DNA of 64,000 nt from IMG/VR virus record IMGVR_UViG_3300049332_000001, positions 1,762 to 65,761 of that record; one strand, written 5' to 3'. Positions 1 through 64,000 of this stretch are shown here, piece after piece. The stretch's first letter is position 1. The number at the start of each line of letters is the position of its first letter. Source of the stretch: a virus (Duplodnaviria; Caudoviricetes). The notes under the pieces are model-generated. The model had not been told where the DNA came from. It did no database searches and saw only the letters and a program-made list of their open reading frames with translations. The translations under genes were made by a program, and so were the position numbers.

Positions 1-23
1 AACAACTAGCCGCGCTGAAGGAA

Positions 24-227
24 GTGGCGGAGAAGGTGGCTGACCCTGATCTTGTTTGGGGTACACCTGAATCCGTTAAAGCTCAAGACGCTTTTAGATC
101 CGCGTTTACCCCAACCACGTGTCTAGCATTGCTGGAGGAAGTAGAGCGGCTGACGCGCGAGGTCGCCGATCTACGGAAAGGATTGGCGACACAGCGTGCC
201 AGCGCAGATCCCGGGTGGGTTTACTGA
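24..227 (+). CDS. small phage protein, Ead/Ea22-like
   Basis: TPTTCLALLEEVERL resembles the Ead/Ea22 'PATVLALLDE' motif; may be 5'-incomplete at the window edge. Confidence 0.45.
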   Translation: MAEKVADPDLVWGTPESVKAQDAFRSAFTPTTCLALLEEVERLTREVADLRKGLATQRASADPGWVY

Positions 228-240
228 GAGAAGGGTTAAC

Positions 241-447
241 ATGAGTGCAAATAGAACTGAATTCGACGCGCGTATCGGCAGGCTTGATCGCTGCCTGTCG
301 GAGTTTCTTGATCTGTTTTCAACCGCGATTGACGAACCGGATCGGCAGACTCTAAGGCATCATGCAGACGATCTGATCGGCGTTGGTAATTCAATGCTAA
401 AGAAACTCAACGGAGGCGCAGAATGCGGCGATACCAAAACAAGTTAG
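241..447 (+). CDS. hypothetical protein
   Basis: ORF; ATG at 241 preceded by GAAGG. Confidence 0.55.
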   Translation: MSANRTEFDARIGRLDRCLSEFLDLFSTAIDEPDRQTLRHHADDLIGVGNSMLKKLNGGAECGDTKTS

Positions 448-557
448 CCGAAGACGTTGACCGCGCCTTAAGCGAGTCCAGTCTTGACGTTGGCGGTTGG
501 CTGGTAATTGTTGGCTATGCGGTGTTGTTGCTATGGCTTTGGAAAGGATAAGCAACT

Positions 558-1430
558 ATGACCACTACTAATTCGCCAGAGGCGCAACCACCGACGGCGT
601 TTGATTATTTCAACAAGGGCTGGACCGCCGAACCCGCTTCACTCTATGACGAGGAAGGCGTGGAAGGTTGGCGCTGGTTTGATGAGACAGGTAAGGAGCG
701 ATCGGTTGTGATTGGCGCATGGAATGAAACGCCGCCATCACCCGATATAGACAAAGCACAACCACAGGAAGGGGAACTGTTGCCGTGTCCGTTCTGTGGT
801 AGCGACCAGCAGCCTACCGTCTTTGGGCTGAAGGACGATCAGTGGTGGGTAGAATGCAGCGGCTACGAAGGCTTGTGTTGCAAGCTGTTCCTATCAACAA
901 CCAAAGAGGAAGCGATACGCCGATGGAACACCCGCGCTGGCCTTCCCCGCGCTACAGCAGACGGACCAGCAACCACGTACAAGGATAAACGCAGGCTGAC
1001 GGACGCGGAAAGATTCAGGTGGCGCAAGATATACAACGGTTACACATTCAACAACTGCGACCACGAACACGGCGGTTATCCCAACCACTTAGTTTGCGCT
1101 GAGTGCGCATTTGAGTTAATGGACCACTTTACTGCTGCTCCCCGCGCTACCGGAGAAACAACAGTTGAAGCGTGGCAACCGATTGAGACTGCGCCGAAGG
1201 ATGGCTCCGCAATTCTTGTCTATGGACCAGAACTGCTACGTGAGGTAAACGGACACTGCGCGGTCGTGCGCTGGCAAACGAACGAATATTCTACTGTTCC
1301 GTGGTGGACTATCAGCGATGGCAAGTTTGGGCCACACGATTTACGCGGCCCATCACCAACGGACTGGCAACCGTTACCAGCGCCGCCAGACCGCGCCGTC
1401 ACCCGCACGGAAGGGGAAGGAGAGCAGTGA
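558..1430 (+). CDS. Lar (restriction alleviation)-like Zn-finger fused to DUF551-like domain
   Basis: LLPCPFCG...EAIRRWNTRA (Lar-type) and WQPIETAPKDG...PTDWQPLPAPP (DUF551-type); SD AAGGA. Confidence 0.7.
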   Translation: MTTTNSPEAQPPTAFDYFNKGWTAEPASLYDEEGVEGWRWFDETGKERSVVIGAWNETPPSPDIDKAQPQEGELLPCPFCGSDQQPTVFGLKDDQWWVECSGYEGLCCKLFLSTTKEEAIRRWNTRAGLPRATADGPATTYKDKRRLTDAERFRWRKIYNGYTFNNCDHEHGGYPNHLVCAECAFELMDHFTAAPRATGETTVEAWQPIETAPKDGSAILVYGPELLREVNGHCAVVRWQTNEYSTVPWWTISDGKFGPHDLRGPSPTDWQPLPAPPDRAVTRTEGEGEQ

Positions 1431-1597
1431 TGATAGACGGACAGATAGAGGGTGAGCGCGTGTGGTTTGGCTTTGATCGGCAAGAGCTCGAATGGTTGCA
1501 TGATCTAGTCCCTCGCGGTGATGAGTTTAGGCGGGACGTGGCTAAAGCCATTCGTAACCTGGAACGTGACGAGCGCGAAGTGAAAGGCGGTGAGTAA
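1430..1597 (+). CDS. hypothetical protein
   Basis: start overlaps the previous stop; SD GGAG. Confidence 0.55.
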   Translation: MIDGQIEGERVWFGFDRQELEWLHDLVPRGDEFRRDVAKAIRNLERDEREVKGGE

Positions 1598-1695
1598 TGA
1601 CTAACATTGCGTTATGGAAGATCGCGCTCATCGTGGCAGGGGCAATTCTGTTGGGCATAGCCCTCGAGCGGCTGTTCTTTGGGCGCAGATTGTGA
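1597..1695 (+). CDS. small membrane peptide (32 aa)
   Basis: TAATG overlap; hydrophobic IALIVAGAILLGIAL; translated by hand. Confidence 0.5.
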   Translation: MTNIALWKIALIVAGAILLGIALERLFFGRRL

Positions 1696-1734
1696 AAGGC
1701 GGTAGCTGAAGCGATGGGTGACGAGCAGTGGCGA

Positions 1735-1893
1735 ATGCGTGAACATTTGCATAGATGCCCGAAATGTCTGAAGCATAAGAACTGCGGCGGTGCGCGTAAC
1801 AAACCCTGCGGCAAGCCGTACCTTGTGGCCTGTGCTGATAAGGACGAGTGCGCGATTAGAGCACGAAGATTGAAAGGCAAATCCAATGACTGA
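1735..1893 (+). CDS. small Cys-rich hypothetical protein
   Basis: hand translation MREHLHRCPKCLKHKNC... Confidence 0.45.
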   Translation: MREHLHRCPKCLKHKNCGGARNKPCGKPYLVACADKDECAIRARRLKGKSND

Positions 1894-1928
1894 CAAGCAG
1901 CACAACCTCCTTTTGAGACAATAGGACC

Positions 1929-2468
1929 ATGATCCAGTACCAGCTAAAACTTAAACTGACACCGCGTCAAGAGCGCGAGTTGGGCCATTGGCTTTACCAC
2001 CTCACGGCGGTCTGGAACTGGGCGATCAAGCGTATTGAGAGAAACGCAGAAGCCGGCATCTATGAGAGTTCGTTAACCTTTAGAAATGTTCTGAATGGTC
2101 ACGGTCCAAAGATCGGCATCGCGCAAGATGCGATTTGTGGGACTCTTTGGACCGCCCACACCGCATGGCAACGTTGCTTTAGGCGGGTTTCCAATAAGCC
2201 GCGTTTTAAGGGAAGGCGGAATCGCCTCAATTCAATTGCTTTCGCCCACGGCACCACCTTCATTGCTGGGCGCATAGCCATTCGCGGCATAGGCCGTGTT
2301 AGGTTTCATAAACAAGATATTCCAGCTGGCAGCGTGAGTCAGTTACGAGTCGTTAAGAGGGCTTCGGGCTGGTATGCCTGCCTTTTCATTAAAGCGGAGC
2401 CGAACGGCATCCCAGGGAGCGAGGGCCTCAACAAGTCGGTCAACTTGACACTTGACTGTTTTCATTAA
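1929..2468 (+). pseudogene. tnpB: truncated IS200/IS605-family TnpB (N-terminal/wedge region only, RuvC missing)
   Basis: YQLKLKLTPRQEREL, WNWAI, AWQRCF..KPRFKG, VVKRASGWYACL; similarity stops at EPNGIP just before the expected RuvC-I G(I/V)D(L/P)G motif. Confidence 0.75.
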
Positions 2469-2480
2469 CTCCGCTAACCT
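2452..2480 (+). promoter_or_regulatory. sigma70-type promoter
   Basis: TTGACT-17 nt-TAACCT, 9 nt before ATG 2490. Confidence 0.65.
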
Positions 2481-2489
2481 CGCTAACCC

Positions 2490-2645
2490 ATGAACGAGAA
2501 ACTGGAAACAGTTGGAGTGAGGCTGCCTAGAAAGGTAGTAAGCGAATTAAAGGCAATAGCCCGTTCCCGCGAGTGGACGCTTTCACAAACAGCCCGCAAG
2601 TTAATAGAACAGGGCTTACAGACCAACGGAAAAAAGAAGAGGTAG
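2490..2645 (+). CDS. ribbon-helix-helix (CopG/Arc-like) DNA-binding protein, 51 aa
   Basis: hand translation MNEKLETVGVRLPRKVVSELKAIARSREWTLSQTARKLIEQGL; below the ORF-track cutoff. Confidence 0.7.
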   Translation: MNEKLETVGVRLPRKVVSELKAIARSREWTLSQTARKLIEQGLQTNGKKKR

Positions 2646-2646
2646 C

Positions 2647-3513
2647 ATGGTAGCTAAACAAGAAGCGGTTTCTACGGCTAAACTGTCGCCTGATGCTGGA
2701 ATCAAACCGTTCAGTGAAACGTTAAAGTGCGCGGCTTATGCCGCCACGGGCGGACGTAAGACGCTGCAAATCGGCTATCTGATTGAAGAGTTTGGTGCCG
2801 AGAACGTTGGCGTCATCAGCTGCGAGCATGGACTTAGCACCATCTCCAGTCGCATTGACGAACGCTTTGTGTTTCGTGCGTCGGACCGACAGGGGCTGCG
2901 TGATGGATACAGCTGGGCACTGGATAATGGCTTTACGACTCATGACAAGTGGCTGTGCGTGGATGGCGGCTCACGGGCACTCAACTGGATCAACCACGAG
3001 ATCTTTGCTGGCGCGCAAAAAGCGCTGGAAGGAATTATTGACGGTAAAGCTAAGCAGGCACTTGACTCAAGTTTTCGCAAATACGCGTCGTATGTCAACG
3101 GGGATCAGAGTCTCAACAGCCAACAGATGTGGTGGCGGACTGGTTATGAGTGCGAGCAACTGCTTGACGGCTTTATCAAACTGGGCAGCAACATGTACTG
3201 GACGTTCTGGGAAGACCAGACGTCAATCAGCCAGTATGTCAAGGGCGTGCCGTGGATTCCCGAGACTCCCGGCAAGGGAGCGCTCACGGCAGTCAAGGGA
3301 GCGTTTGACTTCATCTTCCGGCTGACACCGCGTGGCGATAGCGTGTCGGCGTCATTTCGCAACCCGCCGGGTAATAATGAGAACTACACTAAGGTGCGTG
3401 ACGATTGGGATGGCGGCGTGAAGGTGCCTGATCGCATTGATGACTTTAATCTTGCGCAGTTTGCGAACCTGATTGCCAAGAAGTCGGCGCGTAAAGCAGC
3501 CTCGGCTGATTGA
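2647..3513 (+). CDS. AAA_24 / Sak4-like P-loop ATPase (recombination)
   Basis: Walker A-like YAATGGRKT, Walker B LCVDG; followed by SSB-like and exonuclease genes. Confidence 0.65.
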   Translation: MVAKQEAVSTAKLSPDAGIKPFSETLKCAAYAATGGRKTLQIGYLIEEFGAENVGVISCEHGLSTISSRIDERFVFRASDRQGLRDGYSWALDNGFTTHDKWLCVDGGSRALNWINHEIFAGAQKALEGIIDGKAKQALDSSFRKYASYVNGDQSLNSQQMWWRTGYECEQLLDGFIKLGSNMYWTFWEDQTSISQYVKGVPWIPETPGKGALTAVKGAFDFIFRLTPRGDSVSASFRNPPGNNENYTKVRDDWDGGVKVPDRIDDFNLAQFANLIAKKSARKAASAD

Positions 3514-3629
3514 AACGTCATAACACTTTGTTACCGTGCCGGGCAGACGTACAGGCGTAACGGTAACGTAACCGTAACCTTTACGCGCTGATATTTTAAC
3601 CAACAAACCAAACAACTAAGGAGCAAGCA

Positions 3630-4067
3630 ATGAGTATCTGGGACGATTTAGACAAAGAAGCGGCAAAAGACGCTCGCATCGGCGTTCATGACTTTGTGAT
3701 TGATAAGATAAGCGCGGGCAACTGGCCTTCCGGCGATCCATTCATCGAACTGGAGGGCAGGTTGACCACGCATGAAAATCTCAACCTTCGCAGCCGTTTC
3801 AGCCCTGAACCAAGCGAGGAGCAGGCTGCTGAGATAATTGCCAGCAAGGATGGTCGCGCCATTCGCCGCGCCAACGCCGCGCATGTCCAGGGCGTCATGC
3901 TGCGCGAGCAGTACGGCAAGGGGCTGAACGAATTGGGCGCTGGCGATAGCTTGCGGGTAAAAGTCGACTATGAAGACAAGGACAAGAAATACGTCAAGAT
4001 TGCGGCTATCCTGCCCAAAACTGCCGAGTTGTCAAGCAACGGTCATAGCAGCGACATACCCTTCTAG
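3630..4067 (+). CDS. single-stranded DNA-binding protein-like
   Basis: C-terminal SSDIPF tail typical of SSBs; follows a Sak4-like gene; strong SD AAGGAG. Confidence 0.6.
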   Translation: MSIWDDLDKEAAKDARIGVHDFVIDKISAGNWPSGDPFIELEGRLTTHENLNLRSRFSPEPSEEQAAEIIASKDGRAIRRANAAHVQGVMLREQYGKGLNELGAGDSLRVKVDYEDKDKKYVKIAAILPKTAELSSNGHSSDIPF

Positions 4068-4069
4068 CC

Positions 4070-4888
4070 ATGCCTATTGTTGGTTTCTATTGCCCGAAGT
4101 GCAGGGCCAATGTGGCGTTGGGCCACTTTGCCGCAACGTCCTGCGGGTTAGTAATCCATCCTGATTATGCGGCAGCGGCGTTGAACTCTGACGCCGACTA
4201 CTATGGCGCGGGCCTGGTAACAGTCACAGGGGGCATTGGCTGTGTCCGGGCTCGCGCTATAGAGAGAGACAAGCCGGTGTTTGTCAACCCGCTTGACTAT
4301 AATGCGCTGATTCTGGGAAGCGCGTGGGATGCTGCTATGCAGGTTCAGGCCCCTGCTGGCAGCGCCAAGGTTCGAGTTGCTGGAATGATCGAGGGAATAA
4401 GAGTCGAAGGCGAGATAGACAGGGTCCGGCGAGTTGGCGGCAACTTGTTCATCGAAGACCACAAGCACGGCAACAACTTCCAGTACAAGTACCTTGCTGA
4501 GGAGGCTAGCCCGCGAGTCGAGCATGTTGTGCAGACGTCAGTCTACGCGGAGTTGTACGAACAGACGTTTGGAGAGCGCCCCACACACGGAGCGATCTGG
4601 TACAACTTTAGCGGCGCGAACAGCGACCGCAACAAGCCGCCGCTGCTGGCTAAGGTTTACAAGCTAATGGATCTGGCGGCCTGTTTGGCCCATCGGCCTT
4701 ATGGCGGCAATTATACCGTCAGCCAGCTTTATCATCAGGCAGCTGCATATTACCAGTGCGAGGTAGCAGTTGATGCGTTTGACCTGCCCTTAGCAGGAGA
4801 GTCAATGGTGTTTGGTAGTAAGAGTTATTGTGATTACTGTCAAGTGAGAGAGACTTGCTTAACCGCCGCGAAAGGCGCGCCGTTCTGA
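4070..4888 (+). CDS. PD-(D/E)XK exonuclease, Cas4/RecB-like
   Basis: GEID...EDHK...QTSVY motif; N-terminal CPKC and C-terminal CDYC...C cluster ligands. Confidence 0.75.
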   Translation: MPIVGFYCPKCRANVALGHFAATSCGLVIHPDYAAAALNSDADYYGAGLVTVTGGIGCVRARAIERDKPVFVNPLDYNALILGSAWDAAMQVQAPAGSAKVRVAGMIEGIRVEGEIDRVRRVGGNLFIEDHKHGNNFQYKYLAEEASPRVEHVVQTSVYAELYEQTFGERPTHGAIWYNFSGANSDRNKPPLLAKVYKLMDLAACLAHRPYGGNYTVSQLYHQAAAYYQCEVAVDAFDLPLAGESMVFGSKSYCDYCQVRETCLTAAKGAPF

Positions 4889-4999
4889 TGGCTTGGTGTG
4901 AAGATTACGGCGATCCGTTTGAACGTTTCTGCGAGCACGGCAGAATTGACTGTGACACGTGCGGACTTGAAGATGCTGACGACTTGCGGGATTCACTGG

Positions 5000-5494
5000 A
5001 TGAAAGAGCTCATTCTACCTCGTATTGCTATCGACACGCGCGAGCAATTGCGTTACTTGTTTGATGGTTACGAGAGCTATCGGACCACACTTGCAACCGG
5101 CGATTACTCGCTGGAAGGCTTTACCAACGTGCTGGCCGTAGAGCGCAAAAACCATGCTGATGCATGGGCCATGCTGACCGATTCGCGTAAACGGTTTGAA
5201 CGATGCCTCGAACGGATGTCGCAACTGGATCGCGCGGCTATAGTAATCGAATGCTCAATGGCTGAGTTTGTCATACCTCCGCCACAAGTCAAGCGCGTCA
5301 ACGCGGCTACGGCGGTAGGCAGTTACCTGTCATGGTCGTGCAAGTACCGGATACCTATCTATTGGGCCGAGAATCGACAATGGGGCGAGCGTGTGACGCT
5401 GCGATTTCTGGCCGCTTACTACAAGCATTGCAGCAACGGCATAGCGATAGCAATCGAGGCAGCACGCACCGAGGCGTTGCTTAACCAACTATGA
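5000..5494 (+). CDS. ERCC4-domain endonuclease
   Basis: IDTREQ, GDYS, VERK motifs; likely start ATG 5000 (track ORF starts 4898). Confidence 0.85.
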   Translation: MKELILPRIAIDTREQLRYLFDGYESYRTTLATGDYSLEGFTNVLAVERKNHADAWAMLTDSRKRFERCLERMSQLDRAAIVIECSMAEFVIPPPQVKRVNAATAVGSYLSWSCKYRIPIYWAENRQWGERVTLRFLAAYYKHCSNGIAIAIEAARTEALLNQL

Positions 5495-6054
5495 GCGGTT
5501 TATTCGACAGCGAGTGGGGTGACGAGCGTCCTGTCAGGTTGATTGAGCCTGTAGCGGCATGGCTAGGCTCAGCCTGCGTGTGGGGGCCAGCACAGACACA
5601 AGGCAGCAAGCGTGGGTTTATGCATCCACATCTCAAGCGTGTGGTCATAGTCGACGACAACGACAAGGCGCTAAAAAGCTGGCGGCAAGAGCTAATCGAC
5701 GCAATGCAACGATGCAAGCCCGCTAAGCCGCTTGATGGTCCTGTAGCAGTCAACATTCTGCTATACGTGCCACGGCCGCGCGCGCACTACCGGACCGATG
5801 GCGAGCTTAAACCCAACGCGCCTGCTTTGCCTGCTGCGGGGCGTGATATCGATAAAGTCGCACGCGCGATATTCGACGCGGGTCAAATCGCCTGCTGGTG
5901 GGCCAACGACGCGCGCGTCACTGACCTGCACATGCGGCGGCGTTATGACGACGGCATTGGCGAGCGCTCGTGGGTCTGGGCATGGGCAGTAAGCGAGCCT
6001 GACCAGCCAATGCCTGTGCTGGATGAAACAGTTGACGTGGGGGAGGATCGCTGA
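5491..6054 (+). CDS. rusA: RusA-like Holliday junction resolvase
   Basis: QGSKR, GPVAV...YVPRP, DIDKVARAIFDA, NDARV. Confidence 0.85.
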   Translation: MSGLFDSEWGDERPVRLIEPVAAWLGSACVWGPAQTQGSKRGFMHPHLKRVVIVDDNDKALKSWRQELIDAMQRCKPAKPLDGPVAVNILLYVPRPRAHYRTDGELKPNAPALPAAGRDIDKVARAIFDAGQIACWWANDARVTDLHMRRRYDDGIGERSWVWAWAVSEPDQPMPVLDETVDVGEDR

Positions 6055-6055
6055 C

Positions 6056-6334
6056 ATGCGCGGTGATGCCGGTTATGCTTACCTGCCAGCCGGACAGGCT
6101 GACGCTGAATTTGCTAAGTATGAGACACGTATCAAGGCGCTGGAACGGCAATGTGCGGCACTGGCGGCACAGGCGGACAGGCAGGCGAAGGTGGTTGAGG
6201 TAGCACAGGTGCTTAGCAGGTCATTACGTCGTCATGATCCGGCAAGCTGGAGCGGAACAGAGGAAGCTTTAGAGCGGATGGTCACTGAGTACGAGGCGGC
6301 AATGGCCCAACTGGCAAAGGATGGTAAGTTGTGA
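6056..6334 (+). CDS. hypothetical coiled-coil protein
   Basis: ORF in a coupled gene run. Confidence 0.55.
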   Translation: MRGDAGYAYLPAGQADAEFAKYETRIKALERQCAALAAQADRQAKVVEVAQVLSRSLRRHDPASWSGTEEALERMVTEYEAAMAQLAKDGKL

Positions 6335-6579
6335 GCGACGTATTAACTCAGGCACGTAAGGCGGCAGCGGACCAGTATGACCAAGCGTGGCCCATGCGGA
6401 CCACAATAGGAAATCTGGCGCGAGAGGGATTCATGGCAGGCTGGGACGCTGCGATGCTTCAAGTAGGCATGTTTCTGCAAACACTTGGCGCTGACGGCCG
6501 TTACTGTACTCATCATCCCGACGATCCATCCCATACAAAGGATTGCTACGATTTAGCGAAGGCATTGATGGACCGATGA
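6331..6579 (+). CDS. hypothetical protein
   Basis: GTGA overlap. Confidence 0.55.
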   Translation: MSDVLTQARKAAADQYDQAWPMRTTIGNLAREGFMAGWDAAMLQVGMFLQTLGADGRYCTHHPDDPSHTKDCYDLAKALMDR

Positions 6580-6698
6580 GCAACACCTATCACTGCCACT
6601 GCTGCGGCAACCAGCTTTGTGAGTGCTCGCAGTACCAATGCGATGATTGCGGCGCGTGTTCGACGTGTTGTGAGTGTAGGGAAGAAGGCAAACAATGA
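6576..6698 (+). CDS. 40-aa Cys-rich peptide (11 Cys)
   Basis: ATGA overlaps at both ends; MSNTYHCHCCGNQLCECSQYQCDDCGACSTCCECREEGKQ. Confidence 0.65.
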   Translation: MSNTYHCHCCGNQLCECSQYQCDDCGACSTCCECREEGKQ

Positions 6699-6877
6699 AG
6701 CAAGTCGAGGTTCAACGAATTAGCAAGGCACCAGAGCGCATCTGGCTGCAAACAGGCACTGAGGTTAATGAGGATTTAACCGACGTTGCGTGGGGTGAGG
6801 TTTCATGGTGTCAGGATAAGATTTATGAGAGTGACATCGAGTATGTCCGCATAGACCGCTGTAAGCAAAAGAGGTAG
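6695..6877 (+). CDS. hypothetical protein
   Basis: PERIWLQ...WCQDKI...DIEYVR small phage-type protein; ATGA overlap. Confidence 0.6.
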   Translation: MKQVEVQRISKAPERIWLQTGTEVNEDLTDVAWGEVSWCQDKIYESDIEYVRIDRCKQKR

Positions 6878-6884
6878 TCAGCAA

Positions 6885-7166
6885 GTGCGGGGAGGGGGAG
6901 TGATGGGCGTGGTACTGGATGATCCACTGGAGATCGCAGGTGAGCTAAATAGGATTTATGATACCGACTTGACTAACAATTTGGTTGCCGCACTTCAGCC
7001 TGACCCCCGTTTAGTAGACGTGCTCCTGCTCTGCGTTGAATGCCGCCAGCCAATCAAGGCTCGCATCAACACGCAGCAATGGATTCGCGTTGAGTGGATT
7101 GGCCCAAGCGGCGAATGTCAAGCGTGCCACAGCAGGCAAAAAGAACTTGAGCGCCTTGGATCATAG
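6885..7166 (+). CDS. hypothetical Zn-finger protein
   Basis: CVEC...CQAC. Confidence 0.5.
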   Translation: MRGGGVMGVVLDDPLEIAGELNRIYDTDLTNNLVAALQPDPRLVDVLLLCVECRQPIKARINTQQWIRVEWIGPSGECQACHSRQKELERLGS

Positions 7167-7264
7167 TCGGCTGCTAGCGCCGCTGATTTAAGTTACGACG
7201 CGAATGCGCGGGTTTAAGTATCGTCCAAAGGGGCGCTCAGGGTAAATAGGAGGACAATCAAACA

Positions 7265-7537
7265 ATGGACGCGAACCAACTACAGGAACTGGCAATCAAC
7301 GCGCTGCTCAACCACTGGCCGCCGCATCTTGGCGTGAGGACTGACGCGGAGAAAATCGCTTATTTGGCAGAGACATTGCGACAATCTGAGGGGCAACAAG
7401 TGAACGATAGTGAGATATGCACTGAGATGCAAAATGAGATCGATCGATTGCGTGACAAGGCCCAAGATCTGGAGGACCAGGTTGACAGCCTCAAAGATGA
7501 CCTAGATGCCTTAGAAGAGAAGCTGGAAGCCGAATGA
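7265..7537 (+). CDS. hypothetical coiled-coil protein
   Basis: SD AGGAGG; heptad-rich C-terminus. Confidence 0.6.
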   Translation: MDANQLQELAINALLNHWPPHLGVRTDAEKIAYLAETLRQSEGQQVNDSEICTEMQNEIDRLRDKAQDLEDQVDSLKDDLDALEEKLEAE

Positions 7538-8640
7538 TCACCCTCCCCCGCGCCGCACTTGCCGCTGAGCTTGCGTTGTTAGGCTCAGCCGTGGAAACCA
7601 AAGGCACGCTGCCGGTGCTGGCATTTGTGCGAGTCGTGTTTAACGGTTCCACTGCTCACCTTACCACGTCGTCAATCGATGTCACTCTTGACACGCAGAT
7701 TTCGGCGGCAGGCGAATCATGGAGCGGGTGTCTGCCGTGGCAGCAATTGACGGCACTAGTGAAAGCGCTTGACGGTAATGAAGTAGTGCTGAGCGTCAAA
7801 GACGGCAGCGACAGATGCGAGATACGTGCAGGTCGCTCGCGCACTAAGCTGGTCACGCTGCCTGTCACGCAGTTTCCCAGTCCTGACAAGCAGTCGGGCG
7901 TCACATCGCAGTTTACCGTTGACGGTGCATTGCTCCGTGACGGATTGCGCCGCGTGCTGCCATGTGTGTCCACTGAAGAGTCGCGCTATAGCATACAAGG
8001 CGTGCAGTTTGAACTGTCGGATGAAGCGTTTCAACTGGTAGCGACTGACGGCTATCGGCTTGGCATAGCAACGCTGCCGCCTGTAGGTGTTGTTGCTGCC
8101 GCACTTGTGCCTGCTGAGGGGCTACGGGCGTTGCTGGGCTGGCAAGCGGAAACCGTGGCGATAACGCTAAGCGACAACGTGGTCGTATTCGAGGCTGACG
8201 GCCGAGTACTTACTGTGCGACTAGCAGGCGGCACGTTTCCTAACTGGAAGCTGATCGTGCCCAAAGGATTGCCGCATCGCATTGAGGTTGATGGCAGCGA
8301 ACTGGGCGCAGCGTTAAAGCGAGCGGCTGTAACACGAGGCGAAACTTTCAAGACTGGCAAAGGCGCATCGCGTGACGGTGTACGCGTGATGCTGGCCGCT
8401 GATTCGCTCACCGTGATTGTTGACGAGAACGAGCGTGGCGCGTTTGACGAGTCCGTTACCGCCACCAGCAACCTCAATGGCGAGCAGACTGAGACGCGGC
8501 TTAACCCCGACTACGTTACCGACTTTCTTGCCACGCATGAAGGCAGGTTCGTCTGCGAATGGAAGGATGGTAACAGTCAAATGCTGTTTACCTGGCCTGA
8601 TGTTGCCTTCCAATGCGTGATTGCACCGATGCGAATATGA
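7534..8640 (+). CDS. dnaN: DNA polymerase III beta sliding clamp
   Basis: 368 aa; TLPVLA, STEESRYSIQGV, VATDGYRLG, GGTFPNWKLIVP, LNPDYVTDFL, VIAPMRI C-terminus. Confidence 0.92.
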   Translation: MITLPRAALAAELALLGSAVETKGTLPVLAFVRVVFNGSTAHLTTSSIDVTLDTQISAAGESWSGCLPWQQLTALVKALDGNEVVLSVKDGSDRCEIRAGRSRTKLVTLPVTQFPSPDKQSGVTSQFTVDGALLRDGLRRVLPCVSTEESRYSIQGVQFELSDEAFQLVATDGYRLGIATLPPVGVVAAALVPAEGLRALLGWQAETVAITLSDNVVVFEADGRVLTVRLAGGTFPNWKLIVPKGLPHRIEVDGSELGAALKRAAVTRGETFKTGKGASRDGVRVMLAADSLTVIVDENERGAFDESVTATSNLNGEQTETRLNPDYVTDFLATHEGRFVCEWKDGNSQMLFTWPDVAFQCVIAPMRI

Positions 8641-8798
8641 AGCAGCGCCTTTACATCATCGCACAACGCTTCCCCGACTGTTGGGGGAACAGGCCGCTGA
8701 GCTTTGCGATCTATCGTGGCAGAAAGTTCGTTTGCTATTCGTGGTCGCTGGCAGGGGCTTGGGTGGCGCTACAATGGCTGCGAAAGGGCATGCGGTGA
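8637..8798 (+). CDS. hypothetical protein
   Basis: ATGA overlap. Confidence 0.45.
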   Translation: MKQRLYIIAQRFPDCWGNRPLSFAIYRGRKFVCYSWSLAGAWVALQWLRKGMR

Positions 8799-8983
8799 AC
8801 TACGCTGAGCTAAGGTTCAAGCCTACAGGCAAGCGGCGTTACTGCCCGCATTGTAACGCCACACGGTTAACGAAGATCTCCACAGCTACCATTGAGTGGG
8901 ACTGCTACGTCGAGGCATGCAAGCGTTGCGGTGACTGGCTCATCAAGTGGCCCAAGAAGACCTATGACGACTTCATACGCTGA
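8795..8983 (+). CDS. small Zn-ribbon protein
   Basis: CPHC...CKRC; GTGA overlap. Confidence 0.5.
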   Translation: MNYAELRFKPTGKRRYCPHCNATRLTKISTATIEWDCYVEACKRCGDWLIKWPKKTYDDFIR

Positions 8984-11291
8984 ATTTCTGAACAGCAAAC
9001 GCATCACGATTGCGCCGAGTGGGTTCGACGCCAACGCGCTCAACTCAATGCTGTTCGACTTTCAATCTGACTGTGCAAGATGGGCACTGCAACGCGGCAA
9101 AGCGGCACTGTTTGAAGATTGTGGGCTCGGCAAGACCCCGCAGCAGTTAGTGTGGGCCGAGCAAGTGGTCGCTAAATATAGCAAGCCTGTCTTGATCCTT
9201 GCGCCCCTAGCCGTATCAAAACAAACAGTACGCGAAGGCGCGAAGTTTGGCATTGAGGCCCATGTGGCCGTACAGCAATCTGACATTAACGGTCCTTCGA
9301 TCTATGTCGCCAACTATGAAAAGCTGCATCACTTCGATCCGTCCGCGTTCGCCGGCGTGGTGCTGGATGAGTCGTCAATCCTGAAATCTTACTCCGGCGC
9401 TACTCGCAACTTGCTGGTTGAGCAGTTCGTCAACACGCCAATGAAACTCTGTGCCACAGCCACGCCTGCGCCCAACGACTACATGGAACTAGGTAATCAT
9501 AGTGAGTTTCTTGGCGTGCTTACTCGCACGGAGATGCTTAGCACGTTCTTCGTACATGATGGAGGCGATACCAGCAAGTGGCGGCTAAAGGGCCATGCTG
9601 AGGAAGAGTATTGGAAGTGGGTTTGCCAGTGGGCCGTGATGCTGCGTCAGCCTTCTGACCTTGGCTACGACAATAACGGGTTTGTGCTGCCACCGTTACG
9701 CTATCACCACCACGTCGTTAAGTCAGCACGCAATCTCGACGGATTCCTATTTCCGGTTGAGGCGCAAACGCTACTTGAGCGGCGTGGGGCACGGCGTAAT
9801 AGTTTGAGCGAGCGCGTTGAACTGTGCGCGTCGCTGGTCAACGAATCAACCGAGCCGTGGCTAGTCTGGTGTGATCTCAATGCTGAGGGTGACGCGCTGG
9901 CAAAGCTTATCCCCGATGCCGTGCAGGTAGCAGGGCGTGACAGCGATGAAGCCAAGGAAGATCGGTTGCTCGGGTTCGCCGAAGGACGCTACCGCGTGCT
10001 GGTTAGTAAACCCAGTATTGCAGGGCACGGTCTAAACCTGCAAATCTGCTCAAACCTTGCTTTTGTTGGTCTAAGTGACTCATGGGAGCAGTGGTATCAG
10101 GCAGTGCGGCGTTGCTGGCGGTTTGGGCAGAAGAACGAAGTCAACTGTCATGTTATTACTAGCGAGGCCGAAGGTGCAGTCGTACGCAACATCCAACGCA
10201 AGGAAGCCGACGCCGCACGCATGGCAAAGGAGATGGTGAAGCATATGTCGGTTTACAACACTGAGGCGGTGCATACAGGGACGGTCAGAACCGCCGATAC
10301 CTACAAGACTGACGTGAAGCGCGGCGAGCGTTGGGAGATGCGCTTAGGTGACTGCGTGGAGTTAATCAAAGACGTGCCAAGCGATAGTGTTCACTATTCG
10401 ATATTCAGCCCGCCGTTTGCGTCGCTTTACACGTACAGTTCGTCTGAGCGAGACATGGGCAACGCACGGGGTGATACAGAGTTCTATGCGCATTTTCAGT
10501 TTCTCGTTAAAGAGTTGTATCGTGTGCTGCTACCTGGCCGCTTGCTGTCGTTTCACTGCATGGACATCCCGGCAATGAAAGAGCGTGACGGCTATATTGG
10601 CTTAAAAGATTTCCCCGGCGATCTAATCCGTATGTTTCAATCAGCAGGGTTTATCTACCACTCACGAGCGTCGATCTGGAAAGACCCGCTGATTGAGGCT
10701 ACACGCACCAAGGCGCTTGGGCTGATGCATAAACAAGTAGTCAAAGACAGCGCGATGTGTCGGCAGGGGTTGCCTGATTATCTCATTACTATGCGTAAGG
10801 CTGGAACGAATAGTGAGCCAATTTCACGGCCCAACGGGTTTACGGAATTTATTGGCGAGGATGAGCCGCGTGCGCCAAAGGTTGAACCGACGTTAAAGAA
10901 AGACGGCGATAAGGCTTCTCATCTAACGCGTGATGATCCAGTCTACAGTCACCAAGTCTGGCGACGCTATGCCTCCCCTGTCTGGATGGACATCAACCAA
11001 TCCGACACGCTACAACGTGAATCTGCGCGAGAGGAAGCCGACGAAAGACATGTTTGCCCTTTACAATTACAAGTGATTGAGCGCGGGTTGGAACTATGGA
11101 CCAATACGGGCGATGTGGTCCTAGATCCTTTTTCAGGCATTGGTAGCACCGGCTATGTAGCCGTGCAACGCGGGCGACGCTTCATCGGGTTTGAACTTAA
11201 GGCCAGCTACCACCAGCAAGCCTGCGCGAACCTGCACAACGCCGAGGCCGCAATGGAACAGACGACGCTGTTTAGCGAGGCGGCAGGATGA
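8964..11291 (+). CDS. SF2 (SNF2-like) helicase fused to N4/N6 DNA methyltransferase (beta order)
   Basis: EDCGLGKT, LDESS, TATPAPND, QAVRRCWRFGQ; then SPPF (motif IV) and VLDPFSGIGST (motif I). Confidence 0.88.
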   Translation: MTTSYAEFLNSKRITIAPSGFDANALNSMLFDFQSDCARWALQRGKAALFEDCGLGKTPQQLVWAEQVVAKYSKPVLILAPLAVSKQTVREGAKFGIEAHVAVQQSDINGPSIYVANYEKLHHFDPSAFAGVVLDESSILKSYSGATRNLLVEQFVNTPMKLCATATPAPNDYMELGNHSEFLGVLTRTEMLSTFFVHDGGDTSKWRLKGHAEEEYWKWVCQWAVMLRQPSDLGYDNNGFVLPPLRYHHHVVKSARNLDGFLFPVEAQTLLERRGARRNSLSERVELCASLVNESTEPWLVWCDLNAEGDALAKLIPDAVQVAGRDSDEAKEDRLLGFAEGRYRVLVSKPSIAGHGLNLQICSNLAFVGLSDSWEQWYQAVRRCWRFGQKNEVNCHVITSEAEGAVVRNIQRKEADAARMAKEMVKHMSVYNTEAVHTGTVRTADTYKTDVKRGERWEMRLGDCVELIKDVPSDSVHYSIFSPPFASLYTYSSSERDMGNARGDTEFYAHFQFLVKELYRVLLPGRLLSFHCMDIPAMKERDGYIGLKDFPGDLIRMFQSAGFIYHSRASIWKDPLIEATRTKALGLMHKQVVKDSAMCRQGLPDYLITMRKAGTNSEPISRPNGFTEFIGEDEPRAPKVEPTLKKDGDKASHLTRDDPVYSHQVWRRYASPVWMDINQSDTLQRESAREEADERHVCPLQLQVIERGLELWTNTGDVVLDPFSGIGSTGYVAVQRGRRFIGFELKASYHQQACANLHNAEAAMEQTTLFSEAAG

Positions 11292-11403
11292 GCGACGTCC
11301 ACGGCTCGCGCGCCGCCGAGGCTGGCTGCTGTGCGCTGCTGTTGCTGGCAGGCATGGCGCTTGGCGTGGGGCTGAGTCTGCTGGTGGTTTGGTGGATTGC
11401 CTG

Positions 11404-11433
11404 TTGACCTGATGCTTGCTACCATGCTATGCT
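11404..11433 (+). promoter_or_regulatory. sigma70-type promoter
   Basis: TTGACC-18-TATGCT with TGn extension, 7 nt before ATG 11441. Confidence 0.55.
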
Positions 11434-11440
11434 TGCCAGC

Positions 11441-11656
11441 ATGAATCGACGTGAAGAAATCACTAAGAACCTGAATCGCCTCAAAGTTGAAAGCGACCCT
11501 AAGTTTCGCAAGGAACTGTCGGAGTTAGCGGACGCCTTACAAGAGTTGCTTGACAGCACCGCTAAAGGAGGTCGCGCACGGGCGAGAAAGCTCAGCAAGA
11601 AGCGGCGTAGCGAAATCGCCCGTAACGCGGCTAGAGCACGGTGGTCTAAGGTCTAA
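11441..11656 (+). CDS. small basic nucleic-acid-binding protein
   Basis: KGGRARARKLSKKRRSEIARNAARARW motif common in small phage proteins. Confidence 0.65.
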   Translation: MNRREEITKNLNRLKVESDPKFRKELSELADALQELLDSTAKGGRARARKLSKKRRSEIARNAARARWSKV

Positions 11657-11886
11657 TGCGTCAATGTGCCAAACATTGTCACAAGTCCAAGGGAGCGGCT
11701 GAGGCTCAGTTACGCGCCTTACTGGCTCGTGCTGATGATAAGCTCAACTCGGAGATCCTTTGCACGTATCTGTGTCCGCGTTGCAACTACTGGCATGTGG
11801 GCCACAATGAGATGAAGATTCGCCCCGCACCAATGCCGGTTATCCCACTGGCGAAGCGTGGGCCGGGAGGAGCAAGAGGTGTATAG
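11656..11886 (+). CDS. small Zn-binding phage protein
   Basis: YLCPRCNYWHVGH. Confidence 0.6.
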   Translation: MRQCAKHCHKSKGAAEAQLRALLARADDKLNSEILCTYLCPRCNYWHVGHNEMKIRPAPMPVIPLAKRGPGGARGV

Positions 11887-12106
11887 TCCAGTGACCACCA
11901 AACTAGCCATCACAATCAACTTGGACCAACTGCGCGACTTGATGCGCAAGTTTATGTCGGAAGTCGTTACTGACGGTGATAACAACATTTACGCATGGCC
12001 CTTTGAGACATTCTTGCAATGGGCTAAGAAGCGACAGGAGATGACAAATGAACATTCGCAACGTACTACGAACCTACGGGTTGTTACGCCAGCTAAGCGA
12101 CGATGA
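11858..12106 (+). CDS. hypothetical protein
   Basis: ORF; start uncertain. Confidence 0.45.
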   Translation: MGREEQEVYSPVTTKLAITINLDQLRDLMRKFMSEVVTDGDNNIYAWPFETFLQWAKKRQEMTNEHSQRTTNLRVVTPAKRR

Positions 12107-12434
12107 AACAGCGCTGTTGGAAACACTGCGCGGGCTAAATGTCAGTGAGCGCGAGCAGTTGGTTGAATCGCTTGCTCCAGTCAAGGCGGCTAAGAAGCCA
12201 CGTAAGTCACGTGGTAAGTCAGCACGTGCTTCGTCAATGGCTGAGACACTAAACAGTAACTTGCAACAGCGGCGACGTTCGACAGCAGACGACGCCACGG
12301 GTGAGAGTCAGTCGCCGTCGCTGCTCTGTGGTGCCTGCGGCAACGAGGAAAGCTATCAGGACCACTTCAAGCCGTCGCCGCATTATCATGCGTTTGCTGT
12401 CTCAAAGACTGCTCAGAGCGCGGCGGGAGATTGA
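12048..12434 (+). CDS. hypothetical protein
   Basis: SD AGGAG; C-terminal CGAC...H..H. Confidence 0.6.
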   Translation: MNIRNVLRTYGLLRQLSDDETALLETLRGLNVSEREQLVESLAPVKAAKKPRKSRGKSARASSMAETLNSNLQQRRRSTADDATGESQSPSLLCGACGNEESYQDHFKPSPHYHAFAVSKTAQSAAGD

Positions 12435-12435
12435 G

Positions 12436-12759
12436 ATGACTGCTAAGCTGTTAATTATACCATCCAATTTAAAACTGCCTCCTAAACTGCGTCGTAAGAT
12501 TCAGGATGGTGGTTACATTATCGTGCCCGAGGATCAACAAGGCAGCGTTCGTGTTGTTGACCCACTACCAGATCTGTCCATTACCAATGACAGTGAGTCA
12601 CTGTGGTTGATTCAGAATCTACTGGATTTAGTATTAACTGATAGCTACTCAAGCTTGCCAAAGAAGTTAGGCGAGCGGTTAGTCAATCGTGTTAAGGCCA
12701 AGATAGAAATCGCCGCAAATGGCAAGGAGCAATCTGATGGAACCAACGATATTACCTAA
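12436..12759 (+). CDS. hypothetical protein
   Basis: ORF; likely start ATG 12436. Confidence 0.5.
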   Translation: MTAKLLIIPSNLKLPPKLRRKIQDGGYIIVPEDQQGSVRVVDPLPDLSITNDSESLWLIQNLLDLVLTDSYSSLPKKLGERLVNRVKAKIEIAANGKEQSDGTNDIT

Positions 12760-12791
12760 CGACTTGATGGTGGGTATATTGCCTGTCCATC

Positions 12792-13019
12792 GTGCGGCAG
12801 CAAGGAGCGAGCAGGCTGATGACCCAATGCCTCTCCTGCGGCTACGTCACGCTTGAGGACGCCCCTGCTTGCTGGCACTGCGAGGACGCACATCAGCGAT
12901 TGCTGGAACGGCTGACTGACGGCGACGATGGCGCGTTGACATGGCCCGAGCTGGCAGCATGGGCGCAGAGTGACGTGGCGCCAAGGGGGCAGGTGGCGCG
13001 AGTCTGGAAGATTAGCTAA
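12792..13019 (+). CDS. hypothetical Zn-ribbon protein
   Basis: CLSC...CWHC. Confidence 0.45.
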   Translation: MRQQGASRLMTQCLSCGYVTLEDAPACWHCEDAHQRLLERLTDGDDGALTWPELAAWAQSDVAPRGQVARVWKIS

Positions 13020-13026
13020 ACCCGCA

Positions 13027-13251
13027 ATGGAATGCTCAAGCTGCAATGGCAGGACTTACGTAGTCGACTCGCGCCAGGGTGAGAACACGCGGCGCCGGCG
13101 TTACTGCTGTCGCTCGTGTAAGACCAGATTCACTACCTGCGAGATCACTGTTGCCGAGTACGAGAGGTTGCAGTCCGTGCGTATCAACATGGCAGCAATC
13201 AACGCGGCTATTGACACATTGAACGCGGTTAAGAAAGCGGTGCGTGGCTGA
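13027..13251 (+). CDS. NrdR-like N-terminal Zn-ribbon protein
   Basis: CSSC...VVDSR...RRRRYCC.SC..RFTT.E; lacks the ATP-cone. Confidence 0.7.
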   Translation: MECSSCNGRTYVVDSRQGENTRRRRYCCRSCKTRFTTCEITVAEYERLQSVRINMAAINAAIDTLNAVKKAVRG

Positions 13252-13541
13252 TGGCACATTATGACGGTAAACTATTGAAGGCATGCGCAACCGGCCCTTT
13301 GACTAGCGTGGAAATTGGCAAGATTGTTGGGTGCTACGGCGTTGACGCCATCACTCGCCTACGTGGACGAAGAGACCTCCGTGTAACCATTGTCGGCCAC
13401 CTTTCCGGTGACGGTCATAGAGGACCATCTAGAAAACTATATAGAGTTGAAAAGATAGACCACGTTAGCCGTGCCTACTGTTGCGGCTACTGTGAAAAGC
13501 AACGGCAGATTAACGCTCAGGTTTTGGCGAGTTCAACTTAG
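13251..13541 (+). CDS. hypothetical protein, possible winged HTH
   Basis: GPLTSVEIGKIVG...RKLYRV. Confidence 0.5.
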   Translation: MAHYDGKLLKACATGPLTSVEIGKIVGCYGVDAITRLRGRRDLRVTIVGHLSGDGHRGPSRKLYRVEKIDHVSRAYCCGYCEKQRQINAQVLASST

Positions 13542-13559
13542 CGGCGTCTCGTTTGCTGT

Positions 13560-13976
13560 TCACGCGCAATCAGACGAGCGCGGCTTGTCGATCTCGCTGT
13601 AACTTATCCCATGCGCATCCAGCAATCCCTTGAGTCGTTTCATTTGATACTCATGCAGCGTCAGGCGGGTAGCTTGTTGGGCGCTCAGTCTGCGTTCATC
13701 CTCAAGGTCCAACATCACGTCTGTAGCCTTGCGTTCCCAGTGCTCACACTGGCTGCGCAGCCTTTCAGCCCCGGCAATTGCCTGTGTAGCGGCTTGGATT
13801 AGCGACACGTCAGTGCTCACGCTTACCTGTCGCGTCTCGGCATTGAGCTTGGCAATTTCAGCAGGTTCTCGGCGTCGGCGCGTCAGCCAGCCGCCTATCC
13901 ATCCAAGGGATGATGCAAGCACAAGCCACAACACTTGTAGCAGGCTGTGAGGAATGGCAGGGGATTCGAGTTGCAT
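13560..13976 (-). CDS. membrane-anchored coiled-coil protein (holin/spanin-like)
   Basis: N-terminal TM LLQVLWLVLASSLGWIGGWL then coiled coil; last gene of the late operon. Confidence 0.5.
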   Translation of the reverse strand: MQLESPAIPHSLLQVLWLVLASSLGWIGGWLTRRRREPAEIAKLNAETRQVSVSTDVSLIQAATQAIAGAERLRSQCEHWERKATDVMLDLEDERRLSAQQATRLTLHEYQMKRLKGLLDAHGISYSEIDKPRSSDCA

Positions 13977-13983
13977 GGGCGGA

Positions 13984-14460
13984 TCATCGAAGTACCTGAT
14001 TGAGTTGCTGCAATGCCTGAGCTAGCGTCTGGTCCTTCTGCTCGTCTTGCTTGCGGTCCTTGATGACGAGATTAAACGTGGGAGCCTTGCGGTGCTGGCG
14101 TGGGTTCTTCTGGCGTGGGAACACAAGCGAACTATACTGCGCCGATTCAAGCGGGAAGGCTCGATCCAGCGGTACGTCTTTGTAACCAATCCAGTCGCCC
14201 ACGCAAGCAATGTCTGCTTGATCTTCTGACGAGAAAAAGCCGCCGTTTTCAAACCAGAACACTGTTACCTTTTTGCCGTTGACCTCTACGCCCTTGGGGC
14301 ATGGCACTTTCATCACGTTCCATGAGAAGTGTATAAACGGGCGAAAGATATACTTAAAGAACGCCTTGCGATACCACGGCGTACCCAGATCAAGCTCCCA
14401 TTTCCAGTGAGCCACCATCCAGATCCGGTCCAATGGTTCTGTGACTCGTTCTGGAATCAC
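13984..14460 (-). CDS. hypothetical protein
   Basis: ORF 158 aa; SD GGAGG. Confidence 0.6.
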   Translation of the reverse strand: MIPERVTEPLDRIWMVAHWKWELDLGTPWYRKAFFKYIFRPFIHFSWNVMKVPCPKGVEVNGKKVTVFWFENGGFFSSEDQADIACVGDWIGYKDVPLDRAFPLESAQYSSLVFPRQKNPRQHRKAPTFNLVIKDRKQDEQKDQTLAQALQQLNQVLR

Positions 14461-14462
14461 TG

Positions 14463-14621
14463 CTAGCCGCCTCCCTGTCCCTTGCCAGGGTTGTCAATGT
14501 CGCCCTGCGGTTCTGGCTTAGGCGCAGGCTGCGGTTGCTCAGGCGTCGTCGGCTTAGTTGGCTGCGTTGGCTGACTTCGCTGTCGCTCTCTATCCTTGTC
14601 CATCTCGTCTTCTGTGTGCAT
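14463..14621 (-). CDS. Pro/Gln-rich 52-aa peptide
   Basis: hand translation MHTEDEMDKDRERQRSQPTQPTKPTTPEQPQPAPKPEPQG...; SD GAAAGGTG. Confidence 0.5.
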   Translation of the reverse strand: MHTEDEMDKDRERQRSQPTQPTKPTTPEQPQPAPKPEPQGDIDNPGKGQGGG

Positions 14622-14666
14622 GGTTGCTTGTCACCTTTCTCGGGTTATGAAACCGTAAACCTAATC

Positions 14667-15104
14667 CTACGCCTCCTTGCTGAGTCGTACCACATTCGCC
14701 AGACATAGTTTGCGCTTGCGAAACACGCGCGGGAACAGTCCGATCTCAACTGGAAACGTCTGGCCGCTGCGCTCCCTCCCGTAGAGCACCGTATCACGTC
14801 GGCCCATGCTGCGGGTCTGCATTGCCTGTCCAAAGCTCTGAACGTAGCCTACGTGCCCGTGACGATAATTTTCCGGCACCAACTCGATTAGGTCCAGTCC
14901 CGCCATCTCGTCAGTCACGTAGCCAAAGATTGCCTCGGCACCCGGCGTGGCGTAGATTACCTTCTGCGTCTCAATGTCCACCAGCACGAAGCCTGCCTTG
15001 TCTGCGCCCCAGATCTTGATAGCGTCGATGTCGCTTTGGGTGAGCACGGACGGATCGATCTCGTCCACCACGGCTACCAGTTTGTCTAGCTCGGACTTAC
15101 TCAT
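14667..15104 (-). CDS. stand-alone PAS domain protein (FixL-like)
   Basis: AEAIFGY...G...ELVPENYRHGHVGYV...YGRERSGQTFPVEIGL; ATGA overlap with the upstream gene gives start 15104. Confidence 0.85.
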   Translation of the reverse strand: MSKSELDKLVAVVDEIDPSVLTQSDIDAIKIWGADKAGFVLVDIETQKVIYATPGAEAIFGYVTDEMAGLDLIELVPENYRHGHVGYVQSFGQAMQTRSMGRRDTVLYGRERSGQTFPVEIGLFPRVFRKRKLCLANVVRLSKEA

Positions 15105-15448
15105 TGTTTCAGGCTGATTCGCAGAAAGTTGAACACGAAGCCTAGCAACAGCATTATCACGCTGGCAACCAGTCCTTTGATCCATTTGCCATTCTCAATT
15201 GCCTTGGACTTGGTTTCCTTAGCCGCTTCTTCCAGCATGTGGATGCGCTGGTTGATAACGCTGATTTGTGCCGTTGCCATGTCCGACTCAAGCTTGCCCA
15301 GCGTCTTGTTTAGCTGGACCAGTTGAAACTCGACGCCAACCATCTTCTCGGATAGTTGCGAGACTCGTCCTTCACGCTCGCGTAGCTGCTCCTGTATGCC
15401 AGCCAGTCCGCGTGTAACAAGTTCGACAAGCTTCTGTTCATCGGTCAT
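15101..15448 (-). CDS. coiled-coil protein with C-terminal TM (holin/XhlA-like)
   Basis: heptads then WIKGLVASVIMLLLGFVFNFL. Confidence 0.55.
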   Translation of the reverse strand: MTDEQKLVELVTRGLAGIQEQLREREGRVSQLSEKMVGVEFQLVQLNKTLGKLESDMATAQISVINQRIHMLEEAAKETKSKAIENGKWIKGLVASVIMLLLGFVFNFLRISLKQ

Positions 15449-15480
15449 TTAGTCGGGGGATGTAGTGTCCATTGACATTA

Positions 15481-15489
15481 ATTATAACA
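15481..15489 (-). promoter_or_regulatory. extended -10 promoter
   Basis: perfect TGTTATAAT, 8 nt before ATG 15472. Confidence 0.6.
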
Positions 15490-15637
15490 GCGTCTCAGAG
15501 CCGTGCAGAACTCGGTGTTTCCCCAAACAAGGACTTTCCGTATTGCCCTGAGACGCTGCTACTCATTGCCGCCCCTCAGTAGCCCCTCCAACACGTGCGA
15601 CGAATGTACGCGTTGCATTTCACCAAGGGGCGGCAAT
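15488..15637. repeat. two adjacent perfect inverted repeats (11 bp and 12 bp arms)
   Basis: CAGCGTCTCAG 15488/15548 and ATTGCCGCCCCT 15565/15626. Confidence 0.85.
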
Positions 15638-15643
15638 CTTGCG

Positions 15644-15889
15644 TTAGACTGGTGGCTCGGCGGGCGTTGGTGTCGCTGGCGTGTTCTCGCTTACTGCGCC
15701 AGCAAGGCTGTCGCTTGAGGCGTCCAGTTCCGTTACCAACGCATTAATGTTTGTCGCGTCCGTAATGTCATCCGCCGCGATCGCGTCCTTGATGCGCTGC
15801 GAGATGCCGCGAATCAACGCCACTGCCGAAGTATCAACTGACGTGTTGCGGGCTACTGCCGCCTGAAGTCCACTTAGATCAACTGCCAT
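15644..15889 (-). CDS. hypothetical protein
   Basis: Ala-rich helical protein with Pro tail; SD AAGGAG. Confidence 0.65.
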   Translation of the reverse strand: MAVDLSGLQAAVARNTSVDTSAVALIRGISQRIKDAIAADDITDATNINALVTELDASSDSLAGAVSENTPATPTPAEPPV

Positions 15890-15891
15890 TG

Positions 15892-16230
15892 TTAGTCTCC
15901 TTTTGACTGTTCATTAATTGCGGCTTCTTCCGCGTCGGATGAAGCGTTAAGTTCCTTAACTGCCGCGTCAATTTTAGCTTGGATGCCACCTTCCAGCAGT
16001 TCCAGAATCAGGTCCAGCTTTGCATTGATAAACCCAACATCAGGCAACTGCACGCCTTGCACCGCTTCAAGGATCTCGTCAAGCTTGGCGCTGACGTCGC
16101 TGCCTGCCCCTTTCGCCAGTACGTCAGTCCGGCGATTGTAAGCGCCGATAAACGCGTTGAGCAGGAAGTACACATTGCCCTGCTTCTCAATCTCCTGTAC
16201 CAACTTGTCTGTGCGTCGAAATGGAAACAT
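15892..16230 (-). CDS. hypothetical protein
   Basis: SD AGGAG. Confidence 0.6.
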   Translation of the reverse strand: MFPFRRTDKLVQEIEKQGNVYFLLNAFIGAYNRRTDVLAKGAGSDVSAKLDEILEAVQGVQLPDVGFINAKLDLILELLEGGIQAKIDAAVKELNASSDAEEAAINEQSKGD

Positions 16231-16644
16231 TCACTCCTGCTTTCCATACCAAGGCTGACAATCATCAGGCAAGGTGTAGAGCATGTTTGGTATGATCTCG
16301 CCTGCTTTGAACATTCGCCAGAACTTTATGTTGCGCCACACGCGAACCTCGCATGATGTGACTGCTTTGAACCAGTGATCCGTGATGACTGCTTTTACCT
16401 TGTCGCCTGACTGGACGTCGCCGGTTGAGAGCGAAGCGTCGGGGTTGACTCTTCCGTCTCGCGTGGGAGCAACCAGTCGCCACTGCGCAAAGATTTCCTT
16501 AGCTTCTGCGGGATCAGTGAACGTGAACAGGACCATCTTGCCGTCTTCGGGGCAGGCAACTGACTTATCAGGCTCCCTGACTGTGCAAGTGACAACCTTG
16601 GGCTCCTGAACCATGAATGCGAGCAGGAGTAATAGGCCAATCAT
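16231..16644 (-). CDS. hypothetical exported protein
   Basis: likely start MIGLLLLLAFMVQ (hydrophobic leader). Confidence 0.55.
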   Translation of the reverse strand: MIGLLLLLAFMVQEPKVVTCTVREPDKSVACPEDGKMVLFTFTDPAEAKEIFAQWRLVAPTRDGRVNPDASLSTGDVQSGDKVKAVITDHWFKAVTSCEVRVWRNIKFWRMFKAGEIIPNMLYTLPDDCQPWYGKQE

Positions 16645-16926
16645 TTCATCTCTCCAGCAAGCGATGTCTCGCCAATCCTTACTGCAACGGTCTTCCAGTA
16701 GTCCAGTCGTTTGCGAAGGACTGGGGCGCAGTGCGTTACCTTCCCGCACTCAACCACAAACCCGGCACAGAGGTAAGCTGCCGTCACTCTGTACAGCCCG
16801 TCTCTCAATTGCAATCTCCCTGCTTCAGCCGCCAGTCAAGCCACTCCTCAAACGAGTGGTCTTTGGCGAAATTGCGTTCCGGCAACTGTCGTTCAAGTTC
16901 GTAGATGTATCGGGCTTCGGTGTAGG

Positions 16927-17463
16927 TCACGGTTGCAACGCTGCCTCCAGTAGATTGACTTGAACCTTGAGCTTGCGCTCGAGTTCTTTTTCATCACGCG
17001 CAATCACCGTAGCGCTGCGCGCCTCGGCGATGGTCCCAGTGCCGGAATAGAACACCACCAGCGATGCAAGTATTCCCTCGGCAATGTTCGCGGCTTGCTG
17101 AATACGAGGATGGGCAGCAAAGTTCTGACGGTTGATGATGACCCTGAAACATTGTAACGCGCTAAGGGATGCCTGAAACTTCCGCGCCTTCTTCTCAGCG
17201 GCTGAAAGTTCCGAGGGAATGGCGTTGAATGCATCCTGCAAGGTTAGCGCGCATCCGGCACCATCGTTAAAGTCGGTGATAATTGCGGTAGCCTTGGCTT
17301 GCGGAATAGCACCGGCACTAACCAGCGAGTTAACCAGCGGGCCAGACGCCGCAAGGGCCAGTCGAAACGATCTGATTGCCGTGCTGCCGCCGCATCCGTA
17401 TTCGAGAACCACAACCAGTAGAAGGGCAGCGATAAACCTGCTTCGTGAGAACATTGACTTCAT
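16927..17463 (-). CDS. putative lipoprotein
   Basis: RSRFIAALLLVVVLEYG-C lipobox-like; SD AGGAG. Confidence 0.55.
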   Translation of the reverse strand: MKSMFSRSRFIAALLLVVVLEYGCGGSTAIRSFRLALAASGPLVNSLVSAGAIPQAKATAIITDFNDGAGCALTLQDAFNAIPSELSAAEKKARKFQASLSALQCFRVIINRQNFAAHPRIQQAANIAEGILASLVVFYSGTGTIAEARSATVIARDEKELERKLKVQVNLLEAALQP

Positions 17464-17475
17464 AGAATCTCCTGC

Positions 17476-17781
17476 TTACGTTGTTGGGCTATTACCAGCA
17501 CCCGCAGGCGGACTGGAGGTTTTAGTGATTGCTTCTGCTCCGGCCCGGGTAAACCCAAACACGCCTGCTGCTGAGGTTGCAATCGCAATCCAACCTGCGA
17601 AGTAGCCAAATGCGTTGGTGCGGCTAAAGTCTCCTGACGACCATGCCCAGAACGCAACACCTGCTACTGACAACAATATCACCGCCACCGGGCCATACCT
17701 ATCGGGAACGAATCCCCACTTGAATAACTGCGTCAAAGCTACAACCGCCGCCGATACGGTAATGATCGCCTGAGCATCCAT
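17476..17781 (-). CDS. putative holin (3 TM)
   Basis: three hydrophobic segments, 101 aa, lysis-region position. Confidence 0.55.
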   Translation of the reverse strand: MDAQAIITVSAAVVALTQLFKWGFVPDRYGPVAVILLSVAGVAFWAWSSGDFSRTNAFGYFAGWIAIATSAAGVFGFTRAGAEAITKTSSPPAGAGNSPTT

Positions 17782-17788
17782 AGCCCGC

Positions 17789-17797
17789 AGTGTACCA
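17789..17797 (-). promoter_or_regulatory. extended -10 promoter
   Basis: TGGTACACT, 7 nt before ATG 17781. Confidence 0.45.
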
Positions 17798-17879
17798 TTT
17801 TCAAGTAACTTGTGGCGGAAAAGTTACGGAGCTAAGTTGAGCTTGACTTGTAATACGTAGTTGTAGTACAAGACACTGC

Positions 17880-18338
17880 ATGGGTAGAGGTCACGGCATC
17901 GGTGTTAAACGAAATGACTATCATCGTCGCAACCGACGTCGAAATATCTCAACATGGAGCACAAGTGCAGGAGTAAACTATCCCGCCCCAAAAGAGAGCG
18001 CCGAGAGACCTGTTACCACTAAAGACTTTACCGTTGATTCTAGGTATTCTGGTTTCAATGAGAACATCTGGACACAGGGTCAGCGTACTCTTTCAGGGGA
18101 AACGGATCAGGACGAGGACTGGAAGCCCGAATACTTTATTGCTACAAGCAGCCTCGATCCTCAACGATTCCTTCACATCGGCCCCTTCTCAAGATCTGAT
18201 GAAATTAAGCGTCAACGATTTGGAGATAATCCAAATGATAATTGGTGGTTATGGAAAATACGTGAACGCGTAAGCGCTCAAAGTCGACACGAATTTCTTC
18301 CTACTGTAAAGAAGTATAGTAGACCAATTACATATTAA
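17880..18338 (+). CDS. hypothetical protein in AT-richer insertion
   Basis: 152 aa ORF opposite to the late operon. Confidence 0.55.
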   Translation: MGRGHGIGVKRNDYHRRNRRRNISTWSTSAGVNYPAPKESAERPVTTKDFTVDSRYSGFNENIWTQGQRTLSGETDQDEDWKPEYFIATSSLDPQRFLHIGPFSRSDEIKRQRFGDNPNDNWWLWKIRERVSAQSRHEFLPTVKKYSRPITY

Positions 18339-18757
18339 TGAGGTCGATCAATTCACGAACGTTTCTCTATTTTAGCAAGAGTGGGCGAATCACCAAGGTT
18401 GTACATTCCCAACGCGGACGCGGTTTGAAAACCATGGGAGGCTCAACCGACACTTTATTTAGAAGGGTTTCATCGGTTATCGGTGCTGACTTACATGAAT
18501 ACGAGGACGCGGTTCAAATTATCTGCGCGGCGCTTCTTGAGGGCCATCTAACTTGGCAACAGTTCGTTACCCATAAGACGACGGTCTTGAATGAGACTAA
18601 GAGGATTATGGTATACAGCGGTTTAACGGCAGATCTGAGACTCCTAAGCACTGATCAGGCAGTCTATGCCGAAAGCCTTAGTGATATTGTGCCTTCCTCT
18701 GGATTGGCAGAGTGGGGCTTTAGAAAGCGAAGAAAAGTTGAAAAAGCAGATTACTAA
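18338..18757 (+). CDS. hypothetical protein in AT-richer insertion
   Basis: TAATG coupling to the previous ORF. Confidence 0.55.
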   Translation: MRSINSRTFLYFSKSGRITKVVHSQRGRGLKTMGGSTDTLFRRVSSVIGADLHEYEDAVQIICAALLEGHLTWQQFVTHKTTVLNETKRIMVYSGLTADLRLLSTDQAVYAESLSDIVPSSGLAEWGFRKRRKVEKADY

Positions 18758-18878
18758 AAATCAGTATCACTGCCGCTGCGAACGCTGCTCATACGAATGG
18801 GTAAGCCGCAAAGGTATCCCGGTAATCTGCCCAAACAAACGCTGCCACAGTCCACGCTGGAATGAGCCTCTGCGCTAG
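18738..18878 (+). CDS. small Zn-finger protein
   Basis: CERC.YEW......P.ICP..RCHSPRW. Confidence 0.6.
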   Translation: MKKQITKNQYHCRCERCSYEWVSRKGIPVICPNKRCHSPRWNEPLR

Positions 18879-20674
18879 ACCACATTCACCCGCACCGCTG
18901 CCACGCCACACGGCGACTGAAACGTGATTGTGCGGCTCTGCCGTTTGACCCTGACGCTAAACTGTTTAACCGTGCTGGTTGGACCGGCATTCCAGACCAG
19001 CGGCGACACTGTTACCTGTCCATCGCTGCCAGTGACTCGCACTTCTGTTGGACCGCTTAGATCCCGCAGCGTCACGGCAATTGTTCCAGTGCTGTTCCTG
19101 CGGATTGACACTGACGCTGGCGCCGAGATGGTGCAGGGGACTGTTGGCGGTGGTTGCGGCGTTGGTGCAGGCGTCGTGCTCGGCTCAGTCTGCGTCAACC
19201 GCTCCCAAGCACTCCCTGTCCACTTGTACCAGAAGTTGTCAGTCCCAAACACATAGACGATCTGTGCCAGGTACTTGTACACCGAGCCCTCACCGCCACC
19301 TGCCTGCACGCCGTCACGAAGCGTCTGCCGTGTGCCGCCAATCGTCCATGTTGCTCGGGTAGCATCAACGATGGTGGTTGCCTTGGTGCCGTCAGGACTA
19401 GGCTCAGGCAGTGGGGCCGGTGGAGGCACAGGCACTGGTACTGGTGCTGGTACCGGAGATGGAACCGGCGTCCCACCCGTCCACGCCAGGTACGACGCCA
19501 CTCGCCGTGCATGCTGGTTGTAGTTCTTTGGCGTGCCATCCATCATCGCGCGCACTCCATCACTGCCGCCGTAAGCCGCGTCCCACAGCTCGTCACCTGC
19601 CGCCTTGAAGAATGGATCGCCTGATAGCTGAAACGCCTTGCCGAATGCGGGCAGGATGGTAGAAATCGCCTGCCGCGTGCTTGGCAGCCACCATGCTTCC
19701 AGCGCCGTCCACGGGAACACGATGTCTCCCTTCTCGTAGCGTGTCGGGTTGACTGACGTGCCGCCGTGATAGAAGTAGTGGAAGCCGCGTATGCGCTTGC
19801 CTGAAACCTGCTCGATCTGGTCCTTGATGTACGGGCCGTCGCTGTACAGGTGCCGACAACCGCGCGTGATCTGGCTCTTGACGTTCTCTTTAACGGCAAC
19901 ATTGCCGGTTAGCTCGTACACGTCGCACAACGCCGCCAGCAGCAGCCCCACCATAAACGGCTGCATCACGCCGACCAGCGAGCCACCATCATCGTCAAGC
20001 CAGTCGTCATTCCAAACCCATGCGCCATCTGCGCGTTGCGTACGCCCGAAGTATTGGACTGCGGCTGACTCGACGTCTGCAAGGTACTGCGCTCGCAGTT
20101 GTGCGCCGTTGGTTGCCGTGCCGCCTGCTGTTAGCGGAAACGAGTCAGGCAGCGCCTTTGCCAGCCACGTTGCGTAGTGCAGCGTGAATGCGCCTTCGCG
20201 CAGGTCGTATAGCGCGGAGTTCAGGCGCCGCAGCACGTAGATGTCAAAGAAGTAGCGAGTGTAGGAATTGATCCAATCCCATAGCTCGGGCCTGCCGTCT
20301 TCCGCCCGAAGGGTTAATCCGGCTATGCCTGCATGGCGTGGTGGAGGGGCCGCGTTATCTTCACCCTGTGGCGGCGGTAGCCATGCGCGTACCTTGCCTT
20401 CACCAATCCACGACTGCTGCTGCCACCACGCGTCGGCACACTTGCGTGCCAGAGTTTGAAACGCCGTATCGCCCGTGCGCGCGTAGGCAATGTACTCGCT
20501 GAGAGGCAGGTCGTAGTAGTTGAGCAGCACAAAGTTGTCTGCGCCTGCTTCATCTGTCGGCGGCGTCACGGGGCACGCGGCGCCATGCTCCCGCGCCTTC
20601 GCAGCCTGTATCTGGTCGAACCAACTGCTGCCGATTGGGGTAAGTGGGCCAGTGATGAATTCTGCTGCTGACAT
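18875..20674 (-). CDS. modular protein: helical (alpha/alpha toroid-like) domain, Pro linker, beta domain, Ig-like domain; putative polysaccharide-active enzyme
   Basis: YARTGD, QPFMVGLLLAALCDVYELTG, PVPSPVPAPVPVPVPPPAP linker; SD AAGGAG. Confidence 0.5.
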   Translation of the reverse strand: MSAAEFITGPLTPIGSSWFDQIQAAKAREHGAACPVTPPTDEAGADNFVLLNYYDLPLSEYIAYARTGDTAFQTLARKCADAWWQQQSWIGEGKVRAWLPPPQGEDNAAPPPRHAGIAGLTLRAEDGRPELWDWINSYTRYFFDIYVLRRLNSALYDLREGAFTLHYATWLAKALPDSFPLTAGGTATNGAQLRAQYLADVESAAVQYFGRTQRADGAWVWNDDWLDDDGGSLVGVMQPFMVGLLLAALCDVYELTGNVAVKENVKSQITRGCRHLYSDGPYIKDQIEQVSGKRIRGFHYFYHGGTSVNPTRYEKGDIVFPWTALEAWWLPSTRQAISTILPAFGKAFQLSGDPFFKAAGDELWDAAYGGSDGVRAMMDGTPKNYNQHARRVASYLAWTGGTPVPSPVPAPVPVPVPPPAPLPEPSPDGTKATTIVDATRATWTIGGTRQTLRDGVQAGGGEGSVYKYLAQIVYVFGTDNFWYKWTGSAWERLTQTEPSTTPAPTPQPPPTVPCTISAPASVSIRRNSTGTIAVTLRDLSGPTEVRVTGSDGQVTVSPLVWNAGPTSTVKQFSVRVKRQSRTITFQSPCGVAAVRVNVV

Positions 20675-20797
20675 GGCTGAGTGCTCCTTGAGTGGAAAGT
20701 TAAGTTACTGCGCCGCTTTAAGCAATCGTAAAATAGGCTTTGATTGCACCATCTGGAATTTAGCAAATATCACACCGCCGAACGAGTGGTGGACGCA

Positions 20798-21574
20798 CTA
20801 AAGGAGCGTAACGCTAAGCGACGGATACTCGTTCAGCAAGTACCCGTACATCCTGTTCAACGTGGAATTATCCAACAGCGAATTGCAGTGAATGATTTCC
20901 GCAATATCACCATTGTAGAAATCACCCGCCGTTGGTCCCCGCCCAATTCTGGTCAGGTGAACACCATTCCAGTTGTCATCACCGATCACCAGGTTGCTCT
21001 CAACTTGAGGGCCATCGAAAAAGAGTTGGTACGTCTCACCAAACGAACCACCGTCATCGCGGCGGATCGCCAGCACGTGGAATCCAGCAGAGGCGGAGGT
21101 CGCAAATATTTTGCGCTCACCAAACCCTCGAGAAAAGTACTCGAAGTCTCGCGGGGTTCCTCCGTTGCTGTACCCAGTTATGAATGATGGCCCGCCTTCC
21201 AAGGCAGCATGGTCCCCGGAAAATATATAGCCAGTTCCCGATGTCCGTTTAGTACAAACAACGAACATAGTATTGTTCTCGCCATAAGTGAAGGCGGAGC
21301 CTGTCGGCGTGAGGACATCATCCGTCGCGAAACGTACAACCGCCTTACCGTCGAGGATACCAGACTTGAACGTAGGTCGCGCAGAACCTGCGGCACCGTA
21401 ATCTTTCCCGCCAGCGGCCAAGTCTTCCCATAACGCAACTGGATCACCATCGCTCAGCGATAACGAATTAGCCTTCAGCCAAAAGTCAGTTGTTGGTTCA
21501 TTCAACGGGCTTAAGAATGGTGCATCGCCAACCAGATTCTTCATTGCGAGCAATGCCTGATGTATCGCTCCCAT
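20798..21574 (-). CDS. LamG/concanavalin-like tail-associated protein
   Basis: FWLKANSL...DGDPVALWEDL...RPTF...FYNGDIAEII; start by TAATG overlap. Confidence 0.65.
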   Translation of the reverse strand: MGAIHQALLAMKNLVGDAPFLSPLNEPTTDFWLKANSLSLSDGDPVALWEDLAAGGKDYGAAGSARPTFKSGILDGKAVVRFATDDVLTPTGSAFTYGENNTMFVVCTKRTSGTGYIFSGDHAALEGGPSFITGYSNGGTPRDFEYFSRGFGERKIFATSASAGFHVLAIRRDDGGSFGETYQLFFDGPQVESNLVIGDDNWNGVHLTRIGRGPTAGDFYNGDIAEIIHCNSLLDNSTLNRMYGYLLNEYPSLSVTLL

Positions 21575-22428
21575 TACGACAACCCCGTTCCCGAGATTAG
21601 CCACTCGGTTGTAGTTATCTTCAGAGCGGTTGCTATACCATTTGCCGCTAGCGAGCGCGTTCCAGTAGTTCCGTCCTCTGCCCAAGTAAGGGTATCGGTA
21701 GTTATAGCGATGCTGAGGACGTTGATCTTGTTGACGAATGTAATCGCAGTTCCGAGGGCAAACGGTACGCTCCCATTTGCCGGGATCGTAAAGGTACGCG
21801 CATTGTTGTCTCCGACTGGATGAAACAGGTGCTTGGCCCTGTCAGCAATGACCGCCGTGTAATCGGCTGATTGCGAATTCTGCGGGATGTTCAGGTAGCC
21901 GACTTCCGTAGCGGCAGCATCGTCAGGCAATGTGAGGTTAGAGTCCTGAATCAGTTTGCCAGTGGTGGTGTTGTAACGTGCAACTGCGTTATCCGTGGCT
22001 GAGGCTGGCCCAACGACGTCGCCGCTTCCACTGGGTGGCACTGCAAACGTTCCATCAGCTTTTAGAAACCTGCCCGCAGCCGCATCTCCTGCTGCTGGCG
22101 CTGGCACTAAGCCCTTGGTTCCCCCTGACCCTGAGTCACCCACAACAGCGTTGAGAATTGCCGTCGCTTGCGTAGCAGTAAGGTCTGTTGGATCACCCGT
22201 GCCCGCACCCGCCGCACGGCCCTTGATGGTTGCTTGGGCCATATCTGCCAACTTGGCATTAGTAATGGAACCGTCAGGAACGGAAGCAGTACCAAGGTTG
22301 CCTATTTGGACCTTCTTTGACGATCCTTCCGGGCTATCAGTGGTATCTGATACGTCAATCGTGGTAACGAAATCCGTTGCCGCTGGCGTTGTATCCTCTG
22401 GTAGATCTACAATTTTCTCGTTAGGCAT
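21574..22428 (-). CDS. tail fibre protein
   Basis: DGSITNAKLADMA, GLVPAPAAG, YLNIPQNSQSADYT, EWLISGTGLS fibre-type motifs. Confidence 0.7.
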   Translation of the reverse strand: MPNEKIVDLPEDTTPAATDFVTTIDVSDTTDSPEGSSKKVQIGNLGTASVPDGSITNAKLADMAQATIKGRAAGAGTGDPTDLTATQATAILNAVVGDSGSGGTKGLVPAPAAGDAAAGRFLKADGTFAVPPSGSGDVVGPASATDNAVARYNTTTGKLIQDSNLTLPDDAAATEVGYLNIPQNSQSADYTAVIADRAKHLFHPVGDNNARTFTIPANGSVPFALGTAITFVNKINVLSIAITTDTLTWAEDGTTGTRSLAANGIATALKITTTEWLISGTGLS

Positions 22429-25400
22429 CTTGCTTCTCCAAAATGTTACCCGCTTGTGTCAGGTATAAAAACCCATCCTGCTTGGCAAGCCCGTTTAGCG
22501 TTCCAAAACCCACGATGATCGAAGCCGTCACCGCCGTCGAGCAGCCCCATTGGTTACAAGCCACAGCTTCCACCGTGTACAACCCGTCAACACTTGCCAG
22601 CAACTCAAACACGCCCTTGTTGTCTTCGTTGGGCGGCAGTGCGGAGTTGATTGATTCATCGACTGCGACACCGCCACGTAGGGTGAGCCTGATCTTCGCA
22701 TACATTCCCGCTCGATAGATCGTCTCTCCGAAAATGACGCCGCCACGGATTGAAGTAATCCCTGCTGTCCCGTCAGTGGCTTGCGTCAGCCCATCAGGTG
22801 GAAAGCCAGCCTCATCAAACGCGACGTTTGGCGGCGGGGACTCAAAGTTGGTTAGCCCGGACGGGATCAGCAAACCCGCAGGCTCAGCCACCAGATCGCT
22901 GAGTTGCAACCGTGAATACTTACGCGCCACAAACGACACTGTAAACTCGTTAGTGATTTCAATATCTTCCAGCCTGACTAGCTGGTTTCTAAACGGTCCT
23001 GAATCATCCGACACGCAGCATACGTCGCCTTCGTCAAGCAAGAGCGCGTCGCCCGTTGAACCCCACTCGAAGAAGTGATCGCCGTCACGCAGCTTGTTTA
23101 GCAGGCCGTTGGACAGTCGTGCCGATTGGTTGTAGTTGTCAACTGACGTGTGATCTACCTCAAACGTGTTTACCTTGCGCGTCTTGCGCTGGTGGTTGAA
23201 ATCGTTGACCGTAATCGGCTGCTTGCCAAAGTCCCTGACTGATTCGCGATATTCTGCCTTAATCTGATTAACCAGCGACTGCCGCGAAGCATCAGGCCAG
23301 CCAAAGGTGCCGTCAAGAATGTTGGCGCGAGTAGTATCGGCATAAGCCAGCGCCTTCCCGGCAAACGACTTCATCACGCGCGTGATTTCAGTCTCTGCGC
23401 CGTGGGCCTCGTCAAGCGCTGAAGCAAGAGTCAGCACGCCAAGCTTGGCCTTAATTGTAACCACGTTGGTTACAGCATGCGCTTCCACGTAGGTGCTGAT
23501 TTCGGGTGTCGCGTTGATCACGCAGGCTACGCGATGCCCGATGGTTGCACCGGTTTCGTTGTCGAGCAGGGTCAGGACGCAATCAACGCTGTCGATGGTT
23601 ACAGTAATCGTCGCAGCCTCGCTCAACGAGCCTGTGATTGTCACCGTAGCCGACGATTGAACCGTGGGTGAACCTCCGACAAGCGTTGCGCTGGAAGCTA
23701 CAGCCACAGGCCCGCCTGACGCAGAAGCGGCTAGCGTGATGCTGTCTCCTAAGTCAGAGTATGCTGCCGCCGTCACCGCGCGCACTTCGGAGATCTCACT
23801 GGTGATTTGCACCCACGTTACCGGACTATCATCAGCAAGCTGCCAAACAGTGTCGCTGTCACGTTGCAGGGCGTACTTGCCGACGTCTGCGGCAACCAGG
23901 TCCGTTGCGCCCTCACGCGTGGTAGCGGTGTCATAGATGAAGGTAATGTGCCGGTCAAGATGCACCTTGCCTTCCAGCAGGTATGGCGAACCAAGCGTGT
24001 TCTTCCACGGCAGCACGTCGTTGACCGTCAGTGTTGTTGCGCCTGTGGTTGCCTCCACACGCAGCTTTGTCCAGTCTGCCGGACGCTCGCTGTCGATGAT
24101 TGTCTGCCCCTTGATGTTCCAGCGCAGAAACCCGCGAAAGGTAGGGAAGATGCGGTCATACAGCGCATCAACGGCCTTCTGCACTTCGGAGAACTCAATG
24201 TTACACGTGAAACGCTTGCGATAAACAGTGAGCGCGTCTAACGATGTCGGCGGGGTTGCAGGGTCAAAGAACTCGTAGTCACACTCGCGCGCGGGCACGC
24301 CTGCGGGTATCTGGGTGCGCGTTGGCTCAAACGATGCCGGGGTTAGTAGTCCGGTGGAGCTGTAGCGCTTGTAGTCGATACCTGCTTTAGACGTCTCAGT
24401 GTCAGGCAGCAGGCAGCGCTCGGCGTTGGACTCGTCTCGTATTGCACCACAGTTGTACGCTGCCGCATAAGCACTTAGGTAATCGTCAATTGAGTCAGGG
24501 TCATTGTTCATCAACGCGGGCTCAGTGAGAATAAATCGCGCATGGTCAACAGGGTTGTCGGTCCAGTCCTGACCGGGGCAGCCTGTCGGCGTGATGCGCA
24601 TGGAGGCCCACAAGCGAGAGACTTGCTCTGCTGTAGCCGCGACGCCGTTAAACAGCGCCAGCCGCGAGGCTCCCTGACTTTGCCAGACTGGCCCAAAGGC
24701 AAAGTTGGGCGTGTAGCCAAACCGCCACGGTGAGTTATTGAAGTCGGGGAAAACTATCTCGCCAGTGAAGGCTTGCGAGTCTCTGAGGCAGCCCTGCACG
24801 TACAGGTAGATCGCATTGCCGTCGTAGACGAACACAATCAGGTAAGGCGTGCCGTCTTCCACGATTGGCCCGTAGGATAGCTGCCCTGTTCCGCCACCTA
24901 TGGCGCCATTACCAAAGGACACGAAGATGGTGTCAGAGCCCAGCCCCAGTCCAAACGACAGCCCAAACGGCACACCGCCTGCCGTGTCTGTGCCGCGATT
25001 CAGGATGTACGACTGTGGTACATGCGAGGTCATGCGTCCAATTGCAACCCATGTTTGCACGCCACGCAGGTCCAGTGAGCCACCAGACGGAGCATGTAGA
25101 AACCCTATTGGGCCACTAACAAAGCGAGACGCGGAGTCAGTCTCAACGGGAACCTCAGGCGTGCTGATGTCCAATACCGCAAAGCTGCCGCTACCGCTAA
25201 CGGCGTCAATGTACCAAGCATGGTTGCCGTTGCCGCTGGAATCAGTCATTCCTCCCGGAGGCGCTGGGTAAACATTGCCCAGAGACGATTCCTCGGTCTT
25301 GAAATATACTTCCGGCGTGCCCCATTCAAAGAGAGCCGCATCAAAACTCGCCGCTGGATTGGCTGGCGCACTCACACTCGAGCCCGCCGCACTTACGCCG

Positions 25401-26599
25401 CCTGTGCCTGCCGCCAGCTTCCCTGTGCCATCGTGATCTACGTCGAAGTAGATCTGGTCAGGCACCGTGCCTGCGACTATGGCGGCAATCTCCGGGGCCG
25501 CGTCTTCAGATTCGATGTCTGAGCCATTGCAGTAGCCGGTTGTGTACGCCAGTCGCGAAAAGAATCCATGCTGCGGGAATACCGTGTCGGCAGTCTGTGA
25601 GCCGTCACCGCCATACTCGCCAAGATGCTTGGTGACGCCAATGGGCTGAGTGAAGTTTAGCGAGAGCGTGCGAATGTTGATGAAGTCGCTAATCTTCCCG
25701 CGACACGCTGCCATCAGGAAGTTGATTGACGTGCCAATGTCCTGATACTGAAGCGGCAACAGCGTCTTGTACCAGCGGCCAAAGATTAGCGGAATAGGAT
25801 TGCCGTAAGGCGTGCCATCATGCAGCGAGTTGTTGACTGACGTCTGCCGGCGACTGATGCCCGGCAGGATGTTGAGGATCTTCTTGAAGAAGCTTTCATT
25901 CGACTTGTGAACGAATGAGGACTGAATCTGAATTAGCGTCTGGCCCTGGAAGAATTCAGTGTTCTCATAGTCAGTACAGTTACCGCCTTCCAGCTTGTTG
26001 CAGATTGTCGCTGCTTGATACGCTGCCGACTTCTCGCTTAACAGCTCAGTGCCTAAGCACTCCGGCCCCTTGAATTCCAACGGACACGAAGCCTGGAACA
26101 GTCGCGGTGGAATGCGCGCCTCAATCGTGCCCATGTCAGGCTTGGCAGCGATTGTTCCTGTCTTGCGATTAAACCCGTCAGGCTTTTGACAACGACCTAC
26201 AAACAGCACACCTGAGTTAGTTAGGATCGTACTGCTGTTGCCAATGGCGACCGCCACCGAGCGCGATACCATTCGCACCACCAGCCGCATCTGCTCGACT
26301 TCGTTGTGGCGCACGAAGTCAGCCATGTAGCGTGAGACGTTTGAGAAGCGGATGGAGACTGAGTTGAATTCCTTGCCTGTGGTCTTCCTGAGCGATGGGC
26401 CTTGCAGCACTTCGCGGCGATAAACCATTGGCCCAAAAGGCAAGGTGAACGAGACGCCTGAAAATGTTTCTACTGCATCGCGGGGATCGAAGTGCGTGCC
26501 GACTGGTTGATAATCTGCGGTGTATAGCTCGAAGAGATAGACCAGATCGCGGTCACGCGCTTCCAGTACCGCTTGCAGTTGTGCGCCAACAGTTTGCAT
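22421..26599 (-). CDS. tail tip / central fibre (host specificity J-like) with internal LamG-like domain
   Basis: 1392 aa after the distal-tail-like gene; CPLEFKGPEC, PIPLIFG, VNQIKAEYRE, LDEGDV. Confidence 0.75.
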   Translation of the reverse strand: MQTVGAQLQAVLEARDRDLVYLFELYTADYQPVGTHFDPRDAVETFSGVSFTLPFGPMVYRREVLQGPSLRKTTGKEFNSVSIRFSNVSRYMADFVRHNEVEQMRLVVRMVSRSVAVAIGNSSTILTNSGVLFVGRCQKPDGFNRKTGTIAAKPDMGTIEARIPPRLFQASCPLEFKGPECLGTELLSEKSAAYQAATICNKLEGGNCTDYENTEFFQGQTLIQIQSSFVHKSNESFFKKILNILPGISRRQTSVNNSLHDGTPYGNPIPLIFGRWYKTLLPLQYQDIGTSINFLMAACRGKISDFINIRTLSLNFTQPIGVTKHLGEYGGDGSQTADTVFPQHGFFSRLAYTTGYCNGSDIESEDAAPEIAAIVAGTVPDQIYFDVDHDGTGKLAAGTGGVSAAGSSVSAPANPAASFDAALFEWGTPEVYFKTEESSLGNVYPAPPGGMTDSSGNGNHAWYIDAVSGSGSFAVLDISTPEVPVETDSASRFVSGPIGFLHAPSGGSLDLRGVQTWVAIGRMTSHVPQSYILNRGTDTAGGVPFGLSFGLGLGSDTIFVSFGNGAIGGGTGQLSYGPIVEDGTPYLIVFVYDGNAIYLYVQGCLRDSQAFTGEIVFPDFNNSPWRFGYTPNFAFGPVWQSQGASRLALFNGVAATAEQVSRLWASMRITPTGCPGQDWTDNPVDHARFILTEPALMNNDPDSIDDYLSAYAAAYNCGAIRDESNAERCLLPDTETSKAGIDYKRYSSTGLLTPASFEPTRTQIPAGVPARECDYEFFDPATPPTSLDALTVYRKRFTCNIEFSEVQKAVDALYDRIFPTFRGFLRWNIKGQTIIDSERPADWTKLRVEATTGATTLTVNDVLPWKNTLGSPYLLEGKVHLDRHITFIYDTATTREGATDLVAADVGKYALQRDSDTVWQLADDSPVTWVQITSEISEVRAVTAAAYSDLGDSITLAASASGGPVAVASSATLVGGSPTVQSSATVTITGSLSEAATITVTIDSVDCVLTLLDNETGATIGHRVACVINATPEISTYVEAHAVTNVVTIKAKLGVLTLASALDEAHGAETEITRVMKSFAGKALAYADTTRANILDGTFGWPDASRQSLVNQIKAEYRESVRDFGKQPITVNDFNHQRKTRKVNTFEVDHTSVDNYNQSARLSNGLLNKLRDGDHFFEWGSTGDALLLDEGDVCCVSDDSGPFRNQLVRLEDIEITNEFTVSFVARKYSRLQLSDLVAEPAGLLIPSGLTNFESPPPNVAFDEAGFPPDGLTQATDGTAGITSIRGGVIFGETIYRAGMYAKIRLTLRGGVAVDESINSALPPNEDNKGVFELLASVDGLYTVEAVACNQWGCSTAVTASIIVGFGTLNGLAKQDGFLYLTQAGNILEKQDA

Positions 26600-27013
26600 C
26601 TAGCTTGGATACTTTCCAATGACTACGCGGCGGTTTTGAATGAGCAGCACGCCGTTGACATCGGCATGGTTCTTCTCGTAGCTGATGAAGCGGCAGCCTG
26701 TGACGGTTGCGCCCTCCGTGCCGGTCCACGGATGATCGCGTGGCTCGATGAACGTGAAGGTCACGTTAATGCCATGCGCGTCCCAGAAGGTGTCAAGAAT
26801 GTTGGCGTCTTCATCGCTTAGACCATCGTAGATAAGCTCGTACTCTTGGAGCGTGTTTGCCGCAGATGTGTTGGTGTCGATGCCTCCGTCCTCAAAATTT
26901 ACAATCACAGTAGCCTTGGCCCAGTCCTTACGATGCTTGACGTACTTCAGGTAAATCGGCCCAGTGTCATAAGCACTGCTATGGAGTGGCGTGGGGTACG
27001 TTGCTTCCGGCAT
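26600..27013 (-). CDS. distal/minor tail protein
   Basis: follows TMP; YELIYDGLS...LDTFW..HG...FTF. Confidence 0.65.
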   Translation of the reverse strand: MPEATYPTPLHSSAYDTGPIYLKYVKHRKDWAKATVIVNFEDGGIDTNTSAANTLQEYELIYDGLSDEDANILDTFWDAHGINVTFTFIEPRDHPWTGTEGATVTGCRFISYEKNHADVNGVLLIQNRRVVIGKYPS

Positions 27014-27015
27014 CG

Positions 27016-30000
27016 TTAGCCTCGATTCAGGTTGCCATCGCCGCCAATCACTTCCCTGATTGGACCGGCATTGTTGAAGTCGTCTACAACCGTAGTAGTA
27101 ATGGCTTTTGCAAACTTGCCCTCATCAACACGGTGTTCGAGAATTAACCTAATCGATTGAATCTGCGGCGCAATCTGCGGGGTGCCGGGACCGGCATTGC
27201 GCGCGAGATTGAGCGGGTTTAGCCCACCTGACGTGCCGCGTCCCTCGCTACCACTGCTGGTAGTGCTCTTTGGTTTGAACAGATCGCCCGCCACACTCCG
27301 TCCAGCTACTGCTGCCACGCCACCGATCGAGGCCCATAACGCAGCAGAGGTAAAGTGCGCTGCTGAGTCAGCAGGGTTAAAGAACAGCGTGGCAAACCCT
27401 AGCGCCAGTTCCTTGATGGCGTTCACCGCCGCCTCTGCGGCAATGGAAGCAAGCGCCTGAGCCAGAATCTTGCGCATCACCGCTGGTCCGGTTTCACCCA
27501 ACAGCACCCAGTTCGCGACGGTCTGGCCTATCGCGTCAGCAACCCCAAAGAACGCTTCTTGTAAGATTCGTGCCGTTGGGACAATGCTTTTATCTACAAC
27601 ATCCGCAAACTCCCTCAAGTCGTCGATATTCAGTCCGATTCTGCTAATCGGATCAGCGCTCCTAGCTGCCAGTCGCCCCTGTCGAAGAATCCGCTCCTTC
27701 TCCTTCTCAGATCGTTCCAGTTCAGCCTCTTCTTCATCATGCAGGGACTGCTTTTTAGCGTTCACTTGAGCGAGATCGTCTATTGCCTTCTGATACTCAA
27801 CGCTGGTTTCCCTGCCCGCCGCCCTTAACGTCCTTAATCGACTTTCAAGTATGCGAGCCTGCTCATCATTTGCACGTTGGTCATCTCTGATTGACTCCAG
27901 TAACGTTTTGTGCCGTTGCGCTGCGTTTGCTAAATCAACCTTTAGCTGCGCGTCAATGATTGCTTTCCGAGACACAAAGTGAAGTTGCATTAGATCGATA
28001 ACTTCACGGTCTGTATCTCGTTGGGTTCTGAGGATTCGGCCCTCAGTTGCACTCAGTTCACTTGCGTACTTTCGTGTATTCTCAACATCTTCTTGTTGAC
28101 CAGCCTCAATATCCCGCACTGTTTCTGCTTGAAGAATTACCCGTTGCGCCTCCAACACTCGCGTATCCTGCCCGCGTGCTTGTGTCAGTTCTATCTCCGC
28201 ACCAAGCGCATCAAGTCGCACCTTAGCAATGCGTCTCTGCGCCTCTTCTTCTGTAATTACCCGCCGCTCCGCAAGCGCTTCTACAATCGCAATTAGCGCC
28301 TCACCCTTGACCTGAATCAACTGAAGCGTTATGTCGCCTTCCTGTTGAACTATTAGCAACCGCTCGCTGGCGTGTCTTTGCTCCGTAGCTCTTCGCTGTG
28401 TGTTCAGCGCGGCAATCTGATCGCGGATTTCTCGTTGCTTGGCTACGTCCTGACCAACAATCGCCAGTCGCTTGACTAGTAACGCCTGCTCTCTGTCGAT
28501 AGCGGTCAGTTCAATATTTTCAATTTCCCTGTCACCATCAAGTGCTGTCTTCTTCCGCAGTGCTACCTGTTGCTGAATGCCTGTAATCCTTACCTGGTCC
28601 AAGTCGCGAGACTGGGCCAACAATCGCTCCTGATGGGCAATCTCATTGTTGATCTCTTCCTTTTGAAACTTAGTCCGCTCATCCTTTTCACGCTCCCGCA
28701 GTTCGGATTTCTTCGTGGCAATTTGAGTGTCGATAGAGAGGATTGCATTAGACAGCTGCGTACGCTTCTGCAAGTCGTCCTTCGCCAACGCCTGCTCTTC
28801 CAGTTTGATGCGCCGCTCAACTTTCAAACCTTCAATCTCGGCGTTTGTCTGTTTGCGAATACCGTCAATGGTTACGTCCAGCAACGACTGCCGCGTACGT
28901 TTACCTGCCTCAAACTCTCGCTGTGCCTGAGCAATAGAAGCGTTGGCTCGCTGTTGCTGCTGAGCAAAGTCGAAGTTCAGCACGCCTTGCAACTTTTTAC
29001 GCGCCGCGACTTGCTCCTCAAGTTGCTTGATGAACGGATCTTTAGCAGGCTCGGCCTGCTTAGGTGGCGCTGTTGTGGGCGCAACGGGCTGTCCGGCAAA
29101 GCTGGGCAGCGTAATCGGGTGACCTGAAATAATCTCCACTGCTTTTGCCATCCGTTCAAACAGGGCTACGGTTATCTGAATGACAAAAAGAGCCTTGTCG
29201 AATTCCGTCTTAATGATGCCAATAGCCACACGTAGCGGGATAGTGATACCCAACGTTAAACCTTTAACGGCACCTTGAAGCGCGATAAAGAGATCGCGAT
29301 TCTCTTCCAAATTTTGTGACAGGTCTTTCAGCGCATCGAGGATTACGGGAATCGCCTGCGTGCCAATGCCGCGAAGTTGAACGTCAAGGATTACAAGTTG
29401 GTCGTTGAACTCGTCAGCCAGTTTGGCCTGCTCAGTTGTGACCAGTCCCAATCCACTCAGCCGTCTGGTGATCTCATCAATATCACCCTTGGACTCCTTT
29501 GCGATGGCAAGAAACGCCTTGCCGCCACGTCCAAAGACCTCCAGTGCCAACGCGGTCTGACGAAACCCCTCCGGCATTTGCGCCAGGGCGGCAACGGTCT
29601 GACGCAGCGCGGTTTCAGTGTCTAAGGTATCAACGCCCAGTTTCCTGAACGTAGTGGCGGCTTTACTGTTCTCATCCTGTGCCTCTTCCAGATGTCGCTG
29701 AAAGATGCCAAGCGACTGCGTTAGCCCCTCAATGCTGCTGCCAGTCGTGCGGGCCACAACTTCCAGCGCGGAAAGCGTTTCCACGCTCACGCCAGTCTGC
29801 TGGCTTAGGTCAAACAATTTGCCTTGGAACTCTGCTGCTGAATGCGCCAGCGCAAACAACTGTTGGCTAAGTTTCACCACCGCAGTCGCCATTAGCCCAA
29901 GAGCAACAACCGCTATTCCAATTGGCCCGGCAATCCCCGCCAGTCCTGTTGCCGCGCCTTCACTGGCAAAGGTTACGGTTGAAAACTGCGCAGTTAGTCC

Positions 30001-30222
30001 ATTGAGCGCGTTACCTACAAATGGAATCCCTGTAGTAAGACGAGCAAGCGATTGAGTTACCGAGCCCAATGAGGCAGTGGAAACAGTTTGAATTTGCCTT
30101 AGATCGGACGTGGCGCTCTGGCGTAGTTGCGCTACCGCCGCACGGGTCTCCGCAACCGCCGCTTTACCACCGGAGGAATCACCGCGAATTCGTAGTAGCA
30201 GTGAGTTTTCGTTAGCCGCCAT
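27016..30222 (-). CDS. tape measure protein
   Basis: 1068 aa helical; LSQQTGVSVETLSAL, FGRGG; position after the chaperones. Confidence 0.9.
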   Translation of the reverse strand: MAANENSLLLRIRGDSSGGKAAVAETRAAVAQLRQSATSDLRQIQTVSTASLGSVTQSLARLTTGIPFVGNALNGLTAQFSTVTFASEGAATGLAGIAGPIGIAVVALGLMATAVVKLSQQLFALAHSAAEFQGKLFDLSQQTGVSVETLSALEVVARTTGSSIEGLTQSLGIFQRHLEEAQDENSKAATTFRKLGVDTLDTETALRQTVAALAQMPEGFRQTALALEVFGRGGKAFLAIAKESKGDIDEITRRLSGLGLVTTEQAKLADEFNDQLVILDVQLRGIGTQAIPVILDALKDLSQNLEENRDLFIALQGAVKGLTLGITIPLRVAIGIIKTEFDKALFVIQITVALFERMAKAVEIISGHPITLPSFAGQPVAPTTAPPKQAEPAKDPFIKQLEEQVAARKKLQGVLNFDFAQQQQRANASIAQAQREFEAGKRTRQSLLDVTIDGIRKQTNAEIEGLKVERRIKLEEQALAKDDLQKRTQLSNAILSIDTQIATKKSELREREKDERTKFQKEEINNEIAHQERLLAQSRDLDQVRITGIQQQVALRKKTALDGDREIENIELTAIDREQALLVKRLAIVGQDVAKQREIRDQIAALNTQRRATEQRHASERLLIVQQEGDITLQLIQVKGEALIAIVEALAERRVITEEEAQRRIAKVRLDALGAEIELTQARGQDTRVLEAQRVILQAETVRDIEAGQQEDVENTRKYASELSATEGRILRTQRDTDREVIDLMQLHFVSRKAIIDAQLKVDLANAAQRHKTLLESIRDDQRANDEQARILESRLRTLRAAGRETSVEYQKAIDDLAQVNAKKQSLHDEEEAELERSEKEKERILRQGRLAARSADPISRIGLNIDDLREFADVVDKSIVPTARILQEAFFGVADAIGQTVANWVLLGETGPAVMRKILAQALASIAAEAAVNAIKELALGFATLFFNPADSAAHFTSAALWASIGGVAAVAGRSVAGDLFKPKSTTSSGSEGRGTSGGLNPLNLARNAGPGTPQIAPQIQSIRLILEHRVDEGKFAKAITTTVVDDFNNAGPIREVIGGDGNLNRG

Positions 30223-30229
30223 AAACTAC

Positions 30230-30259
30230 AAAGGCCCGACTCAATTAAGAATCGGGCCT
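30230..30259 (-). terminator. intrinsic terminator-like hairpin
   Basis: AGGCCCGA/TCGGGCCT stem then TTT on the minus strand. Confidence 0.55.
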
Positions 30260-30272
30260 GCGTGAAGCCGCT

Positions 30273-30494
30273 TTAGAACGTCCAGCCGTCAGTAGGTGGG
30301 CGGGACTGTCGATACATTTCAAAGGCGATCATTCGCAGATGATCGATGGTTAACGCGTTATGGTGAATCTTACTGCCATGCTTATTTTGAAACCTCGCCT
30401 GCCCTTCAACGATCTCCAGGAATGGTTTCTGACAATGGTTGCAAATCAATACTGAGCACGTTTCGCGTTGTTCAATAATCAGCCGATGGGCCAT
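30273..30494 (-). CDS. small Zn-ribbon-like protein
   Basis: LICNHCQKPF...NKHG..HHN. Confidence 0.55.
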   Translation of the reverse strand: MAHRLIIEQRETCSVLICNHCQKPFLEIVEGQARFQNKHGSKIHHNALTIDHLRMIAFEMYRQSRPPTDGWTF

Positions 30495-30748
30495 TAAAAA
30501 CTTTGCTCGCTGAATTTCTTTGTTTCAGGTTTAGGCGCAGTCCCTGAAATTCCGCCCGTTGCTAATGCAAGTAGTTGGGTTGCCAGCCTGTCGTTTTCAC
30601 GTTCTCGCTGAAACTTGTCCCACGCAATTGCGCATTCCATGTTGAGAGCCTGTGCTATTGCCTCATCAGCTATCCCCAGTTCATCCGCCGGACTTCTATT
30701 GGACAGTTTCGCTGTCGCTACGAGTATCAAGATTTGATTCTCGTCCAT
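30494..30748 (-). CDS. tail assembly chaperone, downstream (gpT-like) part
   Basis: overlaps the 3' end of the upstream chaperone; precedes TMP. Confidence 0.55.
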   Translation of the reverse strand: MDENQILILVATAKLSNRSPADELGIADEAIAQALNMECAIAWDKFQRERENDRLATQLLALATGGISGTAPKPETKKFSEQSF

Positions 30749-31166
30749 CAGGAAAGTTACTGACGGCCTCCACGGTCGTCTCGCCCTCCTTCAACTTAAC
30801 AGGCAGCGTTGGGCCACCATTCATGGCCCATGTGTGGATATACCAGAAGTCATTAAGCGGCACATCGTCAGGGCTAAGCTGGCCCTCCCTGGGGTTGAGA
30901 TAAAGCGGCGGATTAACTACCACGTCTGCCAGCACCACGCGCGCAAAAGCCATGAGTTGCTCAAGTTCCTTGTCAGGCAGTTGCTCAATCGCGGCTAACT
31001 GCTCGTCAGGCGTGGCCTTGCCGTTCTTACCGCTTACTTTTTGCAGCACTCGCGCAAACTTTCCCGCCTTAACGGCAAGGTCCGGGCCAGTGCGTCGCAC
31101 CATGACCTCGTTGCCGGATGGACAGGATAGCAACGTGGTCTGCCGCTTTTGCCATTGGTTATTCAT
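30696..31166 (-). CDS. tail assembly chaperone
   Basis: between major tail and TMP; LSCPSGNEVMVRR. Confidence 0.7.
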   Translation of the reverse strand: MNNQWQKRQTTLLSCPSGNEVMVRRTGPDLAVKAGKFARVLQKVSGKNGKATPDEQLAAIEQLPDKELEQLMAFARVVLADVVVNPPLYLNPREGQLSPDDVPLNDFWYIHTWAMNGGPTLPVKLKEGETTVEAVSNFPDGRESNLDTRSDSETVQ

Positions 31167-31792
31167 TACGACTGTGCTCCTGCGTTCTGGGTAAAGTACC
31201 TGCCGACCCTATCTGCCGCTGCGCGCGTTGATACTGCCAGCCCGCGAAACGCTACCGGCGACTTGCTAATATCCTTGCTTGTGATGTTGCCTGCCAATCC
31301 AGCATCGTTGAACGCCTTGTACAGATGCACGACGCCAAAGCGTGTAGGGTCGTCCTCAAACGGCCAGATCAGGGCAATCGACGTGTACTGAGGCTCAGCG
31401 TTGCCGATAGTGACGCCCTGCGAGCCCATCACGTCGCTGCGGGTCAGTGTCGGATTCAGCACTTCCGCCAAGTCCATGTCCATGACTTGAAGCAGCGAAC
31501 CTGAGACTAGCGCCTCTTGCGCCGTAACGCGCGAGATGATTGGGTCAGGGGATTCGTCGGCATTGAAGTTGGTGAAGGTGGGCTTGACTGAGAACGTCCA
31601 GCCCGCATCGGTCCAACCTGCATGCTTGGCGTTTGGATTTTGCGTGGAGTCAGGCGTGCCGTCAGTGTGCAGAATCAGGCGAACACCAGCAGCGCCGTCC
31701 CACGCGCCCGAACCACCACCAAGATCGTAGTAAAACTTGCCCGGTCCAATGCCTACGTCTAACGTGTTGAAATTGTCGGCTGTGCCTGCCAA
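31166..31792 (-). CDS. major tail (tube) protein
   Basis: TTG start with SD AGGAGGTG; GIGPGKFY, GWTDAGWTFSV; position after the tail terminator. Confidence 0.8.
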   Translation of the reverse strand: MAGTADNFNTLDVGIGPGKFYYDLGGGSGAWDGAAGVRLILHTDGTPDSTQNPNAKHAGWTDAGWTFSVKPTFTNFNADESPDPIISRVTAQEALVSGSLLQVMDMDLAEVLNPTLTRSDVMGSQGVTIGNAEPQYTSIALIWPFEDDPTRFGVVHLYKAFNDAGLAGNITSKDISKSPVAFRGLAVSTRAAADRVGRYFTQNAGAQS

Positions 31793-31812
31793 AGTATCAC
31801 CTCCTAAAAAGC

Positions 31813-31850
31813 AAAAAGGCCGCCACTTCTCAGCTAAGAGAAGGGCAGCC
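31813..31850 (-). terminator. intrinsic terminator-like hairpin
   Basis: GC stem followed by TTTTTGCTTTTT on the minus strand. Confidence 0.5.
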
Positions 31851-31899
31851 AGGTAAACGTCAAATTGCGTTTCTTAGACCGCTAGATAGTTGTCAACGC

Positions 31900-32421
31900 T
31901 CACTGCTCATTGAATATGAGCGTAACTTGCATCAGAGCATCGCGGTAGTAAATAGACTCCCGCTCCCTGATTGAACCGTAAACGTGCTCTAACTCCAAAA
32001 CAATGCCGAAGATTATAGCAGACATGTTGCGCTTCCAGTCAGATTTTTGTGCCGAGCGTAATACGGCGTCCATCGTGCCCATATAGCGCATAATCTTGGT
32101 GGTGACGTTTGCGGCTGAGTCGGCGGTTACGCCAACGTAAATATCGAACCTCACCGCCTGCTTAAGACGATCACGGGCATCGGACTCAGTGGCAGCGTTA
32201 CGGTTCGGACCGATGGCTAGTGTGGGAAAATCTAACTTCTGAATCTGCCCTAGTGAGCGTTCCTGAAAGTCCTCAAGGTACTGCGGGTCATCAGGCGAGA
32301 GTGCTGCCTCAATCGTGTAGAACGTATCCAGCGCCTCTTTGAAGTCACGCGTGATGATGAAGAGGGCGTTGTCGATAATCCCCTCTTCCTGCACCGCAAA
32401 GTAGCGAGGCGTCCATGCCAT
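31900..32421 (-). CDS. tail completion/terminator protein
   Basis: position; FPTLAI, VRFDIYV, ALMQVTLIF. Confidence 0.6.
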   Translation of the reverse strand: MAWTPRYFAVQEEGIIDNALFIITRDFKEALDTFYTIEAALSPDDPQYLEDFQERSLGQIQKLDFPTLAIGPNRNAATESDARDRLKQAVRFDIYVGVTADSAANVTTKIMRYMGTMDAVLRSAQKSDWKRNMSAIIFGIVLELEHVYGSIRERESIYYRDALMQVTLIFNEQ

Positions 32422-32903
32422 TACGCCGCTCTCTCTTCAGTTACAAACCCGCTTGCACGAGTGAATTCAACCAATCGTTGCTGGATGCTCTTAACCAGTC
32501 GCCGCTTGCTTTCCTCATTCAGCGAGATGATCGGGCGCGTCTTCTGGTGAATTGGGGCGTAAGGTAGTGCTGAGCCAATTGCCAGTTCATCGCGCTCAGG
32601 GCGTACAATGGAATCCAGTGCGTCAGGGCTGGCCATTGACTCGTATAGCGCATCCTCACGCCGCAGTATTGTCTTACCGGGAAATTCGCGTTCCTTGAAT
32701 AGTTTGTACGCGGGGCTCAATGGCGTCCACTTGCCTGATGCCCCGCTTGCTCCCTCAGTGTGAAACTGCTGCGTCTCAATATCATAAAACGTGGTGATGA
32801 CTCCCGGCCAGAAGTTGCGAAAGTCGCTGATTTCCTGGTCGACGCGATTGAAGGCGCGGTCAAGCACCTCTACGCCCTGAATGCTGGCAGTGAAGCGAAT
32901 CAT
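32421..32903 (-). CDS. virion morphogenesis (Mu gpG-like) neck protein
   Basis: KWTPLS, KILRREDALYES, IGSALPYAPIHQ, RPII. Confidence 0.75.
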   Translation of the reverse strand: MIRFTASIQGVEVLDRAFNRVDQEISDFRNFWPGVITTFYDIETQQFHTEGASGASGKWTPLSPAYKLFKEREFPGKTILRREDALYESMASPDALDSIVRPERDELAIGSALPYAPIHQKTRPIISLNEESKRRLVKSIQQRLVEFTRASGFVTEERAA

Positions 32904-33796
32904 GTAAATGCCGGTCCTGCTACTTTCGCTCGCCACTTACGTGCGACGGCTTTGACACGTGGTGGTATAGCTTCGCGTAACGGCTGGCCCTCAAGTCCGA
33001 CCAGTTTCACTGACGCGGGGTCAGTCTCGCGCCACAGGTTCAGCACCCACTCGATTACCGCCGCCTTAGCGTCAGCCGGGGTCTCACGCCAGCCCCAAAT
33101 CGCAGAGACGGTAATCGGCACGCCTATCCACCATCCCGGCCACGATGAGTAGTTGTAGAAATTGCTGAATGGGGCAAGCATGCCGTTGCTGGACGTCAGC
33201 ACCAAATAGCCATCCTGCTCGGCAAAGGTGGGCACCGTGTAGCCCTCTGGCAATGTAAGCGTTGTGTCAAGTGAGCCCGCAATATACGGCGGCAGGTGCA
33301 AGTAGTTTGTGCCGTCGCTATAGAAAGTTCGCGTTGTGGCGATAGGTATCGGCGCGGCGTTGAAATAACCTTCAGGCACGCCGCACTCAAGGTCAAACAT
33401 GCGACTGGTTTGCTCGATTAGCGCGTCAAGCTCAGCGGGTGTAAGTGCCGTGACGGTCGCGGAACCACCTGAGCCTGCCCCGCCCTGCGCTCGGCGTCGC
33501 ACCTCAGTTGACGAGCAGTAAGCAACGGAACGCTGAATGCGAATCAGGATTGAGCGGTTCTCAGTCTGCGTGTTGCTGGCGTCGTCAACTGCGACAATCG
33601 TGTTGACCAGCTCATAGATCTCGCCCCATGTTCCGCCTGCGAGTTTTACCTGCGTCGCGGTATCGGTGAACGCATCCGCAACAATGGTAATGCCGCTTGG
33701 GCCGGACCACGTTGAGGACTGAATGGTGAGACTGCCCAACCAGTCAGCCCAAGCAATCTCATAGTCAAGCGTTTCAGTTGGTTCCTTGAAGAGCAT
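32900..33796 (-). CDS. head-tail adaptor (gp6/gp15-like) with extra N-terminal beta domain
   Basis: AYCSSTEVR...LIEQTSRMFD...WGW..TPADAK...IPPRV; N-terminal KEPTETLDYEIAWADWL. Confidence 0.7.
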   Translation of the reverse strand: MLFKEPTETLDYEIAWADWLGSLTIQSSTWSGPSGITIVADAFTDTATQVKLAGGTWGEIYELVNTIVAVDDASNTQTENRSILIRIQRSVAYCSSTEVRRRAQGGAGSGGSATVTALTPAELDALIEQTSRMFDLECGVPEGYFNAAPIPIATTRTFYSDGTNYLHLPPYIAGSLDTTLTLPEGYTVPTFAEQDGYLVLTSSNGMLAPFSNFYNYSSWPGWWIGVPITVSAIWGWRETPADAKAAVIEWVLNLWRETDPASVKLVGLEGQPLREAIPPRVKAVARKWRAKVAGPAFT

Positions 33797-36219
33797 TATG
33801 TACTCCGAACCTCTGTGCCAATATATACCACACGCTGCTCACTGCCAATACTCAGCATTTGCCTTGGTGAAAAGTTCACTTGAAGTATATCAGAAGTCAG
33901 TCCCACCTCGGCGGCAAGATGTGCATGCTGCCCGTCCTGCAGGGCAAGCGTGTGCGCCTGCGTGAGCACCGGCGTAGTTGCGCTATGGCTGTGAACGGTG
34001 CCAGCAGCTTGAATCGCATGCAACTGAGCAAGGTCAAGGCTGCTTGCAATGTGCCCGTGTGCGCAGTCCTGCACACTGAGCGTGTTGGTTAGTGTTAGTG
34101 TCGCATTGTCACTGGCATGTGCGTGGGTTGCGCCCCCTACACTCAGCTCATGCAACTGGACCACAGTGACGCTTTCACCAACATGCCCGTGCACACCATC
34201 GGCAACTTCCAGCGTTCCGGGCATCCCCAGGGCGATATTGCCGGCAGCATGGAGATGCGCGCTGGACTGAACCGTCACCGCATGGACTTGCGCCAGTTCC
34301 AGACTGTCCGCAACATGCAAGTGAGCCGCGTCTGCAACTGTGAGCGCGTGAGTCTGTGTTAGCGTCAGGCTGTCAGCCACCTGTCCGTGTGTTCCGTTTG
34401 CAGCAACTAACTCGTGCAGTTGGGTTAGTAGCAGCGAGTCAGCAGCGTGGCCGTGTACGCTGTCTGCAACCAGCAAACCATGCACCTGCGTGATGGTTGC
34501 GCTATCAGCAATATGTACGTGCGTCGCGTCTTGCGTCTCCAGTACGCTGGCAACTGCGATGGTCACACTTTCAGCGTCATGGCCGTGGCTGGCATCGCTG
34601 ATTACAAGCAAGTGCAGTTGCGTCAGGTCAACACTGTCTGCTACGTGCGCGTGAGTCGCATCTGCCACAGTCAACACGACAACTATCGCCACGCTCTCAG
34701 CGGCGTGTTGATGGGCGCTGCTGGTAACTACTAGCTCATGGATCTGCGTAAGCGCAGGGTTGGTTGCTGAGTGCGCATGACTGCTATCCTGGACCACCAG
34801 CGTGTGAGCCTGCGTCAACATGATGCTGGCTGCTGAATGACCGTGCGCAGGGTTGTTGACTGCCAACTCATGCGCCTGCGTGAGCGTCACACTGCCCGCA
34901 GCGTGAGCATGAGTCGCGTCCTGTACCACCAGATCAATAGCCCCAACCCCGGTGGGACTTTTAATCTCTACCAAGCCCACCAGCGTTGGGCTGGCAGTAG
35001 AAAGCGTGAATGAAGCACTTGCCGCAGAGCCTGCCGCATTGAACGTTTGATCGGCGCACGTGATGCCCAGACCGTCCATGCGCTCAGACCAGCCCGCAGG
35101 GGCGGTAAATGTCGGCGTGGCATCAGCAACGCAGGTAGCCTGCACTAAACTGTGCGTGTAGCTGCGTGCCAGCGCATCCCATGTGGATGTAGCTGACGAG
35201 GCGCGAGCGTCCGCGTCAAAGGTTCCTAACGCCGCAGTCTGACGGCAGTTGTAATAGGTGGTAATGCAGACGCTGATTTCCCCTGTGCCGGTGCGATTAA
35301 ATTGCATGTTGGGAGAAGCCGTTGCATAACACCAAAACTTCTTGACACTGGAGCCGCCTCCTGAGGTAATACCGGACCATACGCCGCCAAGCTCAGTCCA
35401 TAGACCAGAGTCGGCAGCGCTCAGCGTCGTTGCGCCTGCCCCTTCCACGGTCGCAATCATCACGTCGGCATTGCCGTTGACGTCGCTGTTGGTGGTGCCT
35501 GCTGGTTTGACTGGCGTGACGCTGGTGCCTGATGCCGTGGTTGCCTGTGAGCCAGCGCGATAGTAGGGATAGTCAGTGCCAGGGATGCAGATGATGCCTG
35601 AAGCCCAGCGCGCGCCTGACGTAGGTGAAGCGTCCTGATTGCTTAGCGTCGTGTTCTGGTCCGCAATCACCTGACTGCCTGCGTTGATGACCAGCGTGCC
35701 GCTAACGACTGCCTCGGCATCCTGCGTGTAGCCGGTCGGGTCAGGCGCGTTGGTGGCAGCGCGTGCGCCATAACAGTGCAACGCGAGCACTTCAGGCGCG
35801 GGTGTGACCACAGTCGGCGGGCGAATCGGGTTGGCAGTGCCGGTGCTGAAGCCGCGTGGACCGTAGTTGGGCGTGACAAACGGTGATTCAAGGTCAGCAC
35901 CGCGAACAGTGCGACAGGTGGCAAGCCGGGTGACAGTCGCCCCAAGCGTGCAGACTGGGTTAGTGAGTGGTAGCGAGTCCCCGGCAACTACCTTGCGCCA
36001 CAGCCACGTGCCAACAATGCCGTTACTGGAGGTACCAACAGTGCGTTGGTCTATACGACTCCAGCCGGTCGGATTGCCAGTCCACAGCACATTGCCTGTG
36101 TTGGCAACGTAGATGATCAGCAGATCGCCAACCGCGTGCGTGGAAAGCGTGACGGTGATCGTGCTGCCCGTACCACCGGGGTTAGTTGCTACTGCGTTGA
36201 ATACGGTTGGGTTTGCCAC
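33796..36219 (-). CDS. virion fibre protein with 16 His-rich 22-aa repeats
   Basis: two N-terminal beta domains then repeats such as QDATHAHAAGSVTLTQAHELAV. Confidence 0.7.
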   Translation of the reverse strand: MANPTVFNAVATNPGGTGSTITVTLSTHAVGDLLIIYVANTGNVLWTGNPTGWSRIDQRTVGTSSNGIVGTWLWRKVVAGDSLPLTNPVCTLGATVTRLATCRTVRGADLESPFVTPNYGPRGFSTGTANPIRPPTVVTPAPEVLALHCYGARAATNAPDPTGYTQDAEAVVSGTLVINAGSQVIADQNTTLSNQDASPTSGARWASGIICIPGTDYPYYRAGSQATTASGTSVTPVKPAGTTNSDVNGNADVMIATVEGAGATTLSAADSGLWTELGGVWSGITSGGGSSVKKFWCYATASPNMQFNRTGTGEISVCITTYYNCRQTAALGTFDADARASSATSTWDALARSYTHSLVQATCVADATPTFTAPAGWSERMDGLGITCADQTFNAAGSAASASFTLSTASPTLVGLVEIKSPTGVGAIDLVVQDATHAHAAGSVTLTQAHELAVNNPAHGHSAASIMLTQAHTLVVQDSSHAHSATNPALTQIHELVVTSSAHQHAAESVAIVVVLTVADATHAHVADSVDLTQLHLLVISDASHGHDAESVTIAVASVLETQDATHVHIADSATITQVHGLLVADSVHGHAADSLLLTQLHELVAANGTHGQVADSLTLTQTHALTVADAAHLHVADSLELAQVHAVTVQSSAHLHAAGNIALGMPGTLEVADGVHGHVGESVTVVQLHELSVGGATHAHASDNATLTLTNTLSVQDCAHGHIASSLDLAQLHAIQAAGTVHSHSATTPVLTQAHTLALQDGQHAHLAAEVGLTSDILQVNFSPRQMLSIGSEQRVVYIGTEVRST

Positions 36220-36224
36220 GTTCG

Positions 36225-39143
36225 TTAGACTACGATTTCATCAACCCGTCGCAGTTCCAGGCTGGTGTTCGTGCCAGCTACGTCGATGTCCATGCTTACC
36301 TCGACGCCGGGGCTAAGCACGACGATGCCTGTTTCGCCACCACCCTGCGATTCGATGATGGCTTGTTGTTGCGGTACTTCACCGTCAGCAGTGCGTGAAC
36401 TGATAACTGTGGTGACCACTGCGCCAGGGGCTTCAACAACCACGTTCTTTAACTCATACTCAGCCGGTGGGTCACCGCCCATGCTGTCGCTGGTGCTGGC
36501 TGATGAGGCTAGTAGCTGCAAGGGAAACAGGGGATCGTCGGTGTTTGGGCCTTCGTAGCAGATGACAATGCCGCATTCATAGAGCGTGGCGTCGGTGAAG
36601 TCTTCAACGTTAATCAGCGCCATGCCAATGGTTGCAGCAGCGGATGGATATGTGTTTCCAGTAACAGGGTAATACAGCAGCGAGGGTGTGCCTGACGGTG
36701 AGCCGTGAACTTCTTCTTCAGGTTTGTCAACACCGTCAACCACCGGATACACATATCCTGAGGCAGGACCGGTACTGACCTTGGTCCATACCCACGCCAT
36801 GTAGCCGACAACGGATTCGCCGGAGACGTCAACGTCACCTGCTGACGCAGCTTGCAGCGTGTAGGTTTGGCGTGCGGTACCGATAGCAGTTGCATGCTGC
36901 CTGTAGTTGGTTTCACTGACGGGACGCTCGTTGACCGCGCCGGTGCCGCCTGTGGTGGCCCAAGTGTCCTGATTGACACTGGCAGGCAGTTTGGCTGTCA
37001 TCAGTTTGTTGCCAGGGTCGGAGAGATCGTCGCCGTCGTCAACGTAGAGATGGGTGAACCATGCAAGGTGATCAGCGCCGGGATTGCCGATCCAACCATA
37101 CTCCAAATCAGGCAGGCTGAACGATCCGTTGCCATTGGTAATTACCCCTTCGACTGCAAGTTCTTCCACGCTGTTTATGTAAACCCTGGCATCCATGTCG
37201 TCAGTGCCATTAATCACATAAGCCAGACCAATGCGATACCACGTGTCGACCAGCAGCACGGAGATACCATCATAGCCTTCCGAGGCCGTTGTATTGTTGC
37301 CGCCCGCAAGCCTCAGCACAACGCCCGCGCCTTTCGGTGTCACGGCGAGGCGAAACCCTTCACTGCCCACCGCGTCAACCACTCGCAATATCCCTACTGG
37401 CAGGTGATAGACAACTTCCACCTTCACATAATCCCAACTTTGCGTGTGCGCTGTGTCAGTGTCGCCGCGTCGGGCTTCGGCAATGACCTCGAACACGCCT
37501 GCCGCAAAGTCTGGCGGCGTCCAGCCGCGCTCTGCAGTGACGTCCACCGTGACTACCGTATCCACCAGCGGCATGTCGGCGTTGTCATAGTTTAGCCCCT
37601 CCACGCCGTCAATGCGTGTCTTCACACGCGAGATGCCAATGGACGTGTTGACGTCGTACTTGCGCTCGTAGATGATCTTGACTGAATCGATAACAGCGGA
37701 GGGTGGAACGTCAATCGTGTTAGGCCCGGAGAATCCATAGACCGACCCCTGACCTGCGTTCTTGGCTGGAGATGCTGTAGCATATGAACCATCGTCAACG
37801 TTGAGGTTGCCATGACTGGAAAACCCTCCACCTGAATAAGCCTCAAGCTGCGAACTGTTCACAAACTCCGTCAACGTCACTGAATCATCCGGCACCGAAT
37901 CATAGCGCCAGTAGAAACTCACACGGCGACTTGCGCCCAATACACCTGGCACCTTGACAACGGCGTTCTCACCAGTGTCGGAATCAAACTTCCATGAACC
38001 TGCGCCCGCAACTTGCTGGCTGGAGTCGTAGCTCACTGTTCCAGCATCGACGCTGTTGAAGTAGCCTGTTGCCTGCACTGCGTCGCCACCCGAGTCAAGC
38101 CACGTGATTAGGAACGTGCGTGCGTTGGGGCTTTGTGTCGTGTGGGCGTGGGCTGCATTAGCCACCGCAAGCACGTGCGTCTGGGCCAGCGTGACTGTGT
38201 TTGCAGTGTGCGTTTGAGTGGCGTTCTGAATAGTTAAGTCGTGAACCTCTGCCAGTGCGACGTTGCCTGCTGCCTGAGCGTGAACAGCATTATCAACAGC
38301 AAGCGCATGAACTTGGGTGAGGACTACACTAGCCGCCGACTGTGCGTGACTGGCGTTGGCTACCACAACGTCATGCACCTGCGTCAGTGCGACGGTGGCT
38401 GCGGCATGCGAGTGACCAGCGTCCTGTAGGGTGATGTTCGCCTCAACACCTTGCACAACCCATAGCGCTGCCCCTGTTTCGGCGGCAGAGATGGTGCCTG
38501 TCATGCGCAGTGTGGCCGTGGCTCCCGCGCTTACTAGCCGATAGCCAAGGTCTGCTGCCCCATCGTCACCCGTAGTAGTTGAATGATGCGTGGCAGGGGA
38601 CTCAACGTAATTCCCGTTCCATGTGATCGCGCCAGTAGAATCATCAATGCCGTTAGTGGGCCGCGTCATGGTGGCCGTATCGTCACGAATGCCAATTAGG
38701 CCCATGACTACGCCGCCGCCAAGCACGTTGACGGTTGAACTGGCCGCCACGGTCTGCGAACTGGTGGTCCAGTTAGTCATGGCTGCGGTAACAGCAACAG
38801 GCGTCAGCCACGTGTCGCTCGCGACCTTCGCCATCACCATGATCACAGCACTGGCATTGTTAGGGCTGGCAGAGAAATCGATTGTTGGATCGGTGTCGCC
38901 TGACTGCCAATCACGATACCAGCAGGCAACCTTGACTGAGCCGGTGCCATTGCCAGTAGCAACTGCACCATCGGCAAACTCGATTAACTCAGTCCAGTTG
39001 GCAACCGTCGCCGTAACGGCAAAGTCCTTCCAGCGCGCAAACAGGTACATGCGGTCGCCTGCCTGGGGAGTGGCAGGGATAGCAACTGAGCCGTCTGCGA
39101 TTAGCTCAGCCCACGTGCCTGTGACGCGAAAGGAGACTGCCAT
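36225..39143 (-). CDS. virion fibre/lectin-like protein with 5 His-rich repeats
   Basis: same repeat type; LamG-like stretches; likely start ATG 39143. Confidence 0.65.
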   Translation of the reverse strand: MAVSFRVTGTWAELIADGSVAIPATPQAGDRMYLFARWKDFAVTATVANWTELIEFADGAVATGNGTGSVKVACWYRDWQSGDTDPTIDFSASPNNASAVIMVMAKVASDTWLTPVAVTAAMTNWTTSSQTVAASSTVNVLGGGVVMGLIGIRDDTATMTRPTNGIDDSTGAITWNGNYVESPATHHSTTTGDDGAADLGYRLVSAGATATLRMTGTISAAETGAALWVVQGVEANITLQDAGHSHAAATVALTQVHDVVVANASHAQSAASVVLTQVHALAVDNAVHAQAAGNVALAEVHDLTIQNATQTHTANTVTLAQTHVLAVANAAHAHTTQSPNARTFLITWLDSGGDAVQATGYFNSVDAGTVSYDSSQQVAGAGSWKFDSDTGENAVVKVPGVLGASRRVSFYWRYDSVPDDSVTLTEFVNSSQLEAYSGGGFSSHGNLNVDDGSYATASPAKNAGQGSVYGFSGPNTIDVPPSAVIDSVKIIYERKYDVNTSIGISRVKTRIDGVEGLNYDNADMPLVDTVVTVDVTAERGWTPPDFAAGVFEVIAEARRGDTDTAHTQSWDYVKVEVVYHLPVGILRVVDAVGSEGFRLAVTPKGAGVVLRLAGGNNTTASEGYDGISVLLVDTWYRIGLAYVINGTDDMDARVYINSVEELAVEGVITNGNGSFSLPDLEYGWIGNPGADHLAWFTHLYVDDGDDLSDPGNKLMTAKLPASVNQDTWATTGGTGAVNERPVSETNYRQHATAIGTARQTYTLQAASAGDVDVSGESVVGYMAWVWTKVSTGPASGYVYPVVDGVDKPEEEVHGSPSGTPSLLYYPVTGNTYPSAAATIGMALINVEDFTDATLYECGIVICYEGPNTDDPLFPLQLLASSASTSDSMGGDPPAEYELKNVVVEAPGAVVTTVISSRTADGEVPQQQAIIESQGGGETGIVVLSPGVEVSMDIDVAGTNTSLELRRVDEIVV

Positions 39144-39150
39144 GGTTAGC

Positions 39151-39178
39151 AAAAAGGCCCGACCATACGCCGAGCCTT
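39151..39178 (-). terminator. intrinsic terminator-like hairpin
   Basis: AAGGCTCGG...TCGGGCCTTTTT on the minus strand. Confidence 0.55.
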
Positions 39179-39215
39179 CCTTGTGGTTTCAGCTTAATGG
39201 ACTCTCGGCGACAAG

Positions 39216-39584
39216 CTAAGTCGGATCAGCAATCTCAACCTTCCACGCAGGGATGTTGACGGTGTTCCCGCTGGTGAGCACCTGCGACGTGCAGGTAGTC
39301 ACGTAGAGCAACCGCGTGGCATCGCACAGGGCAACATGATCCGCCGTGCCTGACGTGTCAACAGGAACCGCGCTCTTGGCCGCCACCGTACACTTGCGCC
39401 CGCTGGTGTCGCCGTTCGCCTTGGTATAGTCAGTGTTGGGTGTCATGGCAACGTCAGCCAACTTGTTGGTGGTTACCGCTTCCGTGCGCGTGGTGGGCTG
39501 ACCCGCGCAGACAGTCATTATGTCCGCTTGGTCCAACACATCGAACGCGCCGTCTAAAATATCATCGTGAACGATCTTCGCCAA
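39216..39584 (-). CDS. small virion structural protein (decoration/fibre-base-like)
   Basis: GTADHVALCD...TSGNTVNIPAWKVEI, seen upstream of phage fibre genes. Confidence 0.6.
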   Translation of the reverse strand: MAKIVHDDILDGAFDVLDQADIMTVCAGQPTTRTEAVTTNKLADVAMTPNTDYTKANGDTSGRKCTVAAKSAVPVDTSGTADHVALCDATRLLYVTTCTSQVLTSGNTVNIPAWKVEIADPT

Positions 39585-39585
39585 T

Positions 39586-39777
39586 TTAGTTTACCTCCGC
39601 ACTGTGGCCTAGTTGTATATCGGCAACATCAAGAGTTGCGCCTTCACCTACCGCTCTCTCACCAATCCATCCTGCCTGTTGAAAGTACTGAGCATCATCG
39701 GCCGATACCTCATAACTCTCACCAGCTTCGTAAGTCTCTGCACCATGCTTAAACGTCTGGTTTGGAACGACAATCAT
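39586..39777 (-). CDS. small hypothetical protein downstream of capsid
   Basis: FKHG.ETYEAGESYEV...AGWI. Confidence 0.55.
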   Translation of the reverse strand: MIVVPNQTFKHGAETYEAGESYEVSADDAQYFQQAGWIGERAVGEGATLDVADIQLGHSAEVN

Positions 39778-41123
39778 GCCGCTACCTCATCCTTGCGCTT
39801 ACGCTGTTTGTTCTCGTCAGGCGCGGCGATCATCTTGTTCTCCGCTGGTGCCGCAACCGCTTTGGCGTCAGGATTAATCCAACCATTCCTCTGCGCCAAG
39901 TCTGCCGGAACCATTGCCCCTTTGGGATAGAGTCGAACAACTGCCGTAGCAGGTGCCCGATCTTCATCAGTCATCTGATAGTTTCCATCTGCCAGCTTCC
40001 AGATCCAACGATCTGCTTTCCACATTGCCACAGTTCCGTCACCTTTCCCTTTCCATCGATTGGCTGTCTCAATAAACGCCTGCTCCAGCCGATCAAACTC
40101 CTGCTCGGGCTCAATAGACCGCGCTAGTTCAAGCACAATCTGTGAGCGTTCGTGATAGTAGAAGTCGTCAGTCATCAAGCGCGAAACTTCATTGAACCAT
40201 GCGGCCACGTCGTTGCGGTCGATGAAAATGCCCGCGTCGCCAAACGCTTCTTGCAACCCCAGCGTCGGATGCGCGACTGTTGGAATGCCTGCGCAGGCAG
40301 CTTCAATGCCCACGCGCCCGTAGGACTCATACTCTGACGGCATCAGCAGTACCTTGGTTTTGCGAAACACGTTGCGAATGTCCGGCGTGTGGGCCATCCA
40401 CTCAATATTACCGGCAGCAGGCATTGCACCACCTTTGCGAGGGGCGTCTGGCGCAAGGATCATCTGCTCACCATAGCCGCCTTCGACGGCAAGGAATTCA
40501 CTATCAGGCATTAGCCTCGCCAGCGCCTTGAATGTCTCAACTCCCTTGCCCGGCGTCGGATTTACCAGCGTAATCTTTGTGCCGCGCTCGCATTCATAGT
40601 GCTCGCGTTCAACCACAGGATGGACCACGACTGACGGCGCAAGCCACTCGGCGGGCATGGTGAGCCCGTTGTACGAGCTTGGTCTTGCAGCCAGCCAACG
40701 TGAGTTATATACCGTCAACGCATTCTTGTACGGCACACGCGCATCCACCCGCCAGCACATCATCTGCGCATCATTGTGAACGAAATGGACTAACGGAATC
40801 TTGGTTGACATTGCCAGCATCATTGCCTGATTGGTGAGGTCGAGGTGCGTGACAAGAAGGTCGGAGCCTGCAACGTAGTGTTCCAGCCATGACTGTTGAC
40901 CGCGACGTGGCGGGCGCACCACACTGATGCCGTCGATTTCGTAGGGCGCTGTTCTGCTGTTCGCGCAGATTACGCGTACCTGATGACCGCGCTTGACCAT
41001 TGCGCGCAAGGCTGCATGCAACGTGGTTTCAGAACCAGCACAGTGCTCTGGCGGGAAAAGATGGATTAGGGCTGTTAGCTTCATTAGCAAAATGGCGGGC
41101 GGCTGGCCTTCCGAGGAAAGCAA
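39774..41123 (-). CDS. GT4-family (GT-B) glycosyltransferase with C-terminal extension
   Basis: GSETTLH...RGHQVRV; LLMPSEYESYGRVGIEAACAGIPTV (E-X7-E). Confidence 0.88.
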   Translation of the reverse strand: MLSSEGQPPAILLMKLTALIHLFPPEHCAGSETTLHAALRAMVKRGHQVRVICANSRTAPYEIDGISVVRPPRRGQQSWLEHYVAGSDLLVTHLDLTNQAMMLAMSTKIPLVHFVHNDAQMMCWRVDARVPYKNALTVYNSRWLAARPSSYNGLTMPAEWLAPSVVVHPVVEREHYECERGTKITLVNPTPGKGVETFKALARLMPDSEFLAVEGGYGEQMILAPDAPRKGGAMPAAGNIEWMAHTPDIRNVFRKTKVLLMPSEYESYGRVGIEAACAGIPTVAHPTLGLQEAFGDAGIFIDRNDVAAWFNEVSRLMTDDFYYHERSQIVLELARSIEPEQEFDRLEQAFIETANRWKGKGDGTVAMWKADRWIWKLADGNYQMTDEDRAPATAVVRLYPKGAMVPADLAQRNGWINPDAKAVAAPAENKMIAAPDENKQRKRKDEVAA

Positions 41124-41158
41124 TCAACCGCCCTATGGCAACGGGCTGTTGTGCGCCG

Positions 41159-42493
41159 TTACGAGTTTGCGCCGGCAAACAGGTCAATCTTGACCACGGC
41201 GGGGGGTCTTAAAACCCCGAACGCCCATCGACCTTCATACAGGATGTCAATGATATTGCGCTCAAAGTGGTCGCGGTTCGAGTCGGTGATATAAACCGTT
41301 GGATCTTGTCGGTCCCAAACCACCAACTGCTTCAAGTCGCCTGAATAGCCGGTACCTTGCGGGATAACCTCAGACTCAATTACAGGCAGGCCCCAGAGCA
41401 TCTTTGTGCCCATCTGCATGGGACCGCCAAAGTAGAACTGGCCCTGAGCACCACGCGCAAGGTCAATGGTTTCCCAGTCGTAGGGGTTGAGCAGGAAGCC
41501 GGTTGAGCGGGCGCGGCCCTGGACCATTGCGGCAGTGCGTGCTTTGCGGGTCGTAGTCAGCAAGCCGCCAGTGGTGTCCTCGCTGTCGGCAACAAACGGC
41601 TGTGGAGTCAGGTTTGGCGTGTTCTCCAGTCCGGTAAAGTGGTTCGCGCCACCTGGCCCGGCAATGATTTCCTCTTCCAGTTCAAGGTCAATGTCGAGGC
41701 GCATGAAGTTCGTCATCATCGATTGCAGTTGCGGCGCGTCGCTGAGGATCGTGCGCGTGGCCTGCATGATGACGGCAATGGTCTTGACGCCTGTTTGCAC
41801 CACTTCCAGCGCCATGCTTGCTTTGGGCTTGAGGGCCAGATCGTCGGTGGCTGACGTTGCTTCAGGGACAATCGCCGCTGCGCGCGTGAGACTGTTGACG
41901 CGCACGTACTCAATCAGGTTGCTGCCAGTTTGCAGGATGGTAATGACGTCGCGAATGCTTGGCTGGCGCAGCGGCAAGTCAACAGGCCACGGGCCATAAT
42001 CGCGGCGCACTAAGCCGCCGCCTGCAGTCACGGGCACCGACATTACCAGATCCTTGAATGACAGGTCGCCCAGACCGACATCTTTCAGCGCGATGGTAGG
42101 CGAGCGGCCAAACCTGACTGACGCGTTCATCTCCTTGCCTTCAGGAGCAATAGACTCGCGCCATGCCTTGAACTCAGGCGCATTGATAATCGCCTCGCCC
42201 ATTGTCTTGATTTCAGGCTGGCCGTTACCATTACCATTGCCGTTGCCAAAGTCAGGGCGGCCCACAGGCTGCGCGAGAAACGTCTCAATCGCTTTCAGGC
42301 GTTTGCTGCGGTCGGCAAACTTGTTCTCTTCGTCAACCTTGGCGCTTAGCTCTTCAATCGACTTCCAGCGTGTGTCAAGCTCAGCTTGCTGCTCGGTGGT
42401 AGGCGTCTCTGCGCCCTGCTTTTCCCAGAACGCTTTCTCGGCCTCCACCAGCGCCTTAAGCTCCTGTGCTGCTGTTTTCTTTTCTTCCGGCAT
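41159..42493 (-). CDS. major capsid protein, HK97 fold
   Basis: N-terminal coiled-coil delta domain; GGGLV, KTIAV, LLNPYDW, LWGLPVIES, RWAFGVLRPPAVV. Confidence 0.93.
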   Translation of the reverse strand: MPEEKKTAAQELKALVEAEKAFWEKQGAETPTTEQQAELDTRWKSIEELSAKVDEENKFADRSKRLKAIETFLAQPVGRPDFGNGNGNGNGQPEIKTMGEAIINAPEFKAWRESIAPEGKEMNASVRFGRSPTIALKDVGLGDLSFKDLVMSVPVTAGGGLVRRDYGPWPVDLPLRQPSIRDVITILQTGSNLIEYVRVNSLTRAAAIVPEATSATDDLALKPKASMALEVVQTGVKTIAVIMQATRTILSDAPQLQSMMTNFMRLDIDLELEEEIIAGPGGANHFTGLENTPNLTPQPFVADSEDTTGGLLTTTRKARTAAMVQGRARSTGFLLNPYDWETIDLARGAQGQFYFGGPMQMGTKMLWGLPVIESEVIPQGTGYSGDLKQLVVWDRQDPTVYITDSNRDHFERNIIDILYEGRWAFGVLRPPAVVKIDLFAGANS

Positions 42494-42519
42494 TCGTTGT
42501 TGCTCCTTGCGTGTTAAGG

Positions 42520-43461
42520 CTACGCCAGCGCTCGAATGGCGAGGCTTTGCATGCGTAGCGATTGAGTCCTTAGCGCGGCCACGTCGATTGACTTCTCTTT
42601 CGGCTTTGGTTCACTCATTTCCATCAGGTTACTTAGCTCCGTGTGAAGCTCCATGATCTTGTCCATACAGGATTGAACCTTTGCCCGATTAGAGGAAGAG
42701 AGCATCCGGCCTTCCTTGACCCGGTTCTCGTGGTTGCGCTGCATGTTGCTGGTGTGCTTCGCCAATGCGGATACCACATCGTCAAAGGACTCAAAGGAGT
42801 CGGATACCGGCTGGCCTTTGAGGTAGTCAATAATCTTGTCTTTGCCATGCGCAGTTATTAGCGCATCAAGTTCAGATTCCAGTGTTGATTCCACCTGCTC
42901 TGCTGACTTCGCCGCGGTTGCCGTTGCCCGTTTATTCATTGGCGCAGTAACAATGGAGTCCTCAATCGCCTCAACTGATTTCAGGACGCGAATGCGGTTA
43001 AACTTTTGCGCCTTTTCCAGCATTGCGGGCAAGAGATCGGCCTTGATGTACTTAGGCAATTCGGCGTCATAGTCTTTAGCCTCGACATGGACAAAGGACG
43101 TCGGCGCATAACCAAACGAGAAGCCAACGGTTTTACCCGCCGCCAAGCGCTCCTTTGCCTTAGTGCGCACATTCTGCGCGTCAGGCGTGGAGTGAAACTG
43201 TGATTTGACGAACCAACCGTGATCATCTTCGTGCGCGTCAACTGGAAACCCCACTGCTTTATCAAAGTCCCAATCATGAGACTGTGCAGTGAAGCCGCTT
43301 AAAAGGTAGTCGCTGAGCGTATCTTTGAATGCGCCCTTGACAACAATATCGCCGCCTTCGTCAATGACGCCATAAACCGAGCGATAACCCTCGATGGAAC
43401 CCGAGCCATCGTCGGAGACTTTCAGATCCTTCAGGCTGGTAAATTTGCGCTCTATCGGCAT
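42520..43461 (-). CDS. HK97-family prohead protease with C-terminal extension
   Basis: IEGYRSVYGVIDEGGDIVVKGAF, HDW...VG, GFSFGY, EDSIVTAPMN; likely start 43461. Confidence 0.9.
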   Translation of the reverse strand: MPIERKFTSLKDLKVSDDGSGSIEGYRSVYGVIDEGGDIVVKGAFKDTLSDYLLSGFTAQSHDWDFDKAVGFPVDAHEDDHGWFVKSQFHSTPDAQNVRTKAKERLAAGKTVGFSFGYAPTSFVHVEAKDYDAELPKYIKADLLPAMLEKAQKFNRIRVLKSVEAIEDSIVTAPMNKRATATAAKSAEQVESTLESELDALITAHGKDKIIDYLKGQPVSDSFESFDDVVSALAKHTSNMQRNHENRVKEGRMLSSSNRAKVQSCMDKIMELHTELSNLMEMSEPKPKEKSIDVAALRTQSLRMQSLAIRALA

Positions 43462-43465
43462 AAGC

Positions 43466-43508
43466 AAAAAGCCCGTCGCAATCTCCATTGCTGGAAATCA
43501 CGGCGGGC
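43466..43508 (-). terminator. intrinsic terminator-like hairpin
   Basis: GCCCG...CGGGCTTTTT on the minus strand. Confidence 0.5.
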
Positions 43509-43717
43509 AGGTCGTCATCACGGGCTGACGCTTAACTCGCTAGGTTGTTATCAAGTCGCGGTCTTTTGTCGCAATCCCTTTACGCGATCGATCAGGTTGT
43601 ATAATTGCCGCTCAATCTTTTGTAACTCCTGCTTCGTGTCCTGATGCACGTCTGGTTTGACTAAAGGAACACGCTGCGAATTTAGCAGTGTTGATTCAGG
43701 TTTAGGGGACTGCTGGC

Positions 43718-44101
43718 TCATTGAATAGTATCAGGCCAAACCTCAGCAACCGGAATAGGGTTAAACCCGTCTGGCACTTCCGCTGAAAGCCTTAGAGGTT
43801 GTAACGGCCGATTGAACGTCAAGACCTCAAGGTAAATATAGCCCTGTTCAAGAATCTGCCGCTTCTCTTCCTCACTTAAAACCCAACGCGTCAGTACCGT
43901 GCCATCCTCAAGCTTTACAGCCGGAAGAGGCAGATACTCAGGCTGGTCTTTGGCATAAGTAACCTCAGATACATCAGCGTTAGGAATAACCGGACTTACG
44001 GGTTGCATGTATTCTCCTTGGGCGTAGCCCTCAGCTGTCACGCCACACTTTACCACACACTTGCGGTCAGAATGCAACAAAGTTTTACTGAACAGTCTCA
44101 A
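43718..44101 (-). CDS. conserved-looking hypothetical phage protein
   Basis: YAKDQPEYLPLPA...TRWVLSEEE...LTFNRPLQP. Confidence 0.65.
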   Translation of the reverse strand: MRLFSKTLLHSDRKCVVKCGVTAEGYAQGEYMQPVSPVIPNADVSEVTYAKDQPEYLPLPAVKLEDGTVLTRWVLSEEEKRQILEQGYIYLEVLTFNRPLQPLRLSAEVPDGFNPIPVAEVWPDTIQ

Positions 44102-44300
44102 GGTTAACTACTTCACGCAAGATTGACGTTCGACAATATATCATCCGAAACTCCATAGAAGCCGTGCTCAGCGGCCTGCGACAGTGAAGCCGACTAACGA
44201 TCTCAGTCCACGGTTCTTCATAAACAATTTCCCATCCACTTAAATCGTTTAAGGATTCCGCTGTCCAGAAGTCTTCATCACCAACGCGATCAATTCTCAT
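44085..44300 (-). CDS. hypothetical protein
   Basis: ATGA overlap with the GT11 stop. Confidence 0.45.
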   Translation of the reverse strand: MRIDRVGDEDFWTAESLNDLSGWEIVYEEPWTEIVSRLHCRRPLSTASMEFRMIYCRTSILREVVNLETVQ

Positions 44301-45052
44301 TGCCAGTTGATAACCTCCCACCCCTCGCCGTAAATGTCCTCACCTGTAATCGACGTATATCGCGGTCCAAACCATGGGCGTGGTGCAATCACGCGCTTGT
44401 TTGGTGCCTCACCCAGAATCGCTGCCATTGCGCTATAGGCTGAGTTGGCTATGATGAACGATGTGCATCGTTTAAGTAACCGGAAATCATCAAGGTAGTT
44501 GCGTCCCTCGCTGTAGTCAACCTCGTTGCCAAACATTCGCTTGCACTCGACAATGTCGTCGCTGAAGACGAGAAACTTTGCGCCGGAGAATCGTTCCATT
44601 GCCGCGCGGTAGTAACTCTCAGGCACACGCGGGTGATAGCCGCCGTCGTAGTCGCCGCGCCGGACGTGGATGCCAACGTAGGTGTTTTGTGGGGGCTCGT
44701 CTTTCATTCGCAGCCAAAACCTAACCCCATCAAGACAATGGGCGAAATAGCGTTCGCTTTGCAGGTGCCCGCTGAGGCTAACGCTCTCTGTCAGGCGTAC
44801 GTCGTGATAGCCCCAATTGATGAAACGGCCAGGCAGTGTTGGACCACTGTAAACAGGCAGCGGGTTAACAAAGTGGCGATATACGTCGCAGTCCTCAGTT
44901 GAGCCAAAGCGGTCTTTATGATCGTGGTTCATCCAGCGCGGAAAAGCGAAGTCAAAGCCGTTGCGGCGGGCTATCCCTATCGTGCTCGCAACTTGAAACA
45001 TCTGGTTCGCCAGACGGCCGTAATGGCCTAACGCATTGAAGGTTACTATCAT
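44297..45052 (-). CDS. GT11 alpha-1,2-fucosyltransferase
   Basis: GRLANQMFQ, HVRRGDY, VFSDD, IIANS.YS, VIAPRPWF. Confidence 0.93.
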   Translation of the reverse strand: MIVTFNALGHYGRLANQMFQVASTIGIARRNGFDFAFPRWMNHDHKDRFGSTEDCDVYRHFVNPLPVYSGPTLPGRFINWGYHDVRLTESVSLSGHLQSERYFAHCLDGVRFWLRMKDEPPQNTYVGIHVRRGDYDGGYHPRVPESYYRAAMERFSGAKFLVFSDDIVECKRMFGNEVDYSEGRNYLDDFRLLKRCTSFIIANSAYSAMAAILGEAPNKRVIAPRPWFGPRYTSITGEDIYGEGWEVINWQ

Positions 45053-45090
45053 AGTTCACGCTACTCTTACCACATCGCAGACATACCGCT

Positions 45091-46008
45091 TCACCTTGAT
45101 CCAGCATCTCCCACTCGTGCGCGATACCAATCAAAGGTTGAGCAGAGTCCGTCATACAGGTTGATTTTAGCATGCCAGCCAAGTGCATTAAGGCGCGTAC
45201 TATCTAGCAGCTTGCGTGGCGGTCCATCGGGTTTGGAGGGGTCAAACTTAATCTCGCCGCGATAGCCGACAATCTCAGCAATCATGTGAGCGAGCTCGCT
45301 GATAGTGACTTCTTGCCCGGAACCTACGTTAATTGGCTCACTGTCATTGTATTCAGCCATCAGGGCTATTAGCGCATTAGCAAGATCGTCAACGTGAAGA
45401 AACTCACGCAGCACCTTACCAGTGCCCCAAAGCGTGATTGAACGATCCTCGTTGCATGCTGCCCGGCAAAGCCGCGACATCAGCGACGGAATAACATGCG
45501 CGTCGATGGAGTCAAAGTGATCGTTAGGACCATACAAGTTAGTAGGCATGGCGCTAATCGCATTGAAGCCGTATTGCTTGCGATAGGCTTGGCACATCTT
45601 CAGTCCCGCAATCTTGGCAATTGCGTACCATTGGTTTGTTGGCTCAAGCGGGCCGGTAAGCAGCGCGTCTTCACTGATTGGCTGCTGTGCGTCGCGTGGG
45701 TAGATGCAAGAGGAACCGAGGAAGAGAAGTTTCTCACAATCGTTTAGTCGGGCAGCGTTAATAACATTGCACTGGATTAGAAGATTGTCGCGGATGAAGT
45801 CAGCGGGATAGGCTGAGTTTGCGTGGATGCCGCCGACCTTGGCCGCTGCGAGATAGACATGCTGGATCTTATTACCCCAAAAGAAGCCGTAGGTGTCTGC
45901 CTGGCTTCTTAGGTCAAGTTGCGCGTGGGTATGTGTAACAGCATCAGGTATACGCCGCAGCAATGCACTACCAACAAGTCCCGTGTGACCCGCAACGTAA
46001 ACGCTCAC
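45091..46008 (-). CDS. fcl: GDP-L-fucose synthase
   Basis: GHTGLVGSA, AAAKVGGI, LGSSCIYP, YAIAK, PTNLYGPND, REFLHVDDLA, DGPPRKLLD. Confidence 0.96.
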   Translation of the reverse strand: MSVYVAGHTGLVGSALLRRIPDAVTHTHAQLDLRSQADTYGFFWGNKIQHVYLAAAKVGGIHANSAYPADFIRDNLLIQCNVINAARLNDCEKLLFLGSSCIYPRDAQQPISEDALLTGPLEPTNQWYAIAKIAGLKMCQAYRKQYGFNAISAMPTNLYGPNDHFDSIDAHVIPSLMSRLCRAACNEDRSITLWGTGKVLREFLHVDDLANALIALMAEYNDSEPINVGSGQEVTISELAHMIAEIVGYRGEIKFDPSKPDGPPRKLLDSTRLNALGWHAKINLYDGLCSTFDWYRARVGDAGSR

Positions 46009-46020
46009 TTGTTCTCTCCG

Positions 46021-46470
46021 TTAAGCATACTCGTGCAGGTGAATGACCGCCGGTCGATGGCCGTGTGGCCGCTGACCTGCCTGAAACGCGCGCCACTCAA
46101 ATTGCTGATCCAACTGACTCCAGTGCTTGTCCATGCCCTGCCAGATGTCGGGTAGCAGGTTCATTAGTTCGCCAGAAAACTTGGCGCAGCCAAAGCTATG
46201 AAAGATGCCAATACCATGTTGATCGTACGAGTACGCGCACCACGACGCCGGGCAGGCAATTAACTCTTCCAACGCACCCGGCCACGGCAAAATATCGTGC
46301 TCGATTAGGACAACTGTTTCGCGTTGCTGCCATAGTTCCGTAAGCAGCGTCCAGTAGGCGTCGTCACTGGCACTGACGTCAACGTAATGCGGATTGTAAT
46401 GCCTGAGTAGCCATTGTTGCTCCCGCCGCAACCTCGTGTAGGGAACAACAACCTTCATGTCCGTAGCCAA
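46021..46470 (-). CDS. compact putative GT-A-fold glycosyltransferase
   Basis: VVVPY start, LIEHDILP (DxD-like), GCAKF, LD..F, terminal HLH; context. Confidence 0.5.
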   Translation of the reverse strand: MATDMKVVVPYTRLRREQQWLLRHYNPHYVDVSASDDAYWTLLTELWQQRETVVLIEHDILPWPGALEELIACPASWCAYSYDQHGIGIFHSFGCAKFSGELMNLLPDIWQGMDKHWSQLDQQFEWRAFQAGQRPHGHRPAVIHLHEYA

Positions 46471-46479
46471 ACCAGTCCG

Positions 46480-46710
46480 CTAATCATCATTACACTGTTT
46501 CAACGATGGGGTATCACGCGAGCATTGGTCTACGGCCTTGCGAGCTACCGCATCACCAGCACGTTCCAGTGACTTGCCAGCACTGCGAGCTATCGGGCAG
46601 GGGGCTTGACGCAGTGCGGCGCCAGCTAATCCCGCTGCATGACCGACGGTTACGGCCCCTGTACGCATTGTGTTGGTGTAGTGATCGGTTAGTGTTTTCT
46701 TCCTGCTCAT
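46480..46710 (-). CDS. hypothetical protein
   Basis: ORF 76 aa. Confidence 0.5.
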   Translation of the reverse strand: MSRKKTLTDHYTNTMRTGAVTVGHAAGLAGAALRQAPCPIARSAGKSLERAGDAVARKAVDQCSRDTPSLKQCNDD

Positions 46711-46946
46711 TATGCTTCCCTTCTCTCTGCCTCTCTAAGAAATATCTGGAATTCGCGGTACGCTTTGAAGTTATCAAAACTCAAACGAGCCTGCTTAATG
46801 GACTGGTTAAGCGCTGCCAGTAAACCGTCGCGATCTAACTCAGTTACAGCAACGCCGTAGTATCTCACATTCTCCACGCCCTCTTTGTCGCGCTCAATGG
46901 TTGCTCTTGGTATTTCCCTCATCATAATCCTTTCAGCCATGCCCAA
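46710..46946 (-). CDS. hypothetical protein
   Basis: ORF 78 aa. Confidence 0.5.
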   Translation of the reverse strand: MGMAERIMMREIPRATIERDKEGVENVRYYGVAVTELDRDGLLAALNQSIKQARLSFDNFKAYREFQIFLREAERREA

Positions 46947-46954
46947 TTTAGGTT

Positions 46955-47140
46955 TTATCCAAGGTCTACAACCTTATTCGTCGCGCCATCAAAGGCCATT
47001 TTCCCGCCCGTTATAATACCTACGTCTTCGGGTTGTAGCTCTACAGGTGACGAGTCATAGCCCTGCCATTTCTGTACAGGTATATCGCCATGCTCCACCA
47101 ACAGAGATTGCAGTTCATTAATTAACTCGGACAGTTTCAT
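46955..47140 (-). CDS. hypothetical protein
   Basis: MKLSELINELQ..L.EHGDIPV. Confidence 0.6.
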   Translation of the reverse strand: MKLSELINELQSLLVEHGDIPVQKWQGYDSSPVELQPEDVGIITGGKMAFDGATNKVVDLG

Positions 47141-47208
47141 GTTACCCACGTTCTATTAAAATACTGCTCCCACTCCAGCAACGGATGCGGCTCACACTCG
47201 GGGAACAA
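47137..47208 (-). pseudogene. stranded duplicate of the methyltransferase 3' end
   Basis: encodes LFPECEPHPLLEWEQYFNRTWVT*, versus LFPEITGHPLLDHELYFNRSWMNT* at 48010-48084. Confidence 0.8.
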
Positions 47209-47209
47209 T

Positions 47210-48025
47210 CTAAACATGCGACCACAACCTCCGACTCAAAACTGCCTTGATAGTTGCAGTCGCTACTCCGAATTCATCCGCGAGCATGGTTATGGTGTGA
47301 ATGTTGGGATTGTACTTTTCACGGATAGAGAGAACAGACCCCCTATTTAGCTTTGCCCGTGGATGCGCTTCGCCTTTTTTACCTTCTCGCCCTTGCATCG
47401 CTTCGCTCAAACGCTGACTCTTCATTTCAGCATGTACGGATGCGAATCCGGGACTCGCGCCCGTCAACGCTACATGGCCCCACAACTTACCGCTCAGGAT
47501 GTAAGCCACTGTTGTTCGCCCAACGCCATATCGTTCGGCAAGCATTTTGTGAGTATAGCGGCCCGTGGTGTACTTTGATCTGATTTCCCGTACGTCGCGC
47601 TCGGTCAAGACGCTATTACCGTTCGACTCGCCTCGCAGTGCTGTGTGCAGACCCGTCTCAACCGCATGAACACCATTCTCTGGCTTAGTACACCATTCTA
47701 AGTTGCTAGGACGGTTGTCAGTCTTGATACCGTTCTTATGGTTAACGAACGGCTTGCCTTCAGGGTTAGGAATGAACGCCAAGGCGATCAGTCTGTGGGC
47801 TAAAAATGTTTGCTTACCAGGCTGCGCAGTAGAAAGAACGGAGTGAGATAAATAGTTACCATCGTCTGACTTAGCAGTCAAGATCCGTTCTCTCTTTAGA
47901 AATGAATAACCCTTTCCGCGCGAACTATGGCCCATCCGGGCTAATGATTTTAGCCGACCGAGAGAACTAGCCTGATAACCCGGAAAGCCCGGAATGTCTC
48001 GCCACTCTTCTATGTGTTCATCCAT
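47210..48025 (-). mobile_element. NUMOD4-HNH homing endonuclease with duplicated C-terminal HTH
   Basis: EEWRDIPGFPGYQASSLGRL (NUMOD4), HRLIA.AF, VNHKNGIKTDNRPSNLEWCT..EN; two GE.h...LT...V..IR repeats. Confidence 0.9.
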
Positions 48026-48636
48026 GATCGGTTGAAGTATAACTCATGATCTAACAGTGGATGGCCCGTTATTTCAGGAAACAGGTGCATATACTCTTGC
48101 TGTAAGAGGATGAGATTTCCGCTGTGCGCCAACAATGCGTAGCCGCGTTCCAGCGCCGCCATCGTCATGGCCCAATAGCCGACGCCGCCGTCGCTGTTGA
48201 CCCGCTCGCCAGGCGGTTCGATGCTGGAGTCAATTTCGACTATCACGATCTTGGGGCGGGCTTGCATGCCGCAGAAAATAGCGTAATCGCTACCATCAGT
48301 ATCCAGACTAAGCAGGTCACAACGTTCGTCGACAAAGGCATTGACGTTACGCGCGTCTACGCGGGAGCACTGGCAACGCACAAGTGAATTGTGTTTCCAG
48401 TTTGAGACGCACTGCTGATAGAGGCCATAGTCAGATTCAACAAACAAGCCCGTCACGACGCTGGTGTCACTCTCAATGAGCCATGCGGTATTAGAGCAGA
48501 AGCGTCCGTTGTGAGCGCCGATTTCAACGCAGTGGAAGATACCGATACCACGCTTCTGGCACTCTAACAAGATCCCTTCCTCACCATTTTGTGAGCAGGA
48601 GATGTTGCGAGCATATTTATGTAGGAAGCTAAGCAC
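48010..48636 (-). CDS. FkbM-like SAM-dependent methyltransferase
   Basis: SQNGEEGIL, VEIGAHNG...SNT, LLSLDTDGSDY, PKIVIVEI. Confidence 0.8.
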   Translation of the reverse strand: MLSFLHKYARNISCSQNGEEGILLECQKRGIGIFHCVEIGAHNGRFCSNTAWLIESDTSVVTGLFVESDYGLYQQCVSNWKHNSLVRCQCSRVDARNVNAFVDERCDLLSLDTDGSDYAIFCGMQARPKIVIVEIDSSIEPPGERVNSDGGVGYWAMTMAALERGYALLAHSGNLILLQQEYMHLFPEITGHPLLDHELYFNRSWMNT

Positions 48637-48856
48637 TGGTTTTCACTACATGCTCCACGAGAGCCCCGCCGTACAATCCATATGTAACCTTAGACGAAAC
48701 CACTTCGTAGGTTACTGAGTCGCGGACGAACATTTCCCCTTGCCCATGAATACGCCTGAAAATATAACGCTCCACCCACAGTACTTCACCGTCCTCGTTG
48801 ATAGCAATCTCCGCTGCCGCCTTAACCGGATATTCTGTTACGCTAGTAGATTCCAT
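48629..48856 (-). CDS. hypothetical protein
   Basis: ORF 75 aa. Confidence 0.5.
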   Translation of the reverse strand: MESTSVTEYPVKAAAEIAINEDGEVLWVERYIFRRIHGQGEMFVRDSVTYEVVSSKVTYGLYGGALVEHVVKTSA

Positions 48857-49647
48857 TCGTGGTTCCTCTTTCTGTGGTGGTTAAACAAGATCGGATAATC
48901 ATCACCCTCATACTCCGGCAGCTTCTCGTAAACAAATGCGCCATCGTTGTACGAGGCGGGCCAATAATGCAAAGTTAGACCATCACGATACGCCATCGTT
49001 GTCAATATCGCCTGATCATGCCGATGCTCGCGAAACTCAGGATGATTAGGTGCGCGCGAGGGCGAATCGTCAATCAGTCTGCCGCCTTCAAACAGGCACC
49101 ACTTGAGCCATTCCTTTACAAACGCGCGGGTGTAGTCAGAGACACGGAAGAAGATCACGCTGGCTTGGCATTGCTTGCCGAAGCGTGACCACATTTGCTC
49201 TGAGCGATAACGGTAATCATCTTCAGTCTTTACGGTTCCTATTCTATAGTCGGGCCACACCGTCTCTACCACATCTCGCTTGCACCAATGCGCGTGCTCC
49301 CAGTTATTGCCGAACAGGAAGATGTCTTGGTCCATACGCTCAATGATGTGAGAGACAGGAGCGATGAACTCGATTCCTGCATCCGCATATATGCAGACAT
49401 CACCGTTACGTAGCAACTGTAAATCATGACAGATAATTGCGGGCTTCCAAATCCAATACCCAACGCCACGAGGCTGTGCCATAAGTTGTTTAAATGCCGC
49501 GCTCCCATTGTCTAGCATGCCCACGCTAACTGGGTCCCATGAAGATGTATGATTAACCCCATTCCGCTTAGCACTCTCAACACACAACTGCCGCGAGCGG
49601 CTCATGCTTTCATCTGAGAAGGTAACAAGATGGACTGTCATGGGCAT
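48838..49647 (-). CDS. putative GT-A / nucleotide-diphospho-sugar transferase
   Basis: GYWIWKP, YADAG (DxD-like), EHRHDQAILT. Confidence 0.7.
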   Translation of the reverse strand: MPMTVHLVTFSDESMSRSRQLCVESAKRNGVNHTSSWDPVSVGMLDNGSAAFKQLMAQPRGVGYWIWKPAIICHDLQLLRNGDVCIYADAGIEFIAPVSHIIERMDQDIFLFGNNWEHAHWCKRDVVETVWPDYRIGTVKTEDDYRYRSEQMWSRFGKQCQASVIFFRVSDYTRAFVKEWLKWCLFEGGRLIDDSPSRAPNHPEFREHRHDQAILTTMAYRDGLTLHYWPASYNDGAFVYEKLPEYEGDDYPILFNHHRKRNHEWNLLA

Positions 49648-49937
49648 ATCTCATATTCACGTATCTGGTAGACCAAACTATCGGACGCTCGTCCAAACTC
49701 ATCGTAGTACCCACAACTGTCGCGCCGATCTACGATCTCCCACTGTAGGTTCCCGTGACTACCGTCAAGTGACTCGGGTATGTAACGCCTTGCTGCCCCC
49801 ACGGACGCGAATACGCCTTCAAGAAAATCTTCGCAAGCGCAGCCACTAAAGTTATGCGAACGCTCTTTAGGTACCCAGTCGTCACAGGGATAGAAAGCGT
49901 AGAGTAGGTATACGCGCTGTTCAACTCCCTCGCTCAT
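49638..49937 (-). CDS. hypothetical protein
   Basis: ORF 99 aa. Confidence 0.5.
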   Translation of the reverse strand: MSEGVEQRVYLLYAFYPCDDWVPKERSHNFSGCACEDFLEGVFASVGAARRYIPESLDGSHGNLQWEIVDRRDSCGYYDEFGRASDSLVYQIREYEICP

Positions 49938-50548
49938 CTCAACCTTGCCTCGCTAGCCTTAAATATCTCCGTGTAGTCATCAACTCCGTCACGCTGCCAG
50001 ATGGAGCTAAAACGCGGCCTCTGCCATGCTACCATCGGCGCAACACAGTAAGCGTTTAGTTCCGGCAGCAAGTCGCTCAGCGCATTGTCAAACATCTGTG
50101 CGCTGAATTCAGGTTGACGCTCCAGTATACGTCTGACACATGACTTGTGATAAGCAATTGCGTGGGTAGTCCATGCTGCCCGTACTCGCCACAGGTGCTC
50201 GCTGAACCGCTCCGGGGCAGGCTCCCCATTATTCCAGCAGACCAAGTTCGCGCCAAGGTACAGGATGTCCCAGTCGGCAGGCAGTTCGCTGATTGCTTGC
50301 GGCAAGTGGCTCAAGTCGCGAAACACAACGTCGTCTTCAAGATGCAGCAGGCGATTGTCTTCTGAGAACAGGAACTCAAGTAGGATGTTGCGCTCGCTGT
50401 GGTTAAATGATTGATGCGGACCGATCTCTTTGACGGCATCGTACTTTTCCACGGTCAGACCCACACGCTGGAATTCAGCGCATGCTTTAAGCCATTCGCC
50501 GGGGTTGGCAGTCAGGCAGACACGGCGCTGGAAAAAGGACCAGTTCAC
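49934..50548 (-). CDS. GT25-family glycosyltransferase
   Basis: LHLEDDVVF, WDILYLG, THAIAY, AWQRP..SSI. Confidence 0.82.
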   Translation of the reverse strand: MNWSFFQRRVCLTANPGEWLKACAEFQRVGLTVEKYDAVKEIGPHQSFNHSERNILLEFLFSEDNRLLHLEDDVVFRDLSHLPQAISELPADWDILYLGANLVCWNNGEPAPERFSEHLWRVRAAWTTHAIAYHKSCVRRILERQPEFSAQMFDNALSDLLPELNAYCVAPMVAWQRPRFSSIWQRDGVDDYTEIFKASEARLR

Positions 50549-50873
50549 TTACCTTACCTGTTTATAACCTGGACCACCCGCTGCTTCACGCTCAGCCACG
50601 GGTATTGCTGAAACGCAAAGCTGTGATGGTCCAAGGTAGTTATCGCAGCCCGTCTACGGCTTGCACGTAGCAGCGCCAAGGAATCAATTGCAAGGCACAC
50701 GCTTTCGCGTCGGCTGCGAGCTTGGGCCACTTTAAGCTTTGTGTCCAGTTACAGAAAGCTCCATAACCTATCATTGCTACTGGTGACCCAAGCCCCTCAA
50801 CGCAGCACCCTAGTTCAAGAGGGCCTTCACTACCCCCTGCCGCCGAATGCGGCGAGCGCTGCGCTGATCCACA

Positions 50874-51104
50874 CTACTTGTTACAACTGCCGCCGTGACA
50901 CATGATCAGGCAGCATTCGTACTCGGACTGACAGATGGATAGACATTCAGCGTTGCCGTTACACGCTGCCTGACAGGCGTTGCGGTCCGTGATGCAGTGG
51001 GCACAGCCTGCCAGAGCGGCTTCCGTGTTGCTGGTGGTCCATGCTCCGGTTGGAGTCAGTAACATGACTACAGCAAGCAGCATTAAAGCAAGTGTTCGTT
51101 TCAT
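50874..51104 (-). CDS. secreted Cys-rich mini-protein (10 Cys)
   Basis: signal peptide MKRTLALMLLAVVMLL; SD GAAAGGA. Confidence 0.75.
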   Translation of the reverse strand: MKRTLALMLLAVVMLLTPTGAWTTSNTEAALAGCAHCITDRNACQAACNGNAECLSICQSEYECCLIMCHGGSCNK

Positions 51105-51275
51105 ATTTGAGTTTCCTTTCGGTTTGAAGTTGCGTAACTGTTGCTACTTGTCAAAGATTGAATTGCGCGGGCGCGGTAGTCGAGTGGCACTAAGAGGCTA
51201 GCATCACGGGAGCCTGCCTACCGTTCCTATCCCGCTGTTTAGTCGCATTGCTGCCGCCCGCGCAAACTTGAATTG

Positions 51276-51710
51276 TCAATCGCTGCCAGAACTCTCAACG
51301 GCAGTTAACGCAGCTCGACAAACCGCTTCAGGTAAAGTGCCCGCACTCGCTTGTCCGCCACGTTCGTATTCAAGCGTGGCGAATTCTGCCCACCATTCCC
51401 CGCTTTTGGGGTCGCAACGATCATTACAAGCAAATCGGAAGTGATCGCGTCGCATCTTCTCAACTACTTCCATTGCGGCTTCAATGGATTCACTGTATTC
51501 AGGCACGCATCGCATTTCTACGGGCTCAATGCCACCTTGCTGACGATAACGCATCTGCTTCCATTCCAGCATCTCTTCGCCGCAGTTCTCGCAAAACCCT
51601 TCACCGTTGTCTGCATGGGCTATATGAGCCATTGCCCGTTCAGCAACAGCCGCATCAAGTTCGCGTCCACTCAGTTTTTCCACTGGCTCAATAGTCTTTT
51701 GTCTGTTCAT
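51276..51710 (-). CDS. phage ABA-sandwich-domain protein
   Basis: GRELDAAVAE, PEYSESIEAAMEVVEKM, PEAVCRAAL. Confidence 0.75.
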   Translation of the reverse strand: MNRQKTIEPVEKLSGRELDAAVAERAMAHIAHADNGEGFCENCGEEMLEWKQMRYRQQGGIEPVEMRCVPEYSESIEAAMEVVEKMRRDHFRFACNDRCDPKSGEWWAEFATLEYERGGQASAGTLPEAVCRAALTAVESSGSD

Positions 51711-51835
51711 TATTGCTTACCTTCAAGCACCGCAACACGGCGCTGGAGGTCGCGGATCTGGGCGCGATAGTGGAAGACGCCTATGATAGCAAACCATATT
51801 AGCAACCAAAGTAAGAATGCTTCACCGCGTCTCAC
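51710..51835 (-). CDS. small membrane peptide
   Basis: hand translation, TM plus short coil; TAATG overlap. Confidence 0.5.
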   Translation of the reverse strand: MRRGEAFLLWLLIWFAIIGVFHYRAQIRDLQRRVAVLEGKQ

Positions 51836-52017
51836 CTTTTGATTGTCGCTCCGCTCACCCATCGCTCGGACCCCGCTTTAGTACGCTGATAACAACGCTC
51901 ATGCAGGTGCGTAAAACTCCTTTGCCGCTGCGTTAATCTTTTCAGGAGCACCGCGATAGGTCGCCGATGCTCCGCAGCGCGCACAATAAACCAGCATCGA
52001 CGCCAGTAACTGCTCAA
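51832..52017 (-). CDS. hypothetical protein
   Basis: ORF; start uncertain. Confidence 0.35.
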   Translation of the reverse strand: MSSYWRRCWFIVRAAEHRRPIAVLLKRLTQRQRSFTHLHERCYQRTKAGSERWVSGATIKR

Positions 52018-52071
52018 GTGGACTTTCTTTGTCAGCCATCCCGCTCACCTGTCCCTTTTTCACTTACCTGC

Positions 52072-52263
52072 TCAATGATCCAGCAGCACAAACCCGCTAA
52101 CCATCATTGCCAGACAAACTATCATCGCTACAGCCATGAAAGCCCAGAGGTATTGTTCTGTTCCGGACTCGCGAATGGCTTGCACGAAACTGGTAACAGC
52201 GCCTGTCGTAAGAACTAGTAAGATACTACCAATGCAACCTGCCGTTTTAATCCTGTCGCTCAT
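52072..52263 (-). CDS. small 2-TM membrane protein
   Basis: two hydrophobic segments. Confidence 0.55.
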   Translation of the reverse strand: MSDRIKTAGCIGSILLVLTTGAVTSFVQAIRESGTEQYLWAFMAVAMIVCLAMMVSGFVLLDH

Positions 52264-52423
52264 CGCCCGCCCCGAAGGTGTTTTTGCACTCGTTCTCGTT
52301 GCTCATCAAAGTCACGCTCCATACGGCGGAATTTTCGATAGGCAAGTACGCCGCCAGCGAGATTCGCGGCTACGAGCAGGATAACTATGCCAGCTATCAG
52401 ATACCAGATCCATGTTGGCACGC

Positions 52424-52612
52424 TCATCGCCCGCCCTTCCCCTGCGTGTTAGCCGCAACCGCCATCATGGCCCAGTAAATCGCGAATAGTCCGTTAAAGA
52501 CAGCTAAAAACACACAAAGCCAGCGCGCAGAATGATTGCTGATGACTACCGCAATTCCCGCCGAGGCAGCGGAGATCCAAGCGGAACCAGACATCCATAA
52601 AAGGTGGTTCAC
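52424..52612 (-). CDS. small 2-TM membrane protein
   Basis: two hydrophobic segments; GTGA overlap. Confidence 0.55.
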   Translation of the reverse strand: MNHLLWMSGSAWISAASAGIAVVISNHSARWLCVFLAVFNGLFAIYWAMMAVAANTQGKGGR

Positions 52613-52821
52613 TTGACTGCTCGCCCCTTCCCTTGCGTGCTGCTGGTAGCTGGTCGCTCAAACAGCCAACGCAATAACTTAATCATTGTAGTCGCGTCTA
52701 TCTGCTCGCCTCGCTCAATGCGTGATACCGTACCATGTGAGACGCCAATCATCTGCGCCGCTTCACGCACACCCAGATCGCGCTTTTGTCGCCAGCTGCG
52801 TATGACCTCACCTATCTTCAT
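52609..52821 (-). CDS. XRE-family HTH regulator
   Basis: IRSWRQKRDLGVREAAQMIGVSHGTVSRIERG. Confidence 0.88.
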   Translation of the reverse strand: MKIGEVIRSWRQKRDLGVREAAQMIGVSHGTVSRIERGEQIDATTMIKLLRWLFERPATSSTQGKGRAVK

Positions 52822-52829
52822 CGGCGTCT

Positions 52830-52858
52830 AAGCTAGCACAACCTGTCTAAGCTGTCAA
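52830..52858 (-). promoter_or_regulatory. sigma70-type promoter
   Basis: TTGACA-17-TAGCTT with TGn, 8 nt before ATG 52821. Confidence 0.7.
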
Positions 52859-52868
52859 ACATTTTCTC

Positions 52869-52898
52869 TTGACTTGTGAAACGGTTGTCAAGTAGGAT
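52869..52898 (+). promoter_or_regulatory. divergent sigma70-type promoter
   Basis: TTGACT-18-TAGGAT, 8 nt before ATG 52907. Confidence 0.55.
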
Positions 52899-53245
52899 TT
52901 GTAGTTATGACAGTCGACTACGCTATAGCGGATCGGATATCTGACGCGATCATAGGTGCGTTGAACAACGAAATACGCTCAGACGCGAACTAGAGACCTG
53001 AGATTCTTCTGTTGGGAACACTATTGGGCTTAAAGGGATGATCTCAGAACCGCCCCAACAGCCGGGCAGCCAGTACCCTTGTGGCGCTGGAGACTGCTGT
53101 TGATAACTGCCTTTGGTCTCTAAGGGAGTATCTGGAAACGGAAGGAAACCTAAACCAATGAACACTACCGCACAACTCTACTACAGCTTACGTAAGTCTT
53201 GGTATCGCAGGATGATTGATTGGTTGATGAGATAATGCTGCCGCG

Positions 53246-54133
53246 TTATTGATTGACATAGACGTGAAAGCAGCGGCACCAGTCGCCCCCGGCACATTCA
53301 GGATTCGGCGTAGGTTGTAAGTCGTCTTCATCATTCGCCGTCTTGCCATCTTCGTCCGCGCAAGGCTGACAAACGTTCTGGTCAAGCAGAGCTGAATACT
53401 CTACGCGCTCCCACTCGTCACGGCGGTTTTCCGCTTCGTCGCTGCGTCCAATGTTGATAACACGGTTAGCCAGCCCTGTAGCAGCACGGTCAATATAGCC
53501 GACTGAGCCAGTAGCAATCTCGCTGGTGACAGCAGCAATCAACGCTGCGCCCGTCAGCCCCAACAGCGAGTGGCGCGCAGTGGCAGCAATGATGCGCGAC
53601 TGTACGTCGTTGGTCACGCGACTGGTGGTGAGATCGGTGAGCAGGTCGAGGGAGTCAAAGTCGTCGGCGTCAGGCACGGCAGCCTTCCGACCCAACTCAG
53701 CGGCTACCAGCATGCGTCCCTGGCGATGCGCGTCGACAAGTTGCTTGCTTAGGTCTATGCGCGTTGCGTCAGGCACCTGCAATACCAATTCATGATAGTC
53801 AGCAGGCTTCACCTTACTGATGCGTTTCAGCCCGTCTGTGATTAGTTCGGCACGCAGGTCCATCAGCACCTTGCCAACGGACTCCTTAGCTGACTCCTGT
53901 GCCTGAGCAACGCCCTTGACGGCAATCTTCTCGTGTTCCTTGGGCTCGCGGCTAAGCGTTAGACCATCGTAGTCGAAGGACTTACGTTCCAGGTGGTTGA
54001 GGCCAAGGTGGGTGTAGAAGGCAGTTGCTTTATCAGGGCCATGTACGTCGATGGCGTGCTGCCAGAATGCAGCGTGACGAGCGGCAACCAGCGCGTCCAT
54101 GCGGAGTTTGAGGATCTTTTGCTGGAGGCTCAT
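53246..54133 (-). CDS. minor head protein (SPP1 gp7 / Mu gpF-like)
   Basis: follows portal; YSALLDQNVCQPC...PNPEC.GGDWCRC; likely start 54133. Confidence 0.75.
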   Translation of the reverse strand: MSLQQKILKLRMDALVAARHAAFWQHAIDVHGPDKATAFYTHLGLNHLERKSFDYDGLTLSREPKEHEKIAVKGVAQAQESAKESVGKVLMDLRAELITDGLKRISKVKPADYHELVLQVPDATRIDLSKQLVDAHRQGRMLVAAELGRKAAVPDADDFDSLDLLTDLTTSRVTNDVQSRIIAATARHSLLGLTGAALIAAVTSEIATGSVGYIDRAATGLANRVINIGRSDEAENRRDEWERVEYSALLDQNVCQPCADEDGKTANDEDDLQPTPNPECAGGDWCRCFHVYVNQ

Positions 54134-54224
54134 TTCGATGCTAGAATAATTAACCCGCGCCTGATTAGAAACGGCTGAAAGCGGCGAGCGGAAGCGAAAG
54201 CTAAATATCGTCGCGCCAACATTC

Positions 54225-55703
54225 TCACTCTCGCACCTCAAAGTTCTTCATCTGCGCTTCCAGCCCTTCAAACCAGCGTTCCAAGTCAGCAAACTTCGCC
54301 AGCGAGGCAGCGTCAATGGGCGTCACTGGTTTTGGCTCCTGTGAACCATCACCCATTGCGATAACCTGTTCAGGGCTGGTAGGAGTACTGAGCGATGGAA
54401 TGATTCTGTACTCGCCAAGTGGCTTGCCCACTGGCTTGAGCCCACATGCTGATAGCGCTTGGTCATAGGTGATTAATCCGGCGTTGAATTGCTGCACGGT
54501 ACGCTTAACCACCGCATCTTTATCCTCTTCCAACACTCGCACGTTGGAGGTATCGAACCAGAACTCAGCATCGTCAAGGTCGTCAAACTCGGGCTTCAGT
54601 TGCCAGTTGATCTCCTCGGCCCAGGTAGTTTGCAGTGGGATGATTACTTCCTCGTAGCCTTGCTGGCGGGCCTGTTCGCTGGAGGCATAGCTGGTGCCAT
54701 TTTGCAAGCCGACCAACAGGCCGAGTGTGGTAGCAGGAATCTGGAGGACCGCCGCTACACGTGACTCAGGGATGAGCCGCAGCATTGATAGATCAAGTTC
54801 CTTGGGACTAAACCCGACCTTCTCAAAGTCAATTGGCTCACTGAGCACGATGGGCTCACCTGCACGGTCGCCTGTGGTCTTGCGCAGCCAGCCTTCCTTC
54901 ATGGCAGCGGCCTTGGTGGCGTCAACCCTGACTTCCTTGTCCTTGGGCGATATCACAGGCACCTGAATGCCCATATTGCGCATGATAGCGGCAGTGAACT
55001 GGGCCATCTTGTCGTCGCCGTACAGTTCCTTGACAAGGGGCTCAAGCGGACTACGCGTGCGCCGGTTTTCCATTAGCGGGCCACGCTTCAGGTGCAGCAC
55101 GTCGGCGGCAGGCCATAGCTCAGGCGCCTTGCCGGGCACGTCAAACTGATAGTGGCTGATGAATGGGTCCAGGTTGCGTGCTGCGGGAACTGGAGGCGAG
55201 CCATTATCGCCGGGCCAGCGCGGCCGTATCAGGTAGTGGGGAATGTGCCAGAGTTCGACTACCTGCCCGGTGATGCTGCGCACCTTTTTGAAGCGCACGC
55301 CACCGTCAACCCACCAATCGACTGAGGCAGCATGCGAGTAATTGGCCCAGACGTGATGCTTGTTGGGGCGGCGGATGAGTTGAGCAAGGGGATGCAGCGG
55401 GTCGATGGCAACGTCGCCTGCTTTGTTCGTGCGGCGGATTACAGGTCGGGCTTCGGGCAGCCGCGTGCCGGTGTAGTTGAACACGCAGGCAACCAGCGAG
55501 TGACCGTCAAGTGCTCCTACCTCACGACGATAGTCAACTGCTGAGGTTGGGCCTCGGTGGCGAAAGCGGTAATCGATGAAGTTTTCGTAAGTGGCGGCTG
55601 CTGACGAGAAGTCGGGGGGTGCAGTGGCAGCGGCTTTCTGCTCGCGAGGTAACAGTGCGCGATAGGCGGTTGTGACACGCTTGATTAGATTGAATTCAGC
55701 CAT
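54225..55703 (-). CDS. portal protein, HK97 family
   Basis: DWWVDG, LWHIP, DVLHLK, SPLEPL, RVAAVLQIP..LG, YASSEQ; likely start 55703. Confidence 0.9.
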   Translation of the reverse strand: MAEFNLIKRVTTAYRALLPREQKAAATAPPDFSSAAATYENFIDYRFRHRGPTSAVDYRREVGALDGHSLVACVFNYTGTRLPEARPVIRRTNKAGDVAIDPLHPLAQLIRRPNKHHVWANYSHAASVDWWVDGGVRFKKVRSITGQVVELWHIPHYLIRPRWPGDNGSPPVPAARNLDPFISHYQFDVPGKAPELWPAADVLHLKRGPLMENRRTRSPLEPLVKELYGDDKMAQFTAAIMRNMGIQVPVISPKDKEVRVDATKAAAMKEGWLRKTTGDRAGEPIVLSEPIDFEKVGFSPKELDLSMLRLIPESRVAAVLQIPATTLGLLVGLQNGTSYASSEQARQQGYEEVIIPLQTTWAEEINWQLKPEFDDLDDAEFWFDTSNVRVLEEDKDAVVKRTVQQFNAGLITYDQALSACGLKPVGKPLGEYRIIPSLSTPTSPEQVIAMGDGSQEPKPVTPIDAASLAKFADLERWFEGLEAQMKNFEVRE

Positions 55704-55710
55704 TGAGGCT

Positions 55711-55824
55711 TCACTTCTTTCTGTCCAGGTGGCGGTCAAGCCAATAATAGAAAGCAACCAGACTTCCGACAATCATAGCGAGTCCAATAGCAGTAAGAAC
55801 GATGCTCCCGACAATCATAGCCAC
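55711..55824 (-). CDS. small membrane peptide between terL and portal
   Basis: hand translation MAMIVGSIVLTAIGLAMIVGSLVAFYYWLDRHLDRKK. Confidence 0.55.
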   Translation of the reverse strand: MAMIVGSIVLTAIGLAMIVGSLVAFYYWLDRHLDRKK

Positions 55825-57306
55825 TTAGTACATCTCCAGTTCACGGTTGTTGGCTAGCTTTGAGAATGCACCACTTGTCGCGTCTACCTGGTCATCATTA
55901 GCACCATGCGGAAAAGCAGCCAGTTCGTTGCGGAAGCTTATGTTCCATGCACCTTTCATGATGCGTACGTTTTTCGCTTCACACTGGCTGGCAAACGGAT
56001 CGGCGCGAGTCTCCTTGTCGTTCTTCGCCATCTCAGTATGAACGCTAAATCCCGCCATGTCACGAACAATGTTTGCAATAACTTCCACGGCCAAACCCGG
56101 CACCTTCTCGATCCATGTGGGAATCACGCCATAAGTATCAAAGTCCGACTGCGCTGTGTCACGCATCTTCTGATTACGATCTCGTGGCGACCATTGCCCA
56201 CGCTGTACGTCCTCAACGTAATAGAAGCCGCCATGCTCCGCCATCAGGCAACCGACTGAGTAATCCGCCTTTGTGCTGTCGCTGCCGCCAAGATCCCAGT
56301 AGCGTACGCGGCGAGCCTCAACAGGCACGGCGGTAACTTCGTGCGCCAAGTCTGCCAACTTGAACAATCCGCCCTCCCGCGGTGCCGGTCGTTGCCGATA
56401 CAGCGCGTTCCAGTAATATGGACCAATACGTTTTTCAATCTTCCGCAGTTTCTCTATTGGGTAGCGCTCAGGACATAGCGCTTCGCCGACTTTGCGCTCA
56501 TCAGGCTCCAGCGTGCATGTTGGTGGAACCTCTAGTAACTCAGCTTCCTTGACGGCTTCGAGACACACAATATGCCAGTGTTCTGGTTCCTCGTCTGCCT
56601 CTTGCGCCAACAACCAGCCAGCAAGGTCTAGTTGGTTCCAGCGAGTCATTTGCAGCACGATTGCGCCGTTGGGCTCCTCGCGCGTATAGAACGTCGATGG
56701 ATACCAGTCCTGGTGCTCTTTCTGGATCGCGTCTGAAAGCGCATCCTTGGCGTTCTTGAGTGGATCGTCAATGATGCCTAGATGGAATCCCTTGCCGGTA
56801 ATTGGGCCACCTACACCTGCCGACCATAGTCCGCCATTCTGAGTCGTCTCCCAGTGTTTTACCGCTCGTGCCGACTCGCGCATCATGCTGCCACTGCTGA
56901 GAAAGTTGTCACGCGAGTTGCGCGAAAGAGTGTAGGCAAGCTCAGCTGCGTACGAGTTAATGCCTGTCCAACGCTCAGGGAAAAGACTGAGATAGTAAGC
57001 TGAAAACAAGCGTGAGAGCAGCTCAGATTTACCGTGACGTGGCGGCGCAAAGATCATCACTCGGCTGAGTTCGCCAAGCGCAACGCGAATTAGCACGCGA
57101 GCAATCTTGATGCAATGTGGATACCACTTGAAACGAGGGTTGGCAACGGCGACGAAGGACTGGAAAGATTTTAGGCTAGGCTTCGATTTGCCGAGTTGGA
57201 AGTTGGCTACCGGCAACCGCTTCGAGAAGTCGAATTGTCTTGTCTGCCATGACCCCGTGCAGGGTTGCCATTTCACTGGCAGGCTGTTTCGTAACGTAAG
57301 ACTCAT
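55825..57306 (-). CDS. terL: terminase large subunit
   Basis: APPRHGKS (Walker A), IIDDPLK (Walker B), RYWDLG, DYSVG, DDQVDA; true start may be near 57216. Confidence 0.95.
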   Translation of the reverse strand: MSLTLRNSLPVKWQPCTGSWQTRQFDFSKRLPVANFQLGKSKPSLKSFQSFVAVANPRFKWYPHCIKIARVLIRVALGELSRVMIFAPPRHGKSELLSRLFSAYYLSLFPERWTGINSYAAELAYTLSRNSRDNFLSSGSMMRESARAVKHWETTQNGGLWSAGVGGPITGKGFHLGIIDDPLKNAKDALSDAIQKEHQDWYPSTFYTREEPNGAIVLQMTRWNQLDLAGWLLAQEADEEPEHWHIVCLEAVKEAELLEVPPTCTLEPDERKVGEALCPERYPIEKLRKIEKRIGPYYWNALYRQRPAPREGGLFKLADLAHEVTAVPVEARRVRYWDLGGSDSTKADYSVGCLMAEHGGFYYVEDVQRGQWSPRDRNQKMRDTAQSDFDTYGVIPTWIEKVPGLAVEVIANIVRDMAGFSVHTEMAKNDKETRADPFASQCEAKNVRIMKGAWNISFRNELAAFPHGANDDQVDATSGAFSKLANNRELEMY

Positions 57307-57547
57307 CGCGCAACAGTTTGGACTGCGCTCGTAAAGTCGTCAAGTTTTCCTGCAAATAGTCAAACACCAAGTCGTCTAAACGCTGGCCTTTTCTAGCGTT
57401 AATTTCCGCTATTTGCTCAGGTGTTAAGGTGCGCTTCCAGTTGCGAATTGACGACTCCGGTAAGCCTAAATCACGCGCCACTTCCATTACGCCCGCGCCA
57501 AGCAGGAGTGCCGCTATTGCTCGCGCTCGCTTGGTTTCAGGGTGCAT
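57176..57547 (-). CDS. terS: terminase small subunit (HTH)
   Basis: N-terminal HTH VMEVARDLGLPESSIRNWK; directly upstream of terL. Confidence 0.7.
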   Translation of the reverse strand: MHPETKRARAIAALLLGAGVMEVARDLGLPESSIRNWKRTLTPEQIAEINARKGQRLDDLVFDYLQENLTTLRAQSKLLRDESYVTKQPASEMATLHGVMADKTIRLLEAVAGSQLPTRQIEA

Positions 57548-57553
57548 GTACAG

Positions 57554-57766
57554 CTACTCCCGCCCTGCTGACTTACGCGGCTTCCGCCCGGCTCTCTGCA
57601 TATTTGGATTGACCTCGAACTTGGCTAAATCACCCAGTCGGATGCGCACTGCGCTGACTCGCGTGTTGACTGTCTTTAGCTTACCCGCGTCAATTGCGGC
57701 ATAGATTGCCTGCCGTGAGACGCCCTTGAGCTCCGCTGCCTCTGTGATTGTAACCAACTCGCTCAT
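57554..57766 (-). CDS. excisionase-like HTH DNA-binding protein
   Basis: VTITEAAELKGVSRQAIYAAIDAGKL. Confidence 0.8.
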   Translation of the reverse strand: MSELVTITEAAELKGVSRQAIYAAIDAGKLKTVNTRVSAVRIRLGDLAKFEVNPNMQRAGRKPRKSAGRE

Positions 57767-57772
57767 CGTTGA

Positions 57773-57781
57773 ACAATACCA
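57773..57781 (-). promoter_or_regulatory. extended -10 promoter at the head of the late operon
   Basis: TGGTATTGT, 6 nt before ATG 57766. Confidence 0.5.
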
Positions 57782-57963
57782 ACCTTTACTTCATTAAAAA
57801 CTTCTCGAGTAGTAAACCTATATTCAGGAAGGGTTTAAGTCATGCGACACCGCCGTTTTTCTCGAGTACGATCCGTCAACTTTAACCACAACTCACTCAT
57901 TGACGAGCATGCTAGCGCCTGAGAATAAAATAGTCAAGGGTAAATTATTTGCTGAATAAACGC

Positions 57964-57992
57964 TTGACACGCGTAAATAATTAGCGTAGGAT
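57964..57992 (+). promoter_or_regulatory. sigma70-type promoter
   Basis: TTGACA-17-TAGGAT, 9 nt before ATG 58002. Confidence 0.7.
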
Positions 57993-58001
57993 GGATTCAC
58001 T

Positions 58002-58190
58002 ATGACGCACACGAATATAACAACTGATGTAGCTTCTGAGCGCTTACCGGAGTGCCCACCTGATTGCTTAAACACAGAGACAGGCAACTGTCCACGTTGT
58101 TACGAGTTTACGGGTGACGGTTGTGCGCATGGTCCAGTTTGCGAGAACTGTCAAGGCGATTTGAAGGGTCGAGATGATGGCAAAAGTTGA
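58002..58190 (+). CDS. small Cys-rich hypothetical protein
   Basis: CPPDC...CPRC...C..C. Confidence 0.55.
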   Translation: MTHTNITTDVASERLPECPPDCLNTETGNCPRCYEFTGDGCAHGPVCENCQGDLKGRDDGKS

Positions 58191-58410
58191 AATCACTTAT
58201 GAACTGGCAATGGCTGCCGCGCGAGACGCAGGCAATCGCTCCATGCGAGAGGGGCGACGAACGAAGTGGGCGGTCAAGGACTGGAATGTGGCCTGTGAGA
58301 CGTTTGCGCGGTTGTATGGCACTCCTAAGGCTACGCCAGTGGGTGAAAACGTCACTGAGCGCGATTGCGCGAGCGTAGCGGGCATCAGGGAGGACGACCG
58401 CAATGGCTAA
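58174..58410 (+). CDS. hypothetical protein
   Basis: AMAAARDAGNRSMR...W motif. Confidence 0.6.
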   Translation: MMAKVEITYELAMAAARDAGNRSMREGRRTKWAVKDWNVACETFARLYGTPKATPVGENVTERDCASVAGIREDDRNG

Positions 58411-58804
58411 GTTTGACAGTTTACAAGACCATGAGTTTAGACGCGACGAATGGGCAGCAAGAGAACAGGGTGAAGTGAACACGCAACCCACGCTGGACGC
58501 TGGCGGGGAGTGGCGCGTTGACGGTATTCCATCAGGTACAGTTGCACGGTATGTGACGGATGCAACAGGTAACTACGGCATTGCGTTCGTTTACGGTAAT
58601 ACTCAAGAGGAAGCGGATCAACATGCCACACAAATCGTCGCCGAGCACAATGCTGTGGGGTTGCTGGTAGCGGCATTGGGACAGGCTGCTGAGCAGATAG
58701 TGTTTCTGGAACAAGCCCTTGAGGAGGTTCACGGCACACGCAAGCCAAACGAGACATTGATACAAATCAACGCCGTACTTGCTGCCGCCGGGAGACGGTC
58801 GTGA
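58403..58804 (+). CDS. hypothetical protein
   Basis: SD AGGAG. Confidence 0.6.
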   Translation: MAKFDSLQDHEFRRDEWAAREQGEVNTQPTLDAGGEWRVDGIPSGTVARYVTDATGNYGIAFVYGNTQEEADQHATQIVAEHNAVGLLVAALGQAAEQIVFLEQALEEVHGTRKPNETLIQINAVLAAAGRRS

Positions 58805-59049
58805 GCACCGACGACAACGATCTCAATCGACGCTATGCGGTACTGTGCGCGGTTATCAAAACCAGAACCAACCAAATTAAGCGACTACAGGCTGAGCTCG
58901 ACAACCTGCATGCTGAGGCTGACGAACTGGAGGATCAAATCGTGAAACGAGAAGAGCGCAAGTACTGCGCCCACTGCTCCTGCTCGCTTACCAGCACGGA
59001 TTGTGAGGCTGGGCGCTGTACGCAGTGTAATACTCCTATTACTACCTAA
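58801..59049 (+). CDS. hypothetical coiled-coil / Zn-ribbon protein
   Basis: CAHC...CTQC. Confidence 0.55.
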   Translation: MSTDDNDLNRRYAVLCAVIKTRTNQIKRLQAELDNLHAEADELEDQIVKREERKYCAHCSCSLTSTDCEAGRCTQCNTPITT

Positions 59050-59105
59050 TATCCAGCCAGTTTTAGTGCTATTAAACCGTGAAATCATAGGCCAAACCCC
59101 CCTCT

Positions 59106-59341
59106 CGGACAGTTTTCAGTAAAATACTGTCCGCCGTAAACCTAATAGTCACATGCAGATACCCTAGGTCGGACAGAATAGGGGTAGGGTCAAATCGCTC
59201 CTCCATGCGCATGCGCGCGCGTATAGGAACTTTCATATTACCTGTCCAACCTGTCCGAGAAGTATATTAACCAATGAAAACGGGCCTTTGAACCGGACAT
59301 TTTGCCAAAAACAACTGTCCGGCATCTGTCCGAACTGTCCG
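59106..59341. repeat. iteron-like cluster, putative replication origin
   Basis: 9 copies of CTGTCCG/CGGACAG (7 exact, 2 single-mismatch) in both orientations within 236 bp. Confidence 0.7.
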
Positions 59342-59350
59342 TTGAACACG

Positions 59351-60655
59351 TTAAAGAGGTTTGAATCCCTCATACCATGAGCCGTCTGAGCGGCGATAGC
59401 GGAAGCCAAGGCGCTCAAGTTCATCCTTAAGCTTCCTTGTGGTTAGCGTGTAACGGTAGCCGTTTGCCGAGCACCAGCTGAAGTAGGCGCTGTGAACTTC
59501 GGCGGTTTGCTCGCGATGCTCGACTGCCTTTTGGTAACGATCCTCAAGGAACAATGCAACATGGTCGTTATCTTTGTGAAACTCCTGCGATGCAATACGC
59601 ACGGAGAGTGGTACGTCAAAATGACCGCGCTCGCGTAAACGGCGCAGCCCTGTCAAAAAGACATTAACCATTGCTTGCCCGTTGGCGATGATTTCCTGTT
59701 TGATTTGCGGCTGAATCTCCACGTCCAAGGGCGGCAGTTTTACGATGTCAGTGCGGCGGAATATCCCGTTGTCGGCATCGTGAATGTAGGGTAGATGGTT
59801 CATTGCGCACAGCAACTTACAGCGTGGCGTCAGGTCATATCCAGGCTGGCCCTTTTGCTCAACCCGTACCGCTTCGCCGCTAATGATACGATTGATAACT
59901 GTGGTACAATAAGCATTCTTGACAGGCGGGGCTTCTGAGGCGATAGCAAGCGTCTTGCCTGCGAGGTTTACCAAACCAAAGCGATTACTGATGTCTGCCG
60001 GTGATAGCGTTACCCATCGCTGCGGACCTAAGGCTGCCTGTACTGCTTCGATAAACGTACCCTTGCCACAGTTTGGAGGCCCGACCAGCCAGACGGACTT
60101 TTCAAACCTTGTGTCTGTGGTCAGGCATAAACCGCCAAACTCTTCGGTAAACATGCGCACTTCGGCGTCAATGCGTTCGCCCCATTTAGCCCACGCGTCT
60201 GACCTAGCCGCAGGGTCGTAATTGAATGGAAGCTTACTGGTCGCGTAGTACTTTGGCGAATGCGGCAGGCGTTGAAACGTGTTCAGGTCTAAAACACAGT
60301 CGTTAAACAGCAGCACGTCTGGGTTGTTGTCAAACCGTTCGTCAGGCACCGCACGATAGTCACGCACGAGATCTGAAACACTGGCAATGGCTGCCGACGT
60401 CACCTGAAAGTGCTTGTCATCTTCCGCCAGCGATGCGATTTCTTTGCGAATCCGCAACCCCGGCACCTCGAGGAACACGCCATCTTTGTAGCGAAAGAAG
60501 CGACCCTGCCCATAAACTACAGTCTTATGTGCCTGTAGATAGCGGTTGCGCATCCACAAGTGCGGTGAGAACGCCTTGATCTCCGAGGACGCGTCAGTGG
60601 CGAGCGGGGAGTTGCCAGCCTTGCCCTTACCGGGTTTAGGGGATTTTCCTGCCAT
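59351..60655 (-). CDS. D5-like / P4-family SF3 helicase (primase domain absent)
   Basis: PDVLLFNDCVLDL, YYATSKLPFNY, GPPNCGKGT, NLAGKTLAIASE, IISGE.V.VE.K, NHLP. Confidence 0.9.
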   Translation of the reverse strand: MAGKSPKPGKGKAGNSPLATDASSEIKAFSPHLWMRNRYLQAHKTVVYGQGRFFRYKDGVFLEVPGLRIRKEIASLAEDDKHFQVTSAAIASVSDLVRDYRAVPDERFDNNPDVLLFNDCVLDLNTFQRLPHSPKYYATSKLPFNYDPAARSDAWAKWGERIDAEVRMFTEEFGGLCLTTDTRFEKSVWLVGPPNCGKGTFIEAVQAALGPQRWVTLSPADISNRFGLVNLAGKTLAIASEAPPVKNAYCTTVINRIISGEAVRVEQKGQPGYDLTPRCKLLCAMNHLPYIHDADNGIFRRTDIVKLPPLDVEIQPQIKQEIIANGQAMVNVFLTGLRRLRERGHFDVPLSVRIASQEFHKDNDHVALFLEDRYQKAVEHREQTAEVHSAYFSWCSANGYRYTLTTRKLKDELERLGFRYRRSDGSWYEGFKPL

Positions 60656-60667
60656 GTGTGGCGAGTG

Positions 60668-60865
60668 CTACTTGTGACCGTTGCCGTTGGACTGCTTGCT
60701 GCGTTCTTCAGCCCTGATTTCCGCTTTAATCTGCAAGATTTGCTCACGAGATAACACAGGACGATCAGCAATGATTGTTGGCCTGTATCGTGGTAAGTAT
60801 TTCCGATACAACCATGCCCTGCTGATGCCGATACGATTGGCGGATTCTGTCAGGCTAAAGAACAT
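60668..60865 (-). CDS. small HTH DNA-binding protein
   Basis: FSLTESANRIGISRAWLYR. Confidence 0.7.
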   Translation of the reverse strand: MFFSLTESANRIGISRAWLYRKYLPRYRPTIIADRPVLSREQILQIKAEIRAEERSKQSNGNGHK

Positions 60866-60873
60866 TGCCGCTC

Positions 60874-60882
60874 AGGTTAGCA
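60874..60882 (-). promoter_or_regulatory. extended -10 promoter
   Basis: TGCTAACCT, 8 nt before ATG 60865. Confidence 0.5.
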
Positions 60883-60939
60883 CAACAGTCTACGGCTTGT
60901 ATACGGTCAAATTGACATTGCGAGCGATGAAAATAGTCC

Positions 60940-60967
60940 TTGCTATTTCGTAGACAGGTTGTATACT
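60940..60967 (+). promoter_or_regulatory. sigma70-type promoter
   Basis: TTGCTA-16-TATACT, 10 nt before ATG 60978. Confidence 0.5.
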
Positions 60968-61060
60968 ACGCGTCGTCATGAGGCAAATTAAGATATTCAG
61001 CGACAACGGCACGCGTAGACTTCAGGATACGTTCAACTGTCCAATCAGGACGGCAACGCG

Positions 61061-61204
61061 ATGTCAATTATCGCTAGAGTACGCAGGGCGCTAAGGCGGG
61101 CAGACGTGCCGAACGATGAGGTTGAACAGTTCTCTAGAGAGGCCATGAGCGGCGATTACGATAACGTGCTACAGACCGCAATGAAGTGGGTTGACGTCAG
61201 TTAA
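61061..61204 (+). CDS. small phage protein of the 'VQL..QDGNA...SGDYD' type, apparently frameshifted at its 5' end
   Basis: frame reads YVQLSNQDGNAMSIIARVRRALRRA...AMSGDYDNVLQTAMKWVDVS but has an in-frame TAG just upstream. Confidence 0.55.
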   Translation: MSIIARVRRALRRADVPNDEVEQFSREAMSGDYDNVLQTAMKWVDVS

Positions 61205-61242
61205 GACTTGGCGCTCAGCTTGAAACGAGGGAGAGAGACGCA

Positions 61243-61473
61243 ATGGCAACGATAACTTTCAACGAAGTCGCGATTCACGGTATGAAGTCGGTTAAGTGTG
61301 CTGGCGGCTGCGGTCGGACGCTGAAACGCTCGCGTAAGTTCTGGCAGACGCTTAGCCCGTTCAATAAGAAAGCGTCCGGCGAACTGAAAAGCAGGGACGA
61401 GATTTACGAGGAACTGACGGCAGAGCGTAAGGCGTGGATCGCGGAGTCTGAAACGTGTAAACATTGCGGCTGA
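61243..61473 (+). CDS. small Zn-binding protein
   Basis: CAGGC...CKHC; SD GAGGGAG. Confidence 0.6.
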   Translation: MATITFNEVAIHGMKSVKCAGGCGRTLKRSRKFWQTLSPFNKKASGELKSRDEIYEELTAERKAWIAESETCKHCG

Positions 61474-61920
61474 GGGAGAGAGAACAATCGGTCGCATGTA
61501 TCTGACCATCACATAACCTTAAAACGGGAGGGATGGGAGCGATGAATCGTAACGCAACAATTCGACTTACAGCAAAAGATAAGGCGGCTGCAAGGGCAGC
61601 AACGTTAGGCACTCACGGCACGATTCAGCGTGACGGCACTCTTTGAATCATTATGACCGTGGTGCGGTCGCACTACAATGGAAAACCGGCAACGCGAGAG
61701 AGGATTTATGCCACTGGAAACGCTATCGCAGAGTGGGTCGGACTGAACAGTTGGATCGACATCCCGCTGATGCAATACCCAGAGCGTGTAGCCGAGTTTC
61801 ACCAAATGATTCAGAGCGCTGATTAATTCTTATGCTCACAAGGGAAAAAACAATGGCTGACAACAACAAAGTTCAATGCGCCGACTGCTGGCAGTGGATT
61901 AAGCGTGACGAGAATCACAC

Positions 61921-62349
61921 ATGCAAACAGCAGGTGCGGCGCAATCAACGGCAGGCGAGGGAGCGGAAATCATGTTGACTGACAAAGAGCGAGCCGCGCT
62001 ACTTAGCAGCGTCATTGACCGCGCCCGCGCGGACCTGAACGACGGTAAGCCGTTGACGGAGATGCAGCGTGAGGCTGACAGCACTACACATGCTGATGCG
62101 GCAGTTAATGCGACCAACGTCAACTTTGGGCTCGAGCATCCACCGTTGCGATCACTCACCGAAGCCGCCGAGGACGCTTTCAATGCCGCATGGGCTCAGT
62201 CGCCGCCATCAATGCGCAACTACGTTGAGCGTGACGTCGCACAGTTCTTTTACCTGACGGGGCAGCGTGACGGATGCGCTACAGCAACGGAGATCCTTAA
62301 CGGGGACTGGCGGGAGATGGAACGATTAGCAAAGGGGCAGCAACAATGA
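61921..62349 (+). CDS. hypothetical protein
   Basis: likely start at MLTDKER. Confidence 0.5.
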   Translation: MQTAGAAQSTAGEGAEIMLTDKERAALLSSVIDRARADLNDGKPLTEMQREADSTTHADAAVNATNVNFGLEHPPLRSLTEAAEDAFNAAWAQSPPSMRNYVERDVAQFFYLTGQRDGCATATEILNGDWREMERLAKGQQQ

Positions 62350-62723
62350 AGCGTAACCGACGATTACTATTGAAAACGGCGAAGCGGATTGAGGAAGTGC
62401 CGGAGAGCTACAATCAATGTGAGTGGGTAGCTGAAAGTAGTAGCTCCCCATGCGGCACTGTTGCTTGTTTAGCCGGTGAGATCGTTATTTGTTCTGAGCG
62501 TACGGTTAAAAAGGGAATAGAAAAGCTTTACAACACATTTAGCGTCGCTGGAAAAGCAAGGGAAGCAGCAGGCTTGGGGTACGGCGAAAGTGAGCGGTTG
62601 TTTTACAGTCCCAAGGATTGGCCTAACGGTATTGGTAAGAACTTCAGGCGGAAGAGTAAGACTGAGAAGGCTAAGGCGGCAGCAACACTGCTTCGCTATC
62701 TAGCCGATGGTGGTGAAGTATGA
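62346..62723 (+). CDS. hypothetical phage protein
   Basis: W...CGTVACLAG motif. Confidence 0.6.
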   Translation: MKRNRRLLLKTAKRIEEVPESYNQCEWVAESSSSPCGTVACLAGEIVICSERTVKKGIEKLYNTFSVAGKAREAAGLGYGESERLFYSPKDWPNGIGKNFRRKSKTEKAKAAATLLRYLADGGEV

Positions 62724-63172
62724 CCATCAACAATACTGCCACACATGATTCAGCGACTTGCACCCGTGGCTTCATGAGCCAGCCTTGCTTGATGTGCCAG
62801 TGGGCCGCTGAGCAGGAGCGACAACAACGCATTCAGCAAAACGTCGCTACGGTTATCAGCGATAACAACTTCGAGCACTTCCAGCAACAACTAGCAGCAT
62901 CCATCGAGCAATCCACTGCCACCATCAACGCTCGCCGCCGTGCGCTACTGCAAGTTCGGCATCTGCCTGACGGATTGACTGATGGTGCTATGGCGCTGGC
63001 TGAAGCACACTTGCAAGACGAGCAGTGGTGGCAGGAATTATCGGATAACGTAGCGCAGGATGCTGAGATATTCAATTTAGCAGGCGGAGTTGAACTATGC
63101 ATTGCGTCGTACTTGACAATGCGAAGAAACGATCACCAACGCGAGCAACGCAGACTGCGGGAGGATGGATGA
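62720..63172 (+). CDS. hypothetical protein
   Basis: ATGA overlap. Confidence 0.55.
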   Translation: MTINNTATHDSATCTRGFMSQPCLMCQWAAEQERQQRIQQNVATVISDNNFEHFQQQLAASIEQSTATINARRRALLQVRHLPDGLTDGAMALAEAHLQDEQWWQELSDNVAQDAEIFNLAGGVELCIASYLTMRRNDHQREQRRLREDG

Positions 63173-63354
63173 CTATGGCTGTTACTCTTTGGTGTAACGA
63201 TCCGCTTAACAAGGGTTGTCATTGGACAGGCGAGTCAGATGAACTTATTGCGTTGACGGATGCCCTTGAAGATCGAGATTTTACTCACTGTCCTAATTGT
63301 GACGGTGCTGATTTTCAGGAAGACGACGAGTACGAGGAGGAGAGTGACGACTGA
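63097..63354 (+). CDS. small acidic Zn-ribbon protein
   Basis: C...C.W.G...CPNC; likely start later than the track start. Confidence 0.5.
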   Translation: MHCVVLDNAKKRSPTRATQTAGGWMTMAVTLWCNDPLNKGCHWTGESDELIALTDALEDRDFTHCPNCDGADFQEDDEYEEESDD

Positions 63355-63481
63355 TGCGCCACTTCCCCGACTGGATCACCTACTGCCCGCGTCCCAGGCG
63401 CCGGCCGTTGTGGCGACGGGTGTGGCGTGCGATTCAACGGCGATTATGGTGGTAGGCGTGGCAGGCTGAGAAGCAAGAGAG

Positions 63482-63754
63482 TTGAGGCTGGCAATGGCGA
63501 AACGAATCGAGGTTGAAGTTATTAAGAAGGACATCAAGGCGGGCTGCCGCAGTTCTTGCAAATGGTGTCCGGTAGCGTTGGCGTTGAAGCGGACCTTTAA
63601 GACCGTATTCGTGGACGCTGATTCCTTCTTTTTAACCATCGGGGAGCAAGCCTACATGACCCCGCTCGCTGTACTTGAATTCATGGATAAGTTCGACAGA
63701 GGCCAGATCGTTGAGTCGTTTACTTTCTATCTGACGGAGGCTACCAATGGCTGA
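63482..63754 (+). CDS. hypothetical phage protein
   Basis: DIKAG...CPVALAL motif. Confidence 0.6.
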   Translation: MRLAMAKRIEVEVIKKDIKAGCRSSCKWCPVALALKRTFKTVFVDADSFFLTIGEQAYMTPLAVLEFMDKFDRGQIVESFTFYLTEATNG

Positions 63755-63992
63755 ACAGGTGAAGATAACGGGAACGATTATTCCGGCGTCGATTGTCGCC
63801 GATGAAAAGGGCACGCGCATCCCCGGTCAACGGTTCGCGTTAGAGCTGCCGCTCCGCGATCTTTTCGCCGCGTTCGCGCTGGCAGGAATGCTCGCTAACC
63901 AGCGCGTTATGGGCGCGACTGCCGACAAAATAGCAAAGGACGCTTACACCTTCGCAGACGCCGCAATTGCCGCCAGAGAAACGGAGAAATGA
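63747..63992 (+). CDS. hypothetical phage protein
   Basis: LRDLFAAFAL...AY.FADA motif; SD GGAGG. Confidence 0.65.
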   Translation: MAEQVKITGTIIPASIVADEKGTRIPGQRFALELPLRDLFAAFALAGMLANQRVMGATADKIAKDAYTFADAAIAARETEK

Positions 63993-64000
63993 TGATTAAA

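Follow-up and report, generated by a model that had tools for sequence, protein, structure and literature searches.

Results

Genes at the locus

The window (the whole 64,000-nt stretch analyzed, IMGVR_UViG_3300049332_000001:1762-65761, with positions counted from its first nucleotide) comes from an uncultured phage with a GC content of 54%, found in soil and rhizosphere-type metagenomes. Its late genes include those for the major capsid protein and the tail tube protein, and several genes for candidate glycosylation enzymes lie within the late head operon (Table 1).

Table 1. Features discussed in the text, with their positions in the window and the basis of each assignment.
Feature	Position	Strand	Basis
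Tail tube (major tail) protein, 208 aa, TTG start	31166..31792	-	AF2 model and Foldseek
Tail tube tag codons (AGAQS)	31169..31183	-	translation
GT4 (GT-B fold) glycosyltransferase, 449 aa	39774..41123	-	PF13692 9.7e-13, PF00534 9.5e-12, phrog_26352 3.7e-70
Major capsid protein (HK97 type), 444 aa	41159..42493	-	Pfam PF05065 1.4e-30; phrog_10 9e-44
Capsid tag codons (AGANS)	41162..41176	-	translation
Prohead serine protease (S78), between cassette and capsid gene	42520..43488	-	PF04586 4.3e-11
GT11-type (fucosyltransferase family) glycosyltransferase, 251 aa	44297..45052	-	PF01531 6e-15
GDP-L-fucose synthase (Fcl-like), 305 aa	45091..46008	-	PF01370 2.4e-55; NCBIfam NF047922
149-aa cassette protein, kept in part of the family	46021..46470	-	homologues 60-92% identical in relatives
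HNH/NUMOD4 homing endonuclease, inserted in cassette	47210..48025	-	PF13392 5.8e-11, PF07463 1.9e-9
Putative FkbM-type methyltransferase, 208 aa	48010..48636	-	PF05050 2.3e-4, slightly under cut-off
269-aa soluble protein, candidate GT-A-like nucleotide-sugar transferase	48838..49647	-	ESM Atlas; conserved across family
204-aa GT25-like glycosyltransferase, candidate counterpart of Che8 gp110 / Corndog gp38	49934..50548	-	ESM Atlas, hhalign

Two virion proteins with a common C-terminal tag

The capsid protein ends in KIDLFAGANS and the tail tube protein in YFTQNAGAQS (the ranges first proposed for these tags also took in the stop codons). Translation and a frame scan agree with the sequence-only reading that two unrelated virion proteins have four of their last five residues in common and that the motif is absent from the other late proteins: no further AGA[NQ]S end occurs among stop-to-stop frames of at least 50 aa in the whole window, and this is the sole pair with four of the last five residues alike among the 28 late proteins compared. 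For a given pair, identity at four or more of the five positions is expected by chance with P ~7e-5 to 3e-4, and ~0.03 such pairs are expected among the 378 late-protein pairs. Conserved ends occur on other late proteins too, e.g., GPAF[TV] on a Gp77-like protein.

Searches of Pfam and PHROG with the 208-aa protein gave no match. Its AlphaFold2 model (pLDDT 90.3; 61 homologues in the alignment) was matched by Foldseek foremost to solved siphophage tail tube proteins—Douge at 1.9e-7, then Mycofy1, Bxb1, Mystique, YSD1, and Chi—with 19 matches to solved tail tube proteins at E <=1e-3. The gene lies directly upstream of a chaperone-like gene and a 1068-aa tape-measure gene, and modelled fold and gene order together confirm the protein as a siphophage tail tube protein. 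In the model the final strand closes at residue 203 and residues 204–208 are coil; homologues outside the clade are shorter by 3–5 residues at the C-terminus, and most of 150 tail-tube homologues have an untagged ...WKQ[TVI] end. For the capsid protein, the Pfam Phage_capsid (PF05065) match stops at residue 437 of 444, and related capsid proteins stop four residues short of the window's capsid end. These comparisons support a view of both tags as short extensions past the end of the fold.

The capsid family comprises at least 120 clusters at 90% identity, and a G-x-N-S end is found in 119 of 120 cluster representatives (50–99% identity), with G(-3), N(-1), and S(0) each present in 119 and positions -4 and -2 variable. 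Ser also closes every one of the 22 distinct tail-tube sequences in the clade, where it is the one invariant position; Gly is frequent at -3, and Q, G, A, or T stands at -1. In these alignments the conserved core is Gly(-3) plus the terminal Ser, rather than AGA(N/Q)S. The sequon originally proposed was thus over-specified, but the two tags themselves are real, and selection on both at the protein level is supported by synonymous changes at every tag codon, TCN/AGY Ser switches among them. The capsid Asn(-1), as conserved as the Ser, is without counterpart in the mycobacteriophages Che8 and Corndog.

In the window, the tube-tag codons GCA GGA GCA include AGGAG, 8 nt ahead of the following gene's overlapping ATG. 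Two relatives (L020 and L023) retain AGAQS without the Shine-Dalgarno-like GCAGGAGCA of the window, using GCC GGT GCT and GCT GGC GCT; in both, the sequence downstream differs and no start codon overlaps. Maintenance of the tube tag by overlap with a ribosome-binding site is largely refuted by these codon data.

Candidate glycosylation enzymes in the head operon

The GT4 gene begins 35 nt past the capsid stop. Its predicted product has the two Rossmann-like halves of the GT4 (GT-B, retaining) family, the first matching PF13579/PF13439 (residues 30–142) and the second PF13692/PF00534 (residues 237–320). In the cassette, the Fcl-like protein matches NF047922 over residues 2–296 (1.9e-135) with 451 bits against an NCBI cut-off of 500; no gmd gene was seen within the window. 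The putative methyltransferase, possibly acting in sugar O-methylation, is conserved in relatives, and a homologue in one of these (L072) is also weakly Methyltransf_21. The sequence-only reading had pointed to a GT4 gene adjoining the capsid gene and to a glycosylation cassette, and both were recovered here, with matches for GT4, GT11, and the fucose synthase and a weak match for the methyltransferase; the GT4 and GT11 matches both exceed the Pfam cut-offs. The 149-aa cassette protein gave no significant family match.

Two further soluble proteins of the cassette look like GT-A enzymes. For the 269-aa protein, a Pfam search was without match and ESM Atlas gave 0.93–0.95 to GT34 and TOD1/MUCI70-type clusters, with families mixed. 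The 204-aa protein has no Pfam match of its own; in ESM Atlas (0.97), PF01755-bearing (viral) clusters made up 25 of 30 matches, and PF01755 is also matched by Che8 gp110 and Corndog gp38. An hhalign comparison with Che8 gp110 gave E 0.0056 with the EDD motif aligned, at a probability of just 6.5%, and BLAST against Corndog gp38 gave E 0.07. The language-model look-up and the weak hhalign score hint that this protein is GT25-like. The cassette enzymes are soluble (maximum Kyte-Doolittle(19) <1.5). The HNH/NUMOD4 homing endonuclease, a full-length counterpart of which is absent from the same site in relatives, is outside the glycosylation machinery.

Tags and enzymes among relatives

The tags accompany the GT4 and the fucose cassette through the family, and both are missing from the untagged out-group, as the sequence-only reading would have it. 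GT4 was found in all seven in-group records searched whole and also in L072–L074, as against none of 28 untagged out-group records, and GT11 in 6/7 in-group records as against 0/21 longer out-group records searched. Tagged records with genomic context have the GT4 gene after the capsid gene together with the GT11/GDP-fucose synthase/methyltransferase/GT25-like cassette (GT11 in the same 6/7), and the identical layout is still present at 50–63% capsid identity. Since tag and enzymes are fixed in a single clade, in which no GT-less member was found, their co-occurrence amounts to a single evolutionary event. A search of bacterial genomes turned up no prophage relatives.

The ends vary in a sister group that carries a methyltransferase/GT2-like gene (tail tube protein QGAAN, QGAANS, GAAND, or GAANAA; capsid protein LITAAA or LITAAS). 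In a more distant relative (L016; capsid 37% identical), a GT4-GT8 fusion directly follows an untagged capsid gene ending in SLA, and the synteny of a GT4 gene after the capsid gene is found both there and in the Streptomyces phage TurkishDelight.

Comparison with known systems

To our knowledge, virion glycosylation has been demonstrated for a few mycobacteriophages only and was regarded as rare elsewhere. Freeman and colleagues (2023, Cell Host Microbe 31:1216) reportedly described virion O-glycosylation for Che8 (gp108–110) and Corndog (gp35–38), work taken up in PMC12619734, PMC12363180, and PMC11256854. PMC12619734 credits Freeman (2023) with reporting glycans on mycobacteriophage capsid and tail tube subunits, at their C-termini, and PMC12363180 calls Che8 gp110 and Corndog gp38 essential.

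The precedent drawn from Che8-type targets is supported in that the capsid and tail tube proteins of Che8 (TGS/DGS) and Corndog (VGS/GDS) likewise end in Ser, after Gly or small residues. The targets in those phages are the same two C-termini as proposed here. Their soluble, phage-encoded enzymes include a methyltransferase and a GT25-type enzyme (putative and GT25-like, respectively, in the window), and Corndog, too, has its cassette within the head operon, ahead of the capsid gene. In the window's tag, Gly occupies position -3 and Asn or Gln position -1, in contrast to Gly at -1 in theirs, and the window's enzymes are without BLAST-level similarity to the Che8 or Corndog GTs, with the GT25 link at the profile and language-model level only. 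The window phage also has an extra GT4, GT11, and probable GDP-fucose synthase, which imply a fucose-containing glycan. The "different enzyme set" once suggested for this phage is borne out only in part, in that the 204-aa protein looks GT25-like and so is a candidate member of the gp110/gp38 family.

In further phages that encode a gp110-like or GT4 homologue, the capsid/tube ends are AGS/AGS (prophiGD102-1), SGS/SGS (ECP1), STS/VAS (TurkishDelight), and TSA/AGS (Kudefre). Together with Che8 and Corndog, 11 of 12 termini end in Ser, or 13 of 14 with the window, and Ser stands at 4/8 control termini. TurkishDelight gp20 is the sole isolate-phage homologue of the window GT4 (34% identity, 9e-37); the GT4 gene lies between the capsid and tail tube genes and both products end in Ser, but the GT4 is tandemly duplicated, no GT11/Fcl cassette is annotated nearby, and the tags are without Gly at -3. 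Escherichia phage ECP1 (Hendrixvirinae) has a Che8 gp110-like enzyme (33% identity, 2e-15) and one SGS end common to its capsid and tube proteins, though its enzyme repertoire and host are different.

The untagged out-group, which lacks both, agrees with the expectation that tags follow GT genes, as a single event of one clade; elsewhere the comparison partly goes against it. The HK97 capsid protein ends in SSGS, as does that of ECP1, and no ECP1-type GT25 was found in HK97; Charlie, in which no GT4, GT2, or GT25 was found, has SGS/PAS ends; and L016 has a GT4 without a tag. An identical capsid ending can occur in the absence of the enzyme, as in HK97, and does not by itself prove glycosylation; we caution against treating a Gly-Ser end on its own as predictive.

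Discussion

A proposed cytoplasmic virion-glycosylation system

We favor, at a probability of roughly 55%, a virion-glycosylation system like that of Che8 and Corndog, in which phage enzymes working in the cytoplasm glycosylate the C-terminal tails of the capsid and tail tube proteins. Soluble enzymes would act late in infection on the flexible tails of these proteins, the two most abundant on the surface, and the glycan—fucose-containing and probably methylated—would be built by the GT25-like transferase, the second GT-A-like protein, the GT11 fucosyltransferase, the GDP-fucose synthase, the methyltransferase, and the capsid-adjacent GT4. The capsid tail (G-x-N-S-COOH) and the tube tail (mostly A-G-A-x-S-COOH) would serve as a common recognition and acceptor element, with the hydroxyl of the terminal Ser as the likeliest attachment point. 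Synthesis may be initiated by the 204-aa GT25-like protein instead of the GT4, and the finished glycan could act in shielding or alter surface properties.

Such a system would matter in that a large family of ~65-kb soil phages combines a near-invariant tag on its two abundant surface proteins with a predicted seven-enzyme, fucose-type kit. If the reading is true, phage sugar-coating is widespread in soil, more glycan chemistries are in use than known to date, and a very short end tag directs glycosylation and could be borrowed for cytoplasmic protein glycosylation. More speculatively, and with considerably less confidence, GT25-like (perhaps GT4) enzymes in phages of both Gram-positive and Gram-negative hosts might recognize a free Ser at the C-terminal end of a short Gly/Ala tail as a signal that is general and transferable, i.e., one C-terminal O-glycosylation code in the soil family, ECP1-like coliphages, and mycobacteriophages, here directing a fucosylated, methylated glycan. 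A tag of 4–6 residues and its enzymes would then be movable onto any protein for its glycosylation in the bacterial cytoplasm.

Alternative explanations

The tags could instead be structural or assembly elements, e.g., with the terminal carboxylate and Ser/Asn docking into a neighbour subunit or binding a decoration or chaperone protein, while the enzymes modify other targets or virion sites. The Gly-Ser ends of HK97 and Charlie without a detectable GT, the untagged capsid gene adjoined by the L016 GT4, and the conserved ends of other late proteins (such as the Gp77-like one) are all in keeping with this, as is the capsid Asn(-1), conserved like the Ser though a simple Ser acceptor needs no Asn. 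A structural role nevertheless leaves unaccounted for both the near-identical tails on two unrelated folds (P ~1e-4) and the recurrent pairing in Che8, Corndog, prophiGD102-1, and ECP1; the tails, moreover, are predicted coil past the last strand, and most homologues assemble without them. We consider this explanation unlikely, if the strongest of the competitors.

DNA hypermodification and serotype conversion are the best-known roles of phage GTs, according to bioRxiv 10.1101/2023.12.21.572611 and PMC12619734, and the cassette might act on phage DNA, to give glycosylated hydroxymethyl bases, or on polysaccharide of the host surface, with the tail similarity unrelated. Yet neither a thymidylate-synthase-like hydroxymethylase nor a TET/JBP-type enzyme was found in the early genes scanned, and the cassette is without a membrane protein, flippase, or Gtr-type gene, all of its products being soluble. 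The position of the enzyme genes in the head operon by the capsid gene, away from the replication genes, and the GT4-after-capsid synteny repeated in L016 and TurkishDelight further make such targets improbable.

Coincidence under separate constraints, with the tube tag held by its overlap with the following gene's ribosome-binding site and start and the capsid tag kept for reasons of its own, draws on the AGGAG within the window's tube tag but is highly improbable given the other codons used for AGAQS in L020 and L023 without an overlapping start, the synonymous variation at all tag positions, the lack of any such overlap at the capsid tag, and the expectation of only ~0.03 pairs this similar.

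Two Unrelated Virion Proteins Share a Short C-Terminal Tail

The HK97-type major capsid protein (MCP) and the tail tube protein (TTP) of this phage, encoded on the minus strand with all other late genes (the window spans bases 1762–65761 of the 65.8-kb IMG/VR record), end in AGANS and AGAQS, respectively. The sequence-only reading had drawn attention to this AGA(N/Q)S match, and translation, a chance estimate, and a window-wide motif scan confirm it as clearly non-random. Specifically, no other frame within the window ends in the motif, the MCP/TTP pair alone among 28 late proteins has 4 of the last 5 residues in common, and the probability of this match is ~7e-5 to 3e-4 for the pair (~0.03 such pairs expected among all 378). 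Separately, a 284-aa tail-region protein carries a Gly...Ser ending.

We assign the 208-aa protein as the TTP because of its predicted fold and its gene position. An AlphaFold2 model from a 61-sequence alignment reached pLDDT 90.3 (an alignment of 10 close relatives gave an unusable 41), the solved structures that it matches best are siphophage tail tube proteins (i.e., Douge, Mycofy1, Bxb1, Mystique, YSD1, and Chi), and the gene lies upstream of a chaperone-like gene and a 1068-aa tape-measure gene. In the model, the final strand runs to residue 203, followed by the five residues of the tag as coil.

Both tags are additions to the proteins that bear them. Beyond the window phage's clade, TTP homologues (166 were collected in all, from a 1.8-billion-protein library) mostly stop at ...GDQxGxxWKQ[T/V/I], with no further residues, the Pfam capsid match stops 7 residues short of the MCP stop, and the related MCPs of Moosehead, JanetJ, and the distant relative L016 terminate four residues earlier.

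Coordinates of the features discussed, in the window unless a locus is named
Feature	Position	Length (aa)	Remarks
MCP	41159-42493 (-)	444	Pfam Phage_capsid 1.4e-30, phrog_10 9e-44; ends ...KIDLFAGANS
TTP	31166-31792 (-)	208	no Pfam or PHROG match; ends ...FTQNAGAQS
GT4 gene	39774-41123 (-)		begins 35 nt past the MCP stop; Ala-Ala end
Sugar-enzyme cassette	44297-50548		between MuF-like head gene and protease
HNH/NUMOD4 homing endonuclease	47210-48025		inside cassette
269-aa protein	48838-49647	269	Ala-Ala end in homologues
204-aa protein	49934-50548	204	GT25-like candidate
Tail-region protein	21574-22428	284	ends GTGLS
Tail-completion-like protein	32421-32936	171	Ala-Ala end
Two very large genes	33796-39152	975 + 807	between GT4 and connector genes
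Untagged relative	L016:3750-6725		GT4–GT8 fusion after capsid gene
Sister-group locus	L057:711-6668		also L054, L056, L058, L059, L067
Extended cassette	L074:4021-5509		family member
Charlie locus	L076:4372-8935		mycobacteriophage, cluster N
HK97/ECP1 comparison	L079:16578-19747, L082:4028-7437		capsid and tube genes

Conservation of the Tags

A family of ~65-kb relatives is present in IMG/VR. Among the 120 MCP cluster representatives (50–99% identity) returned from 5.8 billion proteins, 119 end in G-x-N-S: Gly at -3, Asn at -1, and Ser at 0 are each found in 119/120, while -4 (A, P, S, Q, K, or L) and -2 (A, T, S, P, or L) vary. The TTP clade has the terminal Ser in 22/22 distinct sequences and Gly at -3 in 17/22, with Q, G, A, or T at -1 and VAGS, IAGS, SVGS, or AVGS ends in more distant members. 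For the signal, a short tail with Gly at -3 that finishes in a free C-terminal Ser is a more accurate description than the proposed AGA(N/Q)S sequon. In one complete relative (L003/L038, an IMG/VR record of 69,380 bases), the TTP is 50% identical and ends LAVGS, and the MCP retains AGANS.

Synonymous variation is seen in each of the tag codons; for Ser, TCG, TCC, TCA, AGC, and AGT are all used. The TTP tag codons of the window do contain AGGAG a short distance ahead of the next gene's overlapping start, but we rejected a Shine–Dalgarno explanation on codon evidence: two relatives (L020 and L023) keep AGAQS despite other codons and different downstream sequence, which places selection at the level of the peptide.

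Co-occurrence of Tags and Glycosyltransferases

The GT4 gene and the cassette occur in every family locus covering the region, including three (L072, L073, and L074) at only 50–63% MCP identity. In whole-record Pfam searches, GT4 was found in 7/7 in-group (tagged) records vs. 0/28 out-group records and GT11 in 6/7 vs. 0/21, the out-group being records with untagged TTP homologues, four of them 98–100% complete. The wide TTP alignment was too diverse for locus finding, and a subcluster alignment was used instead; exact protein look-up of out-group homologues gave 1–2 kb contigs only. We found no family member without a GT. As tags and enzymes are both fixed in one clade, their co-occurrence amounts to one evolutionary event.

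Two neighboring lineages cut against a strict tag–enzyme rule. The L016 MCP (37% identical to that of the window) ends SLA without a tag, yet is followed directly by a GT4–GT8 fusion (at least 558 aa); no cassette is present between its portal and protease. Members of a sister group encode, two genes past the capsid gene, a 392-aa protein in which a methyltransferase is joined to a weakly GT2-like region, and their virion proteins have variable ends (QGAAN, QGAANS, GAAND, or GAANAA on the TTP extension; LITAAA, LITAAS, or LITASS on the MCP). The expectation that the motif be present with GTs and absent without them therefore holds for family vs. out-group and partly fails elsewhere, i.e., L016 has GT4 and no tag, while HK97 and Charlie have Ser ends and no detected GTs.

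Terminal residues of named phages, read directly from their sequences
Phage	Glycosyltransferase	MCP end	TTP end
Che8	yes	TGS	DGS
Corndog	yes	VGS	GDS
prophiGD102-1	gp110-like	AGS	AGS
ECP1 (coliphage)	gp110-like	SGS	SGS
Kudefre (Gordonia phage)	gp110-like	TSA	AGS
TurkishDelight	GT4 homologue of window enzyme	STS	VAS
Moosehead	none detected	LTA	GTP
JanetJ	none detected	VAA	PTP
Charlie	none detected (GT4, GT2, GT25)	PTSGS	QPAS (major tail protein)
HK97	none (no ECP1-type enzyme)	SSGS	TIS

In mycobacteriophages, capsid and tail tube subunits have been reported to bear glycans at their C-termini (Freeman 2023, cited in PMC12619734). Across the named phages, 13/14 termini are Ser in GT-bearing phages (window included) vs. 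4/8 in controls without detectable GT4, GT2, or GT25. HK97 has the same capsid ending as ECP1, but differs in lacking the gp110-like enzyme and in its tube protein. Given these counts and the L016 and sister-group exceptions, the terminal Ser tail, judged from sequence, fits known glycosylated cases very well, yet appears neither necessary nor sufficient.

We consider it plausible and partly supported that the tags are signals for phage-encoded glycosylation of MCP and TTP (probability roughly 0.55). The tails may instead be purely structural, which would best account for the invariant Asn and for the HK97 and Charlie cases, but leaves unexplained why two unrelated folds share a tail in several independent lineages. 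That the cassette modifies DNA or the envelope is unlikely, as a scan of early genes showed none for a base-hydroxymethylating enzyme and the cassette lacks membrane components and sits within the late operon. Asn-linked glycosylation was set aside, N-x-S/T being absent from both tails. The recurrence of GT4 after the capsid gene (in the window family, L016, and TurkishDelight) does tie this enzyme to the capsid protein.

The Enzyme Set

The cassette lies upstream of the MCP gene and encodes, in gene order, the 204-aa protein, the 269-aa protein, an FkbM-like methyltransferase, the HNH homing endonuclease, a 149-aa protein, a GDP-L-fucose synthase (NF047922 match, 1.9e-135), and GT11. No hydrophobic segment was found in the enzymes. 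The 204-aa protein looks GT25-like: its ESM Atlas value was 0.97, with PF01755 on 25/30 matches, and hhalign against Che8 gp110 aligned the EDD motif (E 0.0056), though at low probability. A PDB sequence search with the 204- and 269-aa proteins returned nothing significant (the sole related match, a GT25 collagen galactosyltransferase, was weak, E 0.21), and tblastn with the former found no isolate phages.

Che8 gp110 and Corndog gp38, described as the two essential enzymes in PMC12363180, are PF01755 proteins. The claim of an enzyme set different from the known one hence holds only in part, and the GT25-like protein would be at least as good a candidate as GT4 for the initiating enzyme. The system probably belongs to the Che8/Corndog kind, from which it differs in having a fucose-type glycan kit, rather than being a new kind.

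The cassette is modular, as L074 encodes two more enzymes besides its homologue of the 204-aa protein, a 240-aa GT2 and a Pfam-recognizable GT25 (190 aa). The L003/L038 locus examined yielded no GDP-L-fucose synthase homologue. The HNH endonuclease is probably a recent insertion because none of the relatives compared has a full-length counterpart there, only weak partial matches (L015, L020, and a 241-aa L072 gene).

Host Signals and Neighboring Genes

Scanning bacterial genome contigs with the capsid alignment yielded no prophage relatives; the window has no tRNAs, and Pfam found nothing host-specific among the lysis-region genes. The two very large genes have no family match; the 975-aa gene is absent from most relatives, and the 807-aa protein is conserved over its first ~419 residues only (~60% identity). 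Several unrelated proteins of the family end in Ala-Ala, i.e., GT4, the tail-completion-like protein, and the counterparts of the 269-aa protein in relatives.

Follow-up and report, generated by a model that had tools for sequence, protein, structure and literature searches.

A Sugar-Enzyme Cassette among the Head Genes of an Uncultured Soil Phage: Candidate Virion O-Glycosylation with a Host-Dependent Fucose Branch

Why would a phage carry a set of sugar-active enzymes among the genes that build its head, and what would those enzymes decorate? The phage considered here is an uncultured soil phage whose record comes solely from soil metagenomes. The window, the 64,000-nucleotide stretch that was analysed, contains a cassette at 44297-50548 on the minus (late) strand, amid head-assembly genes; searches for absent genes covered the entire 65.8-kb record. 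An initial annotation had proposed that the cassette builds a methylated, fucosylated oligosaccharide on the virion.

Every ORF named in that annotation was present on the minus strand within these limits. The claimed placement was also borne out: TerL, a portal gene (PF04860) and a weakly matched Mu-F-like minor head gene lie upstream, and an S78 prohead protease followed by an HK97-type capsid gene lies downstream, so that the slot is flanked by the minor head gene and the protease. The inventory stood for Fcl, GT11 and the 269-aa GT-A enzyme but had omitted an HNH homing endonuclease and five small ORFs. From the 204-aa gene through the protease, the capsid gene and GT4, successive genes are arranged in tandem, either overlapping or separated by no more than 62 nt. 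Because the cassette has the same orientation as the head genes and forms a compact array with them, it is probably expressed alongside them, presumably late; promoter-like and terminator-like sites were not enriched over shuffled sequence. The minor head gene is separated from the cassette by a stretch of ∼2.7 kb of unrelated genes, comprising an HTH_3 gene, small hydrophobic (possibly membrane) ORFs, a Phage_ABA_S protein and a secreted Cys-rich peptide. Since these adjoining genes are moron-like, placement among head genes is no proof of a virion role.

GDP-L-fucose synthase (Fcl/GMER) matched the curated NCBIfam model NF047922 (GDPFucSynFcl) with an E-value of 1.9e-135 and 451 bits, against a curated cut-off of 500 bits, and aligned over its full length (residues 3–300) with the solved Fcl structures 8du0 (E = 5.7e-107) and E. 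coli 1e6u (E = 2e-97). The motifs GHTGLVG, GSSCIYP, YAIAK and AHVIP are retained in the alignment to 8du0 and are invariant or almost so across 14 relatives; after E. coli GMER, we take these to be the GxxGxxG, Ser-x-Cys, YxxxK and epimerase His elements. The gene downstream encodes a GT11-family enzyme, which scored 55.7 bits against PF01531 (cut-off 23.9) in an alignment limited to model positions 162–297, matched PHROG 2644 over its full length (E = 3e-42), and carries both HVRRGDY, the HxRRGDY donor motif, and GRLANQMFQ. The original identification of both enzymes was therefore upheld. So was the claimed absence of gmd, which was found neither in the whole record nor in five near-complete relatives. 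A Fuc-alpha1,2-Gal product, as first suggested, is conjecture.

The 269-aa protein, described earlier as a GYWIWKP/EHRHDQ GT-A-like protein and bearing a W-x-WKP, D89 and H-D-Q signature, gave an AF2 model with a pLDDT of 95.7. This model confirmed a retaining GT-A fold of the GT6/GT8-like type: the best Foldseek matches were to GT8 and GT6, with E-values down to 6e-8, and structural comparison gave Z scores of 14.5–14.8 to the GT6 enzymes BoGT6a and GTA, 13.2 to GTB, and 12.1–12.2 to LgtC and glycogenin. When folds were ranked against 48,161 representative solved chains, the second-best match was domain 1 of PBCV-1 A064R (Z = 13.8, rmsd 3.2 over 181 residues); identity to A064R is ∼10%, and therefore only the fold is common to both. 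Other top matches included protein-glycosylating GT-A enzymes such as glycogenin, UGGT, GlyE and Skp1 galactosyltransferase, whose acceptors are varied. The family comprises 4430 clusters at E≤1e-3, with homologues in cyanophages, and W67, K68, D89, D211 and Q212 are invariant. The DxD site reads D-A-G, its D89 being invariant; metal-independent GT6 enzymes exist, according to the title of 4ayj.

The 204-aa protein that leads the cassette is a candidate glycosyltransferase. It had been called GT25, an identity that was not confirmed: it matched no Pfam, NCBIfam or PHROG family, and neither the window protein nor three divergent relatives hit Pfam GT25 (PF01755) even at E-values of 5–10. What points towards GT25 is an Atlas lead, in which its closest clusters (score 0.97) contain PF01755 GT25 in 29% and 68% of their members, and a weak hhalign match to the Che8 gp110/Corndog gp38 family (E = 0.003, probability 10.5%, 94 columns) that spans the EDD...YLG...W-T...HA core. 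BLASTP against the Che8/Corndog enzymes gave E = 0.095. The protein was found in 10 relatives at 64–93% identity. The proposal that the 149-aa protein is a compact GT-A-like enzyme was not supported; it had no family or solved-structure match, and profile comparisons to the 204-aa protein, the 269-aa enzyme and the GT25 set were not significant. Its Atlas neighbours are clusters of viral hypothetical proteins, and it is present in nine of the 15 relatives with contig cover at the site, with E57, D59, C73, D121 and H138 invariant and H58, C95, H136 and H144 nearly so. The GT4 gene after the capsid gene encodes both Rossmann halves above the Pfam cut-offs (Glyco_trans_1_4, 49.0 bits, cut-off 27; Glyco_trans_4_4, 38.0 bits, cut-off 29.7). 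Of the "up to five" transferases first counted, three are thus firm (269-aa GT-A, GT11 and GT4) and one is a candidate (204 aa), but the 149-aa protein drops out.

The FkbM-like methyltransferase is borderline. Its score against PF05050 (E = 2.3e-4, 21.8 bits) falls just below the cut-off of 22.7, and that against TIGR01444 (E = 0.011, 16.1 bits) is below the cut-off of 37.7, but its SAM motif I (VEIGxxxG) and D-T-D-G are conserved in 13 relatives; one relative (L008) has a second FkbM-like gene above the PF05050 cut-off, at 26.6 bits. Next to it lies the HNH homing endonuclease, which was not found at the cassette site in any sampled relative. In soil runs X2/X3 almost no contig covers bins 47276-47977, and contig joints bypass the gene. 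It is a selfish insert and no pathway enzyme, and behind it the translation of a short relic matches the C-terminal consensus of the relatives' methyltransferase. Among the small ORFs, the 99-aa ORF has a counterpart in a single relative (L018), the 75-aa ORF has none in the relatives, and the 64-, 78- and 76-aa ORFs are patchy among them.

Table 1. Features of the cassette and of the associated structural genes (window coordinates).
Feature	Position	Strand	Basis or remark
Candidate glycosyltransferase, 204 aa; leads cassette	49934..50548	-	LHLEDD and YLG motifs invariant
99-aa ORF overlapping both neighbours	49638..49937	-	No family match
Retaining-type GT-A glycosyltransferase, 269 aa	48838..49647	-	AF2 model, fold matches
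75-aa ORF	48629..48856	-	No family match
FkbM-like SAM methyltransferase, 208 aa (borderline)	48010..48636	-	PF05050, TIGR01444
HNH homing endonuclease, 271 aa (NUMOD4 + HNH_3 + HTH)	47210..48025	-	Pfam, PHROG
Relic of original methyltransferase 3' end, behind HNH insert	47137..47208	-	
Three small ORFs (64, 78, 76 aa)	46480..47149	-	No family matches
149-aa protein	46021..46470	-	No assigned family
GDP-L-fucose synthase (Fcl/GMER)	45091..46008	-	NF047922, solved Fcl structures, motifs
GT11-family glycosyltransferase (alpha-1,2-fucosyltransferase-type)	44297..45052	-	PF01531, PHROG 2644, motifs
Major capsid protein, presumed acceptor	41159..42493	-	PHROG 10; ends ...FAGANS
GT4 (GT-B) glycosyltransferase	39774..41123	-	35 nt after capsid gene
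Major tail (tube) protein candidate, presumed second acceptor	31166..31792	-	Position; ends ...NAGAQS

The relatives are sampled IMG/VR contigs whose capsid proteins are 77–99% identical. A core consisting of the 204-aa protein, the 269-aa enzyme, FkbM, Fcl and GT11, plus GT4 after the capsid gene, is retained in the same slot in every one of them with contig cover, save one relative that lacks Fcl. GT11 is present in 16 of 16 relatives covering the site, and GT4 follows the capsid gene in all 14 whose contigs reach it. The dN/dS is ∼0.06–0.14 where dS could be computed, like that of the capsid gene, a rough estimate because dS is saturated. None of the sampled relatives is without the cassette, and consequently co-occurrence of the cassette with a C-terminal tag on its presumed acceptors has no contrast.

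These enzymes could instead remodel the host envelope, acting at the cytoplasmic face on undecaprenyl-linked O-antigen, LPS-core or exopolysaccharide intermediates, so that methylated fucose-containing residues block superinfection or keep progeny from adhering to debris. GT11, GT4 and Fcl are indeed families typical of LPS, O-antigen and exopolysaccharide synthesis, which counts against a virion role, and the closest cellular Fcl homologues (54–62% identical) are bacterial, mostly from Proteobacteria, Desulfovibrio and Bryobacterales MAGs. In bacterial Gmd-Fcl plus GT11 modules (FutC and WbgL; H-antigen type O-antigen) the GT11 HxRRGDY motif is likewise present. The cyanophage homologues of the 269-aa enzyme point the same way, since the sugar genes of cyanophages are generally interpreted as modifying the cell surface (PMC12801897). 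However, our phage differs from the bacterial modules in having no detectable Gmd, Wzx/Wzy or priming transferase and in its location in a phage head operon, and profile searches of 80 bacterial Fcl neighborhoods found no homologues of the 204-, 269- or 149-aa proteins. Phage Gtr systems (GtrABC) are similar in that sugar-modifying genes are phage-borne, but here the whole record gave no match to GtrA (PF04138) or GT2/GtrB (PF00535), no integrase was found in the 65.8-kb genome, and the cassette proteins contain no TM segments (maximum Kyte-Doolittle value of a hydrophobic 19-mer, 1.44), as the initial annotation had stated. The glycosyltransferases of O-antigen synthesis generally work in the cytoplasm as soluble or peripheral proteins and need no TM segment; the original exclusion of serotype conversion from missing membrane parts is therefore weak, even though no such parts were found. 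Lasting seroconversion is unlikely because no integrase was found. Given also that head genes closely flank the cassette and that this location is conserved across the clade, we regard envelope remodeling as an unlikely alternative.

Phage glycosyltransferases are often DNA-directed, and the cassette might decorate modified bases and allow escape from restriction. Yet the genome encodes no enzyme of the thymidylate-synthase or dCMP-hydroxymethylase families, Fcl, GT11 and FkbM are not known to act in DNA-sugar modification, and the cassette sits among head-assembly genes, away from replication genes. The earlier argument against DNA glycosylation thus holds as far as it is testable, and we consider this explanation highly improbable.

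Virion glycosylation has closer precedents. Mycobacteriophages Che8 (gp108-110) and Corndog (gp35-38) carry out virion O-glycosylation according to accounts of Freeman et al. 2023 (PMC11600133, PMC12363180); in these accounts, the reported targets of Corndog gp35-38 are the capsid and the tail tube (PMC11600133, citing Freeman 2023), and gp110/gp38 are called essential (PMC12363180). In Corndog, the O-methyltransferase and three transferases (gp35-38) occupy the interval from portal gp34 to protease gp39, a portal-to-protease slot shared with our phage. Both gene sets combine soluble phage transferases with an O-methyltransferase (a putative one in our phage), both include a transferase of ∼205 aa (a candidate here, whereas gp110/gp38 are Pfam GT25), and both phages have Ser-ended capsid and tail proteins (GS, DGS, VGS and GDS in theirs; AGANS and AGAQS here). 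In contrast, the enzyme sets show no significant homology (best BLASTP E = 0.003 over 35 residues); the methyltransferase is TylF-type there and FkbM-type here; GT2-type enzymes occur there and not here; Fcl, GT11, the GT6/GT8-like retaining GT-A and GT4 are additions here; and the G+C content of our phage is ∼54%.

A second comparison is PBCV-1, whose capsid (Vp54) glycosylation genes we take to be A064R, A075L, the GMD A118R and the GMER A295L. That virus encodes GMER, has fucose on its capsid, and uses a sugar methyltransferase domain to cap a sugar (PMC7019647). Its A064R transferase glycosylates the major capsid protein. Viral cytoplasmic transferases act on a major capsid protein there, and it is A064R domain 1 whose fold our 269-aa enzyme matches, although PBCV-1, a giant virus of eukaryotes, has N-linked glycans and encodes a GMD itself.

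The capsid C-termini of the relatives read [AS]G[ATED]NS. The tail-tube candidate has no family match of its own; its assignment comes from gene order, with a Neck1/tail-completion gene (171 aa) and a 173-aa ORF before it and a 156-aa ORF and the tape measure gene after it. Its ending is NAGAQS in four relatives, whereas one has AVGS. Ending in Ser is no diagnostic feature, because the capsid and tail proteins of mycobacteriophage Charlie do so too, and that phage has no gp110-type transferase. The endings could be unrelated to the cassette, whose targets would then be fibres, decoration proteins or host proteins; two further late proteins in the window end in Ser, and the protein-glycosylating enzymes among the fold matches act on varied acceptors. 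Against this, the five-residue ending occurs on two unrelated abundant structural proteins, A[NQ]S being confined to these two among six-frame ORFs of at least 50 aa in this window, and it resembles what is seen in the one phage system described by experiment. We judge other protein targets improbable, less so than DNA but more so than the envelope.

The conserved core, the Corndog-like slot and the viral capsid-transferase fold make virion glycosylation, as originally proposed, the best reading, though we infer the acceptor, as well as the step order, sugar linkages and late timing. On balance we lean towards a Che8/Corndog-like virion O-glycosylation system built from mostly unrelated enzymes and extended by a host-Gmd-dependent fucose branch. 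Fcl of this phage, which has no Gmd, would convert host-made GDP-4-keto-6-deoxymannose to GDP-L-fucose; soluble transferases (the 204-aa candidate, the 269-aa GT-A, GT11 and GT4) would build an oligosaccharide on folded structural proteins; and an FkbM-type methyltransferase would O-methylate a sugar. The whole system would be cytoplasmic and phage-encoded, and its most likely acceptors would be the serines that end the capsid (AGANS) and tail-tube (AGAQS) proteins, as in Che8 and Corndog.

The 65.8-kb IMG/VR virus record, of which the window represents 64 kb, is rated 97% complete. Its late operon lies on the minus strand and opens with the large terminase gene, followed by a portal gene (PF04860), a weakly Mu-F-like minor head gene, roughly 2.7 kb of various small genes and the cassette of sugar-enzyme genes. 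Downstream of the cassette, genes for a prohead protease (S78) and a major capsid protein of HK97 type precede that of a GT4 glycosyltransferase; two large ORFs (807 and 975 aa) with no family matches come next, then the genes for head-tail connectors, the tail-tube candidate and finally the tape measure. From the cassette through GT4, the genes overlap or are separated by at most 62 nt, and promoter-like and terminator-like sites occur only at chance level. The stretch that separates the minor head gene from the cassette also contains a moron-like island, mostly absent from relatives, which encodes an HTH_3 (XRE-type) protein, a Phage_ABA_S domain protein, a Cys-rich 76-aa ORF with a signal peptide, and three small hydrophobic ORFs that, judged by eye, are possibly membrane proteins.

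Cassette genes in order of transcription, and other late-strand features, by window position
Feature	Position	Strand	Place or remark
204-aa protein	49934-50548	minus	1st
99-aa ORF		minus	2nd
269-aa protein	48838-49647	minus	3rd
75-aa ORF		minus	4th
208-aa FkbM-like methyltransferase		minus	5th
271-aa HNH homing endonuclease	47137-48025 (with the relic behind it)	minus	6th
Three small ORFs		minus	after HNH gene
149-aa protein	46021-46470	minus	after the three small ORFs
Fcl		minus	after 149-aa gene
GT11		minus	after Fcl
Three more small ORFs		minus	between GT11 and protease
Moron-like island	50874-52821		inside head operon
Ser-ended protein	21574-22428	late	C-terminus ...GTGLS
Ser-ended protein	26600-27013	late	C-terminus ...GKYPS

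The window has a G+C content of ~54%, and the stretch is found in soil metagenomes of several studies. When the cassette was compared by megablast with 50,697 phage records, nothing matched, so that no cultured phage there is alike at the DNA level, and the best matches of the capsid protein are actinophage capsids at only ~35% identity. Attempts to infer the host failed: the Fcl neighbors did not exceed 62% identity and came from scattered taxa, no tRNAs were found, and a holin was the sole PHROGs match in the lysis region.

The initial annotation had named a GDP-L-fucose synthase (Fcl) and a GT11 enzyme and had counted a GT4 enzyme with them, and by sequence comparison all of these assignments are firm. 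Fcl matched the NCBIfam model GDPFucSynFcl with an E-value of 1.9e-135 (451 bits, under the 500-bit cut-off) and aligned over its full length with solved GDP-L-fucose synthases (E 6e-107), and it keeps the Ser-x-Cys, YxxxK and His motifs. GT11 scored above the Pfam cut-off and carries the HVRRGDY motif; a sequence search found no solved relative of it. In GT4, both halves of the GT-B fold scored above the cut-off. The reported lack of gmd proved correct across the whole record, and the gene is likewise absent from five near-complete relatives. Because Fcl is encoded without Gmd, the phage would have to draw on host GDP-4-keto-6-deoxymannose; Fcl could then either boost an existing host fucose pathway or divert another 6-deoxyhexose pathway.

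The 269-aa protein, originally called GT-A-like, belongs to no Pfam family. When 1.84 billion representatives were searched with a profile, 4430 related clusters emerged at E≤1e-3, which share the W-x-WKP and H-D-Q motifs and an invariant Asp. It was the diverse homologues from this search that made a usable AF2 model possible (pLDDT 95.7, versus 52 with 11 close relatives only). The best Foldseek matches of the model were retaining GT-A enzymes of families GT8 and GT6, confirming the call at the level of fold. When the model was aligned without preselection against 48,161 representative chains, BoGT6a ranked first (Z 14.5), followed by domain 1 of PBCV-1 A064R (Z 13.8), described as “involved in the glycosylation of the major capsid,” and GTB (Z 13.2); these three scores lie within ~1 unit, so no CAZy family is assignable. 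WbbM, glycogenin, UGGT and LgtC came next at ~Z 12. The W-x-WKP/H-D-Q family is very large, lacks a Pfam model and includes fused forms of up to 846 aa, and its structural relatives are found in cyanophages and among BFVD proteins of eukaryotic giant viruses (Hyperionvirus, EhV-86).

Other identities proved less secure. The 204-aa protein had been labeled GT25, a label we do not retain: it matched nothing in Pfam GT25 at any permissive threshold, and an hhalign comparison with ten aligned members of the family of Che8 gp110 and Corndog gp38, GT25-type mycobacteriophage proteins, aligned the EDD, YLG and W-T/HA motifs with an E-value of 0.003 but a probability of only 10.5%. In an Atlas feature search it adjoins viral clusters that partly carry PF01755, and we take it for a small candidate transferase of GT-A type rather than a GT25 member. 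The FkbM-like protein contains the SAM motif and scored slightly under the Pfam cut-off, leaving that call borderline. The description of the 149-aa protein as compact GT-A-like has no support: its family consists of ~200 metagenomic hypothetical proteins, hhalign against the 204-aa, 269-aa and gp110 families was not significant, and no kinship to any transferase was detectable. This family conserves E-H-D, Cys and His positions: E57, D59, C73, D121 and H138 are invariant and H58, C95, H136 and H144 nearly so, a pattern that resembles a metal site more closely than it does the usual DxD core of transferases.

Profile searches of solved-structure sequences with the 204-, 269-, 208- and 149-aa families gave chance-level matches only, and a tblastn search of the 50,697 phage records with the 204-aa and 269-aa proteins found only distant matches in uncultured phages and cyanophages. 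In word-index searches with these two proteins, all matches listed were close members of the clade and carried no Pfam label; their distinct metagenome homologues number in the hundreds, the best 120 listed for each being 58–93% identical to those of the window. For the 149-aa family, matches extended down to 33% identity, none with Pfam labels. HMMs of the unknown cassette proteins run against 80 bacterial Fcl neighborhoods detected nothing except two FkbM-like ORFs.

The capsid gene has relatives on 18 IMG/VR contigs. Two of these are distant (31–38% identity), and their short contigs hold no cassette homologue. In the closer relatives covering the region, genes for the 204-aa protein, the 269-aa protein, FkbM, Fcl and GT11 have the minor head gene on one side and the protease gene on the other; GT4 follows the capsid gene wherever the contig extends past it. 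The exception is one complete relative (L004, also G002), which lacks Fcl and the 149-aa gene, although GT11 and the rest of the core are in place. Core-gene identities range from 51% to 95%, and the 149-aa gene is present in 9 of the 15 relatives covering its site. Non-synonymous divergence is low and comparable with that of the capsid gene; synonymous divergence is saturated, so dN/dS values are rough.

The gaps that separate the core genes form a homing-endonuclease hot-spot, with HNH in the window and GIY-YIG(+NUMOD3) in four relatives (L004, L006, L007 and L015). The HNH gene, missing from soil contigs of other studies, is inserted in the 3′ end of the methyltransferase gene; the C-terminus of the methyltransferase is still complete, and its former 3′ end persists as a 23-codon relic directly behind the HNH stop. 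One relative (L008:3728-4315) carries a second, divergent FkbM-type gene (PF05050, 26.6 bits, above the cut-off) just upstream of the conserved one, which hints at variable methylation patterns.

These enzyme families would also suit remodeling of the host surface, the main rival to glycosylation of the virion. None of the cassette proteins contains a hydrophobic stretch of TM grade, and the lack of membrane parts had been held against such remodeling, a weak argument. Against it, however, the cassette is fixed in position among head genes, and searches of the whole record found no tyrosine integrase, GtrA or GT2, leaving the rival without an integrase or any export or Gtr component. Modification of phage DNA by the transferases is unlikely; thymidylate-synthase-family enzymes are absent from the whole record.

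Freeman and colleagues are said to have found virion glycosylation in a few mycobacteriophage clusters, with little sign of it in other phages. In the window, the capsid protein ends in FAGANS and the tail-tube candidate in NAGAQS, and these are the only A[NQ]S-ended ORFs of at least 50 aa in its six frames. Less probably, the targets may be other proteins. Among relatives the capsid keeps G-x-N-S and the tube NAGAQS, except in the Fcl-less relative, where the tube ends in AVGS instead of AGAQS and the capsid still in AGANS. Two more late-strand proteins end in Ser without the AGA(N/Q)S motif. Two papers citing Freeman et al. 2023 report O-glycans on the capsid and tail tube of Che8 and Corndog (PMC11600133, PMC12363180). 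Similar to the window's capsid and tube candidate, all four capsid and tail proteins of those phages are Ser-ended. The capsid and tail proteins of the mycobacteriophage Charlie are Ser-ended too, although it has no gp110 homologue, so a Ser ending alone proves nothing.

In Corndog, a methyltransferase and three transferases occupy the portal-to-protease slot, as the cassette does. By Pfam, Corndog gp35 and one domain of Che8 gp108 are TylF-type methyltransferases, Che8 gp108 and gp109 and Corndog gp37 are GT2-type or weakly GT2-like, and Che8 gp110 and Corndog gp38 are GT25; Pfam gives no family for Corndog gp36. No significant similarity links any of these enzymes to a cassette protein; thus, the likeness is one of architecture and logic, not orthology. 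Proteins of the Che8 gp110 type (GT25) match 661 Mycobacterium and 35 Gordonia phage records, and also records of phages of Escherichia (11), Klebsiella (7), Serratia (6) and Cronobacter (4). The chlorovirus PBCV-1 encodes a GMER and a sugar methyltransferase and has fucose in its capsid glycan (PMC7019647), an independent parallel that includes a GT-A transferase with the fold of the 269-aa enzyme.

The initial annotation is partly confirmed (Fcl, GT11, GT4, the GT-A fold and the absences, but not the GT25 and compact GT-A assignments). Its virion-glycosylation interpretation is partly supported, now also by the Corndog slot, the fold evidence and conservation across the clade. Under virion glycosylation, soluble transferases would assemble the glycan in the cytoplasm, straight onto structural proteins that have already folded, with the 204-aa protein (by analogy with gp110/gp38) or the capsid-adjacent GT4 as candidates for priming serine, GT11 adding fucose and FkbM methylating a sugar. 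In its fullest form, which we consider a long shot, a widespread clade of soil phages, probably not actinophages, would fucosylate and methylate capsid and tail at the C-terminal AGA(N/Q)S serine, its lone Fcl diverting the host Gmd product to make GDP-fucose. This would be the first fucosylated bacteriophage particle, invented independently of mycobacteriophages and chloroviruses; the H-antigen-type GT11 and the GT6-like retaining GT-A enzyme could even yield a histo-blood-group-like Fuc-alpha1,2-Gal(+alpha1,3-hexose) epitope.

The cassette suggests that virion glycosylation also occurs among uncultured soil phages that form an abundant clade, with an enzyme set that differs from the mycobacteriophage systems and includes its own nucleotide-sugar step. 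If so, the cassette would offer glycoengineering another, independent set of tools, the second of its kind, for O-glycosylating proteins in the cytoplasm at a short C-terminal tag, and would give the large unannotated GT-A family a functional anchor. It would also allow the roles of particle glycans to be tested outside an animal host, such as desiccation tolerance, adhesion to the soil matrix or shielding from proteases or grazers.
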